Assembly: GCA_048013815.1 (NCBI GenBank) | Contig: CM106585.1 | Location: 62,001-126,000, forward strand | Direction of reading: 5' to 3' | Source: Setoptus koraiensis | Taxonomy: Eukaryota > Animalia > Arthropoda | Length of the DNA: 64,000 nucleotides | Part shown: positions 1 through 64,000 of the stretch, piece by piece | How positions within the stretch are numbered: the stretch's first letter is position 1 | How the letters are laid out: each line of letters starts with the position of its first letter | The notes under the pieces: model-generated | The model's database searches: none | Told to the model about the DNA's origin: nothing | What the model saw: only the letters and a program-made list of their open reading frames with translations | Translations under genes and position numbers: made by a program

Positions 1-352
1 TTATTTCTGGTGTGATACTACTAGTTATCATCTCCTTCTCAAATAGAGAGAAGTAATCAGGTGGACAGGACTTCTTTGACTTTTCGATACAAAAGTCTAA
101 TATCAATATGTGCTCCAAACGCTTGACGAATAACTCATTTTTTGAAAACTCAGACAAAATCTCGTGGCAGTCATTATCATGGGGTAAAGGCAATACATTG
201 CCGTCGCTTTGTAAGTCTCTGGCTGTTCCGAATACAGTATGATAGTTGACATTTGCACGTTCGAATAAATTCAATATACCAGTTACAAATTGGTCGCTCA
301 ATCCAACAACAAGTAGATAAGTAACCAAAATCATCTTTAAATAGGCAGACAT
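1..352 (-). CDS. Secreted orphan protein, 5' part only (runs off the left edge)
   Basis: Hand translation from ATG at 352: MSAYLKMILVTYLLVVGLSDQFVTG (signal-peptide-like), then ...HDNDCHEILSEFSKNELFVKRLEHILILDFCIEKSKKSCPPDYF..., 117 codons with no stop. Missing from the ORF track because the stop lies outside the window. Confidence 0.7.
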   Translation of the reverse strand, partial: MSAYLKMILVTYLLVVGLSDQFVTGILNLFERANVNYHTVFGTARDLQSDGNVLPLPHDNDCHEILSEFSKNELFVKRLEHILILDFCIEKSKKSCPPDYFSLFEKEMITSSITPEI

Positions 353-672
353 TTGTGATACAGTTGTTTTGTTTATTTTAGGTTCAGTTATGGCGGCCTC
401 AATCGAGACGAGTATCACACTCCGAGCGACTGAAGATATGATGCTATCGCAACTAATTCTGGATTCTATTTTTAGCTGTTTTATTTCAAGCAAACCAGAC
501 AAGTTCACGTGTTTCGAACATTATGACATAGTGTTAGTTACACTCACTAAAAGTGCGACAAGCGAGTGACAAATCTCGACATTCACTGAAAGTAGCTTAA
601 GAAAGATCGATCATTAGATTGGTAACAATAGATTGAAATAATACTTTCTAATTACTAGTTTATCAGTGGAAG

Positions 673-2385
673 ATGGCTCGTCTGTTCATTGTACCCTTTG
701 TGGCATCAATATTGATATTGTTTCTAGTCAATTGCTCAATGGCAGATGAAGGTGATGATGCAAAGGATAAAAACGAAGCCGCAATTCCTTCTTCAAATAA
801 GTTACCAAAACTGTTTGATTGGGAACAATATAAGAAATTATTTCACAAGAAATACAGTGATTTCAAAGAAGAAATGATCAGAAAAAAGTTGCATCTAGTC
901 AATACTTTAAAAATTTTTGTGCATAATATACTGTATAGATGGTCTAAGATTAGTTACTTTTTAGCTATGACCCAATTTGCAGATTGGACAAATAATGAGA
1001 TAGACTCTATGTACAAATTTAAGGGAATAAAACCAAGCGACGAGACAGAATCGGAGTCAGAGTCAGATGAGGTAGAAAGTAAGTCTAAGCCAACAATCGA
1101 AACAAATGAGCCGATTGTATTGCCCAAATTGAACGAAGAGGAATTAAGTAGTGAAATACAAACAACTATTGCCAATAAAGAGCCAGGTTTTGAATTGTTG
1201 CAAGCTGAACTAGAACTGCGTGATCATGAATCAGGAGAACAATTTAAACATGATGGGAATTCACAAGAGATTGATGTTGATCTGTTGCGACTGCCATCCG
1301 AATTGCGTGAGATTGATTCAAAAGAAGAATTCAAATCGGATAATGGAGTTCCAATAGATTATAGAGAAGATGATGAAGTTGAACTACCAGCAACACCTAA
1401 ATTGGATGTCAACATAAAAGCATATAATAATCAAATTAGAACAGCAAACAAACCAAACAACCCTTTTCAATATCAATGGGCCCGCTTGTCCAATCTAATA
1501 TTCAATAAGGCCAATGATGACCATGAGGTCGTTGATGATCAAGATGATAAAATAGACATACTCCCTCCATCATTGTATAATTTCCTAAGCAGAGTGCCCA
1601 AGATGATCACAGATTATGTGTCGACGGATTATACAAAAGTTGACCGTTACACAGATTGGCGGACATCGGGATGTTTAAGTATGCCCAGAAGGCAATATCA
1701 ATGCGGTAGCTGTTACGCATTCGCTACTATTGCCTATCTAGAATGGGCTCACTGTAAAGACACAGGTGTATTGATGTCATTTAGCGAACAATTCATGGTT
1801 GATTGTGGTGTCCACAGCAAACTAAAGCAATGTGACGGTGGCTACCTAGAGGATCTAGGTGATTTTGTGTCGAATTATGGTGTGGAATTACGAGAGAACT
1901 ATCCCTATACGGCTGAGGCTGGCACATGTCCCTTTAAAAAGGGAGATAAATTGTTTGAGATAGGATATGCAAAGCCAACCATGAAAAAGTGGAATTTAGT
2001 TGACAGAAGCAAATGGCACACAGTATTGAACGATGTTGGACCAATGATAGCCGGTGTGTTAGTGCCATCAGATTTCCAGAATTATGGTGGTCAAATTCAC
2101 ACTGGCCACAATTGCGACCCTAACAGAGGTCATGCCATGCTTTTGGTGGGTCACGGTATAGAGGATGGGACGCCATATTGGATATTCAAGAATTCGCACG
2201 GCTTCCATTGGGGCGAATACGGTTATTTCAAATTGAGTAAACTTGCAAAGAATAATTGTTTTATTGGTGCCTTGTTATCGGAGGTGACATTCAGCGACCA
2301 TCCTGTTGTGAGACGAAAGAAGGCATTGAAAACTGCCGTCGATAGGTATAAGTTGTTCAAAGATAATATCAAGAGCAATCAATAA
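673..2385 (+). CDS. Papain-family (C1A) cathepsin L-like cysteine protease with enlarged pro-region, intronless
   Basis: Signal peptide; I29-like prodomain (DWEQYKKLFHKKY...AMTQFADWTNNE); catalytic motifs QCGSCYAF (Cys codon 1711-1713), GHAMLLVGHG (His 2131-2133) and IFKNSHG (Asn 2191-2193). Confidence 0.93.
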   Translation: MARLFIVPFVASILILFLVNCSMADEGDDAKDKNEAAIPSSNKLPKLFDWEQYKKLFHKKYSDFKEEMIRKKLHLVNTLKIFVHNILYRWSKISYFLAMTQFADWTNNEIDSMYKFKGIKPSDETESESESDEVESKSKPTIETNEPIVLPKLNEEELSSEIQTTIANKEPGFELLQAELELRDHESGEQFKHDGNSQEIDVDLLRLPSELREIDSKEEFKSDNGVPIDYREDDEVELPATPKLDVNIKAYNNQIRTANKPNNPFQYQWARLSNLIFNKANDDHEVVDDQDDKIDILPPSLYNFLSRVPKMITDYVSTDYTKVDRYTDWRTSGCLSMPRRQYQCGSCYAFATIAYLEWAHCKDTGVLMSFSEQFMVDCGVHSKLKQCDGGYLEDLGDFVSNYGVELRENYPYTAEAGTCPFKKGDKLFEIGYAKPTMKKWNLVDRSKWHTVLNDVGPMIAGVLVPSDFQNYGGQIHTGHNCDPNRGHAMLLVGHGIEDGTPYWIFKNSHGFHWGEYGYFKLSKLAKNNCFIGALLSEVTFSDHPVVRRKKALKTAVDRYKLFKDNIKSNQ

Positions 2386-3230
2386 GGTTTCTCCCGAAGA
2401 ACTTTTGAAATGATCAATAAAAAATACATATTTGAATGATGATTGTCTCTCTGCGTGTTCCTTTCTGGCCTCGCTAACATTTGTGTGGCTGAATCATCGG
2501 GTCCTGTCAATGGGCAGGATCGTCATCTAAAGTTGGGCAACAATCACAAGTATTGACACAATTGCTGGCAATTTACAATTTGTGTCTATCTTCATCTGGC
2601 GTATATTGGTTTGTTTTGTGATCTAACAAAGCTTGTGACAACTTTTCAGGTGGAATTTTTCGGGAATTTCCGGAAAAAGTTTTCAGAGATTCGAAGATTC
2701 TTTTGTTTGTTTACAAATGTCACATACGCTCTGGCTGAAACAGTTAGTTTCGAGCAGTCCGACATTCCAACACTGGTGAGCGTGCTAATTGAGCGAGGCC
2801 GTTGTGAGACATCGCCTGATGCGTGATTGTTGTAGACAAACGAATATTGTTTATGGAAATATTAACCCTGTGAACTATAGACACTGTTACTTGTTGTTGT
2901 CGCTTGAGTTGTATATAGCGACTTCGCGCACACCTGACTCAAATGTGCCCCATGTAGATGTGTGTGTTTCCCCGAGTGACTTAGGCAACGATATACGACA
3001 GGGAAAGACAGGACTCAATTGGACTAACGCAAACACTGCGAATGTTTTGATAGGGGGCTAAAAAAGCGGCACAGTGTCCATGGAATAACCAATAGTGTGA
3101 CTGATAGTGAAAAGTAGTATTGTGTGCCTGTGTTGTACTGTGGCGCTAAACAAGCTCAAAATCTTGCTTACGCACGAATTGTGCGATTTAAGCAAGCACA
3201 TGTTTTTCTGGTGCACTTAGATTAGTTTAC

Positions 3231-3308
3231 AAAAGCTCCGCAAGGGCGGCGCTGCACTCCATTCTTCGTTGGATGAATTCTGAGCAGCGCCTCTGTTGGA
3301 TATTTCTT
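3231..3308. repeat. Degenerate copy of the inverted-arm core of the 32.4-32.8 kb MITE
   Basis: Arm A aaaagctccgcaagggcggcgct (3231-3253) and arm B agcgcctctgttggatatttctt (3286-3308) resemble the arms at 32531-32556/32703-32726 and 37936-38070. Confidence 0.55.
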
Positions 3309-3993
3309 AAAACATCGGTGCACATTGGAAGCAACGCGCAGTGTTTGTGCGAGAAAATGCACTGTGGAAGGCAGCGTAGCCTTTTTAGTTCAAAATGCCT
3401 CATTTGAACCTCACACCCAATAATGTGACTGTGTGACTGTGTGACTGTGTAACTGTGTGTCTGTGTGCGTGTGTGTGTGAGTCGGAATAGAAGCTCGATG
3501 AGTGTGTGGCAAGAGGGCCGCAGAGCCAACTTGATTCTTCACTGAGCGAACTATGGAAACGCGTGCCTCAGTTCGTTCATTGGTGTTTGTGTGTGTGTGT
3601 GTGAGAGAGAGAGAGAGTGTTTTGTACATAGGGTGGTATATGTGTAGATGTGAGCTCGCAAAGTAAACGGACGATCGACAAAAAGAGAAAGTGGAACTGA
3701 CGCAATGTGCTCAATACAATATACACAATGGTGCGTTGTGAGAGTTGCTCAGCCATAGACTCGCAGGCTCAATGCTCGAGAGGGGGAGAGGGAGAGAGTG
3801 CTGCTAACGAACTTGGTTGCCATACTCGAGTCACTAGAGTCTAGTCACTGGAGTCTGGCATACGCAAGGGCGCTATTCTGGCGCATTTCCTACACAGTAT
3901 GTTGAACACACTGCGTTGGACAAACAAACTGCACATATAGCTTGCTTGTGGCGCACTGGTGCACGTTCCGCCATATAGAACTTTCACTTGCGT

Positions 3994-4029
<36 letters not shown>

Positions 4030-4054
4030 AATACTTCTAGTGATAATGTCGAAC

Positions 4055-4550
4055 AGTCTGTGTTACACAGACACACACACACTGGCGCAATAAACTGGCT
4101 TGCGTGCGCAACCAGAGGCTCAACTGTCGATATGCGTGCGTCTTTCGCCCTGTGTCACACACACTCTCTCATGCTCTTGTGTAATATGGGCTCCATTTGT
4201 CTGCGACTGTGCCTCTTCCCTTTTCTACATGTTGTGTAGCCTCGGCTCTAGCTGCTGGCTCACAGAATCGCATACTGCACACACACACACAGTGCAGTGA
4301 AAAGTCTGTGTTACACAGACACACACACACTGGCGCAATAAACTGGCTTGCGGGCGCAACCAGAGGCTCAACTGTCGATATGCGTGCGTCTTTCGCCCTG
4401 TGTCACACACACACTCTCATGCTCTTGTGTAATATGGGCTCCATTTGTCTGCGACTGTGCCTCTTCCCTTTTCTACATGTTGTGTAGCCTCGGCTCTAGC
4501 TGCTGGCTCACAGAATCGCATACTGCACACACACACACAGTGCAGTGAAA
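4055..4550. repeat. Tandem duplication, 2 x 248 bp, containing CA microsatellites
   Basis: Units start at 4055 and 4303 (agtctgtgttacacagac...), with a third agtc at 4551. About two substitutions seen by eye (gcgtgcgc/gcgggcgc; cactctctc/cacactctc). Confidence 0.95.
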
Positions 4551-6262
4551 AGTCGCTATATCCTTGTGCCACACAAACACACACACACACACACCCACCA
4601 CTATCATAGTGGCACTATGGCCTCAGTGTGCCTGTGCCTGTGTGTGTGTGTGTGTGCTTCTGTGTAATTCGATTTTCGAATATTACAGCATCGAATGTCG
4701 GGGAGGGGGGTACACCCGTGTCAGTAGATATTTGGACGGTGGGAAAAAACTGATGCTTACCCCCTGTGCGCAGAGTGTAAATCAAATTTGCCGCTCAGTT
4801 CTGCGCAGAGGGGATAGGCATAACACACGCTTGCACATAACACCAGACACAATCAGCACACAAGGAACATCAACAGCGTTATTATTACAACACTTATAAG
4901 ACCACTTACATTATATTTGGTCAGTGGTTTGGCCGCGCAACCATCGAGACTAACAATAATCATTTGATTATAGCTAATAAACAACAACAACATTTATTAA
5001 TCGCAGTTGCATTGCACTATTATTGCAATCAATGTGCAACTAGAAACCGCGTTAATGCATCAATTTCGAAGACGATGAAATTTGAATTGTTAGCGGCAAC
5101 CAAACTCGGACATTGAGGATATTTATTTATCACGAGCTGACATCATAAACACACACACACACTCACACTCACTCACACACACACACGCAGTTAATAGCGC
5201 CGACGCTTTCGTATCAAATGACACTGCGTCGACGTCGCACTAATGTAATCACAAATTCGTCCACATTTTGTTCATCAGACTACTTTCATTGGCTACTCCG
5301 GAATTAACACTATTACTACTTTGCATTATTCATATATCATTATCAATGACCCACGTTTACAATAACAACTCCACATCAAGAGAAACACAGTAGGTAACAG
5401 TTATTACGCAATACCATCACTTGACACAGTGACCGCATCGCGATTGTGTCATCAAAACGGAACGGCAATAGTATCATTGAATTGCTATAGCACGCTAGAG
5501 CAATATTTATGCAATTAAAGATTGAAAATTTATTATTACACTAATATTATACTAATTGGAGAAGACAAACAAAAACAACAAGACAACAGACTACTCTCGT
5601 GTGTGCGTATGTCACTAGATCATTACATGTCTTTGCAATGGCCATCAGCAACTACCACTACTTATTATTACTATTATTATTACTGCCAGACTAATCTGAG
5701 CAAGCAACTTGATCCTCTTCAACTTACAAACAATTCCTGTTGAGCCAAATAGGAATAAATCATCGTCGTATATACTTATACTTGACACACTGCTAGTCAC
5801 AAACTCCATGACTACTCTCAATACTATTATTATTATTATATCGAAGAACCTACACACATCAACAGATTGATCATTAATATATCTAAAGACTTATTAATAT
5901 ATCATCTATTATAATAGTAGTAGTAAAGTAATAATTTTCTTATAGAGTATTATTATTATTATCTATACAGCATCAATACAACCATAATAATCATCATAGA
6001 AGATCAGCATTAAATTACTCTATAAGCGCAACACTTAACCATTATCAGCCAATCATGATAGGATCCAAGTGTCAACATTGAAAAAAAAAAAAAGAAAAAA
6101 GCTCATCCACATCAATATATCATTATTATTTATTACAACAATTCTATACTAAACTATTCTATTCTCAAAACCACCTATTTATTCAACAAAAACAAATAAT
6201 CATTTAATTGATGATTGAACTATTTTAAATCAAACGCACAAAAGTATTATCTCGATTGTGCA

Positions 6263-8285
6263 ATGAAATCTAAAGCATCATCTACTGCTTCTACGACCGC
6301 TTCAACCACAACAGGGCCCAAGTCGGTTACTGCCACCACGATCTCAAAATCAAACTCTACTACTAATGTCACGCCAACAAGTACAAATGTAGTTAGTTCG
6401 GGTTCTGTAACTACCAGGGCGAGCGCCTCTATGAGTAGCGCACAAGCCATAGCAGGCAATGGAACGCAACAAACTGCCACGGTCGGATCCCTGAATGGTC
6501 AACAAACCGCTACTCAACAGCAAAAGCAACAAGCCCAGCAAGAGCAGCAGCAACAACAACAACAGCAACAACAACAACAGCATATCCCAATGATAACTGG
6601 TACGATACTTAGCAATAGTAACAACATTCAATCTCTTGATACCTCAACATTTGGAACAGAGGTTGACGATTTATCAGACGATACAGATAGTGATGACGGG
6701 GATGATTCAGGATTATTAAACTCCTCTAATAGTACTCATGATATCGAAATACAAGCACAATTAGCTGCAGCGGGTCCGGCAGGGGTAGCTGCGGCTGCAG
6801 CAATAGCCTCAGCTAAAAAACGCAAACGACCCCACACCTTTGAGACGAATCCTTCCGTTAGAAAAAGGCAGCAAACACGTCTTATAAGAAAGTTGAGAGC
6901 TACCATAGATGAATATACAACGCGAGTTGGTCAGCAAGCTGTTGTATTGATCACAATGCCAGGCAAAGCTTTTCATAATTTTAAAGTATTTGGCGCACAG
7001 CCTCTAGAAAATGTTATTAGGACATGCAAACATGAAATAATGGCCGAATTGGAGCATGCATTATCTCAACAAGCGCCACAACAAATGAAAGACGATAGCA
7101 GTCGTCATGAATTGCCCCCATTGGTGATTGATGGTATACCCACACCTGTAGAGAAGATGACCCAAGCACAACTAAGGGCATTTATACCTTTAATGTTGAA
7201 ATATTCAACTGGTAGAGGTAAACCAGGCTGGGGTAAAGATTCAACGCGACCTCCCTGGTGGCCAGAATCACTTCCATGGGCCAATGTTAGAAGCGATGCT
7301 AGGAACGAAGATGAAAAACAAAAGATATCATGGACGACTACCCTTAGACAAATAGTAATCAATTGCTATAGATTTCATGGTAGAGACGATCTATTACCTA
7401 CTTTTTCTGATTCAGATGAGGCCACCAAAGAGCAACAGAGAAGACATATTGGAATGACTTACAAGGCCTCACTTCCAAAGCAATCTCAACATCTGTCTGG
7501 AATTGGTGACAATAGGAACTCGTTATCAAATAAAGTAAGTATTATCTATATTCTGGGACGCATCAAAAAGAAAACAAAACATTACCCTAGTTTGAAGACC
7601 AAGATCAATTCTTCTCTTTCATTACTGACTAATTTTCTCTCTGTCACCATTATATCAGGCCACCATATTCTCAGCATCTTCATATGCATCTAATTTTGTA
7701 CAGACTATAAATAACAATGATGGAACAGTTTCATTGATCCAAGTAGACCCCACCAATGCCCAAATACTTACTCTTCCTGATGGAACTCAAGTTAGAGCTG
7801 TCAGATTGCAAACTATTGGTGCCGACTCTTTAGGTGGCCATTCTTTGACAGAGCTCACTCAAGGACAGACTATAGAACTACAAGCAGCTAGCACTAGCCT
7901 CACAGGCGAAATGTCGGGTCAACAAGTTACAGTTAGCGAGGCTAGTCTAGGTTCTGATGGACAAATTATTATCACAGGAGATGACGGCACACAAAATACT
8001 TATCCAATGTCTAGTCTTGTCTCAATACCGGCCTCGATGTATCAGCAATTAGCAAATTCAAACCAGCACCTAAGCATAGTTACAGCGGATGGACATAGCG
8101 TAGCAATCCAGGATGTTCTCCATACAGCTGTATCAGAGACGTTAAATACCGATCAGAACGCAAACAACAATAATAGAGGCTTCAATCAACAGCAAGGCAC
8201 GTCTCAGGTTTCAAACAAACGAGAACATACTCTAGACAATAATAATACAACTGTAATATTCAATGGAAACAGCACAGCCACATGA
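6263..8285 (+). CDS. NRF1: Nuclear respiratory factor 1 / erect wing transcription factor; exons 6263-7534 and 7659-8285
   Basis: Motifs KKRKRPHTFETNPSVRKRQQTRLIRKL and IPLMLKYSTGRGKPGWG. A phase-0 GT-AG intron (gtaagt 7535, ctgactaat branch, cag 7658) joins to VQTINNNDGTVSLIQV, typical of NRF1. Confidence 0.93.
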
Positions 8286-9160
8286 ATAATTGAAAAAATG
8301 AAATAATATTGCAGGATACATATTCATAGACCCGCTTGGATTAAAGGAGGGGTCATTCTACTTCCAAAGCACCAACGGTAACCTCTTGATTGTTGTAAAT
8401 GAAGAATTGATCAATTGAAAAATGTTAAGCTTTAACTTAGTAGGTGCTGATCAAATATCAAGATGAATCTAGTCGCATGTTGATCACACACATACAACCA
8501 ACTAATACAATCATATTTTCAATTCAATGTATCCACTGAATAATCATATCTATTTCATCTGCTAAAAAGACTTCAAAGCTATTATAGAAACAAGTTGAAT
8601 CATTCTAGTCAATAATACAAACCCATTGTAGATATTGAGCCATCTACTCGGGCCGTATTTCATGATAAGTTATACATATCGTATAACTAAAGAAGCCAAA
8701 GTCTGATTGACCAAATTATATTTGCGCGAAAAAAAAAAGAATTCACAAACTAGAAGCCAACAATTATCTGAACCTGGGTCACACACAGTAGATCATCGAA
8801 AATAATATTGGTTGACCCGAATAAATCTATATGTACATGTATAAATAAATATAAATTATATAATATCGTCCCGATGACTGATTATAGTACACAGGCCTGC
8901 TCATTAAGTCTCTCGGTGCTGAATTGACTCGAATCAACATCCAAGACGCCTAAAACAGTGTGAGATAGTTAATTTTGATTGTCGATAGCATAAAAGGGTT
9001 CAAAACATTGCGAATTAAGTAAGAGAGAATACTTTGTTATAATGAATTCTATTTTACAAATGTTGAGCTATGTCATATGTACAGGTTGATATCTTACATA
9101 AGGTATAAGTGGCAAGATTATAATATATCTTTTCTTTTCGGATTGATGCTGGGATATATA

Positions 9161-10492
9161 TTAATGTACATTTATCTTTTGCTGTGATTTCGACTTCCCT
9201 AGAACGCTAGTAACTAGTTTATCGGCATAGTATGGTATCGGGCCCACAAAGGCGTAGGAAAATACTACATAAGTGATGAATGAGATCACATAGAATGAAC
9301 CCATACTCTCTTTTGATACAGGTATCGCCATAAGTAGCCTACCAAAAAGAATTGATAAACAGGATGCTACGATCTTACCAATTAAACTAATTAATTGTGA
9401 TAGTTGTTTTTGCTGTTGTTGTTTAACGACAAACAGTGAGAAGAGACCTAAGCCAGCGCCTAAATAGAATCCTGTATATCTCATCATGGAGAAAAATGGT
9501 GTAGTGTCCATATGAATATATTCTTGTTTGACACACCATCTTATAGCTTTGTCTACCGACCATAACGGATTGAATCCCACCCATAATAGGAAGCCATACG
9601 TGCTCATGGCCGTGGCTAGCATACCAATAGTTCCTAATTGAAAATGTCTAACTCTTATAAAACTCAGATCTGATTCTGTGATGAATTTTGCAATAGCGCC
9701 TCCCATCAGCGCGCCCAGAATACATTGATGGGGAAAATGACAAGCCAGAAATACTCTTGATATACTAACCAAGGCTAGTATTATTAAATAAGTTGTCCAT
9801 CCTAGTTTACTAATCAAATTAGAACTCTTTCCACCTACTGAACCGGCCTGTTGCTGCGGCCCTTGTTGACTAGCTGCAGTTTGAAATAGTTCGCCACTCA
9901 ATAATGATTCAATCAATATATACCAAACACTTGCGGTGACCATAGCATGTCCACTTGGACTGCCAGCTCCCAATTCACAAGTTACTGGAAATTGTTGAAT
10001 TTCGTGATAATGTTCATTGAATTCGCTCTCCGTTTGATTTCCGGCTAGATTACTTGTGGGCATATACTGATACAGTATAGATGATTTAGATTGCATCATA
10101 TGCAATCTTTCATGGACATACCAGTAGGGACGTTCGCCAGCTAGGAACCATTTCAATATTTGATTGCTCCATTCGGCAATAGTCAGCGAAAGTATAAGTT
10201 TCTTACCAACATTTCTGTTAAATGCAAAAATGACTGGCACATAAATCAAAAAGACGTGTCGTGGGTCGAAGAACATCGAGATCCATACCATAAAGTTTTT
10301 TTGTTCACTGAAACTGTTTAAACAAGACAAAATCAAAATTACATCAGATTAAATAACCTAGACCCATGTAAAAGATGACAATATCAACTCATGATTGTTT
10401 TGCTATAATAATTACCTTTGTTGAAGTAAAGCTATTGCTGGCAGAGATTGATCATGGACAATGTCCATGGCATTACCCAGAGCGTTTGTCAT
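9161..10492 (-). CDS. G6PC: Glucose-6-phosphatase catalytic subunit (PAP2 family); exons 10492-10416 and 10313-9161
   Basis: Motifs KWFLAGERPYW, SPSGH and SRVFLACHFPHQ are intact. Upstream exon MTNALGNAMDIVHDQ... joins in frame through a phase-2 GT-AG intron. Confidence 0.9.
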
Positions 10493-13311
10493 GGTTAAGA
10501 ATGAGTTTTGTATAACAACTTTTTCGATCAACTGAGAAGTATTTAAAATCTATCTTATGGTTTATGATTCTTAGGTGCTGTATTATGTATTGTTTCACTG
10601 TTATATTAGTTTATTATTATATTTGTCTCTATGTTAATAATTTTGCTATTGTTGCATTAGGTCTGCTTATGTTATGGCTGTTCGATAACTTTAATGACTC
10701 TTAAACATATCTTTATATATATGAAACAAAACTATCCATTAGTTTTTCCATCATGAAGAGCCCTGAAGTGAGCTGAGGCTTCGTTATTATTATCTTCTGT
10801 TTGGCCGTGAACAAATGTGACATGATCAAGTGGTATATCGTGCGGTTTAGTTGTTCATGACTAAAGAATAACAACAACAACAATCAAGAAAGATAATCAA
10901 CTTGAAAAGTTTTACAAATAAAAATGCGCCTAACAATGAAGAACAAACTAACTCCACCCTATTTGAATGTAAATTAATTTAACGTGATAAATATCAATGC
11001 AAGTTAATCAAGCTGTGTAACTACTACAGCATGGAAGAATCATATTATATTATTGACGTTGTCGTCACAGATAAACAACAGATAAACAATTACATATCTA
11101 CCACGAGAAACACTGCGACGACATAGCAAGTAACAAGACTGTAACGTAATATAATCAATGCTCTTTGAATCAAAACAACTTCAACATTTTTGCCTGGCAA
11201 GGGTGATCAACAACAACAACAACAACTTCGTTCTAGTGCCATAAGTCTTGTAATTACATAAGCCTTTCGTGTGCATGTATGATATTTCAGTATCGTGGTA
11301 CGTATAATAACTAGTATTATCTAATCGACAGACTGGCCCAAAACCATATATACTCTAGCAATAGAACTGGTGAATGATAGATCAGAAAAATTATCATTAA
11401 CTCGTCTCATACAGAGAAAAAAACGTGACTACTATGTTGTTGTTGATGATGTCGTTGTTATCAACAACAACAACTGAATGTTACCTCACGCATGCTTCAG
11501 CTGGATACATTGATAAATGTTGTAAGAGATAGCTAACTCTTGATACTTCAAGTACTTATAACAACTCTCTCTACCATTCGACAAATTTCATAGATTCATC
11601 TTGAGTCAAGTATACAGAAAAAGTCAATGTTGATCTTGAAATAAGTCTTATATTGAACTTGACAATTTCATTCAAGTTCAATAATATTGTGAGATGATAT
11701 GGTGCTGACATCACAAAGCCGGAGACAAGATGGCTGCAGTTGATAGCTGTCGCAGACTATGTACCATTTATTATTGAGTAACTATTTGCCAATATTTAAT
11801 TTTAGTCGAGCATTTCGTTAGGCTAGGGCTTCATTTGCCTCGATCTACCCAATTATGTCATACAGACAACGTGCTTGAATTGGTGCCCGCGTGAGCATTA
11901 TGGCAAGCCAGCACTGTCATGAATGACTCTATTTACCTGAGTTACACGGCCTACAACTGCAACTAAATGTCTACATGTTTTACATGTTTGTTGGCAGCAT
12001 TGAGTATTGTTGTCTACATTTGTTAGTTTGAAACTGTATTCTAGTATGGATACTATTCATCGGATACTAATATACATGATGGAAGGCACACAGAGGATTC
12101 CATAGTTCTGGTGGCACCACTTCTCCGGAACTATCTAACACTAGCTTATCTAGCCCTCTGACACACTATAGTTGCTGGCTACAATTTATTATACAATTTA
12201 TTTCTCCTGTTCAGGATTAGGCAACAGAGTTTTGAACAAGGGCGCGTCATAATTTATCATGATATGATGAATGATAAAGATCATCCCACTCTAACGTACT
12301 TTAGATCCGCTGGCCGATGTCAATAGTGGATCGATTTACAACTCGAAGACGTCTATCTGCGATAAAAATGCAAATATACAAAAAAAAAATGTGACGACGA
12401 TCGAGACAATTGTGTGTGCTCTGGTGAATACAACAGTTCAAGACATATTCACAAGCAAGAATTCATTCGCGATGTATCATGTCATTCAGTCTTTGAGTAT
12501 CTGCTCAAGCCATCGAACCAACCACGAATGAAAAAAAAAAGAATATAAGTAAATTCCCACATCAGCATGTGGATTCCATGGCACCCAGCCCGTGTGACGA
12601 ATAAATATGATCTCACTAGTATTTGCGCGAAACAAGACTGTGATTTCTTCAGCACGATAAGTCGACATCTAGTCAAATAAGAAGAGAGCTAAAATAACAT
12701 GCCGTTTCATCTTCATCTCTCAACTTGATCCATTCAACAAGTACGAGTAATAAATTCTAGTGCTCAACAGCATCAACATAGCCATACAAACTAGAAAGAC
12801 TGAATTTCCTGGATATTCTTTTAAAAATATCCTTACACGCTATATATGCCACTATATTTGCCACGTCCCTGATTGGATAAGCTATTGGGGCCTGTTGTTC
12901 CACTTATCAATGAAGGGCGAAGCAACATCTCGTTTCAGGACATTAGTAGTTTGCTTCGTGGCGTTTCAATGTGGAGACAGGTCCTTCCAGAACTCTTGTA
13001 AGACTTAAAGGACTTTACAATACTTGCACCTGTCAAACACACACACACACACACGGGCAGCAGTGGCAGTAGCTTGCTAGGCTAATTTAGCTGGAGGTGG
13101 CTTTTAACTTAATGTTACAGACACTTTGTGCTTATAACGAGATTTCTGCTTCGGCTTCCTCCATTTATCCCCGGCTCCATGGTTCCATGATAGTGGTTAG
13201 TTACGCCAGTAATAATGTTGTATGTTATTGATAGTCATAGTGGCAGCGCTGAAGCGAGAGATGTTTTATTATACCAAGTGCTAGCAAGACAACTCTGTAA
13301 ATTTCAGGATA

Positions 13312-13313
<2 letters not shown>

Positions 13314-13350
<37 letters not shown>
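13314..13350. repeat. (TG)n microsatellite
   Basis: Uninterrupted TG run. Similar CA/TG tracts occur near 3590, 4000, 5150, 13040 and 15250. Confidence 0.9.
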
Positions 13351-13353
<3 letters not shown>

Positions 13354-14213
13354 CATGTGATAAGACTGGTATAATGATGAAGTGTCTAGACTCTGTATAG
13401 TGGTTGAGATGAGAAGGATAAATAGCTTAAATAATCTTGTGAGTATAATGTACAAACAAATATATATTGGCGTGGCGCAAGAGACACAAACAACATTATT
13501 TGTTGCTTGAAAAATACAGAGCAGCTGAGTCGAGCTCACTCCTTCTTCCTTTTTATTTCTTCAACAGGCCACAAGCAGCGATTTATGTTGGTGTGTGTGC
13601 GCCTTGAGCCGACTAGGTGGGTCAGATAAAATTTGCAAGATTCTGTCATAAGTGTGCTTGTTGTCCGCTAGTAGGCCAGAATTGTCTATTAACAAGTGAA
13701 GCGAAGTGAACAAAACTCATACGTGAACACATGCAGTGTGAGCATTAGCTGGATCCTTTGTTAGGATGCACGCACTGTAAAGGTTCGTTTGGTCGCCAAC
13801 TACCAATCACAGTTAAGTTTGTATAACACAAGTGCCACTGTCGGCCGACGAAAGGTACTAGCTAGAAATGCAAGACTTTGACCTCTCATGGGCAGGTTAG
13901 ATAAGGTGTTTCGGTGCAGAAGCATAGATACTAATAACAAGGTCGGCTGTAGATACACAACTAGTAGTTTTCTGGAAGTTTATTTCGAGATTTTTTTATT
14001 TTATCTATATTCATTCCTTCATTAAGAGTGGCAGTCACACAAATACACACACCACAATAAACTAATTAATTGTCATCCCCGCTAATATTGATATTTATTA
14101 CTATAGAGTCATTATTACTAATTTTAAAAACAAAAGATTGAATAGAAACGAGAGAGAAGAAACATTTTTTTGATATCAGGATATTACAGCAACAACAACA
14201 AAAAGAGATCATT

Positions 14214-15212
14214 ATGGAAACAAACACAATTGTTTACGTGGCCGGTTGGTCAATAATTGTTTATTTTACATTGTCGCTTATTTATCGTCTATTGTGCGGC
14301 CTATGGAATCTCAAATTAGGACACGCTCTAGGTTTCTCTGCCAAATTCAAGCCACAAGCCAATTCATGGGCCGTCATAACCGGAGCCACAGACGGTATCG
14401 GACTCGCCTATGCTCATGAATTTAGCAAACGTGGCTACAACTTGCTACTCATCAGTCGTAATCTATCCAAATTGGTAAATGTCAAGCAAGAGCTCAATGC
14501 AAAATCAAACAAAAAGAACAAAGAGATCAAACTACATGTGGCAGATTTCTCCAAATTAGACATTTATGATGACATTAAAGTGGAAATTAATAGAATAGCA
14601 GCCAATGGTGATTCAAGAATTGATGTGCTCATCAACAATGTTGGCATGTCCTACGAACATCCAGAATTTTTCGCTTCACCCGAATTGGCTCAAAAGAACG
14701 ATCAAATTATCTATGTCAACAGTGTCTCATGTTTTAAAATGTGCAGCTTTGTGTTGCCATATATGGAACAACAAAAGCACGGTGTCATACTAAATATATC
14801 ATCATTTTCAGCTTTAGATCCGTGTCCACTATTGTCCATTTATGCTGCCACAAAATCATTTGTTGATATATTTACACGATCTATTGCTTATGAATATGCC
14901 AAAAAGGGCATCATCATACAGAGTGTTTTGCCTGGATTTGTTGTTACTAAAATGAGTAAAATTAGAAAATCATATTGGATGGCACCAACAGCAGAGGCCT
15001 ATGTTAAATCACAGTTGAAGACTGTTGGTTTAGATGGACAAACAACTGGTTATTGGTCGCACGAACTACAATATTATTTTACTCAACATCTCTTTCCAAT
15101 TGTTTACGGCAGAAGCATAACAGCCAACGTTGGGTTTAATCAAATGAAATTGCTTAGACACAAGGCACTGAGAAAAGCACAAGCTGAGGCATCGAGATCA
15201 CACCAAGAATAA
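14214..15212 (+). CDS. HSD17B12: Very-long-chain 3-oxoacyl-CoA reductase / 17-beta-HSD12-like SDR, intronless
   Basis: N-terminal TM segment, TGATDGIG NAD(P)-binding motif, LINNVG, catalytic YAATK and PGFVVTKMSKIR. Confidence 0.88.
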   Translation: METNTIVYVAGWSIIVYFTLSLIYRLLCGLWNLKLGHALGFSAKFKPQANSWAVITGATDGIGLAYAHEFSKRGYNLLLISRNLSKLVNVKQELNAKSNKKNKEIKLHVADFSKLDIYDDIKVEINRIAANGDSRIDVLINNVGMSYEHPEFFASPELAQKNDQIIYVNSVSCFKMCSFVLPYMEQQKHGVILNISSFSALDPCPLLSIYAATKSFVDIFTRSIAYEYAKKGIIIQSVLPGFVVTKMSKIRKSYWMAPTAEAYVKSQLKTVGLDGQTTGYWSHELQYYFTQHLFPIVYGRSITANVGFNQMKLLRHKALRKAQAEASRSHQE

Positions 15213-16199
15213 ATTGCATATCATTATTATTATGAGAAGAAACATACATACACACACACACACACACACTCTCAGAGGATGCTAGATTGACCCATTTTTT
15301 CATCTATTTTTTCTCTATTATTGCAACAATAATTGGATATAATAAATTTTGCAGGTGCTAACATTGGTAAAAAGATTTATTTTTACATTCTCCATCTCTC
15401 CTATGTTGTCCATGGAGAAGAAACTCGCTCATCATTGTCTCCGTGCATCTTACAGCATTTCCAAGATCAATTATTTCGAAGACTTTCGGAATAGTTCACT
15501 TTCGCTCCATCACCCAGTTCTTCTTTTATATCGACACCCCCAGATGTTCAAACCTTGATCGATTACCATCTTATAGACCCTTAGCGGGTAGATTTATTGG
15601 TCTTTTATCGCTATCGTTTTCTTGCCATCGGGACTGATGATGGTTACTATCACATTACTGGCAGTTTTGATACAATCTATCAATAATCGGAGAGCATTTC
15701 GTGTTCAGGACGTATGACTGTCTGATGTAGATAGCACCGATCAACAGCTTGATAAAATGGAGCGCCTTTTGTCTTCGTCACTTTCAAAATCGACTCTGAA
15801 GGTTTTCGAGAAAGAGAGTAGAAAAATAGCCATAGCGTAAAAGTGTTCGGACGAAACTGCAAGATAATGATGAGTGCGAGCTGATTTTTTGGGAGCGACT
15901 ATTGACACTTTTATCATAGAACTCCAAGATAAATCTGCCAATGATCAACAGTAGTCTAGCATCGATTTGTCGTGTACTTAGTGACCATCTTTAATTTTTC
16001 ATTTTGAATCAACTGTTATTGGACGTGACATCAGCGGGAGAGATGTGTCGTCTACCTTGTCAAGGTTTCGAGTGAGGGAAAAACTAGGTCAACGTTATAC
16101 GTAGAGAATGGAGATAAAAATAAGGTAATACAATGTAATTCAATCTTTTGTTAGTGGAATATCAAGAGTAAAGTAATAATGGCGCCGTGTTTCAATCAA

Positions 16200-17156
16200 T
16201 TAATAGTTAGGAAACAAATAATTCAAAAATTTCATCGCACTCTCATATCCCAGAAAACATGCAGCATTGGCTGGGAATGCTCTCAACATGATAGGTGTTG
16301 CTCCTTTGTACAAGCCACCAATTCCTTCTTGTTGCATAGTCTTCCGGAATACATCAATAAATCCCTTGTATTTTCCCTCTGGTGCTGTTTGTTGTCGTGA
16401 CTTCAAGACATCGGCCGGTATAGCAACAATCCAGTTGGCCACACCAGCCATACCGCCAGCTAACAGTGTTTTTCCTGGCGACAATTGATCTCTTGACCCA
16501 CCAACAGGTGTCAGAAGGCGCTGAAAGTACTCGTAAGTCATGAAATAAGTCGCCGTTGAAGGAACATCTCGACATATTGTGGCAACAGTACCTAGATAAA
16601 CATTCCTAATGCCACCCTGTTTATATAGTTGCTTGAAACAATCGCCTGGTCCACTGTACTTTGGGCGTACTGAGGTATCAGTCTGGCTGGCAGTTTGTAT
16701 TTGAAGTAAACATTTGACCCTTTCGCTAGGCGCTAAAATGACTGTAGTGGCTAGACCGGCCAAAGCACCCGCTCTGAATATTTCCAATAGTGTCAATTGG
16801 TGGTGCTCAGATTTCTTTTGTATGTCTTTGCCAAAAGTGAATGACCAAAAGCAGATTGCATACATCGGCGCTACGCCGGCAATTGGAGTGGCCATACCTT
16901 TGTACAGTCCACGAACGCCATCCCGAGCTAATGTCTTCTTCAGACAATCCCAAGTGCCTTTATATTGTGTCGGTCTGTTGTCATTAGTGTAGGCTTGTGT
17001 TTGTAGTCGTACCTTGATAGTGTCCAATGGGTGACCCGCCACTACGAGACACACACCACCGAACGCTCCACCAAAGAAATTTTTAGTTAGTGAGTTCTCT
17101 TTAGGTAGTTGACGATATTCTTCAGTTTGTTTTGATTCAATCGAATTCGCGGCCAT
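16200..17156 (-). CDS. SLC25A20: Mitochondrial carnitine/acylcarnitine carrier (congested-like trachea type), intronless
   Basis: Three carrier signatures (PLDTIKVRLQ, PSERVKCLLQ, PADVLKSRQQ) and the C-terminal RAFPANAACFLGYE. First ATG at 17156. Confidence 0.92.
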   Translation of the reverse strand: MAANSIESKQTEEYRQLPKENSLTKNFFGGAFGGVCLVVAGHPLDTIKVRLQTQAYTNDNRPTQYKGTWDCLKKTLARDGVRGLYKGMATPIAGVAPMYAICFWSFTFGKDIQKKSEHHQLTLLEIFRAGALAGLATTVILAPSERVKCLLQIQTASQTDTSVRPKYSGPGDCFKQLYKQGGIRNVYLGTVATICRDVPSTATYFMTYEYFQRLLTPVGGSRDQLSPGKTLLAGGMAGVANWIVAIPADVLKSRQQTAPEGKYKGFIDVFRKTMQQEGIGGLYKGATPIMLRAFPANAACFLGYESAMKFLNYLFPNY

Positions 17157-17591
17157 GATTCTTTCATCAAACAATACAAATGACTGTTAACATTAGAATG
17201 AGCGATTGCAATTCAAAAGAGTTGACATGAAGCTGTACAATCTAGAGAGAGATACAGACTGAATCTAACTGCGCAATAAACGACAAACACTGCTAGTACT
17301 ACACAAGATTCGGTAAGCAGAAGATTAGCCTCTGGAAACGTATTACGTAACCTTTCTTTTTGATTGAGTAGGACTCTTGTGGAGGAGACCAATCGAAACG
17401 AAAAATTATTCAAACTATGTTGTTGCTTCATATCAATGTAGTGTTAAGCCGATGATTTTATTTCGTCTGTTCCATTTCTTTTGTCACACAATGCCTGTCT
17501 ATCCATATCAACTGGTTATTGATATATCTGGTCAGTTCAAAGATTAGTCTCAAATTGGCAACAGTCTCCTTGCTCCAACGAGCCCATTGAA

Positions 17592-17776
17592 CACCCGAGG
17601 ATCGGATACGTTACTCGCATCCTCGATTAGAGATAAACTGCGTTCGACGTAGTTTAGATTAAAGATGCCAACGTAGCCATATCTAAGACCGCATGCGGGC
17701 GTCTATCCACGAATGAGAATTCATACAATAAGGTCATGGTGCAACTCTAATGGTTGACCGTCTATCCGTTCGGGTG
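17592..17776. ncRNA. Candidate structured RNA or palindromic element, unassigned
   Basis: Closing stem cacccga(17592-98)/tcgggtg(17770-76), continued by cggata/tatccg. Internal hairpins include taaactgcgt-tcg-acgtagttta. No family motif recognised. Confidence 0.25.
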
Positions 17777-18048
17777 CCTCCAACTAGAAGCAAATCTGTC
17801 TGCTTGATACAATTAAACTTAATTAAGGATTAGTTTGATGGACCTAATTTGTCATGAATTATGAGTACTCATGCGCAGGCCAAGTTTAACGCGCAGGTCT
17901 TTGAATTTCGCGCATCTTTCACCCATGTGGGACTTTTTGCACGACAGTTGTTCTCAACAACAAAATGACACAAGTGTCTTTGAAATTGATATCACCTTTA
18001 GATTAAAAATAAAACCATAAATAATAAATCGGAAAAATAAACTTCGAA

Positions 18049-18678
18049 ATGGACAGCGCTCCAGACACAGAGAGTCCAGTCGCTGAGATAGAGAAAGAGT
18101 TAGACATGTCGTCCACCGTTGAACTCATTGCAGAGGCTGCCCAAGAAATGCTCAAATTCAAGCAGGAAAACGATTACGCTAGTCTAGGACAAAAGTTGTC
18201 GGAAATAGCTCCACATTTGATACATCTGAAACAATTAAACAGAATGGATAAAATACTACGGGACGAGCTTAGGCAAAAAGTGGAACAAATTCAATCGCGA
18301 CTAATCCAGCTGACCATACTCAGAGAAGATCATCTATTTGATTTGGCTTGTTTGGAGGATGAAATCAGACAATTGAACGAGCGTTTAGACAAGAAAGATA
18401 TCATAGAGGTAACACCAATGGATCAATCAGAAAGTGACAGTTTTAGCACATTGAATATCGACTATGCACATAGGATACGAATGGCTGATCTGGATGCTGA
18501 GGCGAACAAACGAAAACTTTTAAGCGAACAGCTTGCACAAATAGAAAACGAAAAGGATAACCTAGAGAGTGAATTCCATAATTACGATGAAGATTTTATC
18601 GCAATGAAGCCTGTTGTGAAAAAGTACGTTGACACTTATACCAACTTGTTTCAAGTCAAGCCGAGTTTATCACAATGA
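18049..18678 (+). CDS. THOC5: THO complex subunit 5-like, N-terminal coiled-coil region only (209 aa)
   Basis: HLKQLNRMDKILRDELRQKVEQ and AHRIRMADLDAEANKRKLLSEQL resemble the THOC5 segments LK.LNR...KQKVD and H...LARL.WEL.QRK.L as recalled. Single exon. Confidence 0.65.
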   Translation: MDSAPDTESPVAEIEKELDMSSTVELIAEAAQEMLKFKQENDYASLGQKLSEIAPHLIHLKQLNRMDKILRDELRQKVEQIQSRLIQLTILREDHLFDLACLEDEIRQLNERLDKKDIIEVTPMDQSESDSFSTLNIDYAHRIRMADLDAEANKRKLLSEQLAQIENEKDNLESEFHNYDEDFIAMKPVVKKYVDTYTNLFQVKPSLSQ

Positions 18679-19049
18679 TGCAATCCATACTGTCAGAAGA
18701 TAAATTTGCCCTCAACGATCGGGAGATCTCGTCGTATTGATCTATCTATTTTTATCGCATCATATGGAGAATGTTCGAGCGAAAAATAGACCAAGAGCTT
18801 TAATACAATTTTGTGGCGCTTGAACGACTTTCACTGTACGCTTATATAATTAGTTACTTGTTTTTATTGCTGTTACGATTATTGCATTATACTGTTACCG
18901 ATGTATATCGTGACTGTCTTTGCATACACGACATAAAATGTGAGAGTCGTAATTTCCTGAAAACGATAGTTCCATATTAAAGGTATTCGTCGATATAAGT
19001 TGTAATACATTGAGTAAGTCTTGTAAATAAATGACGATGTAATAACCAA

Positions 19050-22000
19050 TCACGGCCCCAATAAGCTCACTTTGCTATCGCTGAAGTTGTATTCCAAATA
19101 GCAGGCAATAGTTACAAACAGAATGTAGATAATAGTTAAATATACGCCCACTTTAATGGTCATGGCCCATTTGTTGAATTTAAAAGTGATCAACAACGCA
19201 AATACTGTCACAAGTAATGTTAAACAAGTAACTGGTAATGCTGCACTTTGAATATCAACCTGGGCCGTTTCTCCCGCTGACAATCTGATAAGACACTTGA
19301 TGATCCTGTACATCGATCAGTCATTCCGTCATGCATTCATAACAATGATAATAACAATAACGATATCAGTGGTACAGTTATCAGAGTAAACAAATACAAA
19401 TACAAACAGAAAAAGATGGAGATAGAAAAAGTAAGTTGATTGGTGTTAGTTGTGATATGTTGTTGTTGTTGTTGTTGTTGTATTGAGTTCATCAACAATT
19501 CTCATAGTTGGGGTGCTTAAACTTTACTCAAATCACGTTGTGTCGGGCCAATGCACAAGATAAATGGATGAGATTGTGTTGATACGAGAACATACAAACG
19601 TTCCATGTTTATATGTTCTCAGTCGAACAACAACAGGAAAAGAAACATGATGAATGATAAACTTACCATGGCAAACTGAGACAAAACGATAAGTCAATGA
19701 CATTGGATCCTATGGCGTTACACACCGCCATATCGGCTTGAGCTGTTCGCTTGATTAGAACAATAGATGCAATTAACTCGGGTATTCCTGTTCCCCACGA
19801 CAATATTGTAATGCCGGCAACTGTTTCGGGAACCCCAAGGAATTGTCCAAACAAATGAACCATCCAAACGGCCACGTAAGTCAATACGCCTATCATGGTT
19901 ATTGATACAATAAATGTCCATACTGACCAAAAGGCATTCTTACAACCTTTTGGTGTCAATATGCGCATAATAATAGTCATGGGTAACATGGGTATCATGA
20001 TCCATTTTGTTTTTACCCAACACTTTTGATTATGTTCATCAAAACCAATTGGTTGTTGCTTCTCTGGCCTCGTGATCAGTGGAACTGATGTCGATTGTGG
20101 AGCCTCCAATTGTCTCATGAGACTCTTCTCAAACTGGCCAGTTTGTCGTTGTGGTTGATGTTGGTAGGACGCGGACAACAAATCGGCCACACTCAAATCA
20201 ATAATTGTGTTCTGTTGTAGTTGTTGTTGCTGTTGTTTTTGTTGTTGGTAGGTGGCACCGTAATTCAACAGGTTATTGTTTGGGGCCCCATCAACAACTT
20301 CTGTCCATTTGTTGTTGTCCTCTTGAGCAATAGTGGCCAAACCAGGATACAGATTACTGGATGATCTTGATTTTATTCGACCATCAATAATCATCGGATG
20401 GATAACTAACGGGGTTCGTTCGCTAATTTGTTGATTGAAGTTGTTTGCGACCAATTTAGCGCCTTTAGCGCTATTTAGGGTCGCTCTGAAGTCATCCAAT
20501 TGTCTGCTCATTTTATCCTCTGTTGCCTCTTTCTGGCCCATCTCATCTTGTTTATCGTGGCTCATTTTGTCGTCACTCTTACAATCAATGGCAGAATCAG
20601 TGCTGGAAGTAGAGCTTGTCAATGAATCGGCCGTCATGAGGCCGGGGAAATAGCTAGACAACTGGGCACTGTAAATCATGAAGCCGATGTAAAAGAAAAA
20701 CATTACCAGCAAAATCAATGCCTCAGGTCTGTTTATTGTGACGACATTATAATCATATTGATCGATTGATGATCATATTGAAAGTAAGAAAAAATTAAAA
20801 CATATTAGTTATCAATAAAAGCACTCGAATCAAATGAAAGTTATGCCACAATTGCAAGTTTTAATGTACTTACATGTCTACTTTGTTGTCCTTGATGACC
20901 AACACCAATACCAGTATGGTAATTGAATAAAAGGCGGAGTTTCTTATTAGCGGAAACGGGGCCAAATAAAGTACCCTCTTAAATGAGGTTGCTGCTACAA
21001 AAGCACAAGCGGCTGGTACCGCAATCAAATTAAAACAGGCACCACCAATAATGGAACCAGTTCCAATGTCGTCCTCGGTGACAAATACCCCGATAAGACT
21101 AGCGAATAACTCAGGTACAGAAGCACCTAGAGCCATCAGCGTAGACCCAGCAATATCTGGGGGTAAGTCCCAAACTGTAGATGAGGCACAAATGATGTTA
21201 TGGTGAGTGCAGACAGGTTAATATGAGATTATTTCTATGACAATTGAGTCATCTTGTTAATTAGTATGCAATGTTGTTAATTACTAACCGTGGGATAATT
21301 TTTGTATGGCTGGCACAAAGTAGGCATCGCAAATTACTGCCAATCCAAGACAACAATACACCAATATGAGTAAATAAATAAGGAAGCCACCATTAGAGAG
21401 GACCTAAAGTTACGTAATTACAGCAATGCATTAATGTGATTTGAACACACAAATTGATTATTGCGATTGATTTGGGTTCAGAATGATTGGGTGGTGATGA
21501 CAAAATTTAAATAATAATTAGTTTTGAACAATTATATCATATTTAGTGTTATTTTGTAATACATAGATAACTATTATTATAACACAATATACAATATGGT
21601 CTGGGCCTTTGGTCATTAATGGATCTCATCTTGTGGATTGGAATCTATTATTGGTTGCCAGAGTTTAATTTCTGTATATTTTCTTTACTATTAAAGCATA
21701 TGATGTGATAGAGAGCGATATATCAAGCATATATTGATATTTTAAAATTTTGTCTGTGTTTCGTTGCTATCAAGCTCTTCTTCAATCAAAGTTTAACAAT
21801 TTGCATTGTTGCGTTTATGATAGAAAAGCAAACTAGCTCAAATATAATTAACGGTGCTACATTAGCATGAATTTAACTATTATTTGCTACTAATTTGCAT
21901 AATTTTAATCACAGCAATACTGCAAATTTAAACATTTTACTGCTAATAACTTAAACATGTGTAATTCGATCTAGTATCAGTGGTTATCATTGTTATAATT

Positions 22001-22152
22001 ATTGGTAGAAAACTAACCTCATCCAAAAGAAACGAGTCGGAGGTCGAGCTCGACGCATCTAACGAGATCTGAGGGTTGAACATACTCTGTGAAAATCTAA
22101 AATGCAACTGAAGAAATTTTGTTAGCTCGTCAAGCAAGTCGCAAAATTTCAT
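19050..22152 (-). CDS. K+-dependent Na+/Ca2+ exchanger (SLC24/NCKX family); exons 22152-22018, 21403-21289, 21174-20874, 20728-19667, 19305-19050; 5' end uncertain
   Basis: Phase-consistent GT-AG junctions rebuild alpha-1 (DIAGSTLMALGASVPELFASLIGVF) and alpha-2 (GITILSWGTGIPELIAS...GSNVIDL) around a Q-rich cytosolic loop. Further upstream exons are possible. Confidence 0.88.
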
Positions 22153-23688
22153 CGTGTCTTATCTAATTTCACCATCTTAACAGATTATTGATCCAAATCG
22201 ATCAATGAGATTGATATCTGACTCATCCCATAACTAACAATAATATAATCTTTTTGACTAGCAGTCTATGTCATTTCTTGATTGCGTTGTTTCATGATGA
22301 AACGATTCAATTAACTTATAATAAACACCTATATCTAGACCACCATCTCGTCTAGAAGTGAGCTAGCTTGCCAGTTCGCGAAGCTTTGGCAATGTTGTTA
22401 CAATCTAACTTATTTTGCCAGAAAGAGAGACATAGACAGAGACTGAGAGACAGAGATAGATACATGTACATTGTAAGTCACCACTACTACTACCTCATTG
22501 GACTATATTATTTCATACAATATATAAATTGGATTTGATTCGATTGAATTAATGACGATAATGGCCGTTGACACGATGATTAATTCAATCGAATCTGATT
22601 ATTACAGCCATAAGACTGTCATTATTGGTGCTTTTGGCTATGGCGATGATGGGTCGGTGGCTATGAAGACGGAGAAGGCGAAATCTAATCAAAATCAGCA
22701 ACGTTAATACTACTCAAATAATAATAATAATAATAAAATAATTGACGTTGCGTTGAAAGCAGTAGACAATAATATCGGAATCACGCGCACTTGTCGTGAA
22801 TATCATCAATACTAATTGCGACAGCAAATTTGATATATATTTTGTCGCATTAATTTTGTTTTGTGTGATATTTGGCCCATTGGTGGCTAACAACTATACC
22901 CCTATTCTGTTTACTTGTTTACTGCTGGTGGCCGACAGATGTCATCTAGAATCTAGATGTTATTGTCAAATTGTTGATGGCTGTTGTTCTTGTTGTCGTT
23001 ACTTTTCCTATAAAATAAATAAACAACTATTATTGGTGATATTTTTTCTTTCTCTTTCTTTCTTTCTCAAGTATTATCAAACAGAGATGCAGATACCACG
23101 ACGACGTCTACAACAACAACAACAACAAACTAATAAGATACCTTAATTGAATTGAACAAGCCAAACAATAACCTAAGTGTCTCGCATTGGTGTTAATACG
23201 AGTTTGAGATAATATATTTGGAGTAATCAAACAAATTAGTACCAAAAATGATAGCATTAGCAAGAGAGAGAAACACTCAGGGTGAGAAAGCAAAAGGAAT
23301 TGAAACAGAATGAGTGAAGAACGCAACAACAAACCTGACATCTTGTCGTTTCATGTTAATTGTCGTGGCAAGGTAGCCGCTGAATTGTTAGATCAGCAAG
23401 TTTAATCAAGATGATGATCTCATTTTAATTGCACATGCACACTTACACACAAGTATATATATATATATTTATATGGGCTTCCTTAATCCAGCATTAAGTA
23501 TAAAAAATGGTTACCTCTACCATCTGATTTGTTACTAAAATCCTTGAGCAGCGACCTTGATTGGTTGTAGCGTGCAGATAACAACAATTATTTTATATTA
23601 TATATTTTCGAGAGAAGAGAGCTGTTTATATCATCAATTAATCGTTTCGATATGGACAACGAATGTCTGTATGAGAGGTCCAAAATGA

Positions 23689-24304
23689 TTATAATGTGCA
23701 CTGAACGATTTTTGTGATGTCATCGTGGTGCTTTTTGGCAGCAACAAGTGTTGCTGTCTGTCTGTTTCGTCCATGTTTAACATATTTGACATCTTGCAGT
23801 TTGTCAACATGGAAAATTCCTAAACGGATGTCTAGTACAATTCGAGTATCAACAGCAATGAGTGAGGCGACATCACTTTTGTCGAGTGTGATGTCACCAT
23901 TAGTCATCATACAGTCGGCCACATAAGCCACTAAACACATTATTTCATTATCAGTTATGACCGTAACGGCGTGACTTGTGCAATATGAATTGTGTTACAA
24001 TATCACTCGCTTGCGGTGTCGTTGCGTAATTATAATAACTGAGTTGGGTTTGCAAATCGGTTCGCAAGTTTGTGCTGAGCAGATTAGAATGTGTCGTGAA
24101 ATATGAAGTGAAATATGAAAAGCGTGGCAACAATGTTGATATGACAATGTAATTTAAATAAATCACACGGGCTGTCTCTAACTGGGCGACACTATTCGAA
24201 CAACAGATGCCAGCCAATTCGTTGAGTTGCTGGCGCAATCTTAATAAGTTTGTCAGATGATGTCTAATTTCAATTTGAATATTCCATTCCAGGCTAGCCG
24301 ACAT
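23689..24304 (-). pseudogene. Degenerate ROGDI/Rav2-like locus split over two ORFs
   Basis: ORF 24304-23951 starts SLEWNIQIEIRHHLTNL (cf. ROGDI F.WLL..EV..VL..L). ORF 23940-23689 has TNGDITLDKSDV, HVDKLQDVK and GRNRQTATL (cf. GD.L..ADV, W.L.QIQDA, ARNRLTTP). Alignment from memory; splice structure unresolved. Confidence 0.35.
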
Positions 24305-24538
24305 GTTGGTAGTTTTTTAAAAAGGTTTCTACGCCCTGACCAATTGTCATTCTGCAACTTGTCGTTTCCTAATTCCACACAGTAGCGCTTCGAATCAGTT
24401 GTAAATCGTTAGTGTTTTGATTGAATCTCCCAATAGTCACAATCATTCACTATATCCATATAGACATATAGAACATATAAACGTAATATCCACATTATAT
24501 ACACCAGTAGAAAAAGCGAGTGATAATTGCTGTTAAAA

Positions 24539-26166
24539 ATGTTGTCAACTTTAGGTGAGCATTAGGCCGCGTTCGTAAACAATATCGGCAAATTCTGATT
24601 TGAAGATATTGTTTGAAAACAACACACTATTCGTGCAAACAACACAATCTTACAACTTACCTCTTTGCCCTTTCTTTGCCTTGCATTCGGACAACATTTT
24701 CATTTGCAGCATACCCGCTAGTAGCTCTAGTGCTAGTTCTGAATGCCTCTCAACTGATATTAGGCCAATTCGGAGGCCCACTACCACCGTTGCCACCTAT
24801 GCGTGGACCTGTCGGACCGGATGGCATGTTCATTGATGAGCTTGCTCCGTATGGTGGTCACCCGCCCGCAATAGTTACCGCCGGCGTTCATCATCCATCG
24901 TCAAACAATTATCCGATTGGTAAAAAAGACGAATATGAATCCAGTAGCAAAACGAAGGATGGCGACACCAAGAAGAAATCTAAAAAACAATCAGATAAGC
25001 ACAAGGAGAAAAACAAAGAATATGATAGCTCATATCCTATCGTTCGAGATCATTCCTATAGAACACACGAATCGTATGGACCAACAGAAGACAATTATAA
25101 GTACGAGCATGAGGATTACAAAGAGAAACATGGAAAAAAGGAATTCAAAACAACTACAACAACGCCAGCGCCAGGAGCATGGTCCTCTCTATCAAATGCC
25201 TGGAGTGAGTATATCAAAAGCACTGTATTCAGACCGCATTTCGTTCATTATTTTTGAATGGCATGCAACTTAACTGACTAATTGTTTGATTTTTCATCGG
25301 TATCATTTACTTAATTAGGCCGACTGTCATCATTTGGTGGAGCAAGTGACGCGAGATCGGCAAGAAGATTTCGACGTGATGTAGCGACTGGTGATGTAAT
25401 TCATGATGACAAATCACAGCAGCAACAGCAACAGCAACAATCTCAAAATCACGAACCACAAAAAGATGAGCAACAATCGATTAGTTTGGAACAGCAACCA
25501 GACACTCAGGCACAACAACAATTGCAACAGGAACTTTTGAGACAACTGCAGTTACATATGCTGCTACAAGACCCGCACCAGCTACAACAAGTACAGCAAC
25601 AACAACAGCAACAACAACAAACGGTGGCGAACGAAAAAGATGCAAAGAAAGACGAGAAGCTGACCGAAACTACACGTGTCAAGCGAAACATTCCAGAGGC
25701 TTTCCTGGGCCCGCCGGCAGCAGCACCTCATATCGACTTGCCAGCGGCAATAATTAAAGAGGTACACAAACAACAAGAACAACCACAACAGGTTATCCAG
25801 CAGCAGCAACAACAACAACAACAGGTTCAGCTACAAGAGAAGCCCGGCGTTCAGCAGATAGAACAACAACAACAACAACAGCAACAGCAGATCCAATTAA
25901 AAGAAAAACCTGGCGTTCAACAGATAGAACAACAACAGCAACAGCAACAAACATCCGTTGTTGCGCCTAGCCCATCCCTTTCGGGTGATTTGAATGCGCT
26001 AACCACCACCAATCAACAACAGCAGCAGCAACAACAGGTTGTTGTCAAAAATGATGCAACACCGGCTTATACTACTCGTGTTCATGAAACAATCAAGACA
26101 TCCATTCCAACCCAATATGTTTATCTGAAGGTGCCTAAGCATCTGATTTGTGGCGCACATTATTAA
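24539..26166 (+). CDS. Secreted Gln-rich orphan precursor with two furin-type sites; exons 24539-24554, 24710-25204, 25319-26166
   Basis: Splicing gives signal peptide MLSTLAYPLVALVLVLNASQLILG-Q, then Pro/Gly-rich and Lys/Glu-rich segments, RRFRR-DV and RVKR-NI sites, polyQ tracts and two EKPGVQQIE repeats. All junctions are GT-AG and phase-consistent. Confidence 0.8.
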
Positions 26167-26564
26167 TTAGGTCAATAATCAAACTGATCTACTAATGACA
26201 GATTAGCACGCATCAGTTAATAAATAATTGATGTCATTCAATTGATTGGACATAATGTCATAGCATCAAATGGTGGCTGAATAAGAAATAAAGCAAGCAA
26301 CCTCAAGTGAAGAGTGATTCTAACACTCATGCGAAGTACAAGGGTATTGTGTGTATTTTTAACAATTGAGAATGTCTAAATAAACTTTGCTTGTGAAGTG
26401 TTCAGCTAAATATAGCGACAGGTAAAAAATAGCGTCGCTTTCACATTTCTCTATTCATTTCGTTGACATGATGCACATAATCTCTTGTTTTGTTTCCTGA
26501 CAGTTTCGACGGATCTACATCGAAGTAGAACAATATTGATAGGTAGTTAATTTTCGGCTAAAAA

Positions 26565-27269
26565 ATGATGCGAAGATTCGGCAGCTGGCTTCTGTTAGCT
26601 TGCATGCTATCCGTTGCCGTACTAGTGAGTGGACAGGAAGAAACAGTGGACAACAATGGTGATAATTCAAATGATTTCAATCGAGATCATGAATCTGAAC
26701 TAGATCCAGCGGCCGCCGCTACAACGGGTTGCTACTCCTCACGAGATATCGAGCGAGGCATGTACCTCTATGAACAATCAGATAAAGAGGAATCAGCCGA
26801 GTCTTTAGAAGCTGCAAATGAATGGTTTGATTTCACTAACATAGTAATGTTACGCTGTCTACAGCTCGTAGATCTAGACTTGTTAGATGATTTTGTGACA
26901 GAGGATATAAAACTTTTTCATGAAACAACACAATCGTTGCTTGATTTACAGCCCGATCAATTTAAGATTTTTCTAAATCTGGGCAAAGTCGGGGACGAAC
27001 CACAAGTGGCCAGCGATTACAAGATACAACATAAGCAATTATTTGATAAAGTTCTCGAAGAGAAAAATCTGAAGAGAAACGTTATAGATTTGGATTGTGT
27101 TGTTTATAACGATAAATACAAGAAACAAATGAGGAGAGCCAATAAGTGGGCCAATATAGAAAATATGTATCCTCAACAAGTATATTATCTTATGGTGTCA
27201 AACGATCGTTTATTATATCATAGTTTGGTAGCCGATGTTTGTGATGCATACTTAGACAGTGATCTATAA
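26565..27269 (+). CDS. Secreted acidic orphan protein, 234 aa, intronless (paralog A)
   Basis: Signal peptide MMRRFGSWLLLACMLSVAVLVSG-Q. Mature region has four Cys and LMVSNDRL. Confidence 0.82.
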   Translation: MMRRFGSWLLLACMLSVAVLVSGQEETVDNNGDNSNDFNRDHESELDPAAAATTGCYSSRDIERGMYLYEQSDKEESAESLEAANEWFDFTNIVMLRCLQLVDLDLLDDFVTEDIKLFHETTQSLLDLQPDQFKIFLNLGKVGDEPQVASDYKIQHKQLFDKVLEEKNLKRNVIDLDCVVYNDKYKKQMRRANKWANIENMYPQQVYYLMVSNDRLLYHSLVADVCDAYLDSDL

Positions 27270-27507
27270 CAATAACGGATAATAATATATCCATATTTTA
27301 TAAACAATCATCATCATTAGGTCTATACTGTACTGATACATTACATAACAACAACAACAGCATGTAAAGCCTGACAGAAGCGCGAGATGCGCTTGCATAA
27401 CTGTCGCAGTCGATAGACTATACCGGCGTCCATATCCACAGATGCTGAGATATCACTAATAAATAAAATAGACCTTTACACATTGATTGAACCAATTTCT
27501 GGTTTAG

Positions 27508-28128
27508 ATGTATCGGTTTCATTTGGTGTCAATATATTTGCTACCTCTGGCAGTATTGCTGAGATTCAACTACGTCTCTTTTGCTGATGTAACAGGCAAC
27601 AGCGATGCGATCTGTTTCAACTGGAGCGAAGTTGAACAAGCCAGGGCTATTGATACAGCAACAAAGAGAACCATGTTCATTGAAAGTATTTTCAAGAGAT
27701 GCTTGAAACAATTGAATAATAAAAAAGATGTTTACAAAGTGCCAACAAATATATTAGCGTTGGGAGACTACGTGCTGGAACTTAAAACAAATCTGAATAA
27801 CGAGGTCGGCAAAAGGGATGAGACCAATACTGGCGAATATCTTGTCAGAATGTATCATAAATCGGATACAACAAATGTGGGCATAAACATGAAACAATTC
27901 GATCTATTTTGTGATGGCTACAATGCTGACAAGTTGGATATTTTAACCCAGTGTAGCGAACTGATAACCAATTATAATTTACTGACAAATCACTTGCGTC
28001 AGTGGCAAATACTAATGAGAATGTCCGAAACTGATGCACTGCAATTGATGTTAAACAACGACAACAGATTGTTTAATGTCAACGGTTACATCATATTATG
28101 TCAGAACGTGATCAGTATCTCAATATGA
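27508..28128 (+). CDS. Secreted orphan protein, 206 aa, intronless (paralog B)
   Basis: Signal peptide MYRFHLVSIYLLPLAVLLRFNYVSFA-D. RCL, DLFCDGYN and LMLNNDRL motifs are colinear with paralog A. Confidence 0.8.
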   Translation: MYRFHLVSIYLLPLAVLLRFNYVSFADVTGNSDAICFNWSEVEQARAIDTATKRTMFIESIFKRCLKQLNNKKDVYKVPTNILALGDYVLELKTNLNNEVGKRDETNTGEYLVRMYHKSDTTNVGINMKQFDLFCDGYNADKLDILTQCSELITNYNLLTNHLRQWQILMRMSETDALQLMLNNDNRLFNVNGYIILCQNVISISI

Positions 28129-28501
28129 CATATTTAACATGGTTTTTTATGATCGTACAGTTTATCCAGGATCACAGAATTGGAGAGATACTTGTAAATT
28201 GCATAGTAAATGGCCGACTGATGAATCACTCAACAACGAAACTACTGTGAGCTCACTATAGAGTGTGATGTTATTCCAATTAGTAGATAAAAACAAAGAG
28301 ATAAAGTTCAATTAACTATGTTTGTTTTTTTTTAATCGTATAAAAGAGAACGACAATTGTAACGAGAAAGGAATATTCTATCATTTGTCACTACTACTAA
28401 ATGTGTCAAGTTAGTATTTCTCCTGCGCGATTCCGGAACAAAACTTTATGCCACAAATCATAAAATTATTGTAATTATTATATGTAGACGTAGAGAGACA
28501 A

Positions 28502-29221
28502 ATGACTAGGTGTGACATTATGTTCAACGGAAGTTCTAAATTAGTTGGTTTATCGCCTGTGGCTCATGCATTCATAATTCAGTCGCTTCTTTTCATTATT
28601 CATTGTAAGCTATTCCCATGAACATGATAAGACTGATCGATATAAATTCTCAGACTAGATTAGTAATCTATATCTACAACCACAATCTATTCAGGTGAAT
28701 CAAGTGAGATCTTCAGAAGTAGCAGCTATTCTAGCAGTAGCTTGAGTGATGGAGGAGAGCGTATTACTATTTTTAAGGAATCGTCCGAAGGTACCGGCTT
28801 CAAACCTAAGACAAAATATACACAAATAGTTGAGACACCAAGGGGTACATTCGTCAATACGCAACCAACGGGCTTTGTTGAGGTATTGTCCGACAGGGAC
28901 ATTTTCACTAATAGCAGACGTAAAAACCAGAAGAATCGATTAACTGACCAAAGTCTTGGCCGTAGCACAAATAAAAATTATTACTTGCCGTATAACACCG
29001 AATCGCTATCCGACCAATATTACAGAAAGTCCAATCCTTATGCAAGGGATTTCGCAAAGGTGTTGGGAATAAAACAGGGTCATTACACTGATTTATATCA
29101 ACAAATTGACACCCCGAACAGACCACAAGAGAGTCCTCTCCAGGCTGTGCAAGAGACCCTAACATCGATAGCTCAGCAGATACAGCAAGAAGTCTCCGAT
29201 CCACTGTCCATCGGACGTTGA
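28502..29221 (+). CDS. Probable secreted orphan protein; exons 28502-28604 and 28695-29221
   Basis: Phase-1 intron (gtaagc...ctattcag) joins a hydrophobic leader (VAHAFIIQSLLFIIHC) to SSEIFRSSSYSSSSLSDGGERITIFKESSEG. Start may be 28502 or 28520. Confidence 0.7.
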
Positions 29222-29370
29222 TTATAATATGTGAACAAATGTGATTCGAGCTATGATAGAGAGGCTTGATTTGTTTGTTGGAAAAAAATCGAAAACAACT
29301 ACTACTGCAAATTTTGTATAAGAATCATAATTAATATAATAACAAACAATGATATAGTGATAAGCTTCTA

Positions 29371-31212
29371 TTAATCATCAAGCAACTCAACGTTGAATTT
29401 TATTGCGCTCTTTCGGCAAAAATTCGCCTCCAAGGCTCTACCACCACTGTATTCAAATGTTAGAGTGGCAGTAACATTGGAGCGATATGAAGATAATGAC
29501 TGGGGTGGCTCGGTATTGTTTGACAAATTTTCCTTTAGTGGTACGCTTATCGCAGCAATCATAAGCTCTATTTCAGATTCTTGACCAATTTTAATTGGTA
29601 ACGAATCGTCTACCGAATTATTATTCCAAGATATAAGATTTACTCCGTCATTTCCAACATCTGTCAACTGGATGGATATATCACCAGAGTTGTCTTGTTG
29701 TTGTTGCGCAATAGATCTTGGTGAGGTAAAGTTTATTTTTGTGCCAACTAGTATCAAATTAATATAGTCAATATCTATTGAAGAATCGTCGGCATTCTTG
29801 AATTTCACTTTCATATTGCGCTTGTTTCCTCGTTTGACTTTGATACTGTAAATTAATACTACATAGTCTTTATTCACTTGATCCATTGGTATAAATTCAA
29901 TATGAGGCTCTGCCTCATCTTCATTATCCTGAAGTGAGACATTAATAAACTCTAAACGAGGTAACGGGGGACTAACTTCGATGATGTACTGATGAGGAAA
30001 TTTAGAATTATCAGCCAACTTGGGCAACATATCAATCTTGCAATCACTTTTTACTCCAAGTACATGAGTCGAATAACCAGATATTATTAATTTGGTATCT
30101 ACGACCGGATTCATAAGTTTTTTCTGTGATGAGCTTATGGTCTGGTCAGTTTTGGATGGGCTCTCATCTAAACTAGATTCCACAACTTTTGGCGTACCAG
30201 TAAGATGAACAGTCACACTGTTCATACTGTTATCATTTTCTGGGTCCAATCTTAAACTTTTAGGTGTTGATTCAAATGGAACTCCATCGGTAAGTAGTTT
30301 GATACCCGTAACATTTAATTCAAACGGTAGTGTATTCTTGAATTTGATCATAGTGGAGCACGGTTCATCTTGAACCCATCTGAAATCTGCAATCACTGAA
30401 TTAGACAAGGTACGCTTTGGCAGTTGACTTTGATTGTACTTATTACTGAATGGTGTAAATATAAAAGGATTTTCATCAGTAGTGTTGGGAGATGCGGAAG
30501 CACGTGATCCCCTCCTACGCATTGTTATGGGTACAGGTCTAAGAGGCATCGGCAAACTCAATGGCTCAAAATGTAGACACAATGGGAATTTAGTCAAGTT
30601 TACATTACTTATGACAGAACCATTGGGCAAGGTTAACTGAACTGGAGAGTCCTCACCACAACGAGCAGAAAACAATTCTAGTCGTTCAGCTAAATCTTTT
30701 TTCCTTTGAGTTGATAGATAACTCTCCAGAGCGTGCAGAATAAAACTCATGTGTCTGATAGCTAAAGTATCGGCTTGCATTTTTTTACTACAAGTTATTA
30801 ATTCTTCCAGTAACTGTATATGTATACCTGGCCAGAACGAGCTAGTTTGACTTCGAAGTCTTTTCTCATATTCGATTGGATCCAATGTAAGGCCATATCC
30901 ATCTAGAGACTCAAGCAGCGAATTATAACATTCTTGCCAATCTGGACTCTTCAGATGGACAGACACATATTTCAATGCGGCGAAGCGCTTGTAGAAAGCA
31001 GCCTTCCTTTTGAATCCGATACTCTGGTATAATCGCACTGCCAGATCGAGCCGCTCAATTTGTAGATCATTATCTTGTGGGAATGATGCGAATATAACAT
31101 TTTGGATGAATTCGTGAACCAGAACGTGCATAGGTCTAGTATCGTTTGCTGCCTGGGTAAAATCGTAATTCTGTTGTGACTTTTTGCTACCCCTCAAACT
31201 CATCTTGTTCAT
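29371..31212 (-). CDS. TRAPPC9: TRAPP II subunit TRAPPC9/Trs120 (brunelleschi) central portion, 613 aa, intronless
   Basis: EFIQNVI...LYQSIGFKRKAAFYKRFAA, WQECYNSLLESLDGYGLTLDP, NLTKFP and FEYSGG match the middle of TRAPPC9. Confidence 0.88.
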   Translation of the reverse strand: MNKMSLRGSKKSQQNYDFTQAANDTRPMHVLVHEFIQNVIFASFPQDNDLQIERLDLAVRLYQSIGFKRKAAFYKRFAALKYVSVHLKSPDWQECYNSLLESLDGYGLTLDPIEYEKRLRSQTSSFWPGIHIQLLEELITCSKKMQADTLAIRHMSFILHALESYLSTQRKKDLAERLELFSARCGEDSPVQLTLPNGSVISNVNLTKFPLCLHFEPLSLPMPLRPVPITMRRRGSRASASPNTTDENPFIFTPFSNKYNQSQLPKRTLSNSVIADFRWVQDEPCSTMIKFKNTLPFELNVTGIKLLTDGVPFESTPKSLRLDPENDNSMNSVTVHLTGTPKVVESSLDESPSKTDQTISSSQKKLMNPVVDTKLIISGYSTHVLGVKSDCKIDMLPKLADNSKFPHQYIIEVSPPLPRLEFINVSLQDNEDEAEPHIEFIPMDQVNKDYVVLIYSIKVKRGNKRNMKVKFKNADDSSIDIDYINLILVGTKINFTSPRSIAQQQQDNSGDISIQLTDVGNDGVNLISWNNNSVDDSLPIKIGQESEIELMIAAISVPLKENLSNNTEPPQSLSSYRSNVTATLTFEYSGGRALEANFCRKSAIKFNVELLDD

Positions 31213-31334
31213 TGGATTGTTTATATTTGTTATATAATAGAGTTATTTTTGGTATTTTTGTTGTTTGTTAGATCGCTGTTTGAATAAATAGCTCACTGAA
31301 GATTAGTAAATTACCAACACAAATGGCAGTAGCT

Positions 31335-31778
31335 CTAAAATTCTAGATAAAGGATTTGCGAGACATAAGCTGATGGCAGATCAGAAATGGGTGCTATTTG
31401 TTTAGAGTTACGCATTGATTGCCTATCAGTGCACTGATTATTATGATGATTATGATGCTGCTGATGACGATAGTTGTGGTGGTCCCTCAAATTGCGAGCA
31501 AAACTATCTGTGACTGTTTGTCTTGCCTCTGGATTTGGTATATGTAAGTAATTGTATAGTGGCTCTATAATTGCCATAGATATAAAAATAATACTACAGA
31601 CAGTTATAGGCACTGTTATGGCCAGGTGCTTCGGGGGTAAATAATTCAGGCCAATAGCATAAAAGACTGTATCAGGTGTGAAAGCCCATAACAGATATAG
31701 GATACAAAGTAAATTTGAGGTGAGATGTAAGGCGAAACCATAAATACTCCTGGCCGAACTTTGCTGATCTATTAACAT
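31335..31778 (-). CDS. PIGP: GPI-GlcNAc transferase subunit P
   Basis: RSIYGFAL...LYLLWAFTPD...GLNYLPPKHLAITVP, two TM segments and C-terminal PISDLP. Confidence 0.88.
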   Translation of the reverse strand: MLIDQQSSARSIYGFALHLTSNLLCILYLLWAFTPDTVFYAIGLNYLPPKHLAITVPITVCSIIFISMAIIEPLYNYLHIPNPEARQTVTDSFARNLRDHHNYRHQQHHNHHNNQCTDRQSMRNSKQIAPISDLPSAYVSQILYLEF

Positions 31779-31938
31779 GGGGGCACGTACTTGATTTATA
31801 CCTAATTTATCGCCTCTATTTGTTGTATGTGCGTGTGTGGCGTGTGTTTATGTACGTGTGTGTCATGTGTAAGATGTGTAATAGTGGTGGTGGTAATATG
31901 AATCTCAATAATAGTGACCTTATAACACGAACTTAAGA

Positions 31939-32199
31939 CTAGTTTGTTTGGTTGAACTTTTCGATGGTTTGTTGAACAAGAATTAGTGTTTCAATAATAT
32001 TATTCAAACTAATACGCAATCGTGTGATATCCTGTGCCTCAATGGTGATCGACAACTCGTTTTTGTCTGTTTCTATTGAACGCTTAATAGCCAAAGGATT
32101 TGGAACCTGATCGGCGGATAGAGAATTCTTGGCTATATTAGCCAGTGATTCAGTTTTAAATGGCACTCGTAGCGTAACAGTATTAATCCGTTCATCCAT
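31939..32199 (-). CDS. LAGE3: EKC/KEOPS subunit Pcc1/LAGE3
   Basis: VTLRVPF...A.IA.NSL..D...R.I and LRISLNNIIETLILVQQTIEKF. First ATG at 32199. Confidence 0.85.
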   Translation of the reverse strand: MDERINTVTLRVPFKTESLANIAKNSLSADQVPNPLAIKRSIETDKNELSITIEAQDITRLRISLNNIIETLILVQQTIEKFNQTN

Positions 32200-32364
32200 A
32201 ATAGGCAACAACCGTTTGCAAGAATTTGCAAAAAATCGGGCCGGGACGGATGATGTTGATGTTTATCTGTTGTTGGCTGATTATGGTGATAATAATAATA
32301 TTTATAATATTGAAGAGGAGAAGAAGAGATAAAGAGGAATATCTACAAACTGCATTTCATCTCA

Positions 32365-32846
32365 TATAGGGTGACCAACAACTTTTGAGTCCTGTGCGGC
32401 GATAAAAATGCTTTGAATGTACTACAATGCGCACTGAGCCTTCTGTTTCGATTTCACAACGCACAATGTGAGCACATGTGCACTCAAATGTGTGCTCTAC
32501 GAGGATTCTCCATCGGCCTCAAAGCTATGCAAAAAACATCCGACAGGGCGACGCTACTTGGCTTTCCACAGGTACAAATTAGATTGTTACATTACATGAG
32601 CACTGAAGGACCACTGCTCCTCATATAGTCTGCAAGGCAATCAAAAAGATAAAATATCTAATTAGACAGTCTGGGTTCGGCTTAACATTTTCTGGACGAT
32701 GCTAGCGCCTCTGTCGGATGTTTTTTCAGATGTTTGGCCATTATTAAATACTCACACTGTGTGACTCACACAGTGTGCGTAAAAACTTTTTGTGCCTAAA
32801 TTGGTTGATGATGCTCTCAAACTCAAAAGTATTTGATCACCCTATA
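32365..32846. mobile_element. MITE (non-autonomous, Tc1/mariner-like) with TA target duplication and internal inverted arms
   Basis: tatagggtgaccaacaacttttgagt (32365-90) matches the reverse complement of 32821-46 at 23/26 positions, TA at both ends. Inner inverted arms at 32531-56 and 32703-26. No transposase ORF. Confidence 0.8.
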
Positions 32847-33481
32847 GGCGCCCACTAATCACATGTTTCTATGTCTTTATTTTACATTTACTAATGGATA
32901 TCTGACGGCAAGATATTCACACAAGATATTCATGAATGTGCAAATATACCATATACAAACAATGTGCTCATTCGGGTGCTGCACACAACACAAGTTTCCC
33001 ATTCTAACCAATGGCATCATGCCTGTTGTGAATATCAACCACATCAACCCGGGCCGACACGAGCGCCAAACGGATTCATTGTGAACTTGCCTTGTGCGTC
33101 TGGTGCAAATCGTTATGAATGCTATGCTCGCATAATTTGCGGGCATTCATACACGGTTGAACAATATTCACGCATGCGTTCATGCAGCGCGCCCACAATT
33201 TTATTCAAACTTGGCGCTGCCTGCGTAAAATAGGCATTGCATGCCCGCACCATTATTGCAAAATCCATTCGCTTGTTCGTTACACACTTGGGTTATAACT
33301 ACCGGTCCACGTTGTGTTTCTACAGCAAACAAGCATGGGATCTTTCTTAATTATTGTCCTCTAATTATAAACCCTCTCTCTTGCTAAATCTCTTTCTCTG
33401 AATAAAAGAGAGAAATTGCCATATTTGGTCACAACAGGTATAAGTAGGACCCGGCCAAGAAACATAGACACCCATCTAGCC

Positions 33482-34295
33482 ATGAGTTGCCCAACGAGAA
33501 TGGTTCTAGCTAACTTGACTGTTTTTGGCCACTCGACCTCACTTAGGAGCCTAGCACCGGCGGCCTGGCTCAGCAATCACATGTGCAAACGATACAGCTC
33601 TAAGAGGGCTCGTCTCAGCAAATACTTCGAACCTCACGTCAAGAGAAAGCACATGCTCGGTGCTTGTGAACCTTACTACCCCAAAGAAATATATCTGCCA
33701 GAGGAGAGATGTTTTTTGAATAACTACAAACCTAGAGTAGAGGAGCTTATCCCATTGGAGAAGATTTACGCCGAGGAACTCAAACAAAAACTTTCAGATA
33801 ATGACTTGGTATTAATTCTTCATAGAAATTACCTCCATCATGATAAAACCAGACTCTTTAGAAACAACCTCTTTAGAGCTAGTGGTACTCTAGAGATTTA
33901 TAATAACAAAATTTACAGGTATGCTTTTGAGCAACTTGAACGCAATGATGTTTTGAGATTTTTAGTATGCAACACTGCCATAATTGTTGGCAAATCAGAA
34001 AAACTGCCAGACTATTTAACAGCCTTGAAAAAGGTGCCTCAATTGATATTACTTGCCGGACACCTGGATGGCAAGTATTTAGTAAACCGGGACCAACTAG
34101 TCACCATGGCTCAAGCCGTCGATCTGGACTTGTGTCGTGCCCACCTATGCAATACACTCGACTTACACGGCGTGGAGTTGTCACGCATCCTCAGGTGAGC
34201 ATCAAGACTAGACTAGAATTTATGTTGTTGTTGTTGGCAGTCGGTTCGAAATGATGATTCAACATCTTGACAAGCATATGTCCGATTACTACTGA
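33482..34295 (+). CDS. MRPL10: Mitochondrial ribosomal protein uL10m; exons 33482-34194 and 34241-34295
   Basis: Basic/hydroxylated presequence, then KPRV...YAEEL, IYNNKIYRYAF, LKKVPQLILLAGHLDG. A 46-nt GT-AG intron supplies the C-terminal RFEMMIQHLDKHMSDYY. Confidence 0.85.
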
Positions 34296-34430
34296 GGATA
34301 AAAGATTCTTTTCTGATCAAACTGACTGATGATCCATTATAATCTGCTTATCGAAGGATTTTATCAATTTAGGCCTCATCGCTAATACCCCCCCCCCTTT
34401 CAATTTTCTTTTTTTTTCACTTATAAAACC

Positions 34431-34685
34431 TGCTTAATAGCTCGGTGGCAGACAGTGGCCACGACAGTCCGGATGAGGGAAGCCCTGGATAGGTAGCTCT
34501 TGCCATGCGCGACCCTCAACAGAGTACGTTTGCTTGCCCGCATAGAGCGAGATAGTTGTAACATAAGGTCAACCTACCTACACCATCCCTACAACGGGTC
34601 CATTCATTGATGCCACCCTCTCGCATACAACCGGAAAATCGATGCACAGAAACAGGGGGGAGTGGAATTCATAGGCTATTAGCGC
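34431..34685 (+). ncRNA. Candidate RNase P/MRP-type structured RNA
   Basis: Nested helices: tgcttaat(34431-38)/attagcg(34678-84), ggtggca(34444-50)/tgccacc(34611-17), taggtag(34490-96)/ctaccta(34574-80), ctct/agag. CR-I-like GGGAAGCCCTGG at 34477-88. The P4 3' strand is imperfect. Confidence 0.3.
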
Positions 34686-34893
34686 ACCCCAATGTACCTA
34701 TGCTAGTAGTGATAGTTACGCGATAAAAAACGAGCTCAGTCGTCGTGTCGACTGAATCTCGTTAGGTCGATCATCAACCATTGTTAATTTTGTTTGTATA
34801 ATATTTACATTTATCGTACCAAGCCTATCATTATAAAAGTAATAAAAGCAAATAGTTCATATCAAATCAGAGCCAAACTTTGTTTCTTGAATC

Positions 34894-36738
34894 ATGAGTT
34901 CAGTTAGTGTTAAAGTACTATCAGTGGCGACCCTACTATTGGCTTGTCACGTCTCAGTACATCAGTCTGCTTCACTAACTAATTCTGAAATCATTGAGGA
35001 ACAGCCACATTTGTTAGATTTAGCTCCAACAAAGTCTGTCAACTGGTCTACCTGGCGTCACCATGATAACCTGGATCTATATCAACATTTGGACGATGTC
35101 AACCATCGTTGTCCAGACATAACTAGAATGTACGAGTTATCGTACAGAAGTGTCAAGGGGTGGCCACTGATTGTCATTGAATTCTCCTCGAATCCTGGTA
35201 ATCACGATCTGCGTAAGTTCTCGTCAATCCCCGAAGACTCTTCTAAAGATTAATCGTCCCTATTATTCCATTGAATCATTCGATGAAAGTTAGAAACTAA
35301 CAGAGGCTTCTTTATGTATAAATTCTGTTAATTTAAACAGTTGAGCCTGAATTTAAGTATGTGGCTAACATGCACGGAAACGAGGTTCTTGGTAGAGAGC
35401 TACTCATCAAACTGGTAGATTATCTTTGTCGAGAATATCAATCTGGCAACAAAGATATACAACAACTGATAAACACAACTCGCATACATATATTACCATC
35501 AATGAATCCTGATGGATGGGATCAAGCCACCAAACATCTTCTGTATACGAAAACAGTTGATGAAACGATTGGCCGTGGTAATTCTTACGGAGTTGATATC
35601 AATCGTGACTTCCCCGATTTAGACTCTGTAGTAATGCACGACAGTACATTGTCGTCTGGTAATATCGAAGATGATAGTATGGGTGAAGTAGTGGACAAAT
35701 ACGATCGATTGCAACCAGAGACGAAAGCAGTCGTAGATTGGATTATGACAACACCGTTTGTACTTTCGGCCAATCTACATGGGGGTGCATTGGTTGCTAA
35801 TTATCCCTATGACATGTCGGACGATGGAACAACCTCTGGCAAATACAGTGCTAGTCCTGATGATAGAACTTTCAGACATCTTGCTAGTGTTTATGCCAAT
35901 AATCATCAATCCATGACCAATTCTACACCTTGTCAGGACGGTGATGATTTTACCAAACAAGGAGGCATCACAAATGGGGCTGCTTGGTATAGTATTTCGG
36001 GTAGCATGCAGGACTTCAACTACTTGGCCTCTAACGATTTCGAGATAACACTCGAGCTCGGCTGTGACAAATATCCTCCGGCGTCAAAGTTACAGGAGGA
36101 ATGGGAAGACAATAAGGAAGCGCTTATCGAGTTTATGTGGCAGGTAAGATAGCTATCATATTTGATGATATTCATGAGTTTAACAATGGTGACAGGATCA
36201 TGGTTTCAGTGTACATAATAATGATGATTTATTTTATTGCTATTCCTTCTAAGGCTCACATCGGTGTCAAAGGTGTTATAGATGATGCCACCACTGGAAT
36301 CCCCATTGTGGGTGCTACAATCAAGGTGCGAAACATCACTGACACGCAACATCCTCAGGTCATAAGTCACGGCATAAAATCGGGTAAGTCGTTGATAGCC
36401 TTTACTAGAAGGCTGCGATTAATGGCTACTGCGAGTAGACTAAAACCGATTGAATTAATTCTACGTGTTCTTCTCTCAATGTCTCACAAAAAAAAACAGT
36501 TGAAAATGGAGAATACTGGCGCTTATTGACAAATGGAACTTACGAGATTGCCGCCTTCAAAGAAGGGTATGGACCGGAAGTTAAGACAATCGAGGTCGCA
36601 AATGGATACCATACTAGCGCCAAAGTGCTCAACTTCCACTTGGCACCATCATTGGTTGTACTGGCATCCGATAATTTGAAAGATGAAGAATATCATCGAC
36701 AAAATGATTTGACTGATACAGGCTATTTCATTTTGTGA
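34894..36738 (+). CDS. CPE: Carboxypeptidase E-like M14B metallocarboxypeptidase; exons 34894-35212, 35341-36143, 36254-36383, 36500-36738
   Basis: Signal peptide; EPEFKYVANMHGNE, DINRDFP, SANLHGG, EITLELGCDKYP; transthyretin-like C-domain GEYWRLLTNG. All junctions are phase-consistent. Confidence 0.88.
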
Positions 36739-37084
36739 TCCACAAACGGAGTGATCTAAATGGATACAAGTTAAGTTTGTATTATGGAAGTATCAAAAGT
36801 AACACAATGATAAGAAGGAAGAAACTAAACAAAAAACAAAATCTCACGTTCTCCAGGAACTCAATCTAAATAAAACAAACTCACACAGAAACACATTACT
36901 CCTGTTATTTACGTCATAGACATGCGAGGACGCCCTCACTAATCCAACAAAACACACATGTATGGGATAATCGTCCTCCAATAAGGGACAGAGAGAATTG
37001 TTTGTCGAAATAGAAAATTTATGACTGTCATGTAAGCAGATCGTATTAGAATAAAAAGTAGCAGCGGAAGCATAATAATTTAGC

Positions 37085-37726
37085 TCATACATAGGGCACT
37101 TGAATGAAAAATTGTTTTGCTTGTTGGTTCCAATTTGTCCAAAATCGACCCTCGCTCTTATCTACTTCCCTAGACGGAATTTTGAATGCTATTGTTTCGT
37201 AGGGTTCAGCCGCAAACAATAGATATTGCCATCTACGATCAGGTGGCTCTTTCTTTTGTTCATAAGCCGACATAAACCGATGTCTCGGCTTGATGCCTTC
37301 ACCTATCTCTGGATAATCAATTTGGAATAGCATAGATTGTTGGTTTGTCTCAATGTCCAATTGTTTCGTGACACGGTATCCAGGTCTGCCTATTTTGACG
37401 AATTTCTTAACATCAACTCGTTGCTTTGAAGGTGCTGGTAAAGCAGGGGAATCTTTTTGCTCTTTAGCAGCCCGCCTGGCCAAATTGGACTGATGCTTTT
37501 TGCCCTGAGTGTGTGCCAAATAGCTGCCCTCGTTGTTGTGCAATGTTAGACATAATTTGCATTCGTAACTACCTAAATGATTCTTCATAAAATAGGGATC
37601 TCTATCCAAGTCAATCTTTTCCAAAGCGATCTGTTTTAGGCGTTCCCTCCTATCGCGATTAGACTCACTCCATGAGGCCACCCCGCCGCTGCCAGTTTTA
37701 CCACCGACTCTGTTTTGAAAGTCCAT
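37085..37726 (-). CDS. SF3A2: Splicing factor 3A subunit 2 (SF3a66/Prp11), core only
   Basis: MDFQNRVGGKTGSGG, U1-type Zn finger CKLCLTLHNNEGSYLAHTQGKKH, and FAAEPYETIAFK. Confidence 0.95.
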   Translation of the reverse strand: MDFQNRVGGKTGSGGVASWSESNRDRRERLKQIALEKIDLDRDPYFMKNHLGSYECKLCLTLHNNEGSYLAHTQGKKHQSNLARRAAKEQKDSPALPAPSKQRVDVKKFVKIGRPGYRVTKQLDIETNQQSMLFQIDYPEIGEGIKPRHRFMSAYEQKKEPPDRRWQYLLFAAEPYETIAFKIPSREVDKSEGRFWTNWNQQAKQFFIQVPYV

Positions 37727-37935
37727 GGCTCGAGTGTTGGCCTTCTAGTGACGACCCGATGGTTAAATAGTAATTTAGATGAATATCACCATATTTCATA
37801 AGACGTTATGTTGTTGTATAATATTTATTCCTTTCGTTTTAGTTTGGTCCGAATGACTCTCACGTTTTCATTGTTGTCATTCTTGTTTTCGGCCATGCTG
37901 TGTGCAGATTTCCCAATGGTCCCGCACGGGGTTCG

Positions 37936-38070
37936 AAAAAAATCCGACAGAGGCGCCAGCATGGCCCTAAAAATGTTCAGCCAAGTGCAGAGTGTTTCAT
38001 TAAAAATTTTTTCTTCTCTTTCATTGCCAGCTTCAGTGTACTCTAATTAGCGCCGCCCTGCCGGATTTTT
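37936..38070. repeat. Second degenerate copy of the MITE inner core
   Basis: About 60 bp from 37936 (aaaaaaatccgacagaggcgccagcatggccctaaaaatgttcagcc) aligns with the reverse complement of about 32670-32727. Opposite arm tagcgccgccctgccggattttt at 38048-38070. Confidence 0.7.
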
Positions 38071-38335
38071 CCCGAACCGGCTGAGTTCAACTTACAAGTA
38101 TTGAGTAAGCGCAAAGAGGGATCTGTCGCATTACGGCCGTGTCGCATTTCAGCTGTACTTAAATCTGGCGCTTAGACAGAAGTTGGGCATATGTTGAAAA
38201 TCGACCGAAATTTTCAGATAAACAATAGTTATAATCAACCTCTCATTGAGTCCACACATTGCCCATCGTATTATCGTATAAATATATCTCTAGATTCACA
38301 CCATCAATTGATATCTATCAAGATAATTTTCAAAT

Positions 38336-38578
38336 ATGGCCTCAGTTGAACCAGAGCTAGACTCTACGGCCAACGAAGGAAGCGAAAAATCAGACGAGAA
38401 GGACAGCAAAGAAAAGAGGCATGCCATAGAAATAGAGGAGGAGAAAAAATTAAAAGCTAAATACCCGCAAGTTCAAAGACCCAGTTCACAATTCCTACAG
38501 AAGCGCTTGCAACGAGGTCAGAAATATTTCGATTCTGGCGATTACAACATGGCCAAGGCTGAGATGAAACCTAAATAA
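38336..38578 (+). CDS. ENSA: Endosulfine / ARPP-19 family protein, 80 aa
   Basis: [10 protein letters not shown]...[23 protein letters not shown], containing the Greatwall phosphorylation motif FDSGDY. Confidence 0.92.
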
Positions 38579-39220
38579 TAATCTGCATAGACAGTGTGGT
38601 TGCAATAAGAGAAGGACCATTTCACAGCCATCAGTAGATAACTTTTTTTAACACCCTGATAAAAAAGAACAATAAAATGAAATAACCTCAAACAGCTGGT
38701 ATAATGATTTGATATGAGGACGTTAGCGTATTAACAACAATTCAGATCTACTATTATTTAAACAAGCGCACTCAATTGTTAAAGATAATGTGACATTGCA
38801 TGGCGATCGCAGTAAACAGTGAAAGCGGTAGTAAAACTTACAACATCGGGCTTGTGTTGGCTAGATAAAAATAGTTTCGCCATGATTCTGTAGTTGTTGT
38901 TGTCGTCGTCGTTATCATTGCCGTCTATGGTGACTTGTCAGAATAAAGAATTTTCGTTCAATATATATAATATATAACAATAATACATTGCTACAGATCG
39001 CTACCGGCAAAACAATTGCATTTCACCTGCTCTGTTTGTTCAACAGTTCAATCCCGATACTTGATTTTTCTGATCTGATCCGATCAACTCACACTAACTG
39101 CTACAACTGTCTACATGTTGATGTTAGATAACAAATTTGTTTGTCACTGCCTTGTTATTCATAATTATCGCTCTGTGTTTTGCTGGCACTCATTGTTGAG
39201 TTTATCATAGAAGAGTCCGA

Positions 39221-40277
39221 ATGTCCAATTGTGACACCTCCACCAATAGTGAGCTACCATACGGGGATATCCGCACCGATGCCACTTGCTGCGATCCATC
39301 CAAGAGAGAACAATCTCGCTCAACAAGCTGGAATTCGTCCAGTTCACACAGTGTCTATGTACCTCTGATTGGCAATCTAGACGATTGTTCAAGAGCAAGC
39401 TTGGAAAACGATCGAAAGTTTAGTCAAGATAAACTAGTGAAAACTAGCCAAAAAACGGCGCCCTCAATTGATAATCATGGAATTCAATCGACCGAATTGC
39501 ATCAAGAATCGACGCCGTTCAATTATAAGCTCAAATTAAAACGATTACTGTTCAGTTACAGTCCGCCAACAAAGATACAAAGTTGGCAGGAATTTCTCGA
39601 TACAACGCGCATGAAAACACCCACCAATGCCAATCAAATTAAACGACGTTTTCTAGAAAATCTACAATACTTTCAAGGCAATTATCTGTGTATATTTGCT
39701 ATATTATTCATCTATTGTATACTAACCTCGCCCCTACTATTGCTATCCATTGCTCTCATTTGTGGCGCCTTCTATTTTGTTACTGTGGTTAATCATCGTC
39801 ATTCGTCACCTCATCCGCCGTCATCTCATCATCAAGATCATCATCATATCAACAATAAACATCGCTTATCTATATTGGGTATTGAACCAACACTCCAGCA
39901 ACAGTACACAATTATAACATTGTTTGCATTGCCGCTACTGTGGGTGTCGGGCGCTCCATCGGCTGTATTTTGGGTAAGACAGCAACTAGATTTCGTATAA
40001 CAGCTTCGTATTACTATGTCTGCCATTATAATCCAATCACTAATTTATTTAATCGTTTGTTAACCTTGGTAACAATGTTTGTTAAATTCATGTATTCAAG
40101 GTGCTAGGAGCAACTTCTTTTGTGGTTGCAATCCATTCCGGTATATTCGCCATTGAGATAGACAATAATGGGCTTATAAGCACCTCGATAGGTGCAAATG
40201 GTACAACACGCAGATCGCATGAGCTTGATAAAATGGGACAAGTAATGATAAACATTGGCCAATTACAAGAAATCTAG
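39221..40277 (+). CDS. RABAC1: Prenylated Rab acceptor 1 (PRA1 family); exons 39221-39973 and 40101-40277
   Basis: IQSWQEFLD...ENLQYFQGNYLCIF...LTSPLLLL. A phase-0 intron joins SAVFW to VLGATSFVVAIHS. Confidence 0.88.
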
Positions 40278-41063
40278 TGTCTAAACAGCATTATGCTGAC
40301 AATGTGTGATAATAAACGAACTAAACAAAAGCTCTTCAATATTTCCAACCAACAAGTGTATTACATTTGGCATTGAGAGATCATAGTTTGGAGTTGGTTT
40401 AGATTAAGGGCTCAATAAAAGTCCTATCAATGCCGTCATATTCGCACTCATCACAGAATTAAATTTATTCATGTCATTGAATAAATGGATAATAAATGAG
40501 TAACAAATCAGACCAAAGATATTTGATGTCTAGATCCATGTTAGGCATCGTCAAATAAAGTTTTGCTCTGCTTCCTATAACGAAGTCTCATCACTTGTTA
40601 GAATTGAGCTTTGTTAATCATAAACGTAATAATTCAGTAACGGCGTGATGATATCATGTGATCACTGATCAGCTAAAAATTATTAGCGGATTATTTTCTT
40701 TGTAAATATTTTATTTTACTTATGCAATCACGTGATGAGTCATGAGATAAACACCTTGCTGCTTTTATGTCGTGTTAAATGTATCGTTGCTGATGACCGG
40801 TGAAAGAACAAACATAATCCCCTCGACATTTTTTCGTTTACGGCAGCTCAAAAATCAGATTTTTCTGTTTAGGAACATCAAATAACTAGCAAATGACACA
40901 CGACTGACAAGTGCGAGCAAATAATTATCATTATTAACAATTATCAAATGAAACAATTAATGTGACAACTGTTCAAATAGCGAATCCTCAGCAGAAATGT
41001 AATCTAGTCTCCAAATTACTATTGTATATTAACTAATAATTATTCGGTAGCAATTCTACTAAC

Positions 41064-43503
41064 ATGGATCAAAACGATTATTCGTCTGATATTCCTAACA
41101 TAGCCCTCAATGATCTGATAGGTATTGTAATGACATTCTCCGGTCTCTTGTCACGATTGAGTGTTCTTGAACTAATCTTTACTTTATTCACTTCCCTGCT
41201 GCACGATGTAATCTGCATTTTTAGGAAACTTTGGCTTATATCATCTAAATATGATGATATTTACCTTTATGCGGAATACAGTATTTGCTATGGATACGTT
41301 TGTACTGGCTTTGTCGCAAATCTCGACCAAAGAGGCCAACATTGTTTGCAAAAATGCTTACGATTTCGAGGGGTAAGCTAAAGACTAAGTATTATTGATT
41401 TGTTAGAATTCGATAGATTAGATTGTTGATACTACTACTTCAATTGAACGATTACAATATTCATATCGACAAGATTAGAAGATAAGGGCACTGTAGCTGC
41501 CGATTGGGATCGTAAGTGTTTCTATGTACACGCAACCAGTGACAACATCACTAGTATTAGGCCCTGCGAGGAATGGATTTTTCTCGATCCCAAACAGAGG
41601 GGCACATTTACAGCACAGGTAATTACTGTAGTGTTTGATTTTAGTTGTATAAAATGTCCAGAGTGGGTCCTCTAAACAGGTTGTGTCTCGTTCTTTTTTA
41701 TATGAGTGACAGTGGAGTCTTGTCTGTCATAGAGAATCGCTGCATTCAACAACAACCACTGCCTATATGTTTGGTGTCCTGTTACACACTTGCCTTTGGG
41801 GATATTTCGGGGATAAATTTGGCCGTTGGACCTCTCATTGTGTGACGCACATATTCACTATAATCTTTGGTGTTGCCTCGCTATTGGCACCCTCTATATT
41901 TTGGTTTATGCTCTTTAGATGCTGCGTTGGCTTTTGTTGCGTATCCTATACGGTCCTAAATACATTGCGTAAGCCCTACATATACATATATTAATTAAGT
42001 TGACTGTTAGCTAATTAACTTGCGCAGTGAACTTAACTTAACTGACTGTGAAATTAACTCGACTAGTGAATAACACGCTTTTGCTTACATAAACTCAATG
42101 TTTGTGTTGACAACTTATCTTTTTTTTTCCAACTTACACGTCGAAAAGAGGTTGAAATGATGAGTCCAAAATACAGGAGCTACACAAACTATCCGGGCCA
42201 CATAGGATATGTAAGCAATCACTTTTTGTATGGCTTCCATTGAGGCCGTCCAACTTCACATAAATATCGGCGGGCCAATTAGTATTAAGTCAGGTCCTAT
42301 TATACTCCCTCGTAGGGTCTGGGCGTAGTGCTGGTGGCTTTCATTGGACCTCTTACAAACAACTGGCGCCATCTTTTATCCATTGCTCCAATTGCTTTGG
42401 CCATTACGTCAGTATCTCTATCTCTCTTCTGTTTGCTATATCTTATTAGTTATCGTTGATTAATTCAATTTAATTAACTATAAAAATAAATTATCTTTAT
42501 ACTCCGGCAATCGGGCCATTTATTATGCAACAGTGCACCATGGTTGCTGTTCGTACCAGAATCAATAAGATGGTTGACAGTTAAAGGAAAATGGGAAAAG
42601 GCGCGCAAAGAGATCAGACTGGCGGCAAAAGTAAACCTTGTTGATGGCGGAGTCGTTTCCGATTCTAAAATCGATCAGTATTTTGTTTGCACAAATAGAG
42701 AGGTGAGTTTAAAGGATTGAATCTTTACATTAGTCACAAATGTAAAACTAACACGACTTTTCAAGTGACCAACGATTCATGTGTATCCGAGGCGAGGGGT
42801 TGCACAAAATGACATGGCTAATCAATGAATCCACCCGTCTCGTTTGTATTATGTAATTACGTCATAAACTGTCACTCAGAACAATGATGAGCAATCCAGG
42901 GCGGGCTTTTTGGATCTATTCAAGCATCGAACATATTGTTTGAATTTGATTTCTCTATGGTTGTCGCTGTTTCTGGCCAGTATCGTCTATATGATGAGAA
43001 CGTTCAGTTATGACCAAGACAGCGTATCACAAATGGCCAATTTTATAATATCCGGCGCTGGCGAATGGCTGTGTATCGCCTTGGCGGGAATGTGTATGCA
43101 CTTCTTTGAAAGAAAAACTTGTCTAGCCACTTTCGTTGGGTTGTGTGGTTTGTCCAATTTAATTGACGCAGTTTTGAGACGTACCAGCAATATTTTGTTT
43201 GAATCAAAAAGTATCGCTTACACTTTGGATGCAATAGCGAAGTGTTCGTCTACAGGTGGCTACATTGTTGTTTATCTGATTGCTGTAGAGCTATTTCCCA
43301 CCGAACTTCGAAGTGTGGCCCAGTCGCTGATATTGGCTGCGGCCTCTATTGGGGCCCTGACAGGACCTCTTGAGGAAGTCATTTTGGGTGATCAGTTAAT
43401 TTGTAGTATCGTTTTGGCAGGCATATCATTGGTAGCAGTGTTGTTGTTGAAATATTTTGTAATAGAAACAAAACATATAAGTTTGGTGGACAGAATCAAA
43501 TAG
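41064..43503 (+). CDS. SLC22 organic cation transporter-like, copy 1; exons 41064-41121, 41225-41372, 41474-41618, 41713-41968, 42149-42210, 42316-42407, 42534-42702, 42880-43503
   Basis: LNDLIGNFGLY, PCEEWIF, WSLVC, GDKFGRW, VPESIRW and ELFPTELRS. Intron phases match the other two copies. Confidence 0.82.
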
Positions 43504-45863
43504 TCTGTATCCGTAAAAAAAAAAATAATCTAGGCGGATCGACATTTGAAAATGCTCTATATGCATCGAAACTATTGGGCAATCGAAAATACAGTAGATA
43601 CACCATAGAGTATTGATAGACATGGTATTATGCATGCCTAATCGGATGCTGATTGATAAGCAATGATTTGATTATCCAGTTGGAATAGAATTTGGACGAT
43701 AATATATGACGAATTATCTGCAATTTTTGTCTTGGAATGGTCCCTATGTAAACAATTCGCTAATACGCTAATGACTAATCGCATCATATTATTCGAAACA
43801 AATCAATGGAGCCGGCTCAAACTGGATTGTGACCAATGAAGTCACAAATTAGCAACTATTAAAAAATTTAAATCGTTCAACAATGGGCAACAATTAGAGG
43901 GCACAAGCAACAGAATAAAGAGTAATTATTATTTGCCTCTTTTTGTCACTGCAATGCATTCTCATGTAGAAAAAGAGCCAACCGTTAATAGCAATAGAGC
44001 GAATGCATATCCAGTTACTTTGTCAACACGATCGGATAAGTGTGTTGATGTTTATTTGTATTGTTTCGCAATCATTTCATAACGAACAGAGCTAATGAAT
44101 TCAAGAGTGGGGTAGCTGGCAATGGTGTGCCCCCTGTCTGCATGTTTATTGATTAGTGATTAGTAATGTTTTGCAATTTAGATAAAATATTGCTAATTGA
44201 TTAGTTGTTATTATTGTTCGAATGGATATGCCGAACGGTGCCAGTGAATTCATTCAGACAGACAGATAGACAGCCCACCGATAGAAGATATTGCGCGCCA
44301 CTGTGGGCAAACTCATCGAACTCGATACAAGTTCCATAGCCGACTGCCGATATCGAGCTGCTGGCATCGAGCTTGAACTGGGCACATATATCCTGTTGTT
44401 GACAATCTGACAATCAATTTGCAAACAATAAGCGAGCGAGCGCCTCAATGGCAGCGATCATGTAATAACAACAACAAAAACATTTGGCGAAACATGATTT
44501 ATAGTACGGTTTTATTGCTTGAAATCAATCATGACGTCGCCATAATTAAACGACACATTAGACTCGCTAGCATGCCATTGACCCAGATCACGTCTTGTTG
44601 TTTCTAGTTACTCTGCTAGTTACAAAATATTTCACAAGAATAAATATGTTATTTGTTACACAATGGGTTGGTGCACTTGGACTCTGAATTTGGATATTGC
44701 GCCGGTCGTTATTATATCTGTTTATGTCTGTTTATGTGTCTATTTGTTTGTGTTCCATCAATCTCATAATTGCGTGTGATCTAGCGATCTCTCAGAGGCG
44801 TGATAAATGCACATAGACGGATAATGATGACTGACACGTGAAAAGCATATTTCTCCAGTTCAATATGAGCACTAGTGTAACTGATTATTATAATGACAGA
44901 TCCCGGGATTATATATAATTGGTCATAAATATAAGGCCCCCCTTTTTCGTTCTCTTTCGTTAACTCTCTCCCTCTCTCTCTCTCTCTCGCTCGATCTCTC
45001 CGTCCATCTAAACCAAATCTCACACTTCAGTTACCTTAGTGGCGAGTGAACAGGATTGAATCCATGCACCTAAACTAAATACAAAAGCTCGCTTTATTTC
45101 ATCTATTGTGTCTATCATGACCTAAATCAGGCAAGCTAGCCAGGCGAATATGATTGCTAACGGACCTAGTTCGCTTTAAACTAGTTTGCGCTTGTTTTGA
45201 TCGTTATGTTCATACAATTCAATTCGAAAATACAAACAAATTGTAGTGCTGATTGCTGCAAATACAAACTTTCAATTTTGTTGGAGTTAAGCCCCAGTCA
45301 GATGAATGAGCGAAGAGAGATTACTTTCGATTAGTAAAGTCACTTCCATTTAACATAGAGAATACACAAACAGACATACATACATAGTTTTTGTTATTAA
45401 TATCTTTATGATGCAAGATCATAGTATCAGACATGTTCATCAGTGATGAAAGTATAAAAAGATCATTAAGATCGTTTATTGATTGGACTATTCATTGGTG
45501 AGTGCCAATCCACTTTAAATTGTTAACTGACAGTCTATTCTCAATGAGGCCGTTGCACCAAAATAACACTTGGACACCCAATTTGGTCTAACAGCAATTC
45601 TCAGGATTGTTTTGAATAATTCAAAATCTTTCAATTATTCAAAACTGTCTTTAGAATTATTTGTTATTAATTTTCCAAATTAATTTAATAAGTAGTTAAT
45701 TAATCTGGACAATTAATAATAACCGAAGCAACGCAAGACCTCAGCAATAGACATTTGACCAGTTGAACAATTGTTTGAAACTAAACATCAAGATTAGATT
45801 AAAGTATCTCTATAATTTAAAGCTTGCTGATTATACACTGTACTTCAAAATACTTAGCACACA

Positions 45864-47627
45864 ATGGCCAGTATATCAGGCAAGAGTGGTCTGTCCATAA
45901 AGGCTAGACTAGATAAAGAAGAGGAAAAGTTTAAATTAGAAAGACAAAATAGGGAAAGTTTTAGTGAAGAAATTTATGATTTGAATGATCTTATCGGACC
46001 GTTCGGAATCTATCAGGTACTCGTCATGATATTTGCCTGTCTTAGAGAAGCAATAACCTCATTCGACAGTGTGGGCCCATCTCTGGCGCTGCCCTTAGAC
46101 GACACCTTTCAGTGTGTGATCAACGAAACTTTAAAGTGAGTACAATAAATATAAAATCAATGAACAAAATGAATACGTTCATTAATCCGCCATCGATCAG
46201 ATAGAAGCGATGCTTGCCACAACTGAGCTTGATCAACGCCAACAATGTCTAATGTCCGATCATTTTTTCTCCAATGAAAATAGTCAACGTCATTTAGAGA
46301 ATCCAGAGGGACATTACGACCCAAAGTGTTACTACATAGACACCACTAATGAGACTATTCTTCCTTGTACAGAATGGATATTCCAAGAGAAATACCAAAG
46401 TACAATGCTGGCTGAGGTGAGTGAGGCGCCAAACACGACACTCGAGAATATAATTGATTAATTAATTACCAATAACTAATTTTACTAACAATCGACTCAT
46501 ATTAACTTGTTGTTCATCATCTAGTGGAAACTGGTCTGCGATAGAGAATATCTCGCCTCAATGGTTCACAGTTCTTTCTTTACTGGCCTATTGCTGGGTA
46601 TTGTTCTTTGGGGACCCCTAGCAGACAAGATTGGCCGATGGAAATCTTATTCGCTTTGTCACACAGCCTATCTGATATTTGGAACAGCCGCAGTGTTTGC
46701 ACCAAATGTCTATTGGTTCATGGTATTCCGTTTTCTTGCCGGATTCCACGCCATTGGTTATTACATTTTGTACACATTACGTAAGTTTTGTGGGCTTTAA
46801 GAGTTGAATTATTATCGAAGCAAAAAAAATGTGCTCAGAGAATGCTCTTAGAGTTGGCCTCTGTTTGTTTGCTATTAATCTAATGTGATGCTAACCAACC
46901 AATGTAATGTCCACTTTCTGGCCCAACAGAGGTAGAGATGATTGCGACCCAGTACAGACCCTTCTCCAACACTCTTAATCACGCTGGATGGGTGAGTCTA
47001 TAGCTGCAAGACGCTTCTCACTATTGAGTCATATTTAATTAGTTAATATTGATTATGATTGTCATTATGCAAATCATCTCATTATTATCTGTAGGGCCTT
47101 GGTGTTCTTCTAGTGCCATTCATTGGTCACTATATTAACGAATGGAGATATCTTATCGCTGTTGCGCCAATAGCAAATGCTATTCTGTGAGTTTTATTCA
47201 ATTATATGTATTCATAAATCTGTGTGATTTCATCATTCATTTCTGACAAATATTTCTCCGAATGATTCGAACCCTTATATTATCTTCTCTATATACGTCA
47301 ATTAGCATGCCCTACATGTTTATATTGCCCGAATCTATCAGGTGGATGGTGCTAGACGGACAAACGGATAAAGCGAGAAAAGAGATAAAAAGAGGGGCTA
47401 AATTGAATAGATTGCGTATTACTGGCATCGACAAGAAAATCGACAAATTCTTCGCACTAAAAAAACTCGATGTAAGTTGGCACTAGTTGTTTGCAATATC
47501 ACAACTATTTTTGAACTCTATGCTCGTTATACTCCGATGAATTAACCCATTTTTCGTTACTGCACAACAGCAATTGGACTCCTCGGAATCGCAAGGCTCC
47601 TTCGTCAAGCTTTTCACCAATAGCGTC
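45864..47627 (+). CDS. SLC22-like copy 2, last exon cut by the assembly gap; exons 45864-46135, 46284-46416, 46525-46780, 46930-46991, 47095-47186, 47306-47471, 47571->47627
   Basis: YDLNDLIGPFGIYQ, PCTEWIF, WKLVCDR, ADKIGRW and LPESIRW. Exon lengths 256/62/92/166 are the same as or close to the paralogs. Confidence 0.85.
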
Positions 47628-48127
47628 NNNNNNNNNNNNNNNNNNNNNNNNNNNNNNNNNNNNNNNNNNNNNNNNNNNNNNNNNNNNNNNNNNNNNNNNN
47701 NNNNNNNNNNNNNNNNNNNNNNNNNNNNNNNNNNNNNNNNNNNNNNNNNNNNNNNNNNNNNNNNNNNNNNNNNNNNNNNNNNNNNNNNNNNNNNNNNNNN
47801 NNNNNNNNNNNNNNNNNNNNNNNNNNNNNNNNNNNNNNNNNNNNNNNNNNNNNNNNNNNNNNNNNNNNNNNNNNNNNNNNNNNNNNNNNNNNNNNNNNNN
47901 NNNNNNNNNNNNNNNNNNNNNNNNNNNNNNNNNNNNNNNNNNNNNNNNNNNNNNNNNNNNNNNNNNNNNNNNNNNNNNNNNNNNNNNNNNNNNNNNNNNN
48001 NNNNNNNNNNNNNNNNNNNNNNNNNNNNNNNNNNNNNNNNNNNNNNNNNNNNNNNNNNNNNNNNNNNNNNNNNNNNNNNNNNNNNNNNNNNNNNNNNNNN
48101 NNNNNNNNNNNNNNNNNNNNNNNNNNN
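47628..48127. other. Assembly gap (500 N)
   Basis: Run of N characters. Confidence 0.99.
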
Positions 48128-51100
48128 CCCCATAAAGAGGGGAAGTTGTGTTTGGAGGTTTGAGTTGTAGGGAATTTTTAGATAGTAGGTTTTAGTGGGA
48201 TGGTTATAGGTGTTGTTCTGTGAGTGGATGTGAAGAGGGGGTGATGGTGGTGGGTGTGGGGTGGTGGGGGGGTGGGGAGGGATTGGTGCGGTGTTGTGGG
48301 TGGTGGAGGTGATGGGTGTGGTGTGTGGTGGTGTCTGTTTGGTGGATCTGGGCTGGGTTGGGGTGGTGTGGTGGTCTGGAGAGTGGTTTTGGGGGTCGGT
48401 GTGGGTAGGTGGGGGTGGGGGGTGGGGTGGTGAGTTTGTTGTGGTATGTTGTCTGGTGTGTGGAGTGGTGGGATCGGAGGGTGTGTTGTGGTGGCGGTGG
48501 TGTGGTTGTGTGTGATGCGGGTTTGTGGTTGTGTGGTGGCGTTGGTGGGGGGGGAATAGTTATTTCTTTTATAATATCTATTTATATACTTTATTTTTTG
48601 TTTATTATTATATATTATAATTATAAATTACTACTAATAATTATTAATTCTCATTATTTTTTCAAACAAAACAAACAAAAAAAAAAAAACAAAAAATAAA
48701 AAAAAAAAAAAAAACAAAAACAATAAAAAAACACAAAAATAAAAACAAAAAATAAAAAAAAAAAAAAAAAAAACAAAATAAAAACAACAAACACAAAAAA
48801 TAAAACAAAAAAACAAAAACCAAAAACAAAACAAACAAACACAAAACACAAAAAAACACCAAACAAAACAAAAAACAAAACCAAAAAAAACACCAAAAAA
48901 CAACACAAAACAAACACACAAAAAAAAAAACAAAAAAAACAAACAAAAATAAAAACAAACCAAAACAACACCACAAAAAAAAAAACAAAAAAACAAAACA
49001 AAAAAAAAAAAAAAAATATAACAAAAACAACCAAACAAAAACAAAAAAAAAAAAAACACAAACCACCCAAACAACCACCAACACAACAAACAAACAACAA
49101 AACAAAACCACAAAAAAAACAACACCAAAACCAACAAACACACACAACCCAAACCACAAAACACAACAACACACCAAACAAACACACCAACACCACCACA
49201 CCACACACACAACACAACAAAAACACAAAAAAAACACAAAAACACAACAAAACAAAAAACACAAACAAAAACAAAAAAAAAAAAACCAACAAAAACTTAC
49301 AAAAAAACAAAAACAACACAAACAACAAAACCAAAACAAAACAAAAACACAAAAAAAACCAACAAAAACAAACACAAAACAAACAAAAAACACCAAACAA
49401 ACAAAACAACAAAAAACAAACAACACACAACCAACAACAAACCCAACACCACCAACAAAACAACACCACAAACCAACAACAACACAAACAACCCACCAAC
49501 AAACACAAAACACAAAAAAACACACAAACAAACACCAAACAACAAACACCAACACACAACACACAACACCCAAAACACAACACAAAAAACACCCCAACAA
49601 AACCAAAAACAAAAACACCAACACCAAACCACAAAAACACCAACACAAACCAAAAACAAAACCCAAACACCAAAAAAAACAACCAAACAAACACAAACAA
49701 AAAAAAAAAACAAAAACACAACCAAACAAAAACCAAAACAACAAAAAAACACAAACAAAACAAACAAAACAACCAAAAACAAAACCAAACACAAAAACAC
49801 AAAACACAAAAAACACAAACAACAACACAAAAACAAAAACCAAAAAAACAACAACAAAAAACACAAAAAAACACAACAACAACACCAAAACACAACACAA
49901 AAACAAAAAACACAAAAAACCAACAAACAAAAAACAAAAAAAACCACAACCAAAAAAAACAAAACACAAAAAACAAACACAAAAAACAAACAAAAAACAA
50001 AAACAAAACCAACAAAAACCAAAACACACACAACACAAAAAAAACACAAAACAAAAACAGAATACAAAACAAACACACACAAAAAACAAACACAACCAAA
50101 AACCAACAACAACCAAAACAAAAACACAACCACTAAACAACCACAAAACACCCACACAACAAACACAAACGAAACACAACTAAAACAACAACCAACACAA
50201 AACAGCAAACAAAACAAAAAACCACACAAACAACAAATCACAAAAAATAAAAAACACACAAACAAAACAAAAACACAAAAAACAAAACAAAAACAAACAA
50301 AAACAAAACACAAACAACACCCCCACAAAACACACACAATAACAAAAAACAAAAAACCACAACACACAAACACCCCACAACAACAACCAAACACACCCAC
50401 ACACAAAACACCACCACCCAACCCCACACACACCCCCACACCACCACCCACCACAAACCACCACCCACAACACAAAAAACCACACACCCACTCACCAACA
50501 CAAACCCCAAACACCAAAAACCCAACAAACCCACCACACACCACAAACCACCAATCACCAACCCGACCACACAAACAACCCACACAACACAACACACACA
50601 CACAACACCACGCACCATACACCCCAACACCAACAACACAACAAACAACAAAAACAAACCAAACAACCCAAAAGCAATACAAAAACAAACCAACAAAAAA
50701 AAACAAAAACAAAACCACAAAAACAAACAACACACACAACAAAACAAAAACCAAAAACAACAAAACACACCCAAACCACTCAAACAAAAACCACAAAAAA
50801 ACTAAAAAACCAACAAAACATACAACAAAAACACAACCCACACACACTCAACAAACACATAAAACCACAACAAACAACAACCAAAACAAACACAAAAACC
50901 AAACAAACAACAAACAAACAAATCAAACACAAAACACACAAAAAAAACAAAAAACAACCAAATCAAAAAACAACATATAAACACAACACAAACACAACAC
51001 AAAACACACAAAAACAAACATAACACATCACACACACACAACAAACACCAGCAACACAGACGCAAATCAAAAAACAAAAGCAAACAACAAAACAATAAAA

Positions 51101-54100
51101 AAAACAAAAACCACACAAAAACACACAAACACAAAAACACCACACCACAACAAAACAAGACAAACCAAAACAAACAAACCAACACAATAACATAACACCA
51201 AACACAAAACACAAAAAAACACAAACAAAATAAACAAACAAAAAACAAACAAAAACACCAAGAAAAACACACACCAACAAAACAAACAAACAAAAAAACA
51301 AAAACAAATACAAAAACAAAAAAAAACACAAAAAAAACAAAAACAACACAGACAAAACAAACACAACAAAACACAAACAACAAAACACAAAAACACAACA
51401 AACAAACAAATAAAAACACGAACAAACACCAAAATACACAAACAAAAACAACAAAAAAAAACACAAACAAAAACAAACAAAACAATATAAAAACAACAAA
51501 AAACACAACTCAACACAAACTCCGACACAATAACCTAAGAAGAACAAAAACGGACGACAAAATCAAAAAAAAGTAAACAAAAACATAAGACAACAGAACG
51601 CAAAAAAATCACCAATCAACAAAGGGTAACAACAAAAAAACAGTAAGAAAAAACCTTCCACGGAACAGTAACAAAAACGAAAAAAAAAAAAAAATATGAC
51701 AACGAGCGCAACAAGAAAACAACAAAAAATAAACAAAGAAACGTAATAAAAACAAACGAAAAATAAACTGAAACAAGATCGAAAGAAACCCAAAAAAAAA
51801 GAAAAAAAACAGACTAAGAGGAAATGAACGAAAAGAAAAATTGTGGTCAAGACCAAAAAAAAACAAAATAAGCAGCAAAAAACAAAGAAAACATCCAATA
51901 AAAAGAGGCATATATAACCAACAAAAAAACCCAAAAAAAAACACTCTAAAACGACAAAAGAACAACTACCCAAAGAAGATAAAAAGAATAAAAACCCCCG
52001 ACACAACATCAATAATACCAGTAAACAAACAGGAATAAGACTACAACGAAAGAACCAAAACACGATGAACAATATCAACACAAAACAAGAGGAATAAGAA
52101 AAGCCAAAGAACAACCAACAACACATACAAAAGACACACAAATAGTACACACCGAGAAACAACGAAACCAAAAACGCAAATGACCCTTAAGAGCAAGCGA
52201 AGAGATACACCCAACCTCAAATCAACAAAAACGCCATTCACGCAAACACTACAGAACACAAGACAACAACAAAAAAAAGCCAAAAAAAAAAATAATAACC
52301 AAAAAAAAACGGAACAGAGACCAAAAAAAAGATACAAACAACAAAAACAAAGGTAAACAAATCCAACACAAAAGCCGACAAAACCAACACAGAACACACA
52401 CAAAACCAGTCCATTTACAAAAGAGAAAAACACAGACGAAACACCCCGGCCAAAAAAGAACAGCAGAAAACAACACGTAAATCACAAGATAAGCATCCAT
52501 TTAAAAAACCCAAACAAAATAGAAATTCATAAAAACAAAAACCAGACAAACAGAGCCAAACAACACACCGAACAAGTACACACAGGGCCGTGAACAACAC
52601 CAACAATCAACAAAATCAGTAAAACCACCTATCAACTAAAATAAAAAAACAAAACCCAAGACCCAGCAAACAACACCAAACAACAAAGCCCCGACAACAG
52701 AATAGCAGATAAAAAATCCCGAAAGCATCCCACCACTTAACCACAACACAATGCCCAAAAAATTAACACCCATCCAAAACACAAACAATCAAAAACACAT
52801 CATAAAATAAATTGCCCTCAAACAGTCATAAAAAAACACACAAAGAACAACATAAAAAAAACAAAAATTCAACGAAACATAAAACAAAACCCGATAAAAC
52901 AATAAACAAAATAACTACAGACACACAAACAAACAAGAAACAACAAACCAAAAAGACAAAAAAACATCAAACACCTAAAAGAAAAATCAAACCACGACAA
53001 ACCAAAACACACCCATTAAAAAAATAGCCCCAAATAGGCCAGCAAGAAAAAAAATCACTAAACGACACAAAAGAATACAAAAATAAAAAAAGAAAAGACA
53101 GACAAAGAAAACATAATACAAAGAACAAAAACGTTAGAAAAAATAAAAGGTACAAAAATACAAAAGAAGAAAAAAACAGAAAAAACACACAAGCCAAAAC
53201 ACAAAAAACGCACACCAAGCTACACCCCAAAACCCCACAACAACAGAATAAAAAATAAGCAAAACGAAACAAAAGCGACAATATCAAAACCCGACAATAG
53301 AGCACAAGCAAAGAAGATATCAAGCAACCACAACAACACAAATAAAACCAACCCATAAAAAAACCAACTAAAAAAACGAAACAAAAAAAACACATAGCTA
53401 CAACAAATATGCAAAAAATTACAGCCCAAGAACAACCACACCCAACAAAAAAGTCCAAAAAAAACGTTAAAACAAAACTAACACCGAGAACCCACAGAAC
53501 GAGCATCAAAAATATAAAAAGAGAAAAACGACAAACAAGTCAAAACAAAAAAGCCCAATAAAGGCAACAAAAAACATAGCGCCAACAGAAATAAAACGAA
53601 CCAACACACAAAAGAAAAACACATAATCCAAAACAATCACAAAACAAAAAACGACAAAAACAAAACGAACCAGAGAAAAAAATAACTACAAAAAAGCCCA
53701 GCACACAATATACAGAAAAAAAAACCAAGATACACAGACCTAAGCAACAAAGACAAGACAACCAGAAGAAAAAAGATAAACAAAGAATAAAAATCATACA
53801 AACGACCAAAAAATCAACAAAAAGAGCGCAAAAAAGATAGAAACAAAAAAGAAAACCAAGAAACCAAAAGAAGAAAACGAAAAACAAAGAAGCAACTAGA
53901 AACCAGAAAAATAAATAAACCTACACACACAGTAGAAAAAAAACGAAAAAATAGCAAACTACTATAGAAAGGTGAAACAAAAGGATAACACATCATAAAA
54001 ACAAACCGATAAAAAATAACCCAAAATCCAAAAGACCAACAACCAAACAGAACAACACCCAAAACAACAAAAATAATCCCAATAAACAACAAAATTCGAA

Positions 54101-57100
54101 ATATAAAAAAAAGAAGAAGCAAGACAAGATGATTACAAACTCAAAAAAACGCACACACAAAAAAATACAATCTATACAAAGCAGAAAACGACAAAACACA
54201 TCACGACTAAAAAACCAAACATCCAAATGACAAAAACTCAAACCTAACAAATATCAACCACGCAAAAAGAACTCGAGAAACCCACCCATCACAAACCTAC
54301 AAGGGACGACTTGAGAGACAACAACAACGCATATAACAAAAAGCCAAAAAGACAAAAATAAACGGCAACCTAAAACACGAAATAAAACAATAAAAAGAAA
54401 CCAAAAGTAAAAATAAACCTAAAAGACATAAAAGCAACATACACGTCCGAAAGACACCAAAGCTAATAAGAAACATAAAAACAAGAAAACAAACCAAAAA
54501 AAAAAAACAAACTTCCCACAACAAGCAGAAAAAGCAAAACAAAAAAAAAAGTAAAAAAAGACAAAGGCAAAAAAACGACAACCAAACCTATCCAAAAAAC
54601 TCCAGACATACAGAAAAACACAAGAACAAGGAATAAAAACAAAAAAAACCTAAAACCATATACAAATAAAAAGAGAACACAAATCCAATCAATACGACAC
54701 AATACAAAACAAATTAAAATCCAAAATGTACACTTAACAACACAAAAAACGAAAAACGAGACGCACAGCTAAAACCAGAAAAGTAAAAATAAACGAATAA
54801 TAATAAAAAGTCAACTAAACAAATAAGACAAACCGCTCCCAATAAGCGAGCCAACCAAACAAAGACAAAAATAATTAAACGCATAAAAAACCAAAGCCAA
54901 AGACACGATAAGAAAAATAACAAAACCTAAAGAAACCAGAGAAAAACACGCACCATAAAACACGAAACACAAGGAGGACAGTACCACACAAACAACCGAC
55001 ACCAAAAAAAAAAACAAAGCAACAACACATGAAAAACAAACAGACAAATAAACAAAAAAAATTGCAAGAAACCAAGAACATAGAAAAACAAATACTGTAC
55101 TTGAACAAGGAAAGACAAAACTGATTACAAACCAAAAAAGAACAAAGAAGAAAAAGACACATAACAACAGAAAATCACACAAACCGACCGGAAAAAGAAC
55201 AACAATCACAAAAAACGGAAACCACATAAGAAACAAACCTAAACAGAAGTAGAATTTCATTAACAGAACCTATACGAAAAAAAAAAGTGAGAAAATACAG
55301 ACAAATGATAGACCACACATCCAAAAGAGAAATAAAAAACAAGGACAACAGACTAAAAACTAAACGAATAAAAACATATTAAAAAAAAGAAAAATGCAAA
55401 ATGAAAGAAAGAAAACGAAACAGCCGGTGGAAAAGCCAAACAAAAAACGGAACAACAAAACAAAATAAAAAACAACAATCAGGAACAAGCAAAGGACTGC
55501 GAAAAACAGCACAAAAAAAAAGACAAAAAAAGAAAACAACGGTAACTCACGATCTTAATGATAATTACACTAACAACGTTAAAAAAGAGCGTAGTCCAAA
55601 ACAGAGATATACCAGACGAACCCCAGGCACACAATGACTACGATTCTCAAACAAAAAAAAACTCCAAAAAAAAAAGACCCAAGCAAAAAACGAAAAAACA
55701 CGAATACAGCAGACCGGATCACACCCAAGCAACAACCACCCTATACCAAGGCTCCACCACAAATATACTTCACCCCACAACGAACCAACGTAAATCATAA
55801 ATAACAAAAAACACACCACGGACATGAGAAAATCTCAACGACAAAGGAAACCAAAGCATACCCAATATCCTGAAACCACAACAATTCGATAAACTCAACC
55901 CCCAAAACCAAAAACCAGACGAACATCACCCTGCAAAACAGGGCAAAACAACTTCCTGAAAAAAAAGAAAACAAAAGTTAACTCCAAAACGTACAAACAA
56001 AAAACACCAACCCTCCCAGCATTACGGCGTCTCACAAAAAACATAACGCTAACCACAATTAAAACCTTAACACCCCCACAACTCCCACACAAGCACCAAC
56101 CCCAACCCGCCCCACCCCCCAACCCAACAGCATGACAACACCATCACCCCCACAAAAAACAATAAACATCTACAAAATAACTATTCCGGCAACTGAACAC
56201 CACCTAATAAAAAACAACAACAAAGAAAAGAAAACAAAATGACGAACCAGACCCAACCAAGCCAACAAACCATTAAAAAAAAAAAAATGAGAGACAAACC
56301 AAGAAGACCGACAAACACCAAAACACTAAACAGCCACACAACTCGAAGATAACTACAATAGACTCACAACACAAAGACAACAAAGGACAACCAGGAAAAA
56401 CCAAAACAACCCGACAAACAAACCACAAAAAAAAAACAAAAAGACTACAGACAAAAAAAAAAACAACACAAAAAAAAAAACAACAAAAAAAAAAATACAA
56501 AAAAAACAAAAGCCACACAATAAAAAAACTACCACATGAATATACCAGAAAAAACAAAAACAATAATAAGCAAACAAAAACCCCTATATTAACAAAAGAG
56601 AAAACAGAGAAAAACAAACACGAAGACGAAGATCAATTAAAAAAAGGAAAACACCAATTCAACTTCCTCTTATAACAAAAGCACAGCAACAAAAGAGGAA
56701 ACTCAAAAAAACAACAAGAAAGACAAAACAACCCAAAAAAGACAAGACAAAATAGTACAAAAAGAAAAACAAAGAACTAAAACAACGTCACAATACGACA
56801 CCAACACCCGAAGACACACAAACACCATAAACAAAACTACCAAAACCTAAAAACAAATCAAAACAGAAAACAAGCCCACAAAAAGAATCGTGACACCAAC
56901 AAAAGCCACAAAAAAAGCAAAGAAACTAAGAACAGCCAAACATCACCATCGTAAACCAACAATAAAAAAACCAACCACTAGACATCAAAACACAATTAAA
57001 AACAAACCAGAACACACAAAACATGACACAATGAAATATCAACAAAAATATGCCAAGCACAAGTCACAAAAGAAAGAAATAAACACGAGTACAAAATGAA

Positions 57101-60100
57101 AACAAGCAAAAAACACAACATAAAAAAATAAAAACCGACCCACACACAAAACCCGCAGACAAAAGAAGATATAACGAGAAAAAAAAACACACAAAAAAAA
57201 TAACAAGGAGCCACAAACAACGGACAAAAAAAAAACAAAGCACGACCACCACAAAACAAGCCACACATCAAAAGCCACAAACACAACTGACCCAAAAAAT
57301 AACGAACCCAAATGGAAAACCCCAAAAAAAAAACACACAAAAAACAAATACACGGAGCAAGTAAGAAAAAAAAAGAAACCATAAACACACCGAGAAACAA
57401 AGTGAAAACACTAAAGAACCAAGCCACTGAAGAAAGAAACATGAAAACAAACGAAACACAAACAAAAACGAGACAAATAACAACACCTAAATTACAAGAG
57501 AAACCAAACAACACAGGACTGGCCCCAACAGTCCTCACGCACAATAACAACCAACATCCCGCCCGCCAACCACCCAACACAAAATAACTCCAGCGAAACC
57601 CCAAAGGAACAAACAAATCACAGGAGACACAAAAACGGAAAAACCACTAAAAACACACAGGGCAAAAGTAACGAGAAACGTACACTGCTAAAAAACCAAA
57701 CATACAAACAACCACACCCAAACCACCAATTAAACACCACCCAGATATATATTACCAAAACAACAAACCGACTCCACATACCTATACCATACTAGAAAAC
57801 ACTCAAACCAAACCTCAGTTGCAAAATCCGACAGTATAAGTGCACTCAAAAAAAAACCACAAAAACCACCTGACAAAGGACCCGCTTACGCAACCAAGAA
57901 CATAAACACGACAAAAAAACAAAAACCAAACGCAAACAATCAAAACAGAACAAAACCTCAAGAAAACCCCTAAAAAAAACCACACAAACAATAAGAACGG
58001 GATATCACTCAAAAAAGGACCCAGTGATATGGACCAGCGAAAAATCCAACCTAAAAAAAAAAGAAACCACTCAAAAAGCAAATAAAAACAGAAAGAAACA
58101 CACAACCGAAAAGCAACAAACACCTAAAAAAAAAACACTAAGACGAAGCAACTAAGACCGAGAAAAAAACACAAAAAAGAAAAACATCAAAACGAATCCG
58201 AAACCCCATACTCCAACAAAATTGAATAAAACACACCTAAACATTAAAAAAAAGCCAAAAAAAAAGAAAAAACATAGAAACAAAACAGTAACACGTTTCA
58301 GAAAACACCACATCCTCTATACCCCCAACCTCAACTACACCCAACCCCGAGGCAGCAACACCCAAGTCAGAAAACTACACCCACGCCCCAATACCCCTAA
58401 AGAAATAAAGCTACCCAAAAAAGTAAAAGAACCACAAATAAGCAAACCACAACACACCACAACAAAAACGACAAAAAAAAACCAAACAACCCACTCGTCA
58501 AAACAACAGGACAAACCACGAAAAAATCGAAAAAAAAAGAACATACCACTATACAAATACAACAAAAACCGACTAAACCGCCCCAAAAAACGCAATCAAA
58601 CCAAGCGAGAGACAACATGGAGAGCACAAAGGGATAACGAAACTCACACAACACAAAGTTTCACGAAACACAACGAACGCAAATAGATAACCCAGAGCAA
58701 AACCCACAAAAAAAAAACACATCAAAAAACAAGACGCAAGATCCCACAAATGAAATAATTGAAACGACAAGTACAAACGAACACCCAAAAAAATACAAAG
58801 AAACCAAGAACAACAAAAACGTAAAACTACTATTAACACAAATGAACAGTAAATAAAAGCAGCATACGAACACAAACAATACCACACACAAAAGCATCTA
58901 CCAAAAAAAAGACAAACATCACGATCAATAGAAAAAAACAAAACTTAAACAAGAGAACCCACCTACTACAAAAATAATAAACACACTACAACTAAAATGA
59001 AACTTAATATCATAAACCTAACGAAGCATAAAAAGGAAACTAAACAAACACCAAGAGAAAACTCCAAAGACCAGAAGATAAAGAAAACAAAAAAACCAGA
59101 AACGACAGTACAGTCTACGATACAAAATACGCGTAAATAAAGGAAAAAAACACAAAAAAAAAAAAAAGGAAAGAGAAAAAAACCGAACCAGAAAGAACAG
59201 ACAAAATACAAACAAAACTATAACAGGACAAAACAATAAAAAAACAGACAAAAAAACATAAATAAAAACAGAGACGCAGGAGACTAGAGCCACAACAAAA
59301 AAGAGTAAACAAATACCGAGACCAAACAAAAACACAAACAAGAACAAAACGAAAATAAAAAATCCACACCCCGCAGAATCGAGACAAAAAACAAACCCAC
59401 ATTACCAAAACAAAAAAAATTAAATATAAAAACCAACAAAAAATACCTAACGACAAACCAACCAAAAAACTCAACAAAACAAAATTAATTACGAAACAAA
59501 TCTAGAAAACAACAAAGAATACCACCAAAAAAAGCACGAGCAATATAAAAAAAAGGAAAAAAAATCAAACGAAACAATCAAAAAAATTACACAAAACAGT
59601 AAACAACAACCGAAAAAAAGCAAACTACCTCAAAATATAACCATCACACCACATTGAGCAAAGAAATCAAAAAACCCCGGAATCAAAGGTAAGAAAATAA
59701 AAAAGCAACAAAAACCTAAGAAATAAAGAATATAGAACCCCGGAGAAAAACCAGTAAACACAAAAAAAACATTGCGAACAAACAAAACAAAAAAGAAACG
59801 CAAACAAAAGGTAACACCACAAACCGCCTTATCACAATCTCGGTCCCCATCTCCCCCCTCCCGCTGCCTCCCCTCAACCATCGTCGCCCACTCTACAACT
59901 TTCCACAACACATCCCGCCCCACCCACCACCCCACCTCAACCCATCCGCCCCCCCCCTGCCCCCTTAACTTCCCCTCCCCATTCATTACCCCGCGCACCA
60001 CTCGCCCCACCCCGCTGCCCCACGAAAAAACCGACCCACAACTCTTAACAACCGACCCCGACGTGCTCACCCCTTACCATACACACTCATCGAAAACCGC

Positions 60101-60440
60101 AACAAAACACCAACACAAAACCAACACAGCAAAACGAACCAACCAACAAATATAAAACTAAGTCGAAGCAAATAACACACATAACCAAGTGCAAAAAACG
60201 AACGATTCTCCCCCACACAAACAATCAGGCCGCGTCTGAGCCCCCATACCCACCCCCCATCCCACAGCGCCTACACCCCTTACCCCCCAACCACAATGTA
60301 CGTCCACACACACCACCAACCCCCCTCCCCCCCGTCACCCCCAACCCACACAACTTACTCGAAAAGACCAATATGACCCGCACAACCCAACTCACACCCT
60401 AAAAACAAAACACCTTTCCATCCGGGTACTCAGAAAAACA
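48128..60440. other. Low-quality A/C-biased sequence, probable long-read or gap-fill artefact
   Basis: Abuts the gap. About 420 bp is G/T-rich, then about 11.8 kb is dominated by aperiodic A and C runs. ORFs encode only F/V/C/L or K/N/T/Q low-complexity strings. The right boundary is approximate. Confidence 0.85.
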
Positions 60441-61060
60441 AAATCGATATTCTTGCCGAGCCTTTCAGCCTCAGTTTGTCGTCGAAAATTCCAACTTGAA
60501 ACTTCACTACATTGACTTTAGCAAAGGCTTATGGTTTATAATGCCTTTTTATGACTTTAGTTGTCATGTGTGTTCGCTAATAGATTTGCAACTGAACTGA
60601 AAAGGCTACTCTCGCTCCTACAGTCTATTTTCCATGTGGCTTTTTTATCTAAGACAAGGCTGCAAGGTGCTACAGTTTGTGCTGCAGAAAAACAAATCTA
60701 TTCGCGAGCGCCCTTCAATGAAACTCAGTTGACAATAACCTTGGTGACAATTAAAGCCATTAGCCGATTAGTTACTGGTCGATTAGAAGCGCCAGCCTGT
60801 TGTGTAATATGCTACTAGCGATGAGTCCAGATGGATTATCCATTTGTTGTTGTTTATATATCCGTGCAACAATAGACCATTGTCAAGTGTGAACCATAAG
60901 TCACACTCATCAAAATCACAAGCGTCAAATTGGATGCTATCTATTCTCAGTGAGACACCAAACAGATTCCATCGTCTCGATTATCTCGCCCAATCAGAAG
61001 GAAGAGTTAAGCGAAGAGAAGAGAACAAGTGTCGAATCAAAACACACACTCCATTTGACC

Positions 61061-63413
61061 ATGACCAGATTCACTGACAAGAGAACACTGTCCATCGAGG
61101 CGAAACTGAGCGAAGAGAAAGAAAATGGAAAGACTAGCGTGTGTTCTAGTGGACAACAGTACGATTTAAATGATCTTATCGGCCAATTCGGCATCTATCA
61201 GATATCTGTGATGGCATTCTACATTATTAGAGAGGCGTTAACCTCATTCGACAATGTAGTGCTCTCACTGGCATTGCCATTAGACGACACTTACCGATGT
61301 GCGATCAGCGATACTCACAAGTGAGTCACCTACTCAATCACTTTATACACGGAAATGATTATCTGGCCCTGTTCGATCAACCAATCTAATCGTTCTTTAT
61401 TGCATCATCCAATTCCGTAGCCAAAGTTACTTAGATATGCAACAGGAGACAGGATATGATCCGAGGTGCTATCATATAAATGCTGCCAATACAACTGTTG
61501 TACCTTGTACAGAATGGACATTCCAAGATAAATACAAAAACACAATGTTGGCCCAGGTGATTATATTTTCTGACCATTCCAAAATTTTGCACACTGTCCA
61601 TTGATATGATCTATTTGTTCACCTGAGAGTTGATCATCTAAACATCACTCAATATCTAGTGGAATTTGGTTTGCGATAGACGATATTTGACACCCATAAT
61701 ACACAGTTCATTCTTTGTTGGTGCAACCTTGGGATCTTTGGTCTGGGGTCCCTTGGCAGATAAATTTGGCCGATGGAAATCATATTCCATCTGCCACACT
61801 GTTTATCTTATATTTGGGGCTGCCTCAGTATTTGCACCCGATGCTTATTGGTTCATGGTGTTTCGATTTCTCGCTGGATTCCATGCCATCGGTTACTATA
61901 TTTTACCAACGTTGCGTAAGCTTTCACATTATATCGTCAACTTTTTTCTTTCTTGCTTGCTACTCCCAAAAGCATTCCTAAAAACAGCTCTTGTCTGTTC
62001 TGTACTTGTTCATTGATCTCTCTGTCTCTTTTCGCATTTTTCCTTGTTTTGCATCATCGCTAGAGGTAGAAATAATTGGAACAAAATACAGGTCATTTTG
62101 TATCTTGAATCATCTCGGATGGGTAAGTAATCATATGGAAGATTGGTTGTCGAAGCATCAATTCTATTCGTACTCCCGCAAAACACGACTGGAATCAATT
62201 GTGCATTGATGATTGATTTTAAATAATTTCTCTCCAGGGCATTGGAATGTTTCTTGCGCCATTGGTAGGTCATTTTGCTCATCAATGGAGATATCTTATT
62301 GCTGTTATACCTGTTACAAATGCGCTAATGTAAGTCTAAAACATCATCAGTTATCAACAAATGATAGCCACAGTATCCAATCCAAGTACTTTTGGTGGAT
62401 TTACTCATTATATGTTTGTTTCATATAATCGTATTCGATTAGGATGCCATGGATGTTTATCTTGCCAGAATCTATCAGATGGCTGATACTGAACAACGAG
62501 ATGGACAAGGCTAGAAAAGAGATCAAAAGAGCCTCCAAATTCAATAGGTTGAGTCATGTGGATTTTGACCAGAAGATTGACAAGTTTTTGGTCAAGAAAA
62601 AGCTCGATGTAAGCCTTTTATTTCATCTTAAGCTAGATATCGAGACAAGACTACCTACTTACAAAATTTTTTATTCGTTCTCTCTCGATCGATAAAATGT
62701 AGCAAATGGATTGTTCAGAATCTCGTGGCTCCGTCACTAAGCTGTTCACCAATAGTGCTCTGCTAAAAGCCATGATCATACTAAGCTCTGTGTACTTCAT
62801 GTTGATGTATATCTTTTACGCCAGGACATTACATTTTGCACCCGACGAAGCATCCATGTTTGCTAATTTCTTAATTACGGGGACGGGTGAATGGATAAGT
62901 TTATTCATATCTACAATAAGCGTTTTGTACATATCGAGAAAGGGCTGTTTGGCAATATCCCTAACAATCACTTCTGCTTCTCTAATTGTCGAGGCAATTG
63001 CCCACAGTACAATGGATTCTGTTTGGCCAATATTGGATTACACAACAGAGGCATCGATCAAAGTGTTTGTAATGTGTGCAACATTGATAACAATTTTAGT
63101 GAATTTAGAAACACTTCCGACTGAATTAAGACAAAGTGGTACAACTGTCGTTTGTATTATGGGTTGTATAGGCACGGCAATCGCTCCATTTTATATTAGA
63201 CTCAATGAGATACTAGGACACATATCACACACTCTTCTATTGGCTCTAATAACAATATTGCTGGCAATATCTATCCAATATTTTCTCAGAGAGACAGGAA
63301 AAAGTGAAATTATTGACGCTGTGGCAACTAAAGCTCATCCTGACAATAAACCCACCAAGCTGAGCTCCGTTATTAGTAACAAAGACGACCACAATGAAAC
63401 TGTTCAAGATTGA
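61061..63413 (+). CDS. SLC22-like copy 3; exons 61061-61320, 61421-61556, 61660-61915, 62064-62122, 62238-62329, 62443-62608, 62703-63413 (about 559 aa)
   Basis: YDLNDLIGQFGIYQ, PCTEWTF, WNLVCDR, ADKFGRW, LPESIRW and ETLPTELRQ. All junctions are GT-AG and in frame. Confidence 0.88.
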
Positions 63414-63642
63414 TCATCAATTAATGCCAATGCACAAGAACGATGTACCATCATGAGTGATCATCTACCCGCGTATATACCAGAAGACTGACACAACACG
63501 CATGATAGTGTATGCCTTATGATCATCTCGAAGTTCTAAAAATATTGATTCGATATTAACAGTTGAGTTTCTCCTTGGAACATTCACCTTAGGTTATAAG
63601 GTAATGAGTTGGATCTTGCAAATTAATAAATAGATATGATTG

Positions 63643-64000
63643 TCAAACAAGGCCTAGAGACTTCCTTACAAGTCTATCGGCGATACTATTGAACTTTTCC
63701 CTATCCTGTCTCCACATTTTCGCGGCATCAACATTTGCTCCGCTCTCGTCATTTGGTTCGGCCAGCATGGAAACAACTGACAATAGTACTTTTTCAACAC
63801 TCTGTACAGGTGACCATCTTTCCGAGCTGGACTCGTAGCCCATAGGGTCAACTCCTGGTGCGTGTAAGATTGATATGCAAACTCGCCCGTCACTATAAAT
63901 ATTTGGATGAAACATTTCGCTTATGAAACGCATTTTAGGTGGACTAAGAGGATAGTCTGAGGGGAATGTGAGTTTAGCGCAAAAGACTCCGCCTTCAAAG
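63643..64000 (-). CDS. UBE2G2: Ubiquitin-conjugating enzyme E2 G2 (Ubc7), 3' part; runs off the right edge
   Basis: [25 protein letters not shown]...[24 protein letters not shown], with the Ubc7-type acidic loop. Confidence 0.95.

Follow-up and report, generated by a model that had tools for sequence, protein, structure and literature searches.

Four genes that stand in a row on one strand, and that appear to encode secreted proteins of no recognisable family, raise the question of whether they form a functional cluster, such as a set of effectors delivered into a host plant, or are simply neighbours. To our knowledge, the means by which eriophyoid mites manipulate plants are not known, and suspicion usually falls on secreted species-specific proteins. 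The four genes discussed here were found in Setoptus koraiensis, an eriophyoid with a 47 Mb assembly in two chromosomes that is not described as a gall former (PMC11920263). They lie in a 64,000-nucleotide stretch of genomic DNA, which we call the window. We consider it likely that they are four intact genes, independent of one another and fast-evolving, in the streamlined genome of an acariform mite, and that their products enter the secretory pathway.

Gene models, leaders and conservation in a sister species

The original prediction described four consecutive plus-strand genes, each with a hydrophobic leader and none with a recognisable domain, and this description agrees with our gene models, with the leader scan and with the Pfam searches. 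The region 24539-29221 (+) resolves into four separate genes, G1 to G4 (Table 1), and its limits are exact, i.e. the ATG of G1 is at 24539 and the stop codon of G4 ends at 29221. The open reading frames at 24613 and 25486 both belong to the single gene G1, as its exons 2 and 3. Its sole in-frame ATG sits in exon 1, which ends in TTAG followed by the donor GTGAGC, and joining this exon to position 24710 gives one open frame. The GC and GC3 values of the four genes are those of their neighbours, which indicates a native composition. As to the flanks, the labels NCKX and TRAPPC9 are supported by Pfam, while the ORFs that had been called ROGDI-like (23689-24304, minus strand) gave no Pfam match at E<=0.1. 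An Rfam search of positions 21000-29400 returned no match.

Table 1. Features of the locus, in positions of the window.
Feature	Position	Strand	Description
NCKX-type Na/Ca(K) exchanger exons (flank)	19663-21136	-	Pfam Na_Ca_ex, E 5e-17 and 1e-10
G1	24539-24554, 24710-25204, 25319-26166	+	3 exons, 452 aa, introns all GT..AG
G1 exon 1	24539-24554	+	16 nt; ATG and first 5 codons of the predicted signal peptide
G1 exon 2	24710-25204	+	Remaining signal peptide, Pro-rich segment, Lys/Glu/Asp/Ser-rich charged segment, Thr run
G1 exon 3	25319-26166	+	Furin-type sites, Gln-rich body, C-terminal motif
G2	26565-27269	+	One exon, 234 aa
G3	27508-28128	+	One exon, 206 aa
G4	28520-28604, 28695-29221	+	2 exons, 203 aa
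TRAPPC9 (flank)	29371-31212	-	613-aa ORF; Pfam TRAPPC9-Trs120, E 1e-15; tail to tail with G4

The N-terminal hydrophobic cores of the four proteins reach Kyte-Doolittle 11-mer maxima of 2.4-2.8, as opposed to 0-1.3 for cytosolic neighbours by the identical measure, and small residues at -3/-1 come after them. No TM-like 19-mer is found downstream of the leader in any of the four. By inspection and the Kyte-Doolittle scan, which together are a heuristic, G1 to G3 show the features of a classical cleavable Sec signal peptide (a short n-region, an h-region 7-15 residues long, small residues at -3/-1 and no membrane segment further on). The leader of G4 is long (29 aa), its h-region of 20 residues is interrupted and ends in His-Cys, and it may act either as a signal peptide or as a signal anchor. 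Leader hydrophobicity is kept in the sister orthologs of G2, G3 and G4. Each product is predicted to enter the secretory pathway via a cleavable N-terminal signal peptide; the products probably leave the cell, and they presumably act outside it, as part of a gland product or of a body secretion.

Synteny was compared with a sister species, a check that had been proposed together with the original prediction. Contig L001 (Logan SRR33593474) carries the C-terminus of G1, then G2, G3, G4 and TRAPPC9 (minus strand), collinear with the window, and the common order continues through PIG-P, Pcc1, MRPL10, a carboxypeptidase and SF3A2. TRAPPC9, which served as the synteny anchor, is 95% identical to its L001 ortholog, with a dN/dS of 0.06. 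The contig is genomic DNA, since an intron and spacers are present. At the nucleotide level, coding sequence is 72-78% identical to L001, the spacers 44-66% and the intron of G4 51%; for the G3-G4 spacer a direct count gives 62%, the 'mean column identity' of 82% being an overestimate. The dN/dS values of the four genes range from 0.14 to 0.39 with every bootstrap interval below 0.6, and they are therefore real genes under purifying selection. The other signs of real coding genes are also present, i.e. the frames are open and exons are better kept than introns and spacers. The rate of amino acid change is nevertheless high, dN being 0.145-0.225 as compared to 0.013-0.112 in six neighbours (1.3-17 times). 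The locus provides four intact, selection-kept candidates for secreted proteins of the kind suspected in plant manipulation, which are useful raw material, and their exact models include the easily missed first exon of G1.

Predicted properties of the four proteins

G1 appears to be a mostly disordered, Gln-rich proprotein. Its signal peptide is predicted to be cut near G24/Q25, exon 2 has no Pfam match, and exon 3 contains two furin-type sites, RFRR (aa 187-190) and RVKR (aa 290-293), as well as a 66-nt (22-aa) repeat in 2.2 copies (25807-25950). Gln makes up 31% of the protein after residue 190. The C-terminal motif YVYLKVPKHLICGAH, which is conserved, carries the only Cys of the protein. 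The sister contig covers this C-terminal part of the gene, exon 1 and both furin sites lying outside it; over the last 79 codons, compared with L001 positions 1-261, amino acid identity is 76% and dN/dS is 0.15. Furin-like convertases would probably be the enzymes to cut at RFRR190 and RVKR293, and we give processing at these predicted sites about an even chance.

It is worthwhile to compare G1 with convertase-processed proproteins. In prohormone and neuropeptide precursors, dibasic sites flank short conserved peptides, which often end in a Gly that serves for amidation. G1 resembles such prohormone-like precursors in that a signal peptide is followed by R-x-[KR]-R sites. It differs from them in having neither repeated bioactive-peptide units nor amidation signals: there are just two R-x-[KR]-R sites and no G[KR]R motifs, the segments between the sites are about 100-160 aa long and of low complexity, and polyQ of low complexity makes up the greater part of the chain.

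G2 and G3 are probably compact, all-helical globular proteins braced by disulfides. The signal peptide of G2 is textbook-like (MMRRFGSWLLLACMLSVAVLVSG, cut before QEE) and is followed by an acidic disordered stretch and then by an all-helical domain with four conserved Cys residues (56, 98, 178, 226), all of which are kept in the sister ortholog P0001 (63% amino acid identity; dN/dS 0.39, bootstrap 0.25-0.57). The AF2 model of G2 is all helical, with a pLDDT of 72-96 across most of residues 101-190 and lower values on either side, and has no match among solved folds (Foldseek E>=0.1; VIA Z<=6.2, rmsd 8-10). The structures that came up (14-3-3, designed repeats, YopO/SPX; Z about 6, rmsd 8-10) are generic helical matches below the noise level of helical bundles. 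A match to Nnf1 was also rejected, as its Pfam score (E 0.027, 15 bits) is below the cutoff of 23.7 and Nnf1 is a kinetochore protein, while G2 has a signal peptide. In G3 the predicted signal peptide ends in NYVSFA, before DV, and the mature part is predicted to be all-helical with five conserved Cys residues (36, 65, 135, 149, 198). G3 is 69% identical to its sister ortholog P0002 at the amino acid level (dN/dS 0.31, bootstrap 0.20-0.51), and its AF2 model is of low confidence (pLDDT 41).

G4 is probably an acidic protein, rich in Ser and free of Cys, in which short motifs are conserved. Exon 1 encodes a hydrophobic leader of 28 codons (MFNGSSKLVGLSPVAHAFIIQSLLFIIH) followed by a split Cys codon, and exon 2 a Ser-rich acidic stretch followed by the conserved blocks KTKYTQIVETPRGT, NKNYYLPYNT, SNPYARD and IKQGHY.DLYQQIDTPNR. 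Cys is absent from the mature protein. L001 keeps the ATG, the reading frame and both splice sites (donor GTAAGC, acceptor TCAG); exon 1 is 76% identical there, as opposed to 51% for the intron, and the protein is 72% identical to the sister ortholog P0009 (dN/dS 0.14, bootstrap 0.06-0.24).

Cluster or unrelated neighbours

Tandem effector families of gall or plant feeders, such as the SSGPs of the Hessian fly and the SHOT and Te28/Te84-type salivary proteins of spider mites, combine a conserved signal peptide and promoter with a divergent mature part. At first sight G1 to G4 are similar to these families, in as much as they are secreted (by prediction), taxonomically restricted, fast-evolving and physically clustered. 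However, the hallmark of such families, i.e. paralogues in which leader and promoter are frozen and the mature region is hypervariable, was looked for in the four genes and not found. Their leaders and upstream regions differ, with no common signal peptide and no common upstream 8-mer; paralogy is non-significant and dN/dS is below 0.4. The exon counts also differ (3, 1, 1 and 2, respectively), and altogether the set is not one of paralogues with a common leader, promoter and intron. No paralogues of the four genes occur elsewhere within the window.

The idea of a coherent island, as in the original prediction, found no support: the similarity of G2 and G3 is non-significant, G1 and G4 are unrelated to these two, and no upstream motif is shared. 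Co-orientation of four genes is in itself weak evidence (P = 1/8). If about 6% of the genes encode secreted proteins, a fraction taken from Aculops lycopersici (PMC7738191), and independence is assumed, about 0.1 runs of four secreted genes are expected per 10,000-gene genome; such a run is mildly unusual, and the locus was chosen by a whole-genome scan. Most likely, G1 to G4 are unrelated neighbours and not a functional or co-regulated module.

A narrower form of the cluster idea concerns G2 and G3, which might have arisen long ago by tandem duplication within a single family of helical, Cys-braced secreted proteins; in that case at least the middle of the region would be a genuine family cluster. 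The two proteins are alike in size and in their all-helical prediction, BLASTP and hhalign choose the same gapless register (G2 192-219 / G3 163-190), and their Cys residues take up corresponding positions in the predicted helices. The spacing from Cys to Trp is 17 in both, and from Trp to the last Cys 31 and 32 (C178/C149, W195/W166, C226/C198). One pairwise comparison reached a z of 4.3, but the remaining ones gave values from -1.0 to 2.9, the profile-profile shuffle test gave a z of 0.8 (56 of 300 shuffles equal or better), and the hhalign E value is 0.075 with a probability below 1%. In addition, the G3 model is too poor for a comparison of folds. We therefore regard common descent of G2 and G3 as possible but somewhat doubtful, and keep to four independent genes.

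Another possibility, raised in the original prediction beside roles in silk, glue or cuticle, is that the four genes belong to a lineage-specific salivary secretome cluster of a plant-feeding eriophyoid, the products being delivered into the host as effectors. All four have a secretory leader, lack a known domain and evolve fast. In Aculops lycopersici, the predicted secreted proteins number 612, of which more than half (351) are outside the orthogroups common to other species, and effectors are believed to be specific to single species (PMC7738191). That secretome is like G1 to G4 in these general features: the proteins are small, carry a signal peptide and for the most part lack orthologues in other mites, and the genome that encodes them is compact and intron-poor (PMC7738191). 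On the other hand, whole-gene dN/dS is well below 1 in all four genes, so there is no arms-race signature at whole-gene resolution, and the absence of a shared promoter motif, a shared signal peptide and significant paralogy applies here as well. We find the effector reading quite improbable and prefer that of independent secreted proteins; roles in silk or cuticle likewise found no support.

Orphan status and age of the genes

Searches of large protein collections, carried out for G2, G3 and G4, gave one match each among 5.8 billion proteins, namely the sister ortholog. JGI metagenomes contained no relatives of G3 and G4, Pfam searches of all ORFs and exons found no family above threshold for G1 to G4, and PDB sequences contained no match under E 0.2 to profiles of G2 and G3 or to G4. 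When G1 to G4 were compared by tblastn with TRAPPC9-bearing contigs of other relatives (L002-L005), the best E value was 1.9. In the more distant relative L004, MRPL10 comes 540 bp after TRAPPC9, and in L003, also more distant, the contig stops 446 bp beyond it; L002 is too short for TRAPPC9 synteny and the context in L005 is wholly different.

Judged by TRAPPC9, the next relative is about 6 times further away than the sister species (Poisson d 0.38 vs 0.06), and the substitution rates predict an identity of roughly 6-20% for the four proteins at that distance. At such high rates homologues become undetectable in the next relative, and 'lineage-specific' is consequently indistinguishable from 'old but fast'. 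The apparent orphan status of G1 to G4 is thus what the rates predict, whether the genes are young or old, and the locus can serve as a worked example in which orphan status is not readable as recent origin.

By the same argument of rates, existing homologues would be invisible, which leaves room for a reading in which the four encode proteins of the extracellular space or the secretory pathway and are old genes, conserved in arthropods or acariforms, whose sequences have diverged beyond recognition. Candidates would be a prohormone-like precursor (G1), matrix, cuticle, eggshell or spermatophore components, and luminal helpers. The stronger purifying selection on G4 and on the C-terminus of G1 (dN/dS about 0.15) agrees with this reading, as does the combination of a signal peptide and two R-x-[KR]-R sites in G1. 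Against it, G1 has no repeated short peptides between dibasic sites and no Gly-Lys-Arg amidation signals, and there is no positional counterpart beside TRAPPC9 in L003 and L004, where gene order is rearranged anyway. We consider this reading rather unlikely as a whole.

There is one noteworthy region within G3. At the 3' end of its coding sequence (27970-28128, plus strand) the synonymous sites are near-frozen between the two species, pS being 0.06-0.12 as compared to about 0.49 in the remaining part of the gene. An overlapping ORF found no support as the cause, as no alternative-frame or antisense ORF is conserved, and neither did an RNA structure (fold z-score -1.5, no Rfam match). A much bolder reading would join several points, i.e. 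that G2, and perhaps G3, has an unseen fold confined to one eriophyoid genus (all-helical, disulfide-braced and secreted), that all four proteins are host-delivered gland products, and that the 3' end of G3 is regulatory, its frozen synonymous sites marking an embedded nucleotide-level element that controls the locus. We hold this combination to be very improbable as a whole.

Four apparently secreted orphan genes

The four genes G1 to G4 encode real, fast-evolving and apparently secreted orphan proteins, and a sister species has kept them as a block. The window is eukaryotic DNA of about 38% GC, compact and poor in introns. The original prediction described four consecutive plus-strand genes at 24539-29221 between the ROGDI-like/NCKX loci and TRAPPC9, and the outer coordinates match our gene models exactly, with Pfam hits for the exchanger and TRAPPC9 on the two sides. 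The "ROGDI-like" ORFs (117 and 83 aa, 23689-24304, minus strand) have no Pfam match at E<=0.1. Note that the mechanical ORF list of the block contains five ORFs, of which those at 24613 and 25486 are one gene, G1, joined by a GT..AG intron (25205-25318). The only in-frame ATG of G1 comes from a 16-nt exon (24539-24554) spliced to 24710, and exactly one combination of canonical splice sites yields one uninterrupted reading frame, 452 aa long.

Features of the locus (window coordinates)
Feature	Coordinates	Strand	Remarks
NCKX-type exchanger	19663-21136	minus	Pfam Na_Ca_ex
G1	24539-24554, 24710-25204, 25319-26166	plus	3 exons, 452 aa
G2	26565-27269	plus	single exon, 234 aa
G3	27508-28128	plus	single exon, 206 aa
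G4	28520-28604, 28695-29221	plus	2 exons, 203 aa
TRAPPC9	29371-31212	minus	Pfam; right flank of the four-gene block

The N-termini up to the predicted cut are MLSTLAYPLVALVLVLNASQLILG (followed by QF) in G1, MMRRFGSWLLLACMLSVAVLVSG (QE) in G2, MYRFHLVSIYLLPLAVLLRFNYVSFA (DV) in G3 and MFNGSSKLVGLSPVAHAFIIQSLLFIIHC (ES) in G4. The hydrophobic leaders claimed for all four genes were recovered, on a heuristic reading, as Kyte-Doolittle 11-mer cores of 2.4-2.8, while cytosolic neighbours (TRAPPC9, SF3A2, PRA1 and Pcc1 among them) reach at most 1.3 on the same measure; a hydropathy scan found no TM-like segment after the leader in any of the four. On this heuristic the G2 and G3 leaders read as textbook signal peptides, the G1 leader has no basic n-region, and the long G4 leader could be a membrane anchor. 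A clear signal-peptide-like leader, MARLFIVPFVASILILFLVNCSMA, is also found in a 570-aa ATG-initiated ORF at 673-2385 (plus strand).

Behind its leader G1 is first Pro-rich, then highly charged (Lys, Glu, Asp and Ser), and then has a run of Thr; next come RFRR (187-190), a Gln-rich body in which Q makes up 31% and a 22-aa unit is present in 2.2 copies (25807-25950), and RVKR (290-293). The C-terminal YVYLKVPKHLICGAH is conserved and contains the sole Cys. We read G1 as a putative disordered secreted proprotein, whose furin-type motifs may mark sites of convertase cleavage. In G2 a variable, acidic segment precedes a helical domain whose four Cys are all conserved in the orthologue, and one of five AF2 models is confident across most of residues 101-190 (block-mean pLDDT 72-96). 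Foldseek against the PDB gave this model no match better than E 0.1, and an exhaustive VIA search gave Z<=6.2 at an rmsd of 8-10 Å, which is under VIA's stated noise level for helical proteins. G3 is predicted to be all-helical with five conserved Cys (AF2 model unreliable, pLDDT 41), and mature G4 has no Cys, a Ser-rich and acidic start, and several strongly conserved short blocks. The lack of a recognisable domain was upheld, as no Pfam family is above threshold for G1-G4 and PDB sequence searches found no relative of G2, G3 or G4.

Conservation and rate of change in a sister species

Among 5.8 billion proteins searched by word-seeded HMMER, G2, G3 and G4 exon 2 had exactly one match apiece, all on one 11-kb Logan contig from the sister species (SRR33593474). 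This contig carries the G1 C-terminus, G2, G3, G4, TRAPPC9 (minus strand), PIG-P, Pcc1, MRPL10, an M14 carboxypeptidase and SF3A2, in the order and orientation of the window. The start codon, GTAAGC donor and TCAG acceptor of G4 are kept, and nucleotide identity is 72-78% for coding regions, against 44-66% for spacers and 51% for the intron of G4.

Nei-Gojobori estimates, window against the sister contig
Region	dN	dS	dN/dS	Bootstrap 95%
G1 C-terminus	0.145	0.96	0.15	0.06-0.34
G2	0.222	0.57	0.39	0.25-0.57
G3	0.173	0.56	0.31	0.20-0.51
G4 exon 2	0.165	1.15	0.14	0.06-0.24

In the same comparison six neighbours show dN of 0.013-0.112 and dN/dS of 0.02-0.12; G1-G4 are therefore real genes under purifying selection, yet their proteins change 1.3-17 times faster (the 1.3 comes from MRPL10, and each of the other five gives 3.3 or more). 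No arms-race signal shows in the whole-gene dN/dS, although with two sequences compared positively selected single sites could be hidden. Base composition and GC3 are like those of the neighbours, so there is no hint of foreign origin.

Neighbours or module, and the meaning of orphan status

The original prediction stands as to the genes and their leaders, now with exact models, orthologues and selection estimates; its interpretation has partial support. Saliva, effector, silk, glue or cuticle are conjectural roles for the products, and the comparisons within the block do not suggest a coherent cluster. Only G2 and G3 could plausibly be paralogues: near the C-terminus BLASTP (E 0.74) chooses the same gapless register as hhalign (E 0.075, probability <1%), and the two proteins agree in the spacing C-17-W and W-31/32-C and in Cys placement on predicted helices. 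Shuffle tests are inconsistent (z -1.0 to 4.3) and the profile-profile test is null (z 0.8), and we regard their paralogy as less likely than not. Within the window G1 and G4 have no similar sequence, exon structures differ among the four genes, no 8-mer recurs upstream of at least three of them, and 7-mers are shared about as often as shuffled sequence predicts. Co-orientation has a chance P of 1/8. Secreted proteins account for about 6% of the genes of Aculops lycopersici (PMC7738191); at that fraction about 0.1 chance runs of four are expected per genome, which makes the run mildly unusual, but the locus was picked by a genome-wide scan. The four genes probably just lie side by side and form no module, and genes of this type are common in eriophyoid-like genomes.

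TRAPPC9 relatives from an exhaustive HMMER search served as synteny anchors. The closest named proteins are those of Dinothrombium tinctorium and Leptotrombidium deliense, which places the genome among acariform mites. TRAPPC9 is a single ORF of ~570-613 aa in the window and in three Logan relatives (P0004, P0010 and P0012; 69%, 49% and 45% identity), and the closest named trombidiform proteins have 990-1056 aa. The occurrence of the short form in three relatives indicates that the trimming is clade-wide and no assembly artefact.

The NCKX-TRAPPC9 synteny proposed as a check was compared on the TRAPPC9 side: the sister contig keeps the block from the G1 C-terminus to G4, the 69% relative has a contig too short for the comparison, that of the 49% relative (L003) stops 446 bp past TRAPPC9, that of the 45% relative (L004) has 540 bp from TRAPPC9 to MRPL10 in a rearranged order, and a fourth has an unrelated context. 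G1-G4 have no tblastn match on these four contigs, and JGI metagenome scans found no relatives of G3 and G4. Over the same TRAPPC9 segment, however, the Poisson distance is 0.38 to the next relative vs 0.06 to the sister (~6 times); the G1-G4 distances to the sister (0.27-0.46), scaled likewise, predict ~6-20% identity in the next relative, and their absence there therefore says little. Orphan status here means no detectable relative, not youth. Upstream of TRAPPC9 the window has PIG-P and Pcc1, with MRPL10 on the other strand, while in L004 MRPL10 comes after TRAPPC9; TRAPPC9 microsynteny has been reshuffled within this mite lineage. In L004 (2084-5480) and L003 (1677-3735) the start of TRAPPC9 adjoins or overlaps a small zinc-finger gene of the HIT-like CxxC type.

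Frozen synonymous sites at the 3' end of G3

The last 52 codons of G3 (155-206, 27970-28128) have a pS of 0.06-0.12 vs ~0.49 upstream in the gene, with 2.5 synonymous differences observed vs ~14 expected (binomial estimate ~1e-6); dN is about equal to dS in this segment, and 47 nt (27983-28029) are identical without exception between the window and the sister contig. A search of the segment for a conserved alternative-frame or antisense ORF found none, no Rfam family matches it, and its RNA fold z-score is -1.5; neither an overlapping ORF nor an Rfam family nor a conserved RNA fold accounts for the freeze. Elsewhere in the window, an 11-kb tract (~48660-60000) is nearly all A and C when read on the plus strand, in degenerate ACAAAC-like repeats with an AT skew of 0.7-0.9 and a GC skew that reaches -0.8; it has hardly any G or T, and AG dinucleotides are therefore rare.

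Follow-up and report, generated by a model that had tools for sequence, protein, structure and literature searches.

Two adjacent orphan genes for probably secreted, clade-restricted proteins in Setoptus koraiensis

Genes A and B and their neighbours

In the 64-kb stretch of Setoptus koraiensis DNA analysed here (the window), two adjacent open reading frames, A and B, lie in the same orientation. Both are uninterrupted, and on neither strand does a further long ORF overlap either of them. They belong to an island, flanked by housekeeping genes, in which four genes share one orientation and have signal-like N-termini; besides A and B it contains a spliced, Q-rich gene upstream and, downstream, a gene with two exons. 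One 11-kb public-run contig from a relative, L001, carries an ortholog of A (P0001) and an ortholog of B (P0002) in the same order and orientation. The features referred to below are, in window coordinates:

24400-26423, upstream gene, with introns 24553-24707 and 25205-25318 (RNA contigs)
26401..26416, + strand, conserved TTCAGCTAAATATAGC block about 150 nt upstream of the A ATG, invariant in the L001 alignment
26565..27269, + strand, gene A, an intronless CDS of 234 aa plus stop (ORF)
26565..26633, + strand, predicted signal peptide of A, residues 1-23, MMRRFGSWLLLACMLSVAVLVSG, putative cleavage before QEE
27270..27507, + strand, A-B spacer of 238 bp, 73% mean column identity in the alignment with L001
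27457-27470, + strand, conserved A/T box TAATAAATAAAATA in the A-B spacer (alignment with L001)
27508..28128, + strand, gene B, an intronless CDS of 206 aa plus stop (ORF)
27508..27588, + strand, predicted signal peptide of B, residues 1-27, putative cleavage after VSFA
28436-28604 and 28695-29326, exons of the downstream gene, with a GT..AG intron at 28605-28694 (RNA contigs)

The preliminary description had reported two adjacent intronless genes with signal peptides. The two ORFs are found exactly at these positions, no intron is seen in A or B across the stretches covered by RNA-derived contigs, and each product starts with one hydrophobic segment resembling a signal peptide. In A this segment is the sole hydrophobic one (KD19 maximum of 2.02 at residue 5 in a hydropathy scan), and the candidate signal peptide has a positively charged n-region and small residues at -3/-1 and is conserved in the ortholog. 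The single N-terminal segment of B reaches KD 2.53 in its best 9-residue window, and that of its ortholog is stronger, at 3.60. All four proteins, that is A, B and the two orthologs, have one such N-terminal segment each, and hydropathy and sequence checks of A and B found neither a second membrane-like segment nor an ER-retention motif at the C-terminus. A and B are therefore probably secreted.

The mature proteins, of about 180-210 aa, differ in composition. Beyond the signal peptide A is acidic (mature pI ~4.4), its N-terminal stretch being rich in D, E, N and S, and B is near neutral (pI ~5.7). A has four conserved cysteines in this part (56, 98, 178 and 226, with spacings of 42/80/48 residues) and B has five (36, 65, 135, 149 and 198), all of them invariant in P0001 and P0002, respectively. 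The four-cysteine pattern originally proposed for the pair accordingly describes A, and B departs from it by one extra cysteine. B also has one NWS sequon, which is absent from P0002.

The flanking genes have features of their own. The product of the upstream gene, at least 456 aa in length, begins with a signal-like segment (MLSTLAYPLVALVLVL) and contains long runs of glutamine as well as clusters of basic residues (RRFRR, KR); the glutamine-repeat DNA at 25792-26046 breaks the public-run assemblies. The product of the downstream gene starts MTRCDIMFNG, includes a hydrophobic segment, possibly a signal peptide, and is otherwise S/T/Q-rich, and the gene has a dN/dS of 0.14 against the relative. 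The genome is compact and arthropod-type, with short introns (90-155 nt) and genes without visible introns at this locus, features in keeping with an eriophyoid-type mite.

Transcription, conservation and distribution

Both A and B are transcribed, apparently at a low level, as unspliced RNA-derived contigs cover both genes; the preliminary description had named absence of transcription as a finding against its proposal. Runs X7 and X8 can be called RNA-derived because their contigs show spliced GT..AG joints in the neighbouring genes (24553-24707, 25205-25318 and 28605-28694). Over A, unspliced contigs from runs X7, X8 and X9 (26640-26947, 26754-27375 and 27166-27467) are colinear over 26640-27467, and over B contigs from X7 and X8 span 27446-27668 and 27721-27961. 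Word depth is 2-5 over A and B and 19-36 over the upstream gene. Contig depth is a poor expression measure, and at its face value the low depth of A and B does not favour an abundant salivary protein.

The RNA contigs also bear on the non-coding DNA around the two genes. The contigs 27166-27467 (X8) and 27446-27668 (X7) overlap by 22 nt in the spacer and run through the TAATAAATAAAATA box, which would reflect either read-through of A into B, possibly as a dicistronic RNA, or a B transcript that starts upstream of TAATAAATAAAATA. From its sequence, the box could be the poly(A) signal of A and/or a TATA-like element for B. Between the stop of the upstream gene and A, conserved blocks GTGTATTTTTAACAATT and TTCAGCTAAATATAGC lie at 26347-26420; the RNA contigs of the upstream gene end at ~26423, so both blocks sit at its RNA 3' end. 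They could form the poly(A)/3' end region of the upstream gene, the promoter of A, for which TTCAGCTAAATATAGC is a TATA-like candidate, or both.

Downstream of B, the non-coding stretch 28205-28400 is ~80% identical to the relative (L001 ~2270-2470), above the 73% of the A-B spacer, and a TATAAAAG element occurs at ~28339-28346, some 75-95 nt ahead of the first RNA of the next gene. This stretch is probably the promoter of the next gene plus the 3' UTR of B. A 50-aa ORF (28098-28250) overlaps the stop of B and corresponds to a 55-aa gene call in the relative (L001 2194-2361), but the two products are only weakly similar (35% over 34 aa), and conserved 3' UTR or promoter DNA is a likelier reading of the stretch than a gene.

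The orthologs are 62% (P0001) and 69% (P0002) identical to A and B, and downstream of both on L001, as in the window, follow a small gene, TRAPPC9, PIG-P and Pcc1. At a dS of ~0.56 between the two species, dN/dS is 0.39 for A (bootstrap 95% interval 0.26-0.57; dN 0.22) and 0.31 for B (0.19-0.49; dN 0.17). These ratios are clearly below 1, and no bootstrap replicate for either gene reached 1; A and B are therefore under purifying selection as proteins. The constraint is relaxed relative to the neighbours, with dN/dS of 0.06 for the TRAPPC9 exon and 0.13 for PIG-P (dN of 0.021 and 0.046), and the dN of A and B is 8-10 times that of TRAPPC9. The ORFs are intact in both species, and the gaps in the orthologous protein alignments are of whole residues only. 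The rapid divergence attributed to the pair thus stands as a high rate of protein change (dN of 0.17-0.22 against 0.02 for TRAPPC9), but the pairwise dN/dS of 0.3-0.4 indicates constraint rather than pervasive diversifying selection.

Database searches returned few relatives. When 5.8e9 proteins were searched by word matching with A, B and the A profile, one ortholog each and nothing else came back. An exhaustive HMMER search, which covered B (A having been searched by word-based methods plus profile), found only B's own cluster among 1.84 billion representative proteins. Sequence searches of the PDB with both profiles, a scan of viral contigs for relatives of B and a scan of metagenome contigs with A gave no match, and tblastn detected no extra copy of A or B in the 64-kb window or L001. 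The genes accordingly appear to be confined to a narrow clade, represented by the Setoptus koraiensis genome and one relative. Further members of the family envisaged in the preliminary description were thus not found in the window, L001, or metagenome or viral contigs, nor, beyond the single ortholog of each gene, in public protein sets.

The absence of a recognised domain, also claimed earlier, agrees with these searches. In a Pfam scan at E up to 10, A gave only a sub-threshold, coiled-coil-type Nnf1 match and B none. A helical fold had likewise been suggested, and AlphaFold2, given two-sequence alignments (gene plus ortholog), predicts both proteins to be all-alpha. The model of A, at pLDDT 65, has a low-confidence N-terminal part of 57 residues followed by a helical core that carries the four conserved cysteines; from residue 101 the core is mostly at pLDDT 70-96, in one of five models only. 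The all-alpha assignment of B is at pLDDT 41, too poor for a fold comparison with A. Compared with AFDB clusters, the PDB (Foldseek and VIA-align) and the ESM Atlas, the A model matched no fold above noise, so that neither curated families nor, for the A model, solved or predicted folds gave a significant profile or structural match.

Arthropod chemosensory proteins (CSP/OS-D, PF03392) are small, secreted, all-helical proteins of ~110 aa with four cysteines in two disulfides, closely spaced as C-x6-C-x18-C-x2-C. A and B are likewise small, secreted and all-helical by prediction, and A also has four cysteines. However, the spacings of 42/80/48 residues in A, the mature lengths of both proteins and the lack of a Pfam match at E up to 10 set them apart. 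CSP/OBP-type binding proteins and a ferritin-like secreted pair were both rejected as candidates, there being no Pfam signal for either.

A possible common origin of A and B

The preliminary description had regarded A and B as highly diverged paralogs that share five motif pairs. Four of the pairs are present as written, and in the fifth the B motif is LMLNNDNRL, one residue longer than the quoted LMLNNDRL. Standard homology tests of A against B are non-significant. BLASTP aligned 26 residues of A and B around the LM..ND motif at an E of 0.74. The preliminary description had named a non-significant HMM-HMM alignment as a finding against its proposal, and such an alignment was obtained: hhalign, with two-sequence profiles that have little power, gave a probability of 0.75% at an E of 0.06-0.075, a score reached by 18/300 column shuffles (p 0.06), and its global mode aligned 7 columns only. 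In hmmsearch the true sequences rank at the ~5-15% level among shuffles. Smith-Waterman alignment of A and B beats shuffles at p 0.018-0.037, yet of 19 decoys, all real ORFs of the window, 1-2 reach an equally high z-score.

A comparison anchored on the cysteines was more favourable. Here the cysteine columns were held fixed, the other alignment columns of B were shuffled, and the best of five order-preserving pairings was taken for observed and shuffled data alike. Summed flanks of 4-10 residues gave p 0.0005-0.0085 (p 0.0004-0.06 with single sequences), in a test that was devised post hoc, after the earlier observation, and whose shuffle null ignores helical periodicity. Against a background of 167 cysteine-centred windows from other ORFs of the 64-kb window, the RCL block (C98/C65) scores 10 (p ~0.006) and the DLxCxxYN block (C178/C135) scores 14, which none of the 167 windows matched, and the first and last blocks are at chance level (p 0.23 and 0.38). 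The signal thus comes mainly from two of the five quoted blocks.

The individual blocks point in both directions. The C98 window of A also matches the window of the extra C149 of B, with a score of 12, and since one A window fits two B windows, generic helix patterns inflate the flank scores. The DLxCxxYN block is weakened because the D, L and N that A and B have in common there are not constant between orthologs. In the first block, the ortholog of A has CYSWKDVE and resembles the CFNWSEVE of B more closely than A does, as expected under homology. The LM motif reads LMVSNDRL in A and LLVSNDRL in its ortholog, and LMLNNDNRL in B and LIVNNNKRL in its ortholog; reduced to what all four share, it is L-x-[VL]-x-N-[DN]-(x)-R-L, with an indel of one residue, and no other region is aligned by BLASTP or hhalign. 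The last three predicted helices have 28/10/20 residues in A and 29/10/21 in B (AlphaFold2 secondary structure, with B at pLDDT 41), and the W lies 14 residues from the LM motif in both proteins. In that register, however, C178 of A would pair with C149 of B and not with C135, so that two registers compete.

On balance, A and B may well derive from an old tandem duplication, their sequences having become almost unrecognisable as related by the time the two species separated. We put this at ~60%: the genes are adjacent, co-oriented, similar in size and alike in their secretory and helical character, but the one test that reached significance was devised post hoc. If the genes are duplicates, the duplication predates the split, because both species have both genes. 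A serious competitor, though somewhat less probable, is that A and B are unrelated neighbours, that is, independent orphans of de novo origin or from separate ancestors that are alike through secretory and helical composition and chance matches at cysteine flanks. This would account for the non-significant BLASTP, hhalign and hmmsearch results, the real decoys with equal local alignment z-scores, the two blocks at chance, the double fit of the C98 window and the cysteine counts of 4 and 5. The protein-language-model neighbours of A and B, which are at noise level for A, do not overlap either, and in an island of four different secreted-looking genes adjacency alone implies no duplication. What chance resemblance explains poorly is that the cysteine-anchored p value stays at ~0.0005-0.01 despite best-of-pairings scoring and column shuffling, that the matches are colinear, and that the two proteins correspond in C-terminal helix lengths and in the W...LM..ND..RL spacing.

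Two further readings carry very little weight. The ORFs could be spurious, non-coding sequence open by chance, in keeping with homologs limited to one relative and low RNA depth; this is already refuted by reading frames intact in two species at the observed dS, gaps of whole residues, conserved cysteines and long motifs, dN/dS significantly below 1 and RNA-derived contigs over both genes. It is equally improbable that B, or both genes, are host-captured remnants of a viral class I fusion glycoprotein of the Baculovirus F or errantivirus Env type. The language-model neighbours of B do include Baculo_F, haemagglutinin, paramyxovirus F and coronavirus S2 clusters, and 9 of its 10 best named neighbours fall in one clan. 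Their scores of 0.68-0.75, however, lie below 0.8, the tool's stated noise level, A has no such neighbours, and neither Pfam at E up to 10, the viral contigs nor the exhaustive protein search yielded a relative. A Baculovirus F assignment (PF12259) of B was accordingly rejected, there being no profile match, no C-terminal membrane anchor and no viral relative.

Possible roles outside the cell

The picture that best fits the locus is of real, transcribed, clade-restricted genes for secreted helical proteins that are likely tandem duplicates, a reading to which, taken whole, we also give about 60%. Each protein would enter the ER by way of a cleavable N-terminal signal peptide, which would be removed before QEE in A and after VSFA in B. 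Each would then fold as an all-helical domain, probably braced by intramolecular disulfides: two in A, and two in B together with an odd cysteine that may be free or intermolecular. Both, lacking a membrane anchor and a retention motif, would be released outside the cell. Their job would be a lineage-specific extracellular one, which fits the narrow distribution and the fast protein evolution, and candidate settings are the host-plant interface (saliva) and reproduction.

A more specific proposal, made in part by the preliminary description, is that A and B act as salivary proteins or effectors that enter the host plant and manipulate it, and that they are subject to rapid diversifying selection. 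Genes that look secreted, clade-restricted and fast-evolving invite it. [quoted passage not shown] We nevertheless consider it unlikely in this form, because the average dN/dS of 0.3-0.4 speaks for constraint rather than pervasive positive selection, the RNA-run depth is low compared with neighbouring genes, and secreted proteins with reproductive, immune or structural roles would leave the same signature. More speculative still is the thought that A and B are the founders of a structurally new, disulfide-braced helical family of a small clade of plant-feeding, eriophyoid-type mites, released with the saliva and manipulating host-plant cells, with the fifth cysteine of B allowing covalent dimers or attachment to a target.

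The lineage-restricted secretome of A. lycopersici offers the closest comparison to the favoured picture of clade-restricted secreted genes. It too consists of signal-peptide proteins that are absent from the orthogroups of non-herbivorous arthropods, in a compact and mostly intronless genome, and its members are discussed as possible, unproven effectors (PMC7738191). It is a category and not a homologous family, and A and B have no sequence relative in the public protein sets searched. Spider-mite salivary proteins (Jonckheere 2016 and Villarroel 2016, as cited in PMC7738191) are, so far as that account describes them, also secreted, taxonomically restricted and free of recognisable domains. 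As presented there, they are backed by salivary-gland expression, saliva proteomics or in-plant assays, whereas A and B are known from sequence and RNA contigs. Database searches, as distinct from direct sequence comparison, gave no homology between the two groups.

Given the lineage-restricted share of the russet-mite secretome, orphan secreted genes are the rule in such genomes, and A and B are one pair among many in eriophyoid-type mites. If the two are duplicates, they illustrate that tandem neighbours can diverge until cysteine-anchored comparisons alone hint at a common origin. According to PMC7738191, the means by which eriophyoid mites suppress defences of the plant or induce galls are unknown, and clade-restricted secreted proteins are obvious candidates for either activity. 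To that pool of candidates A and B add two well-supported gene models that are conserved, constrained and transcribed.
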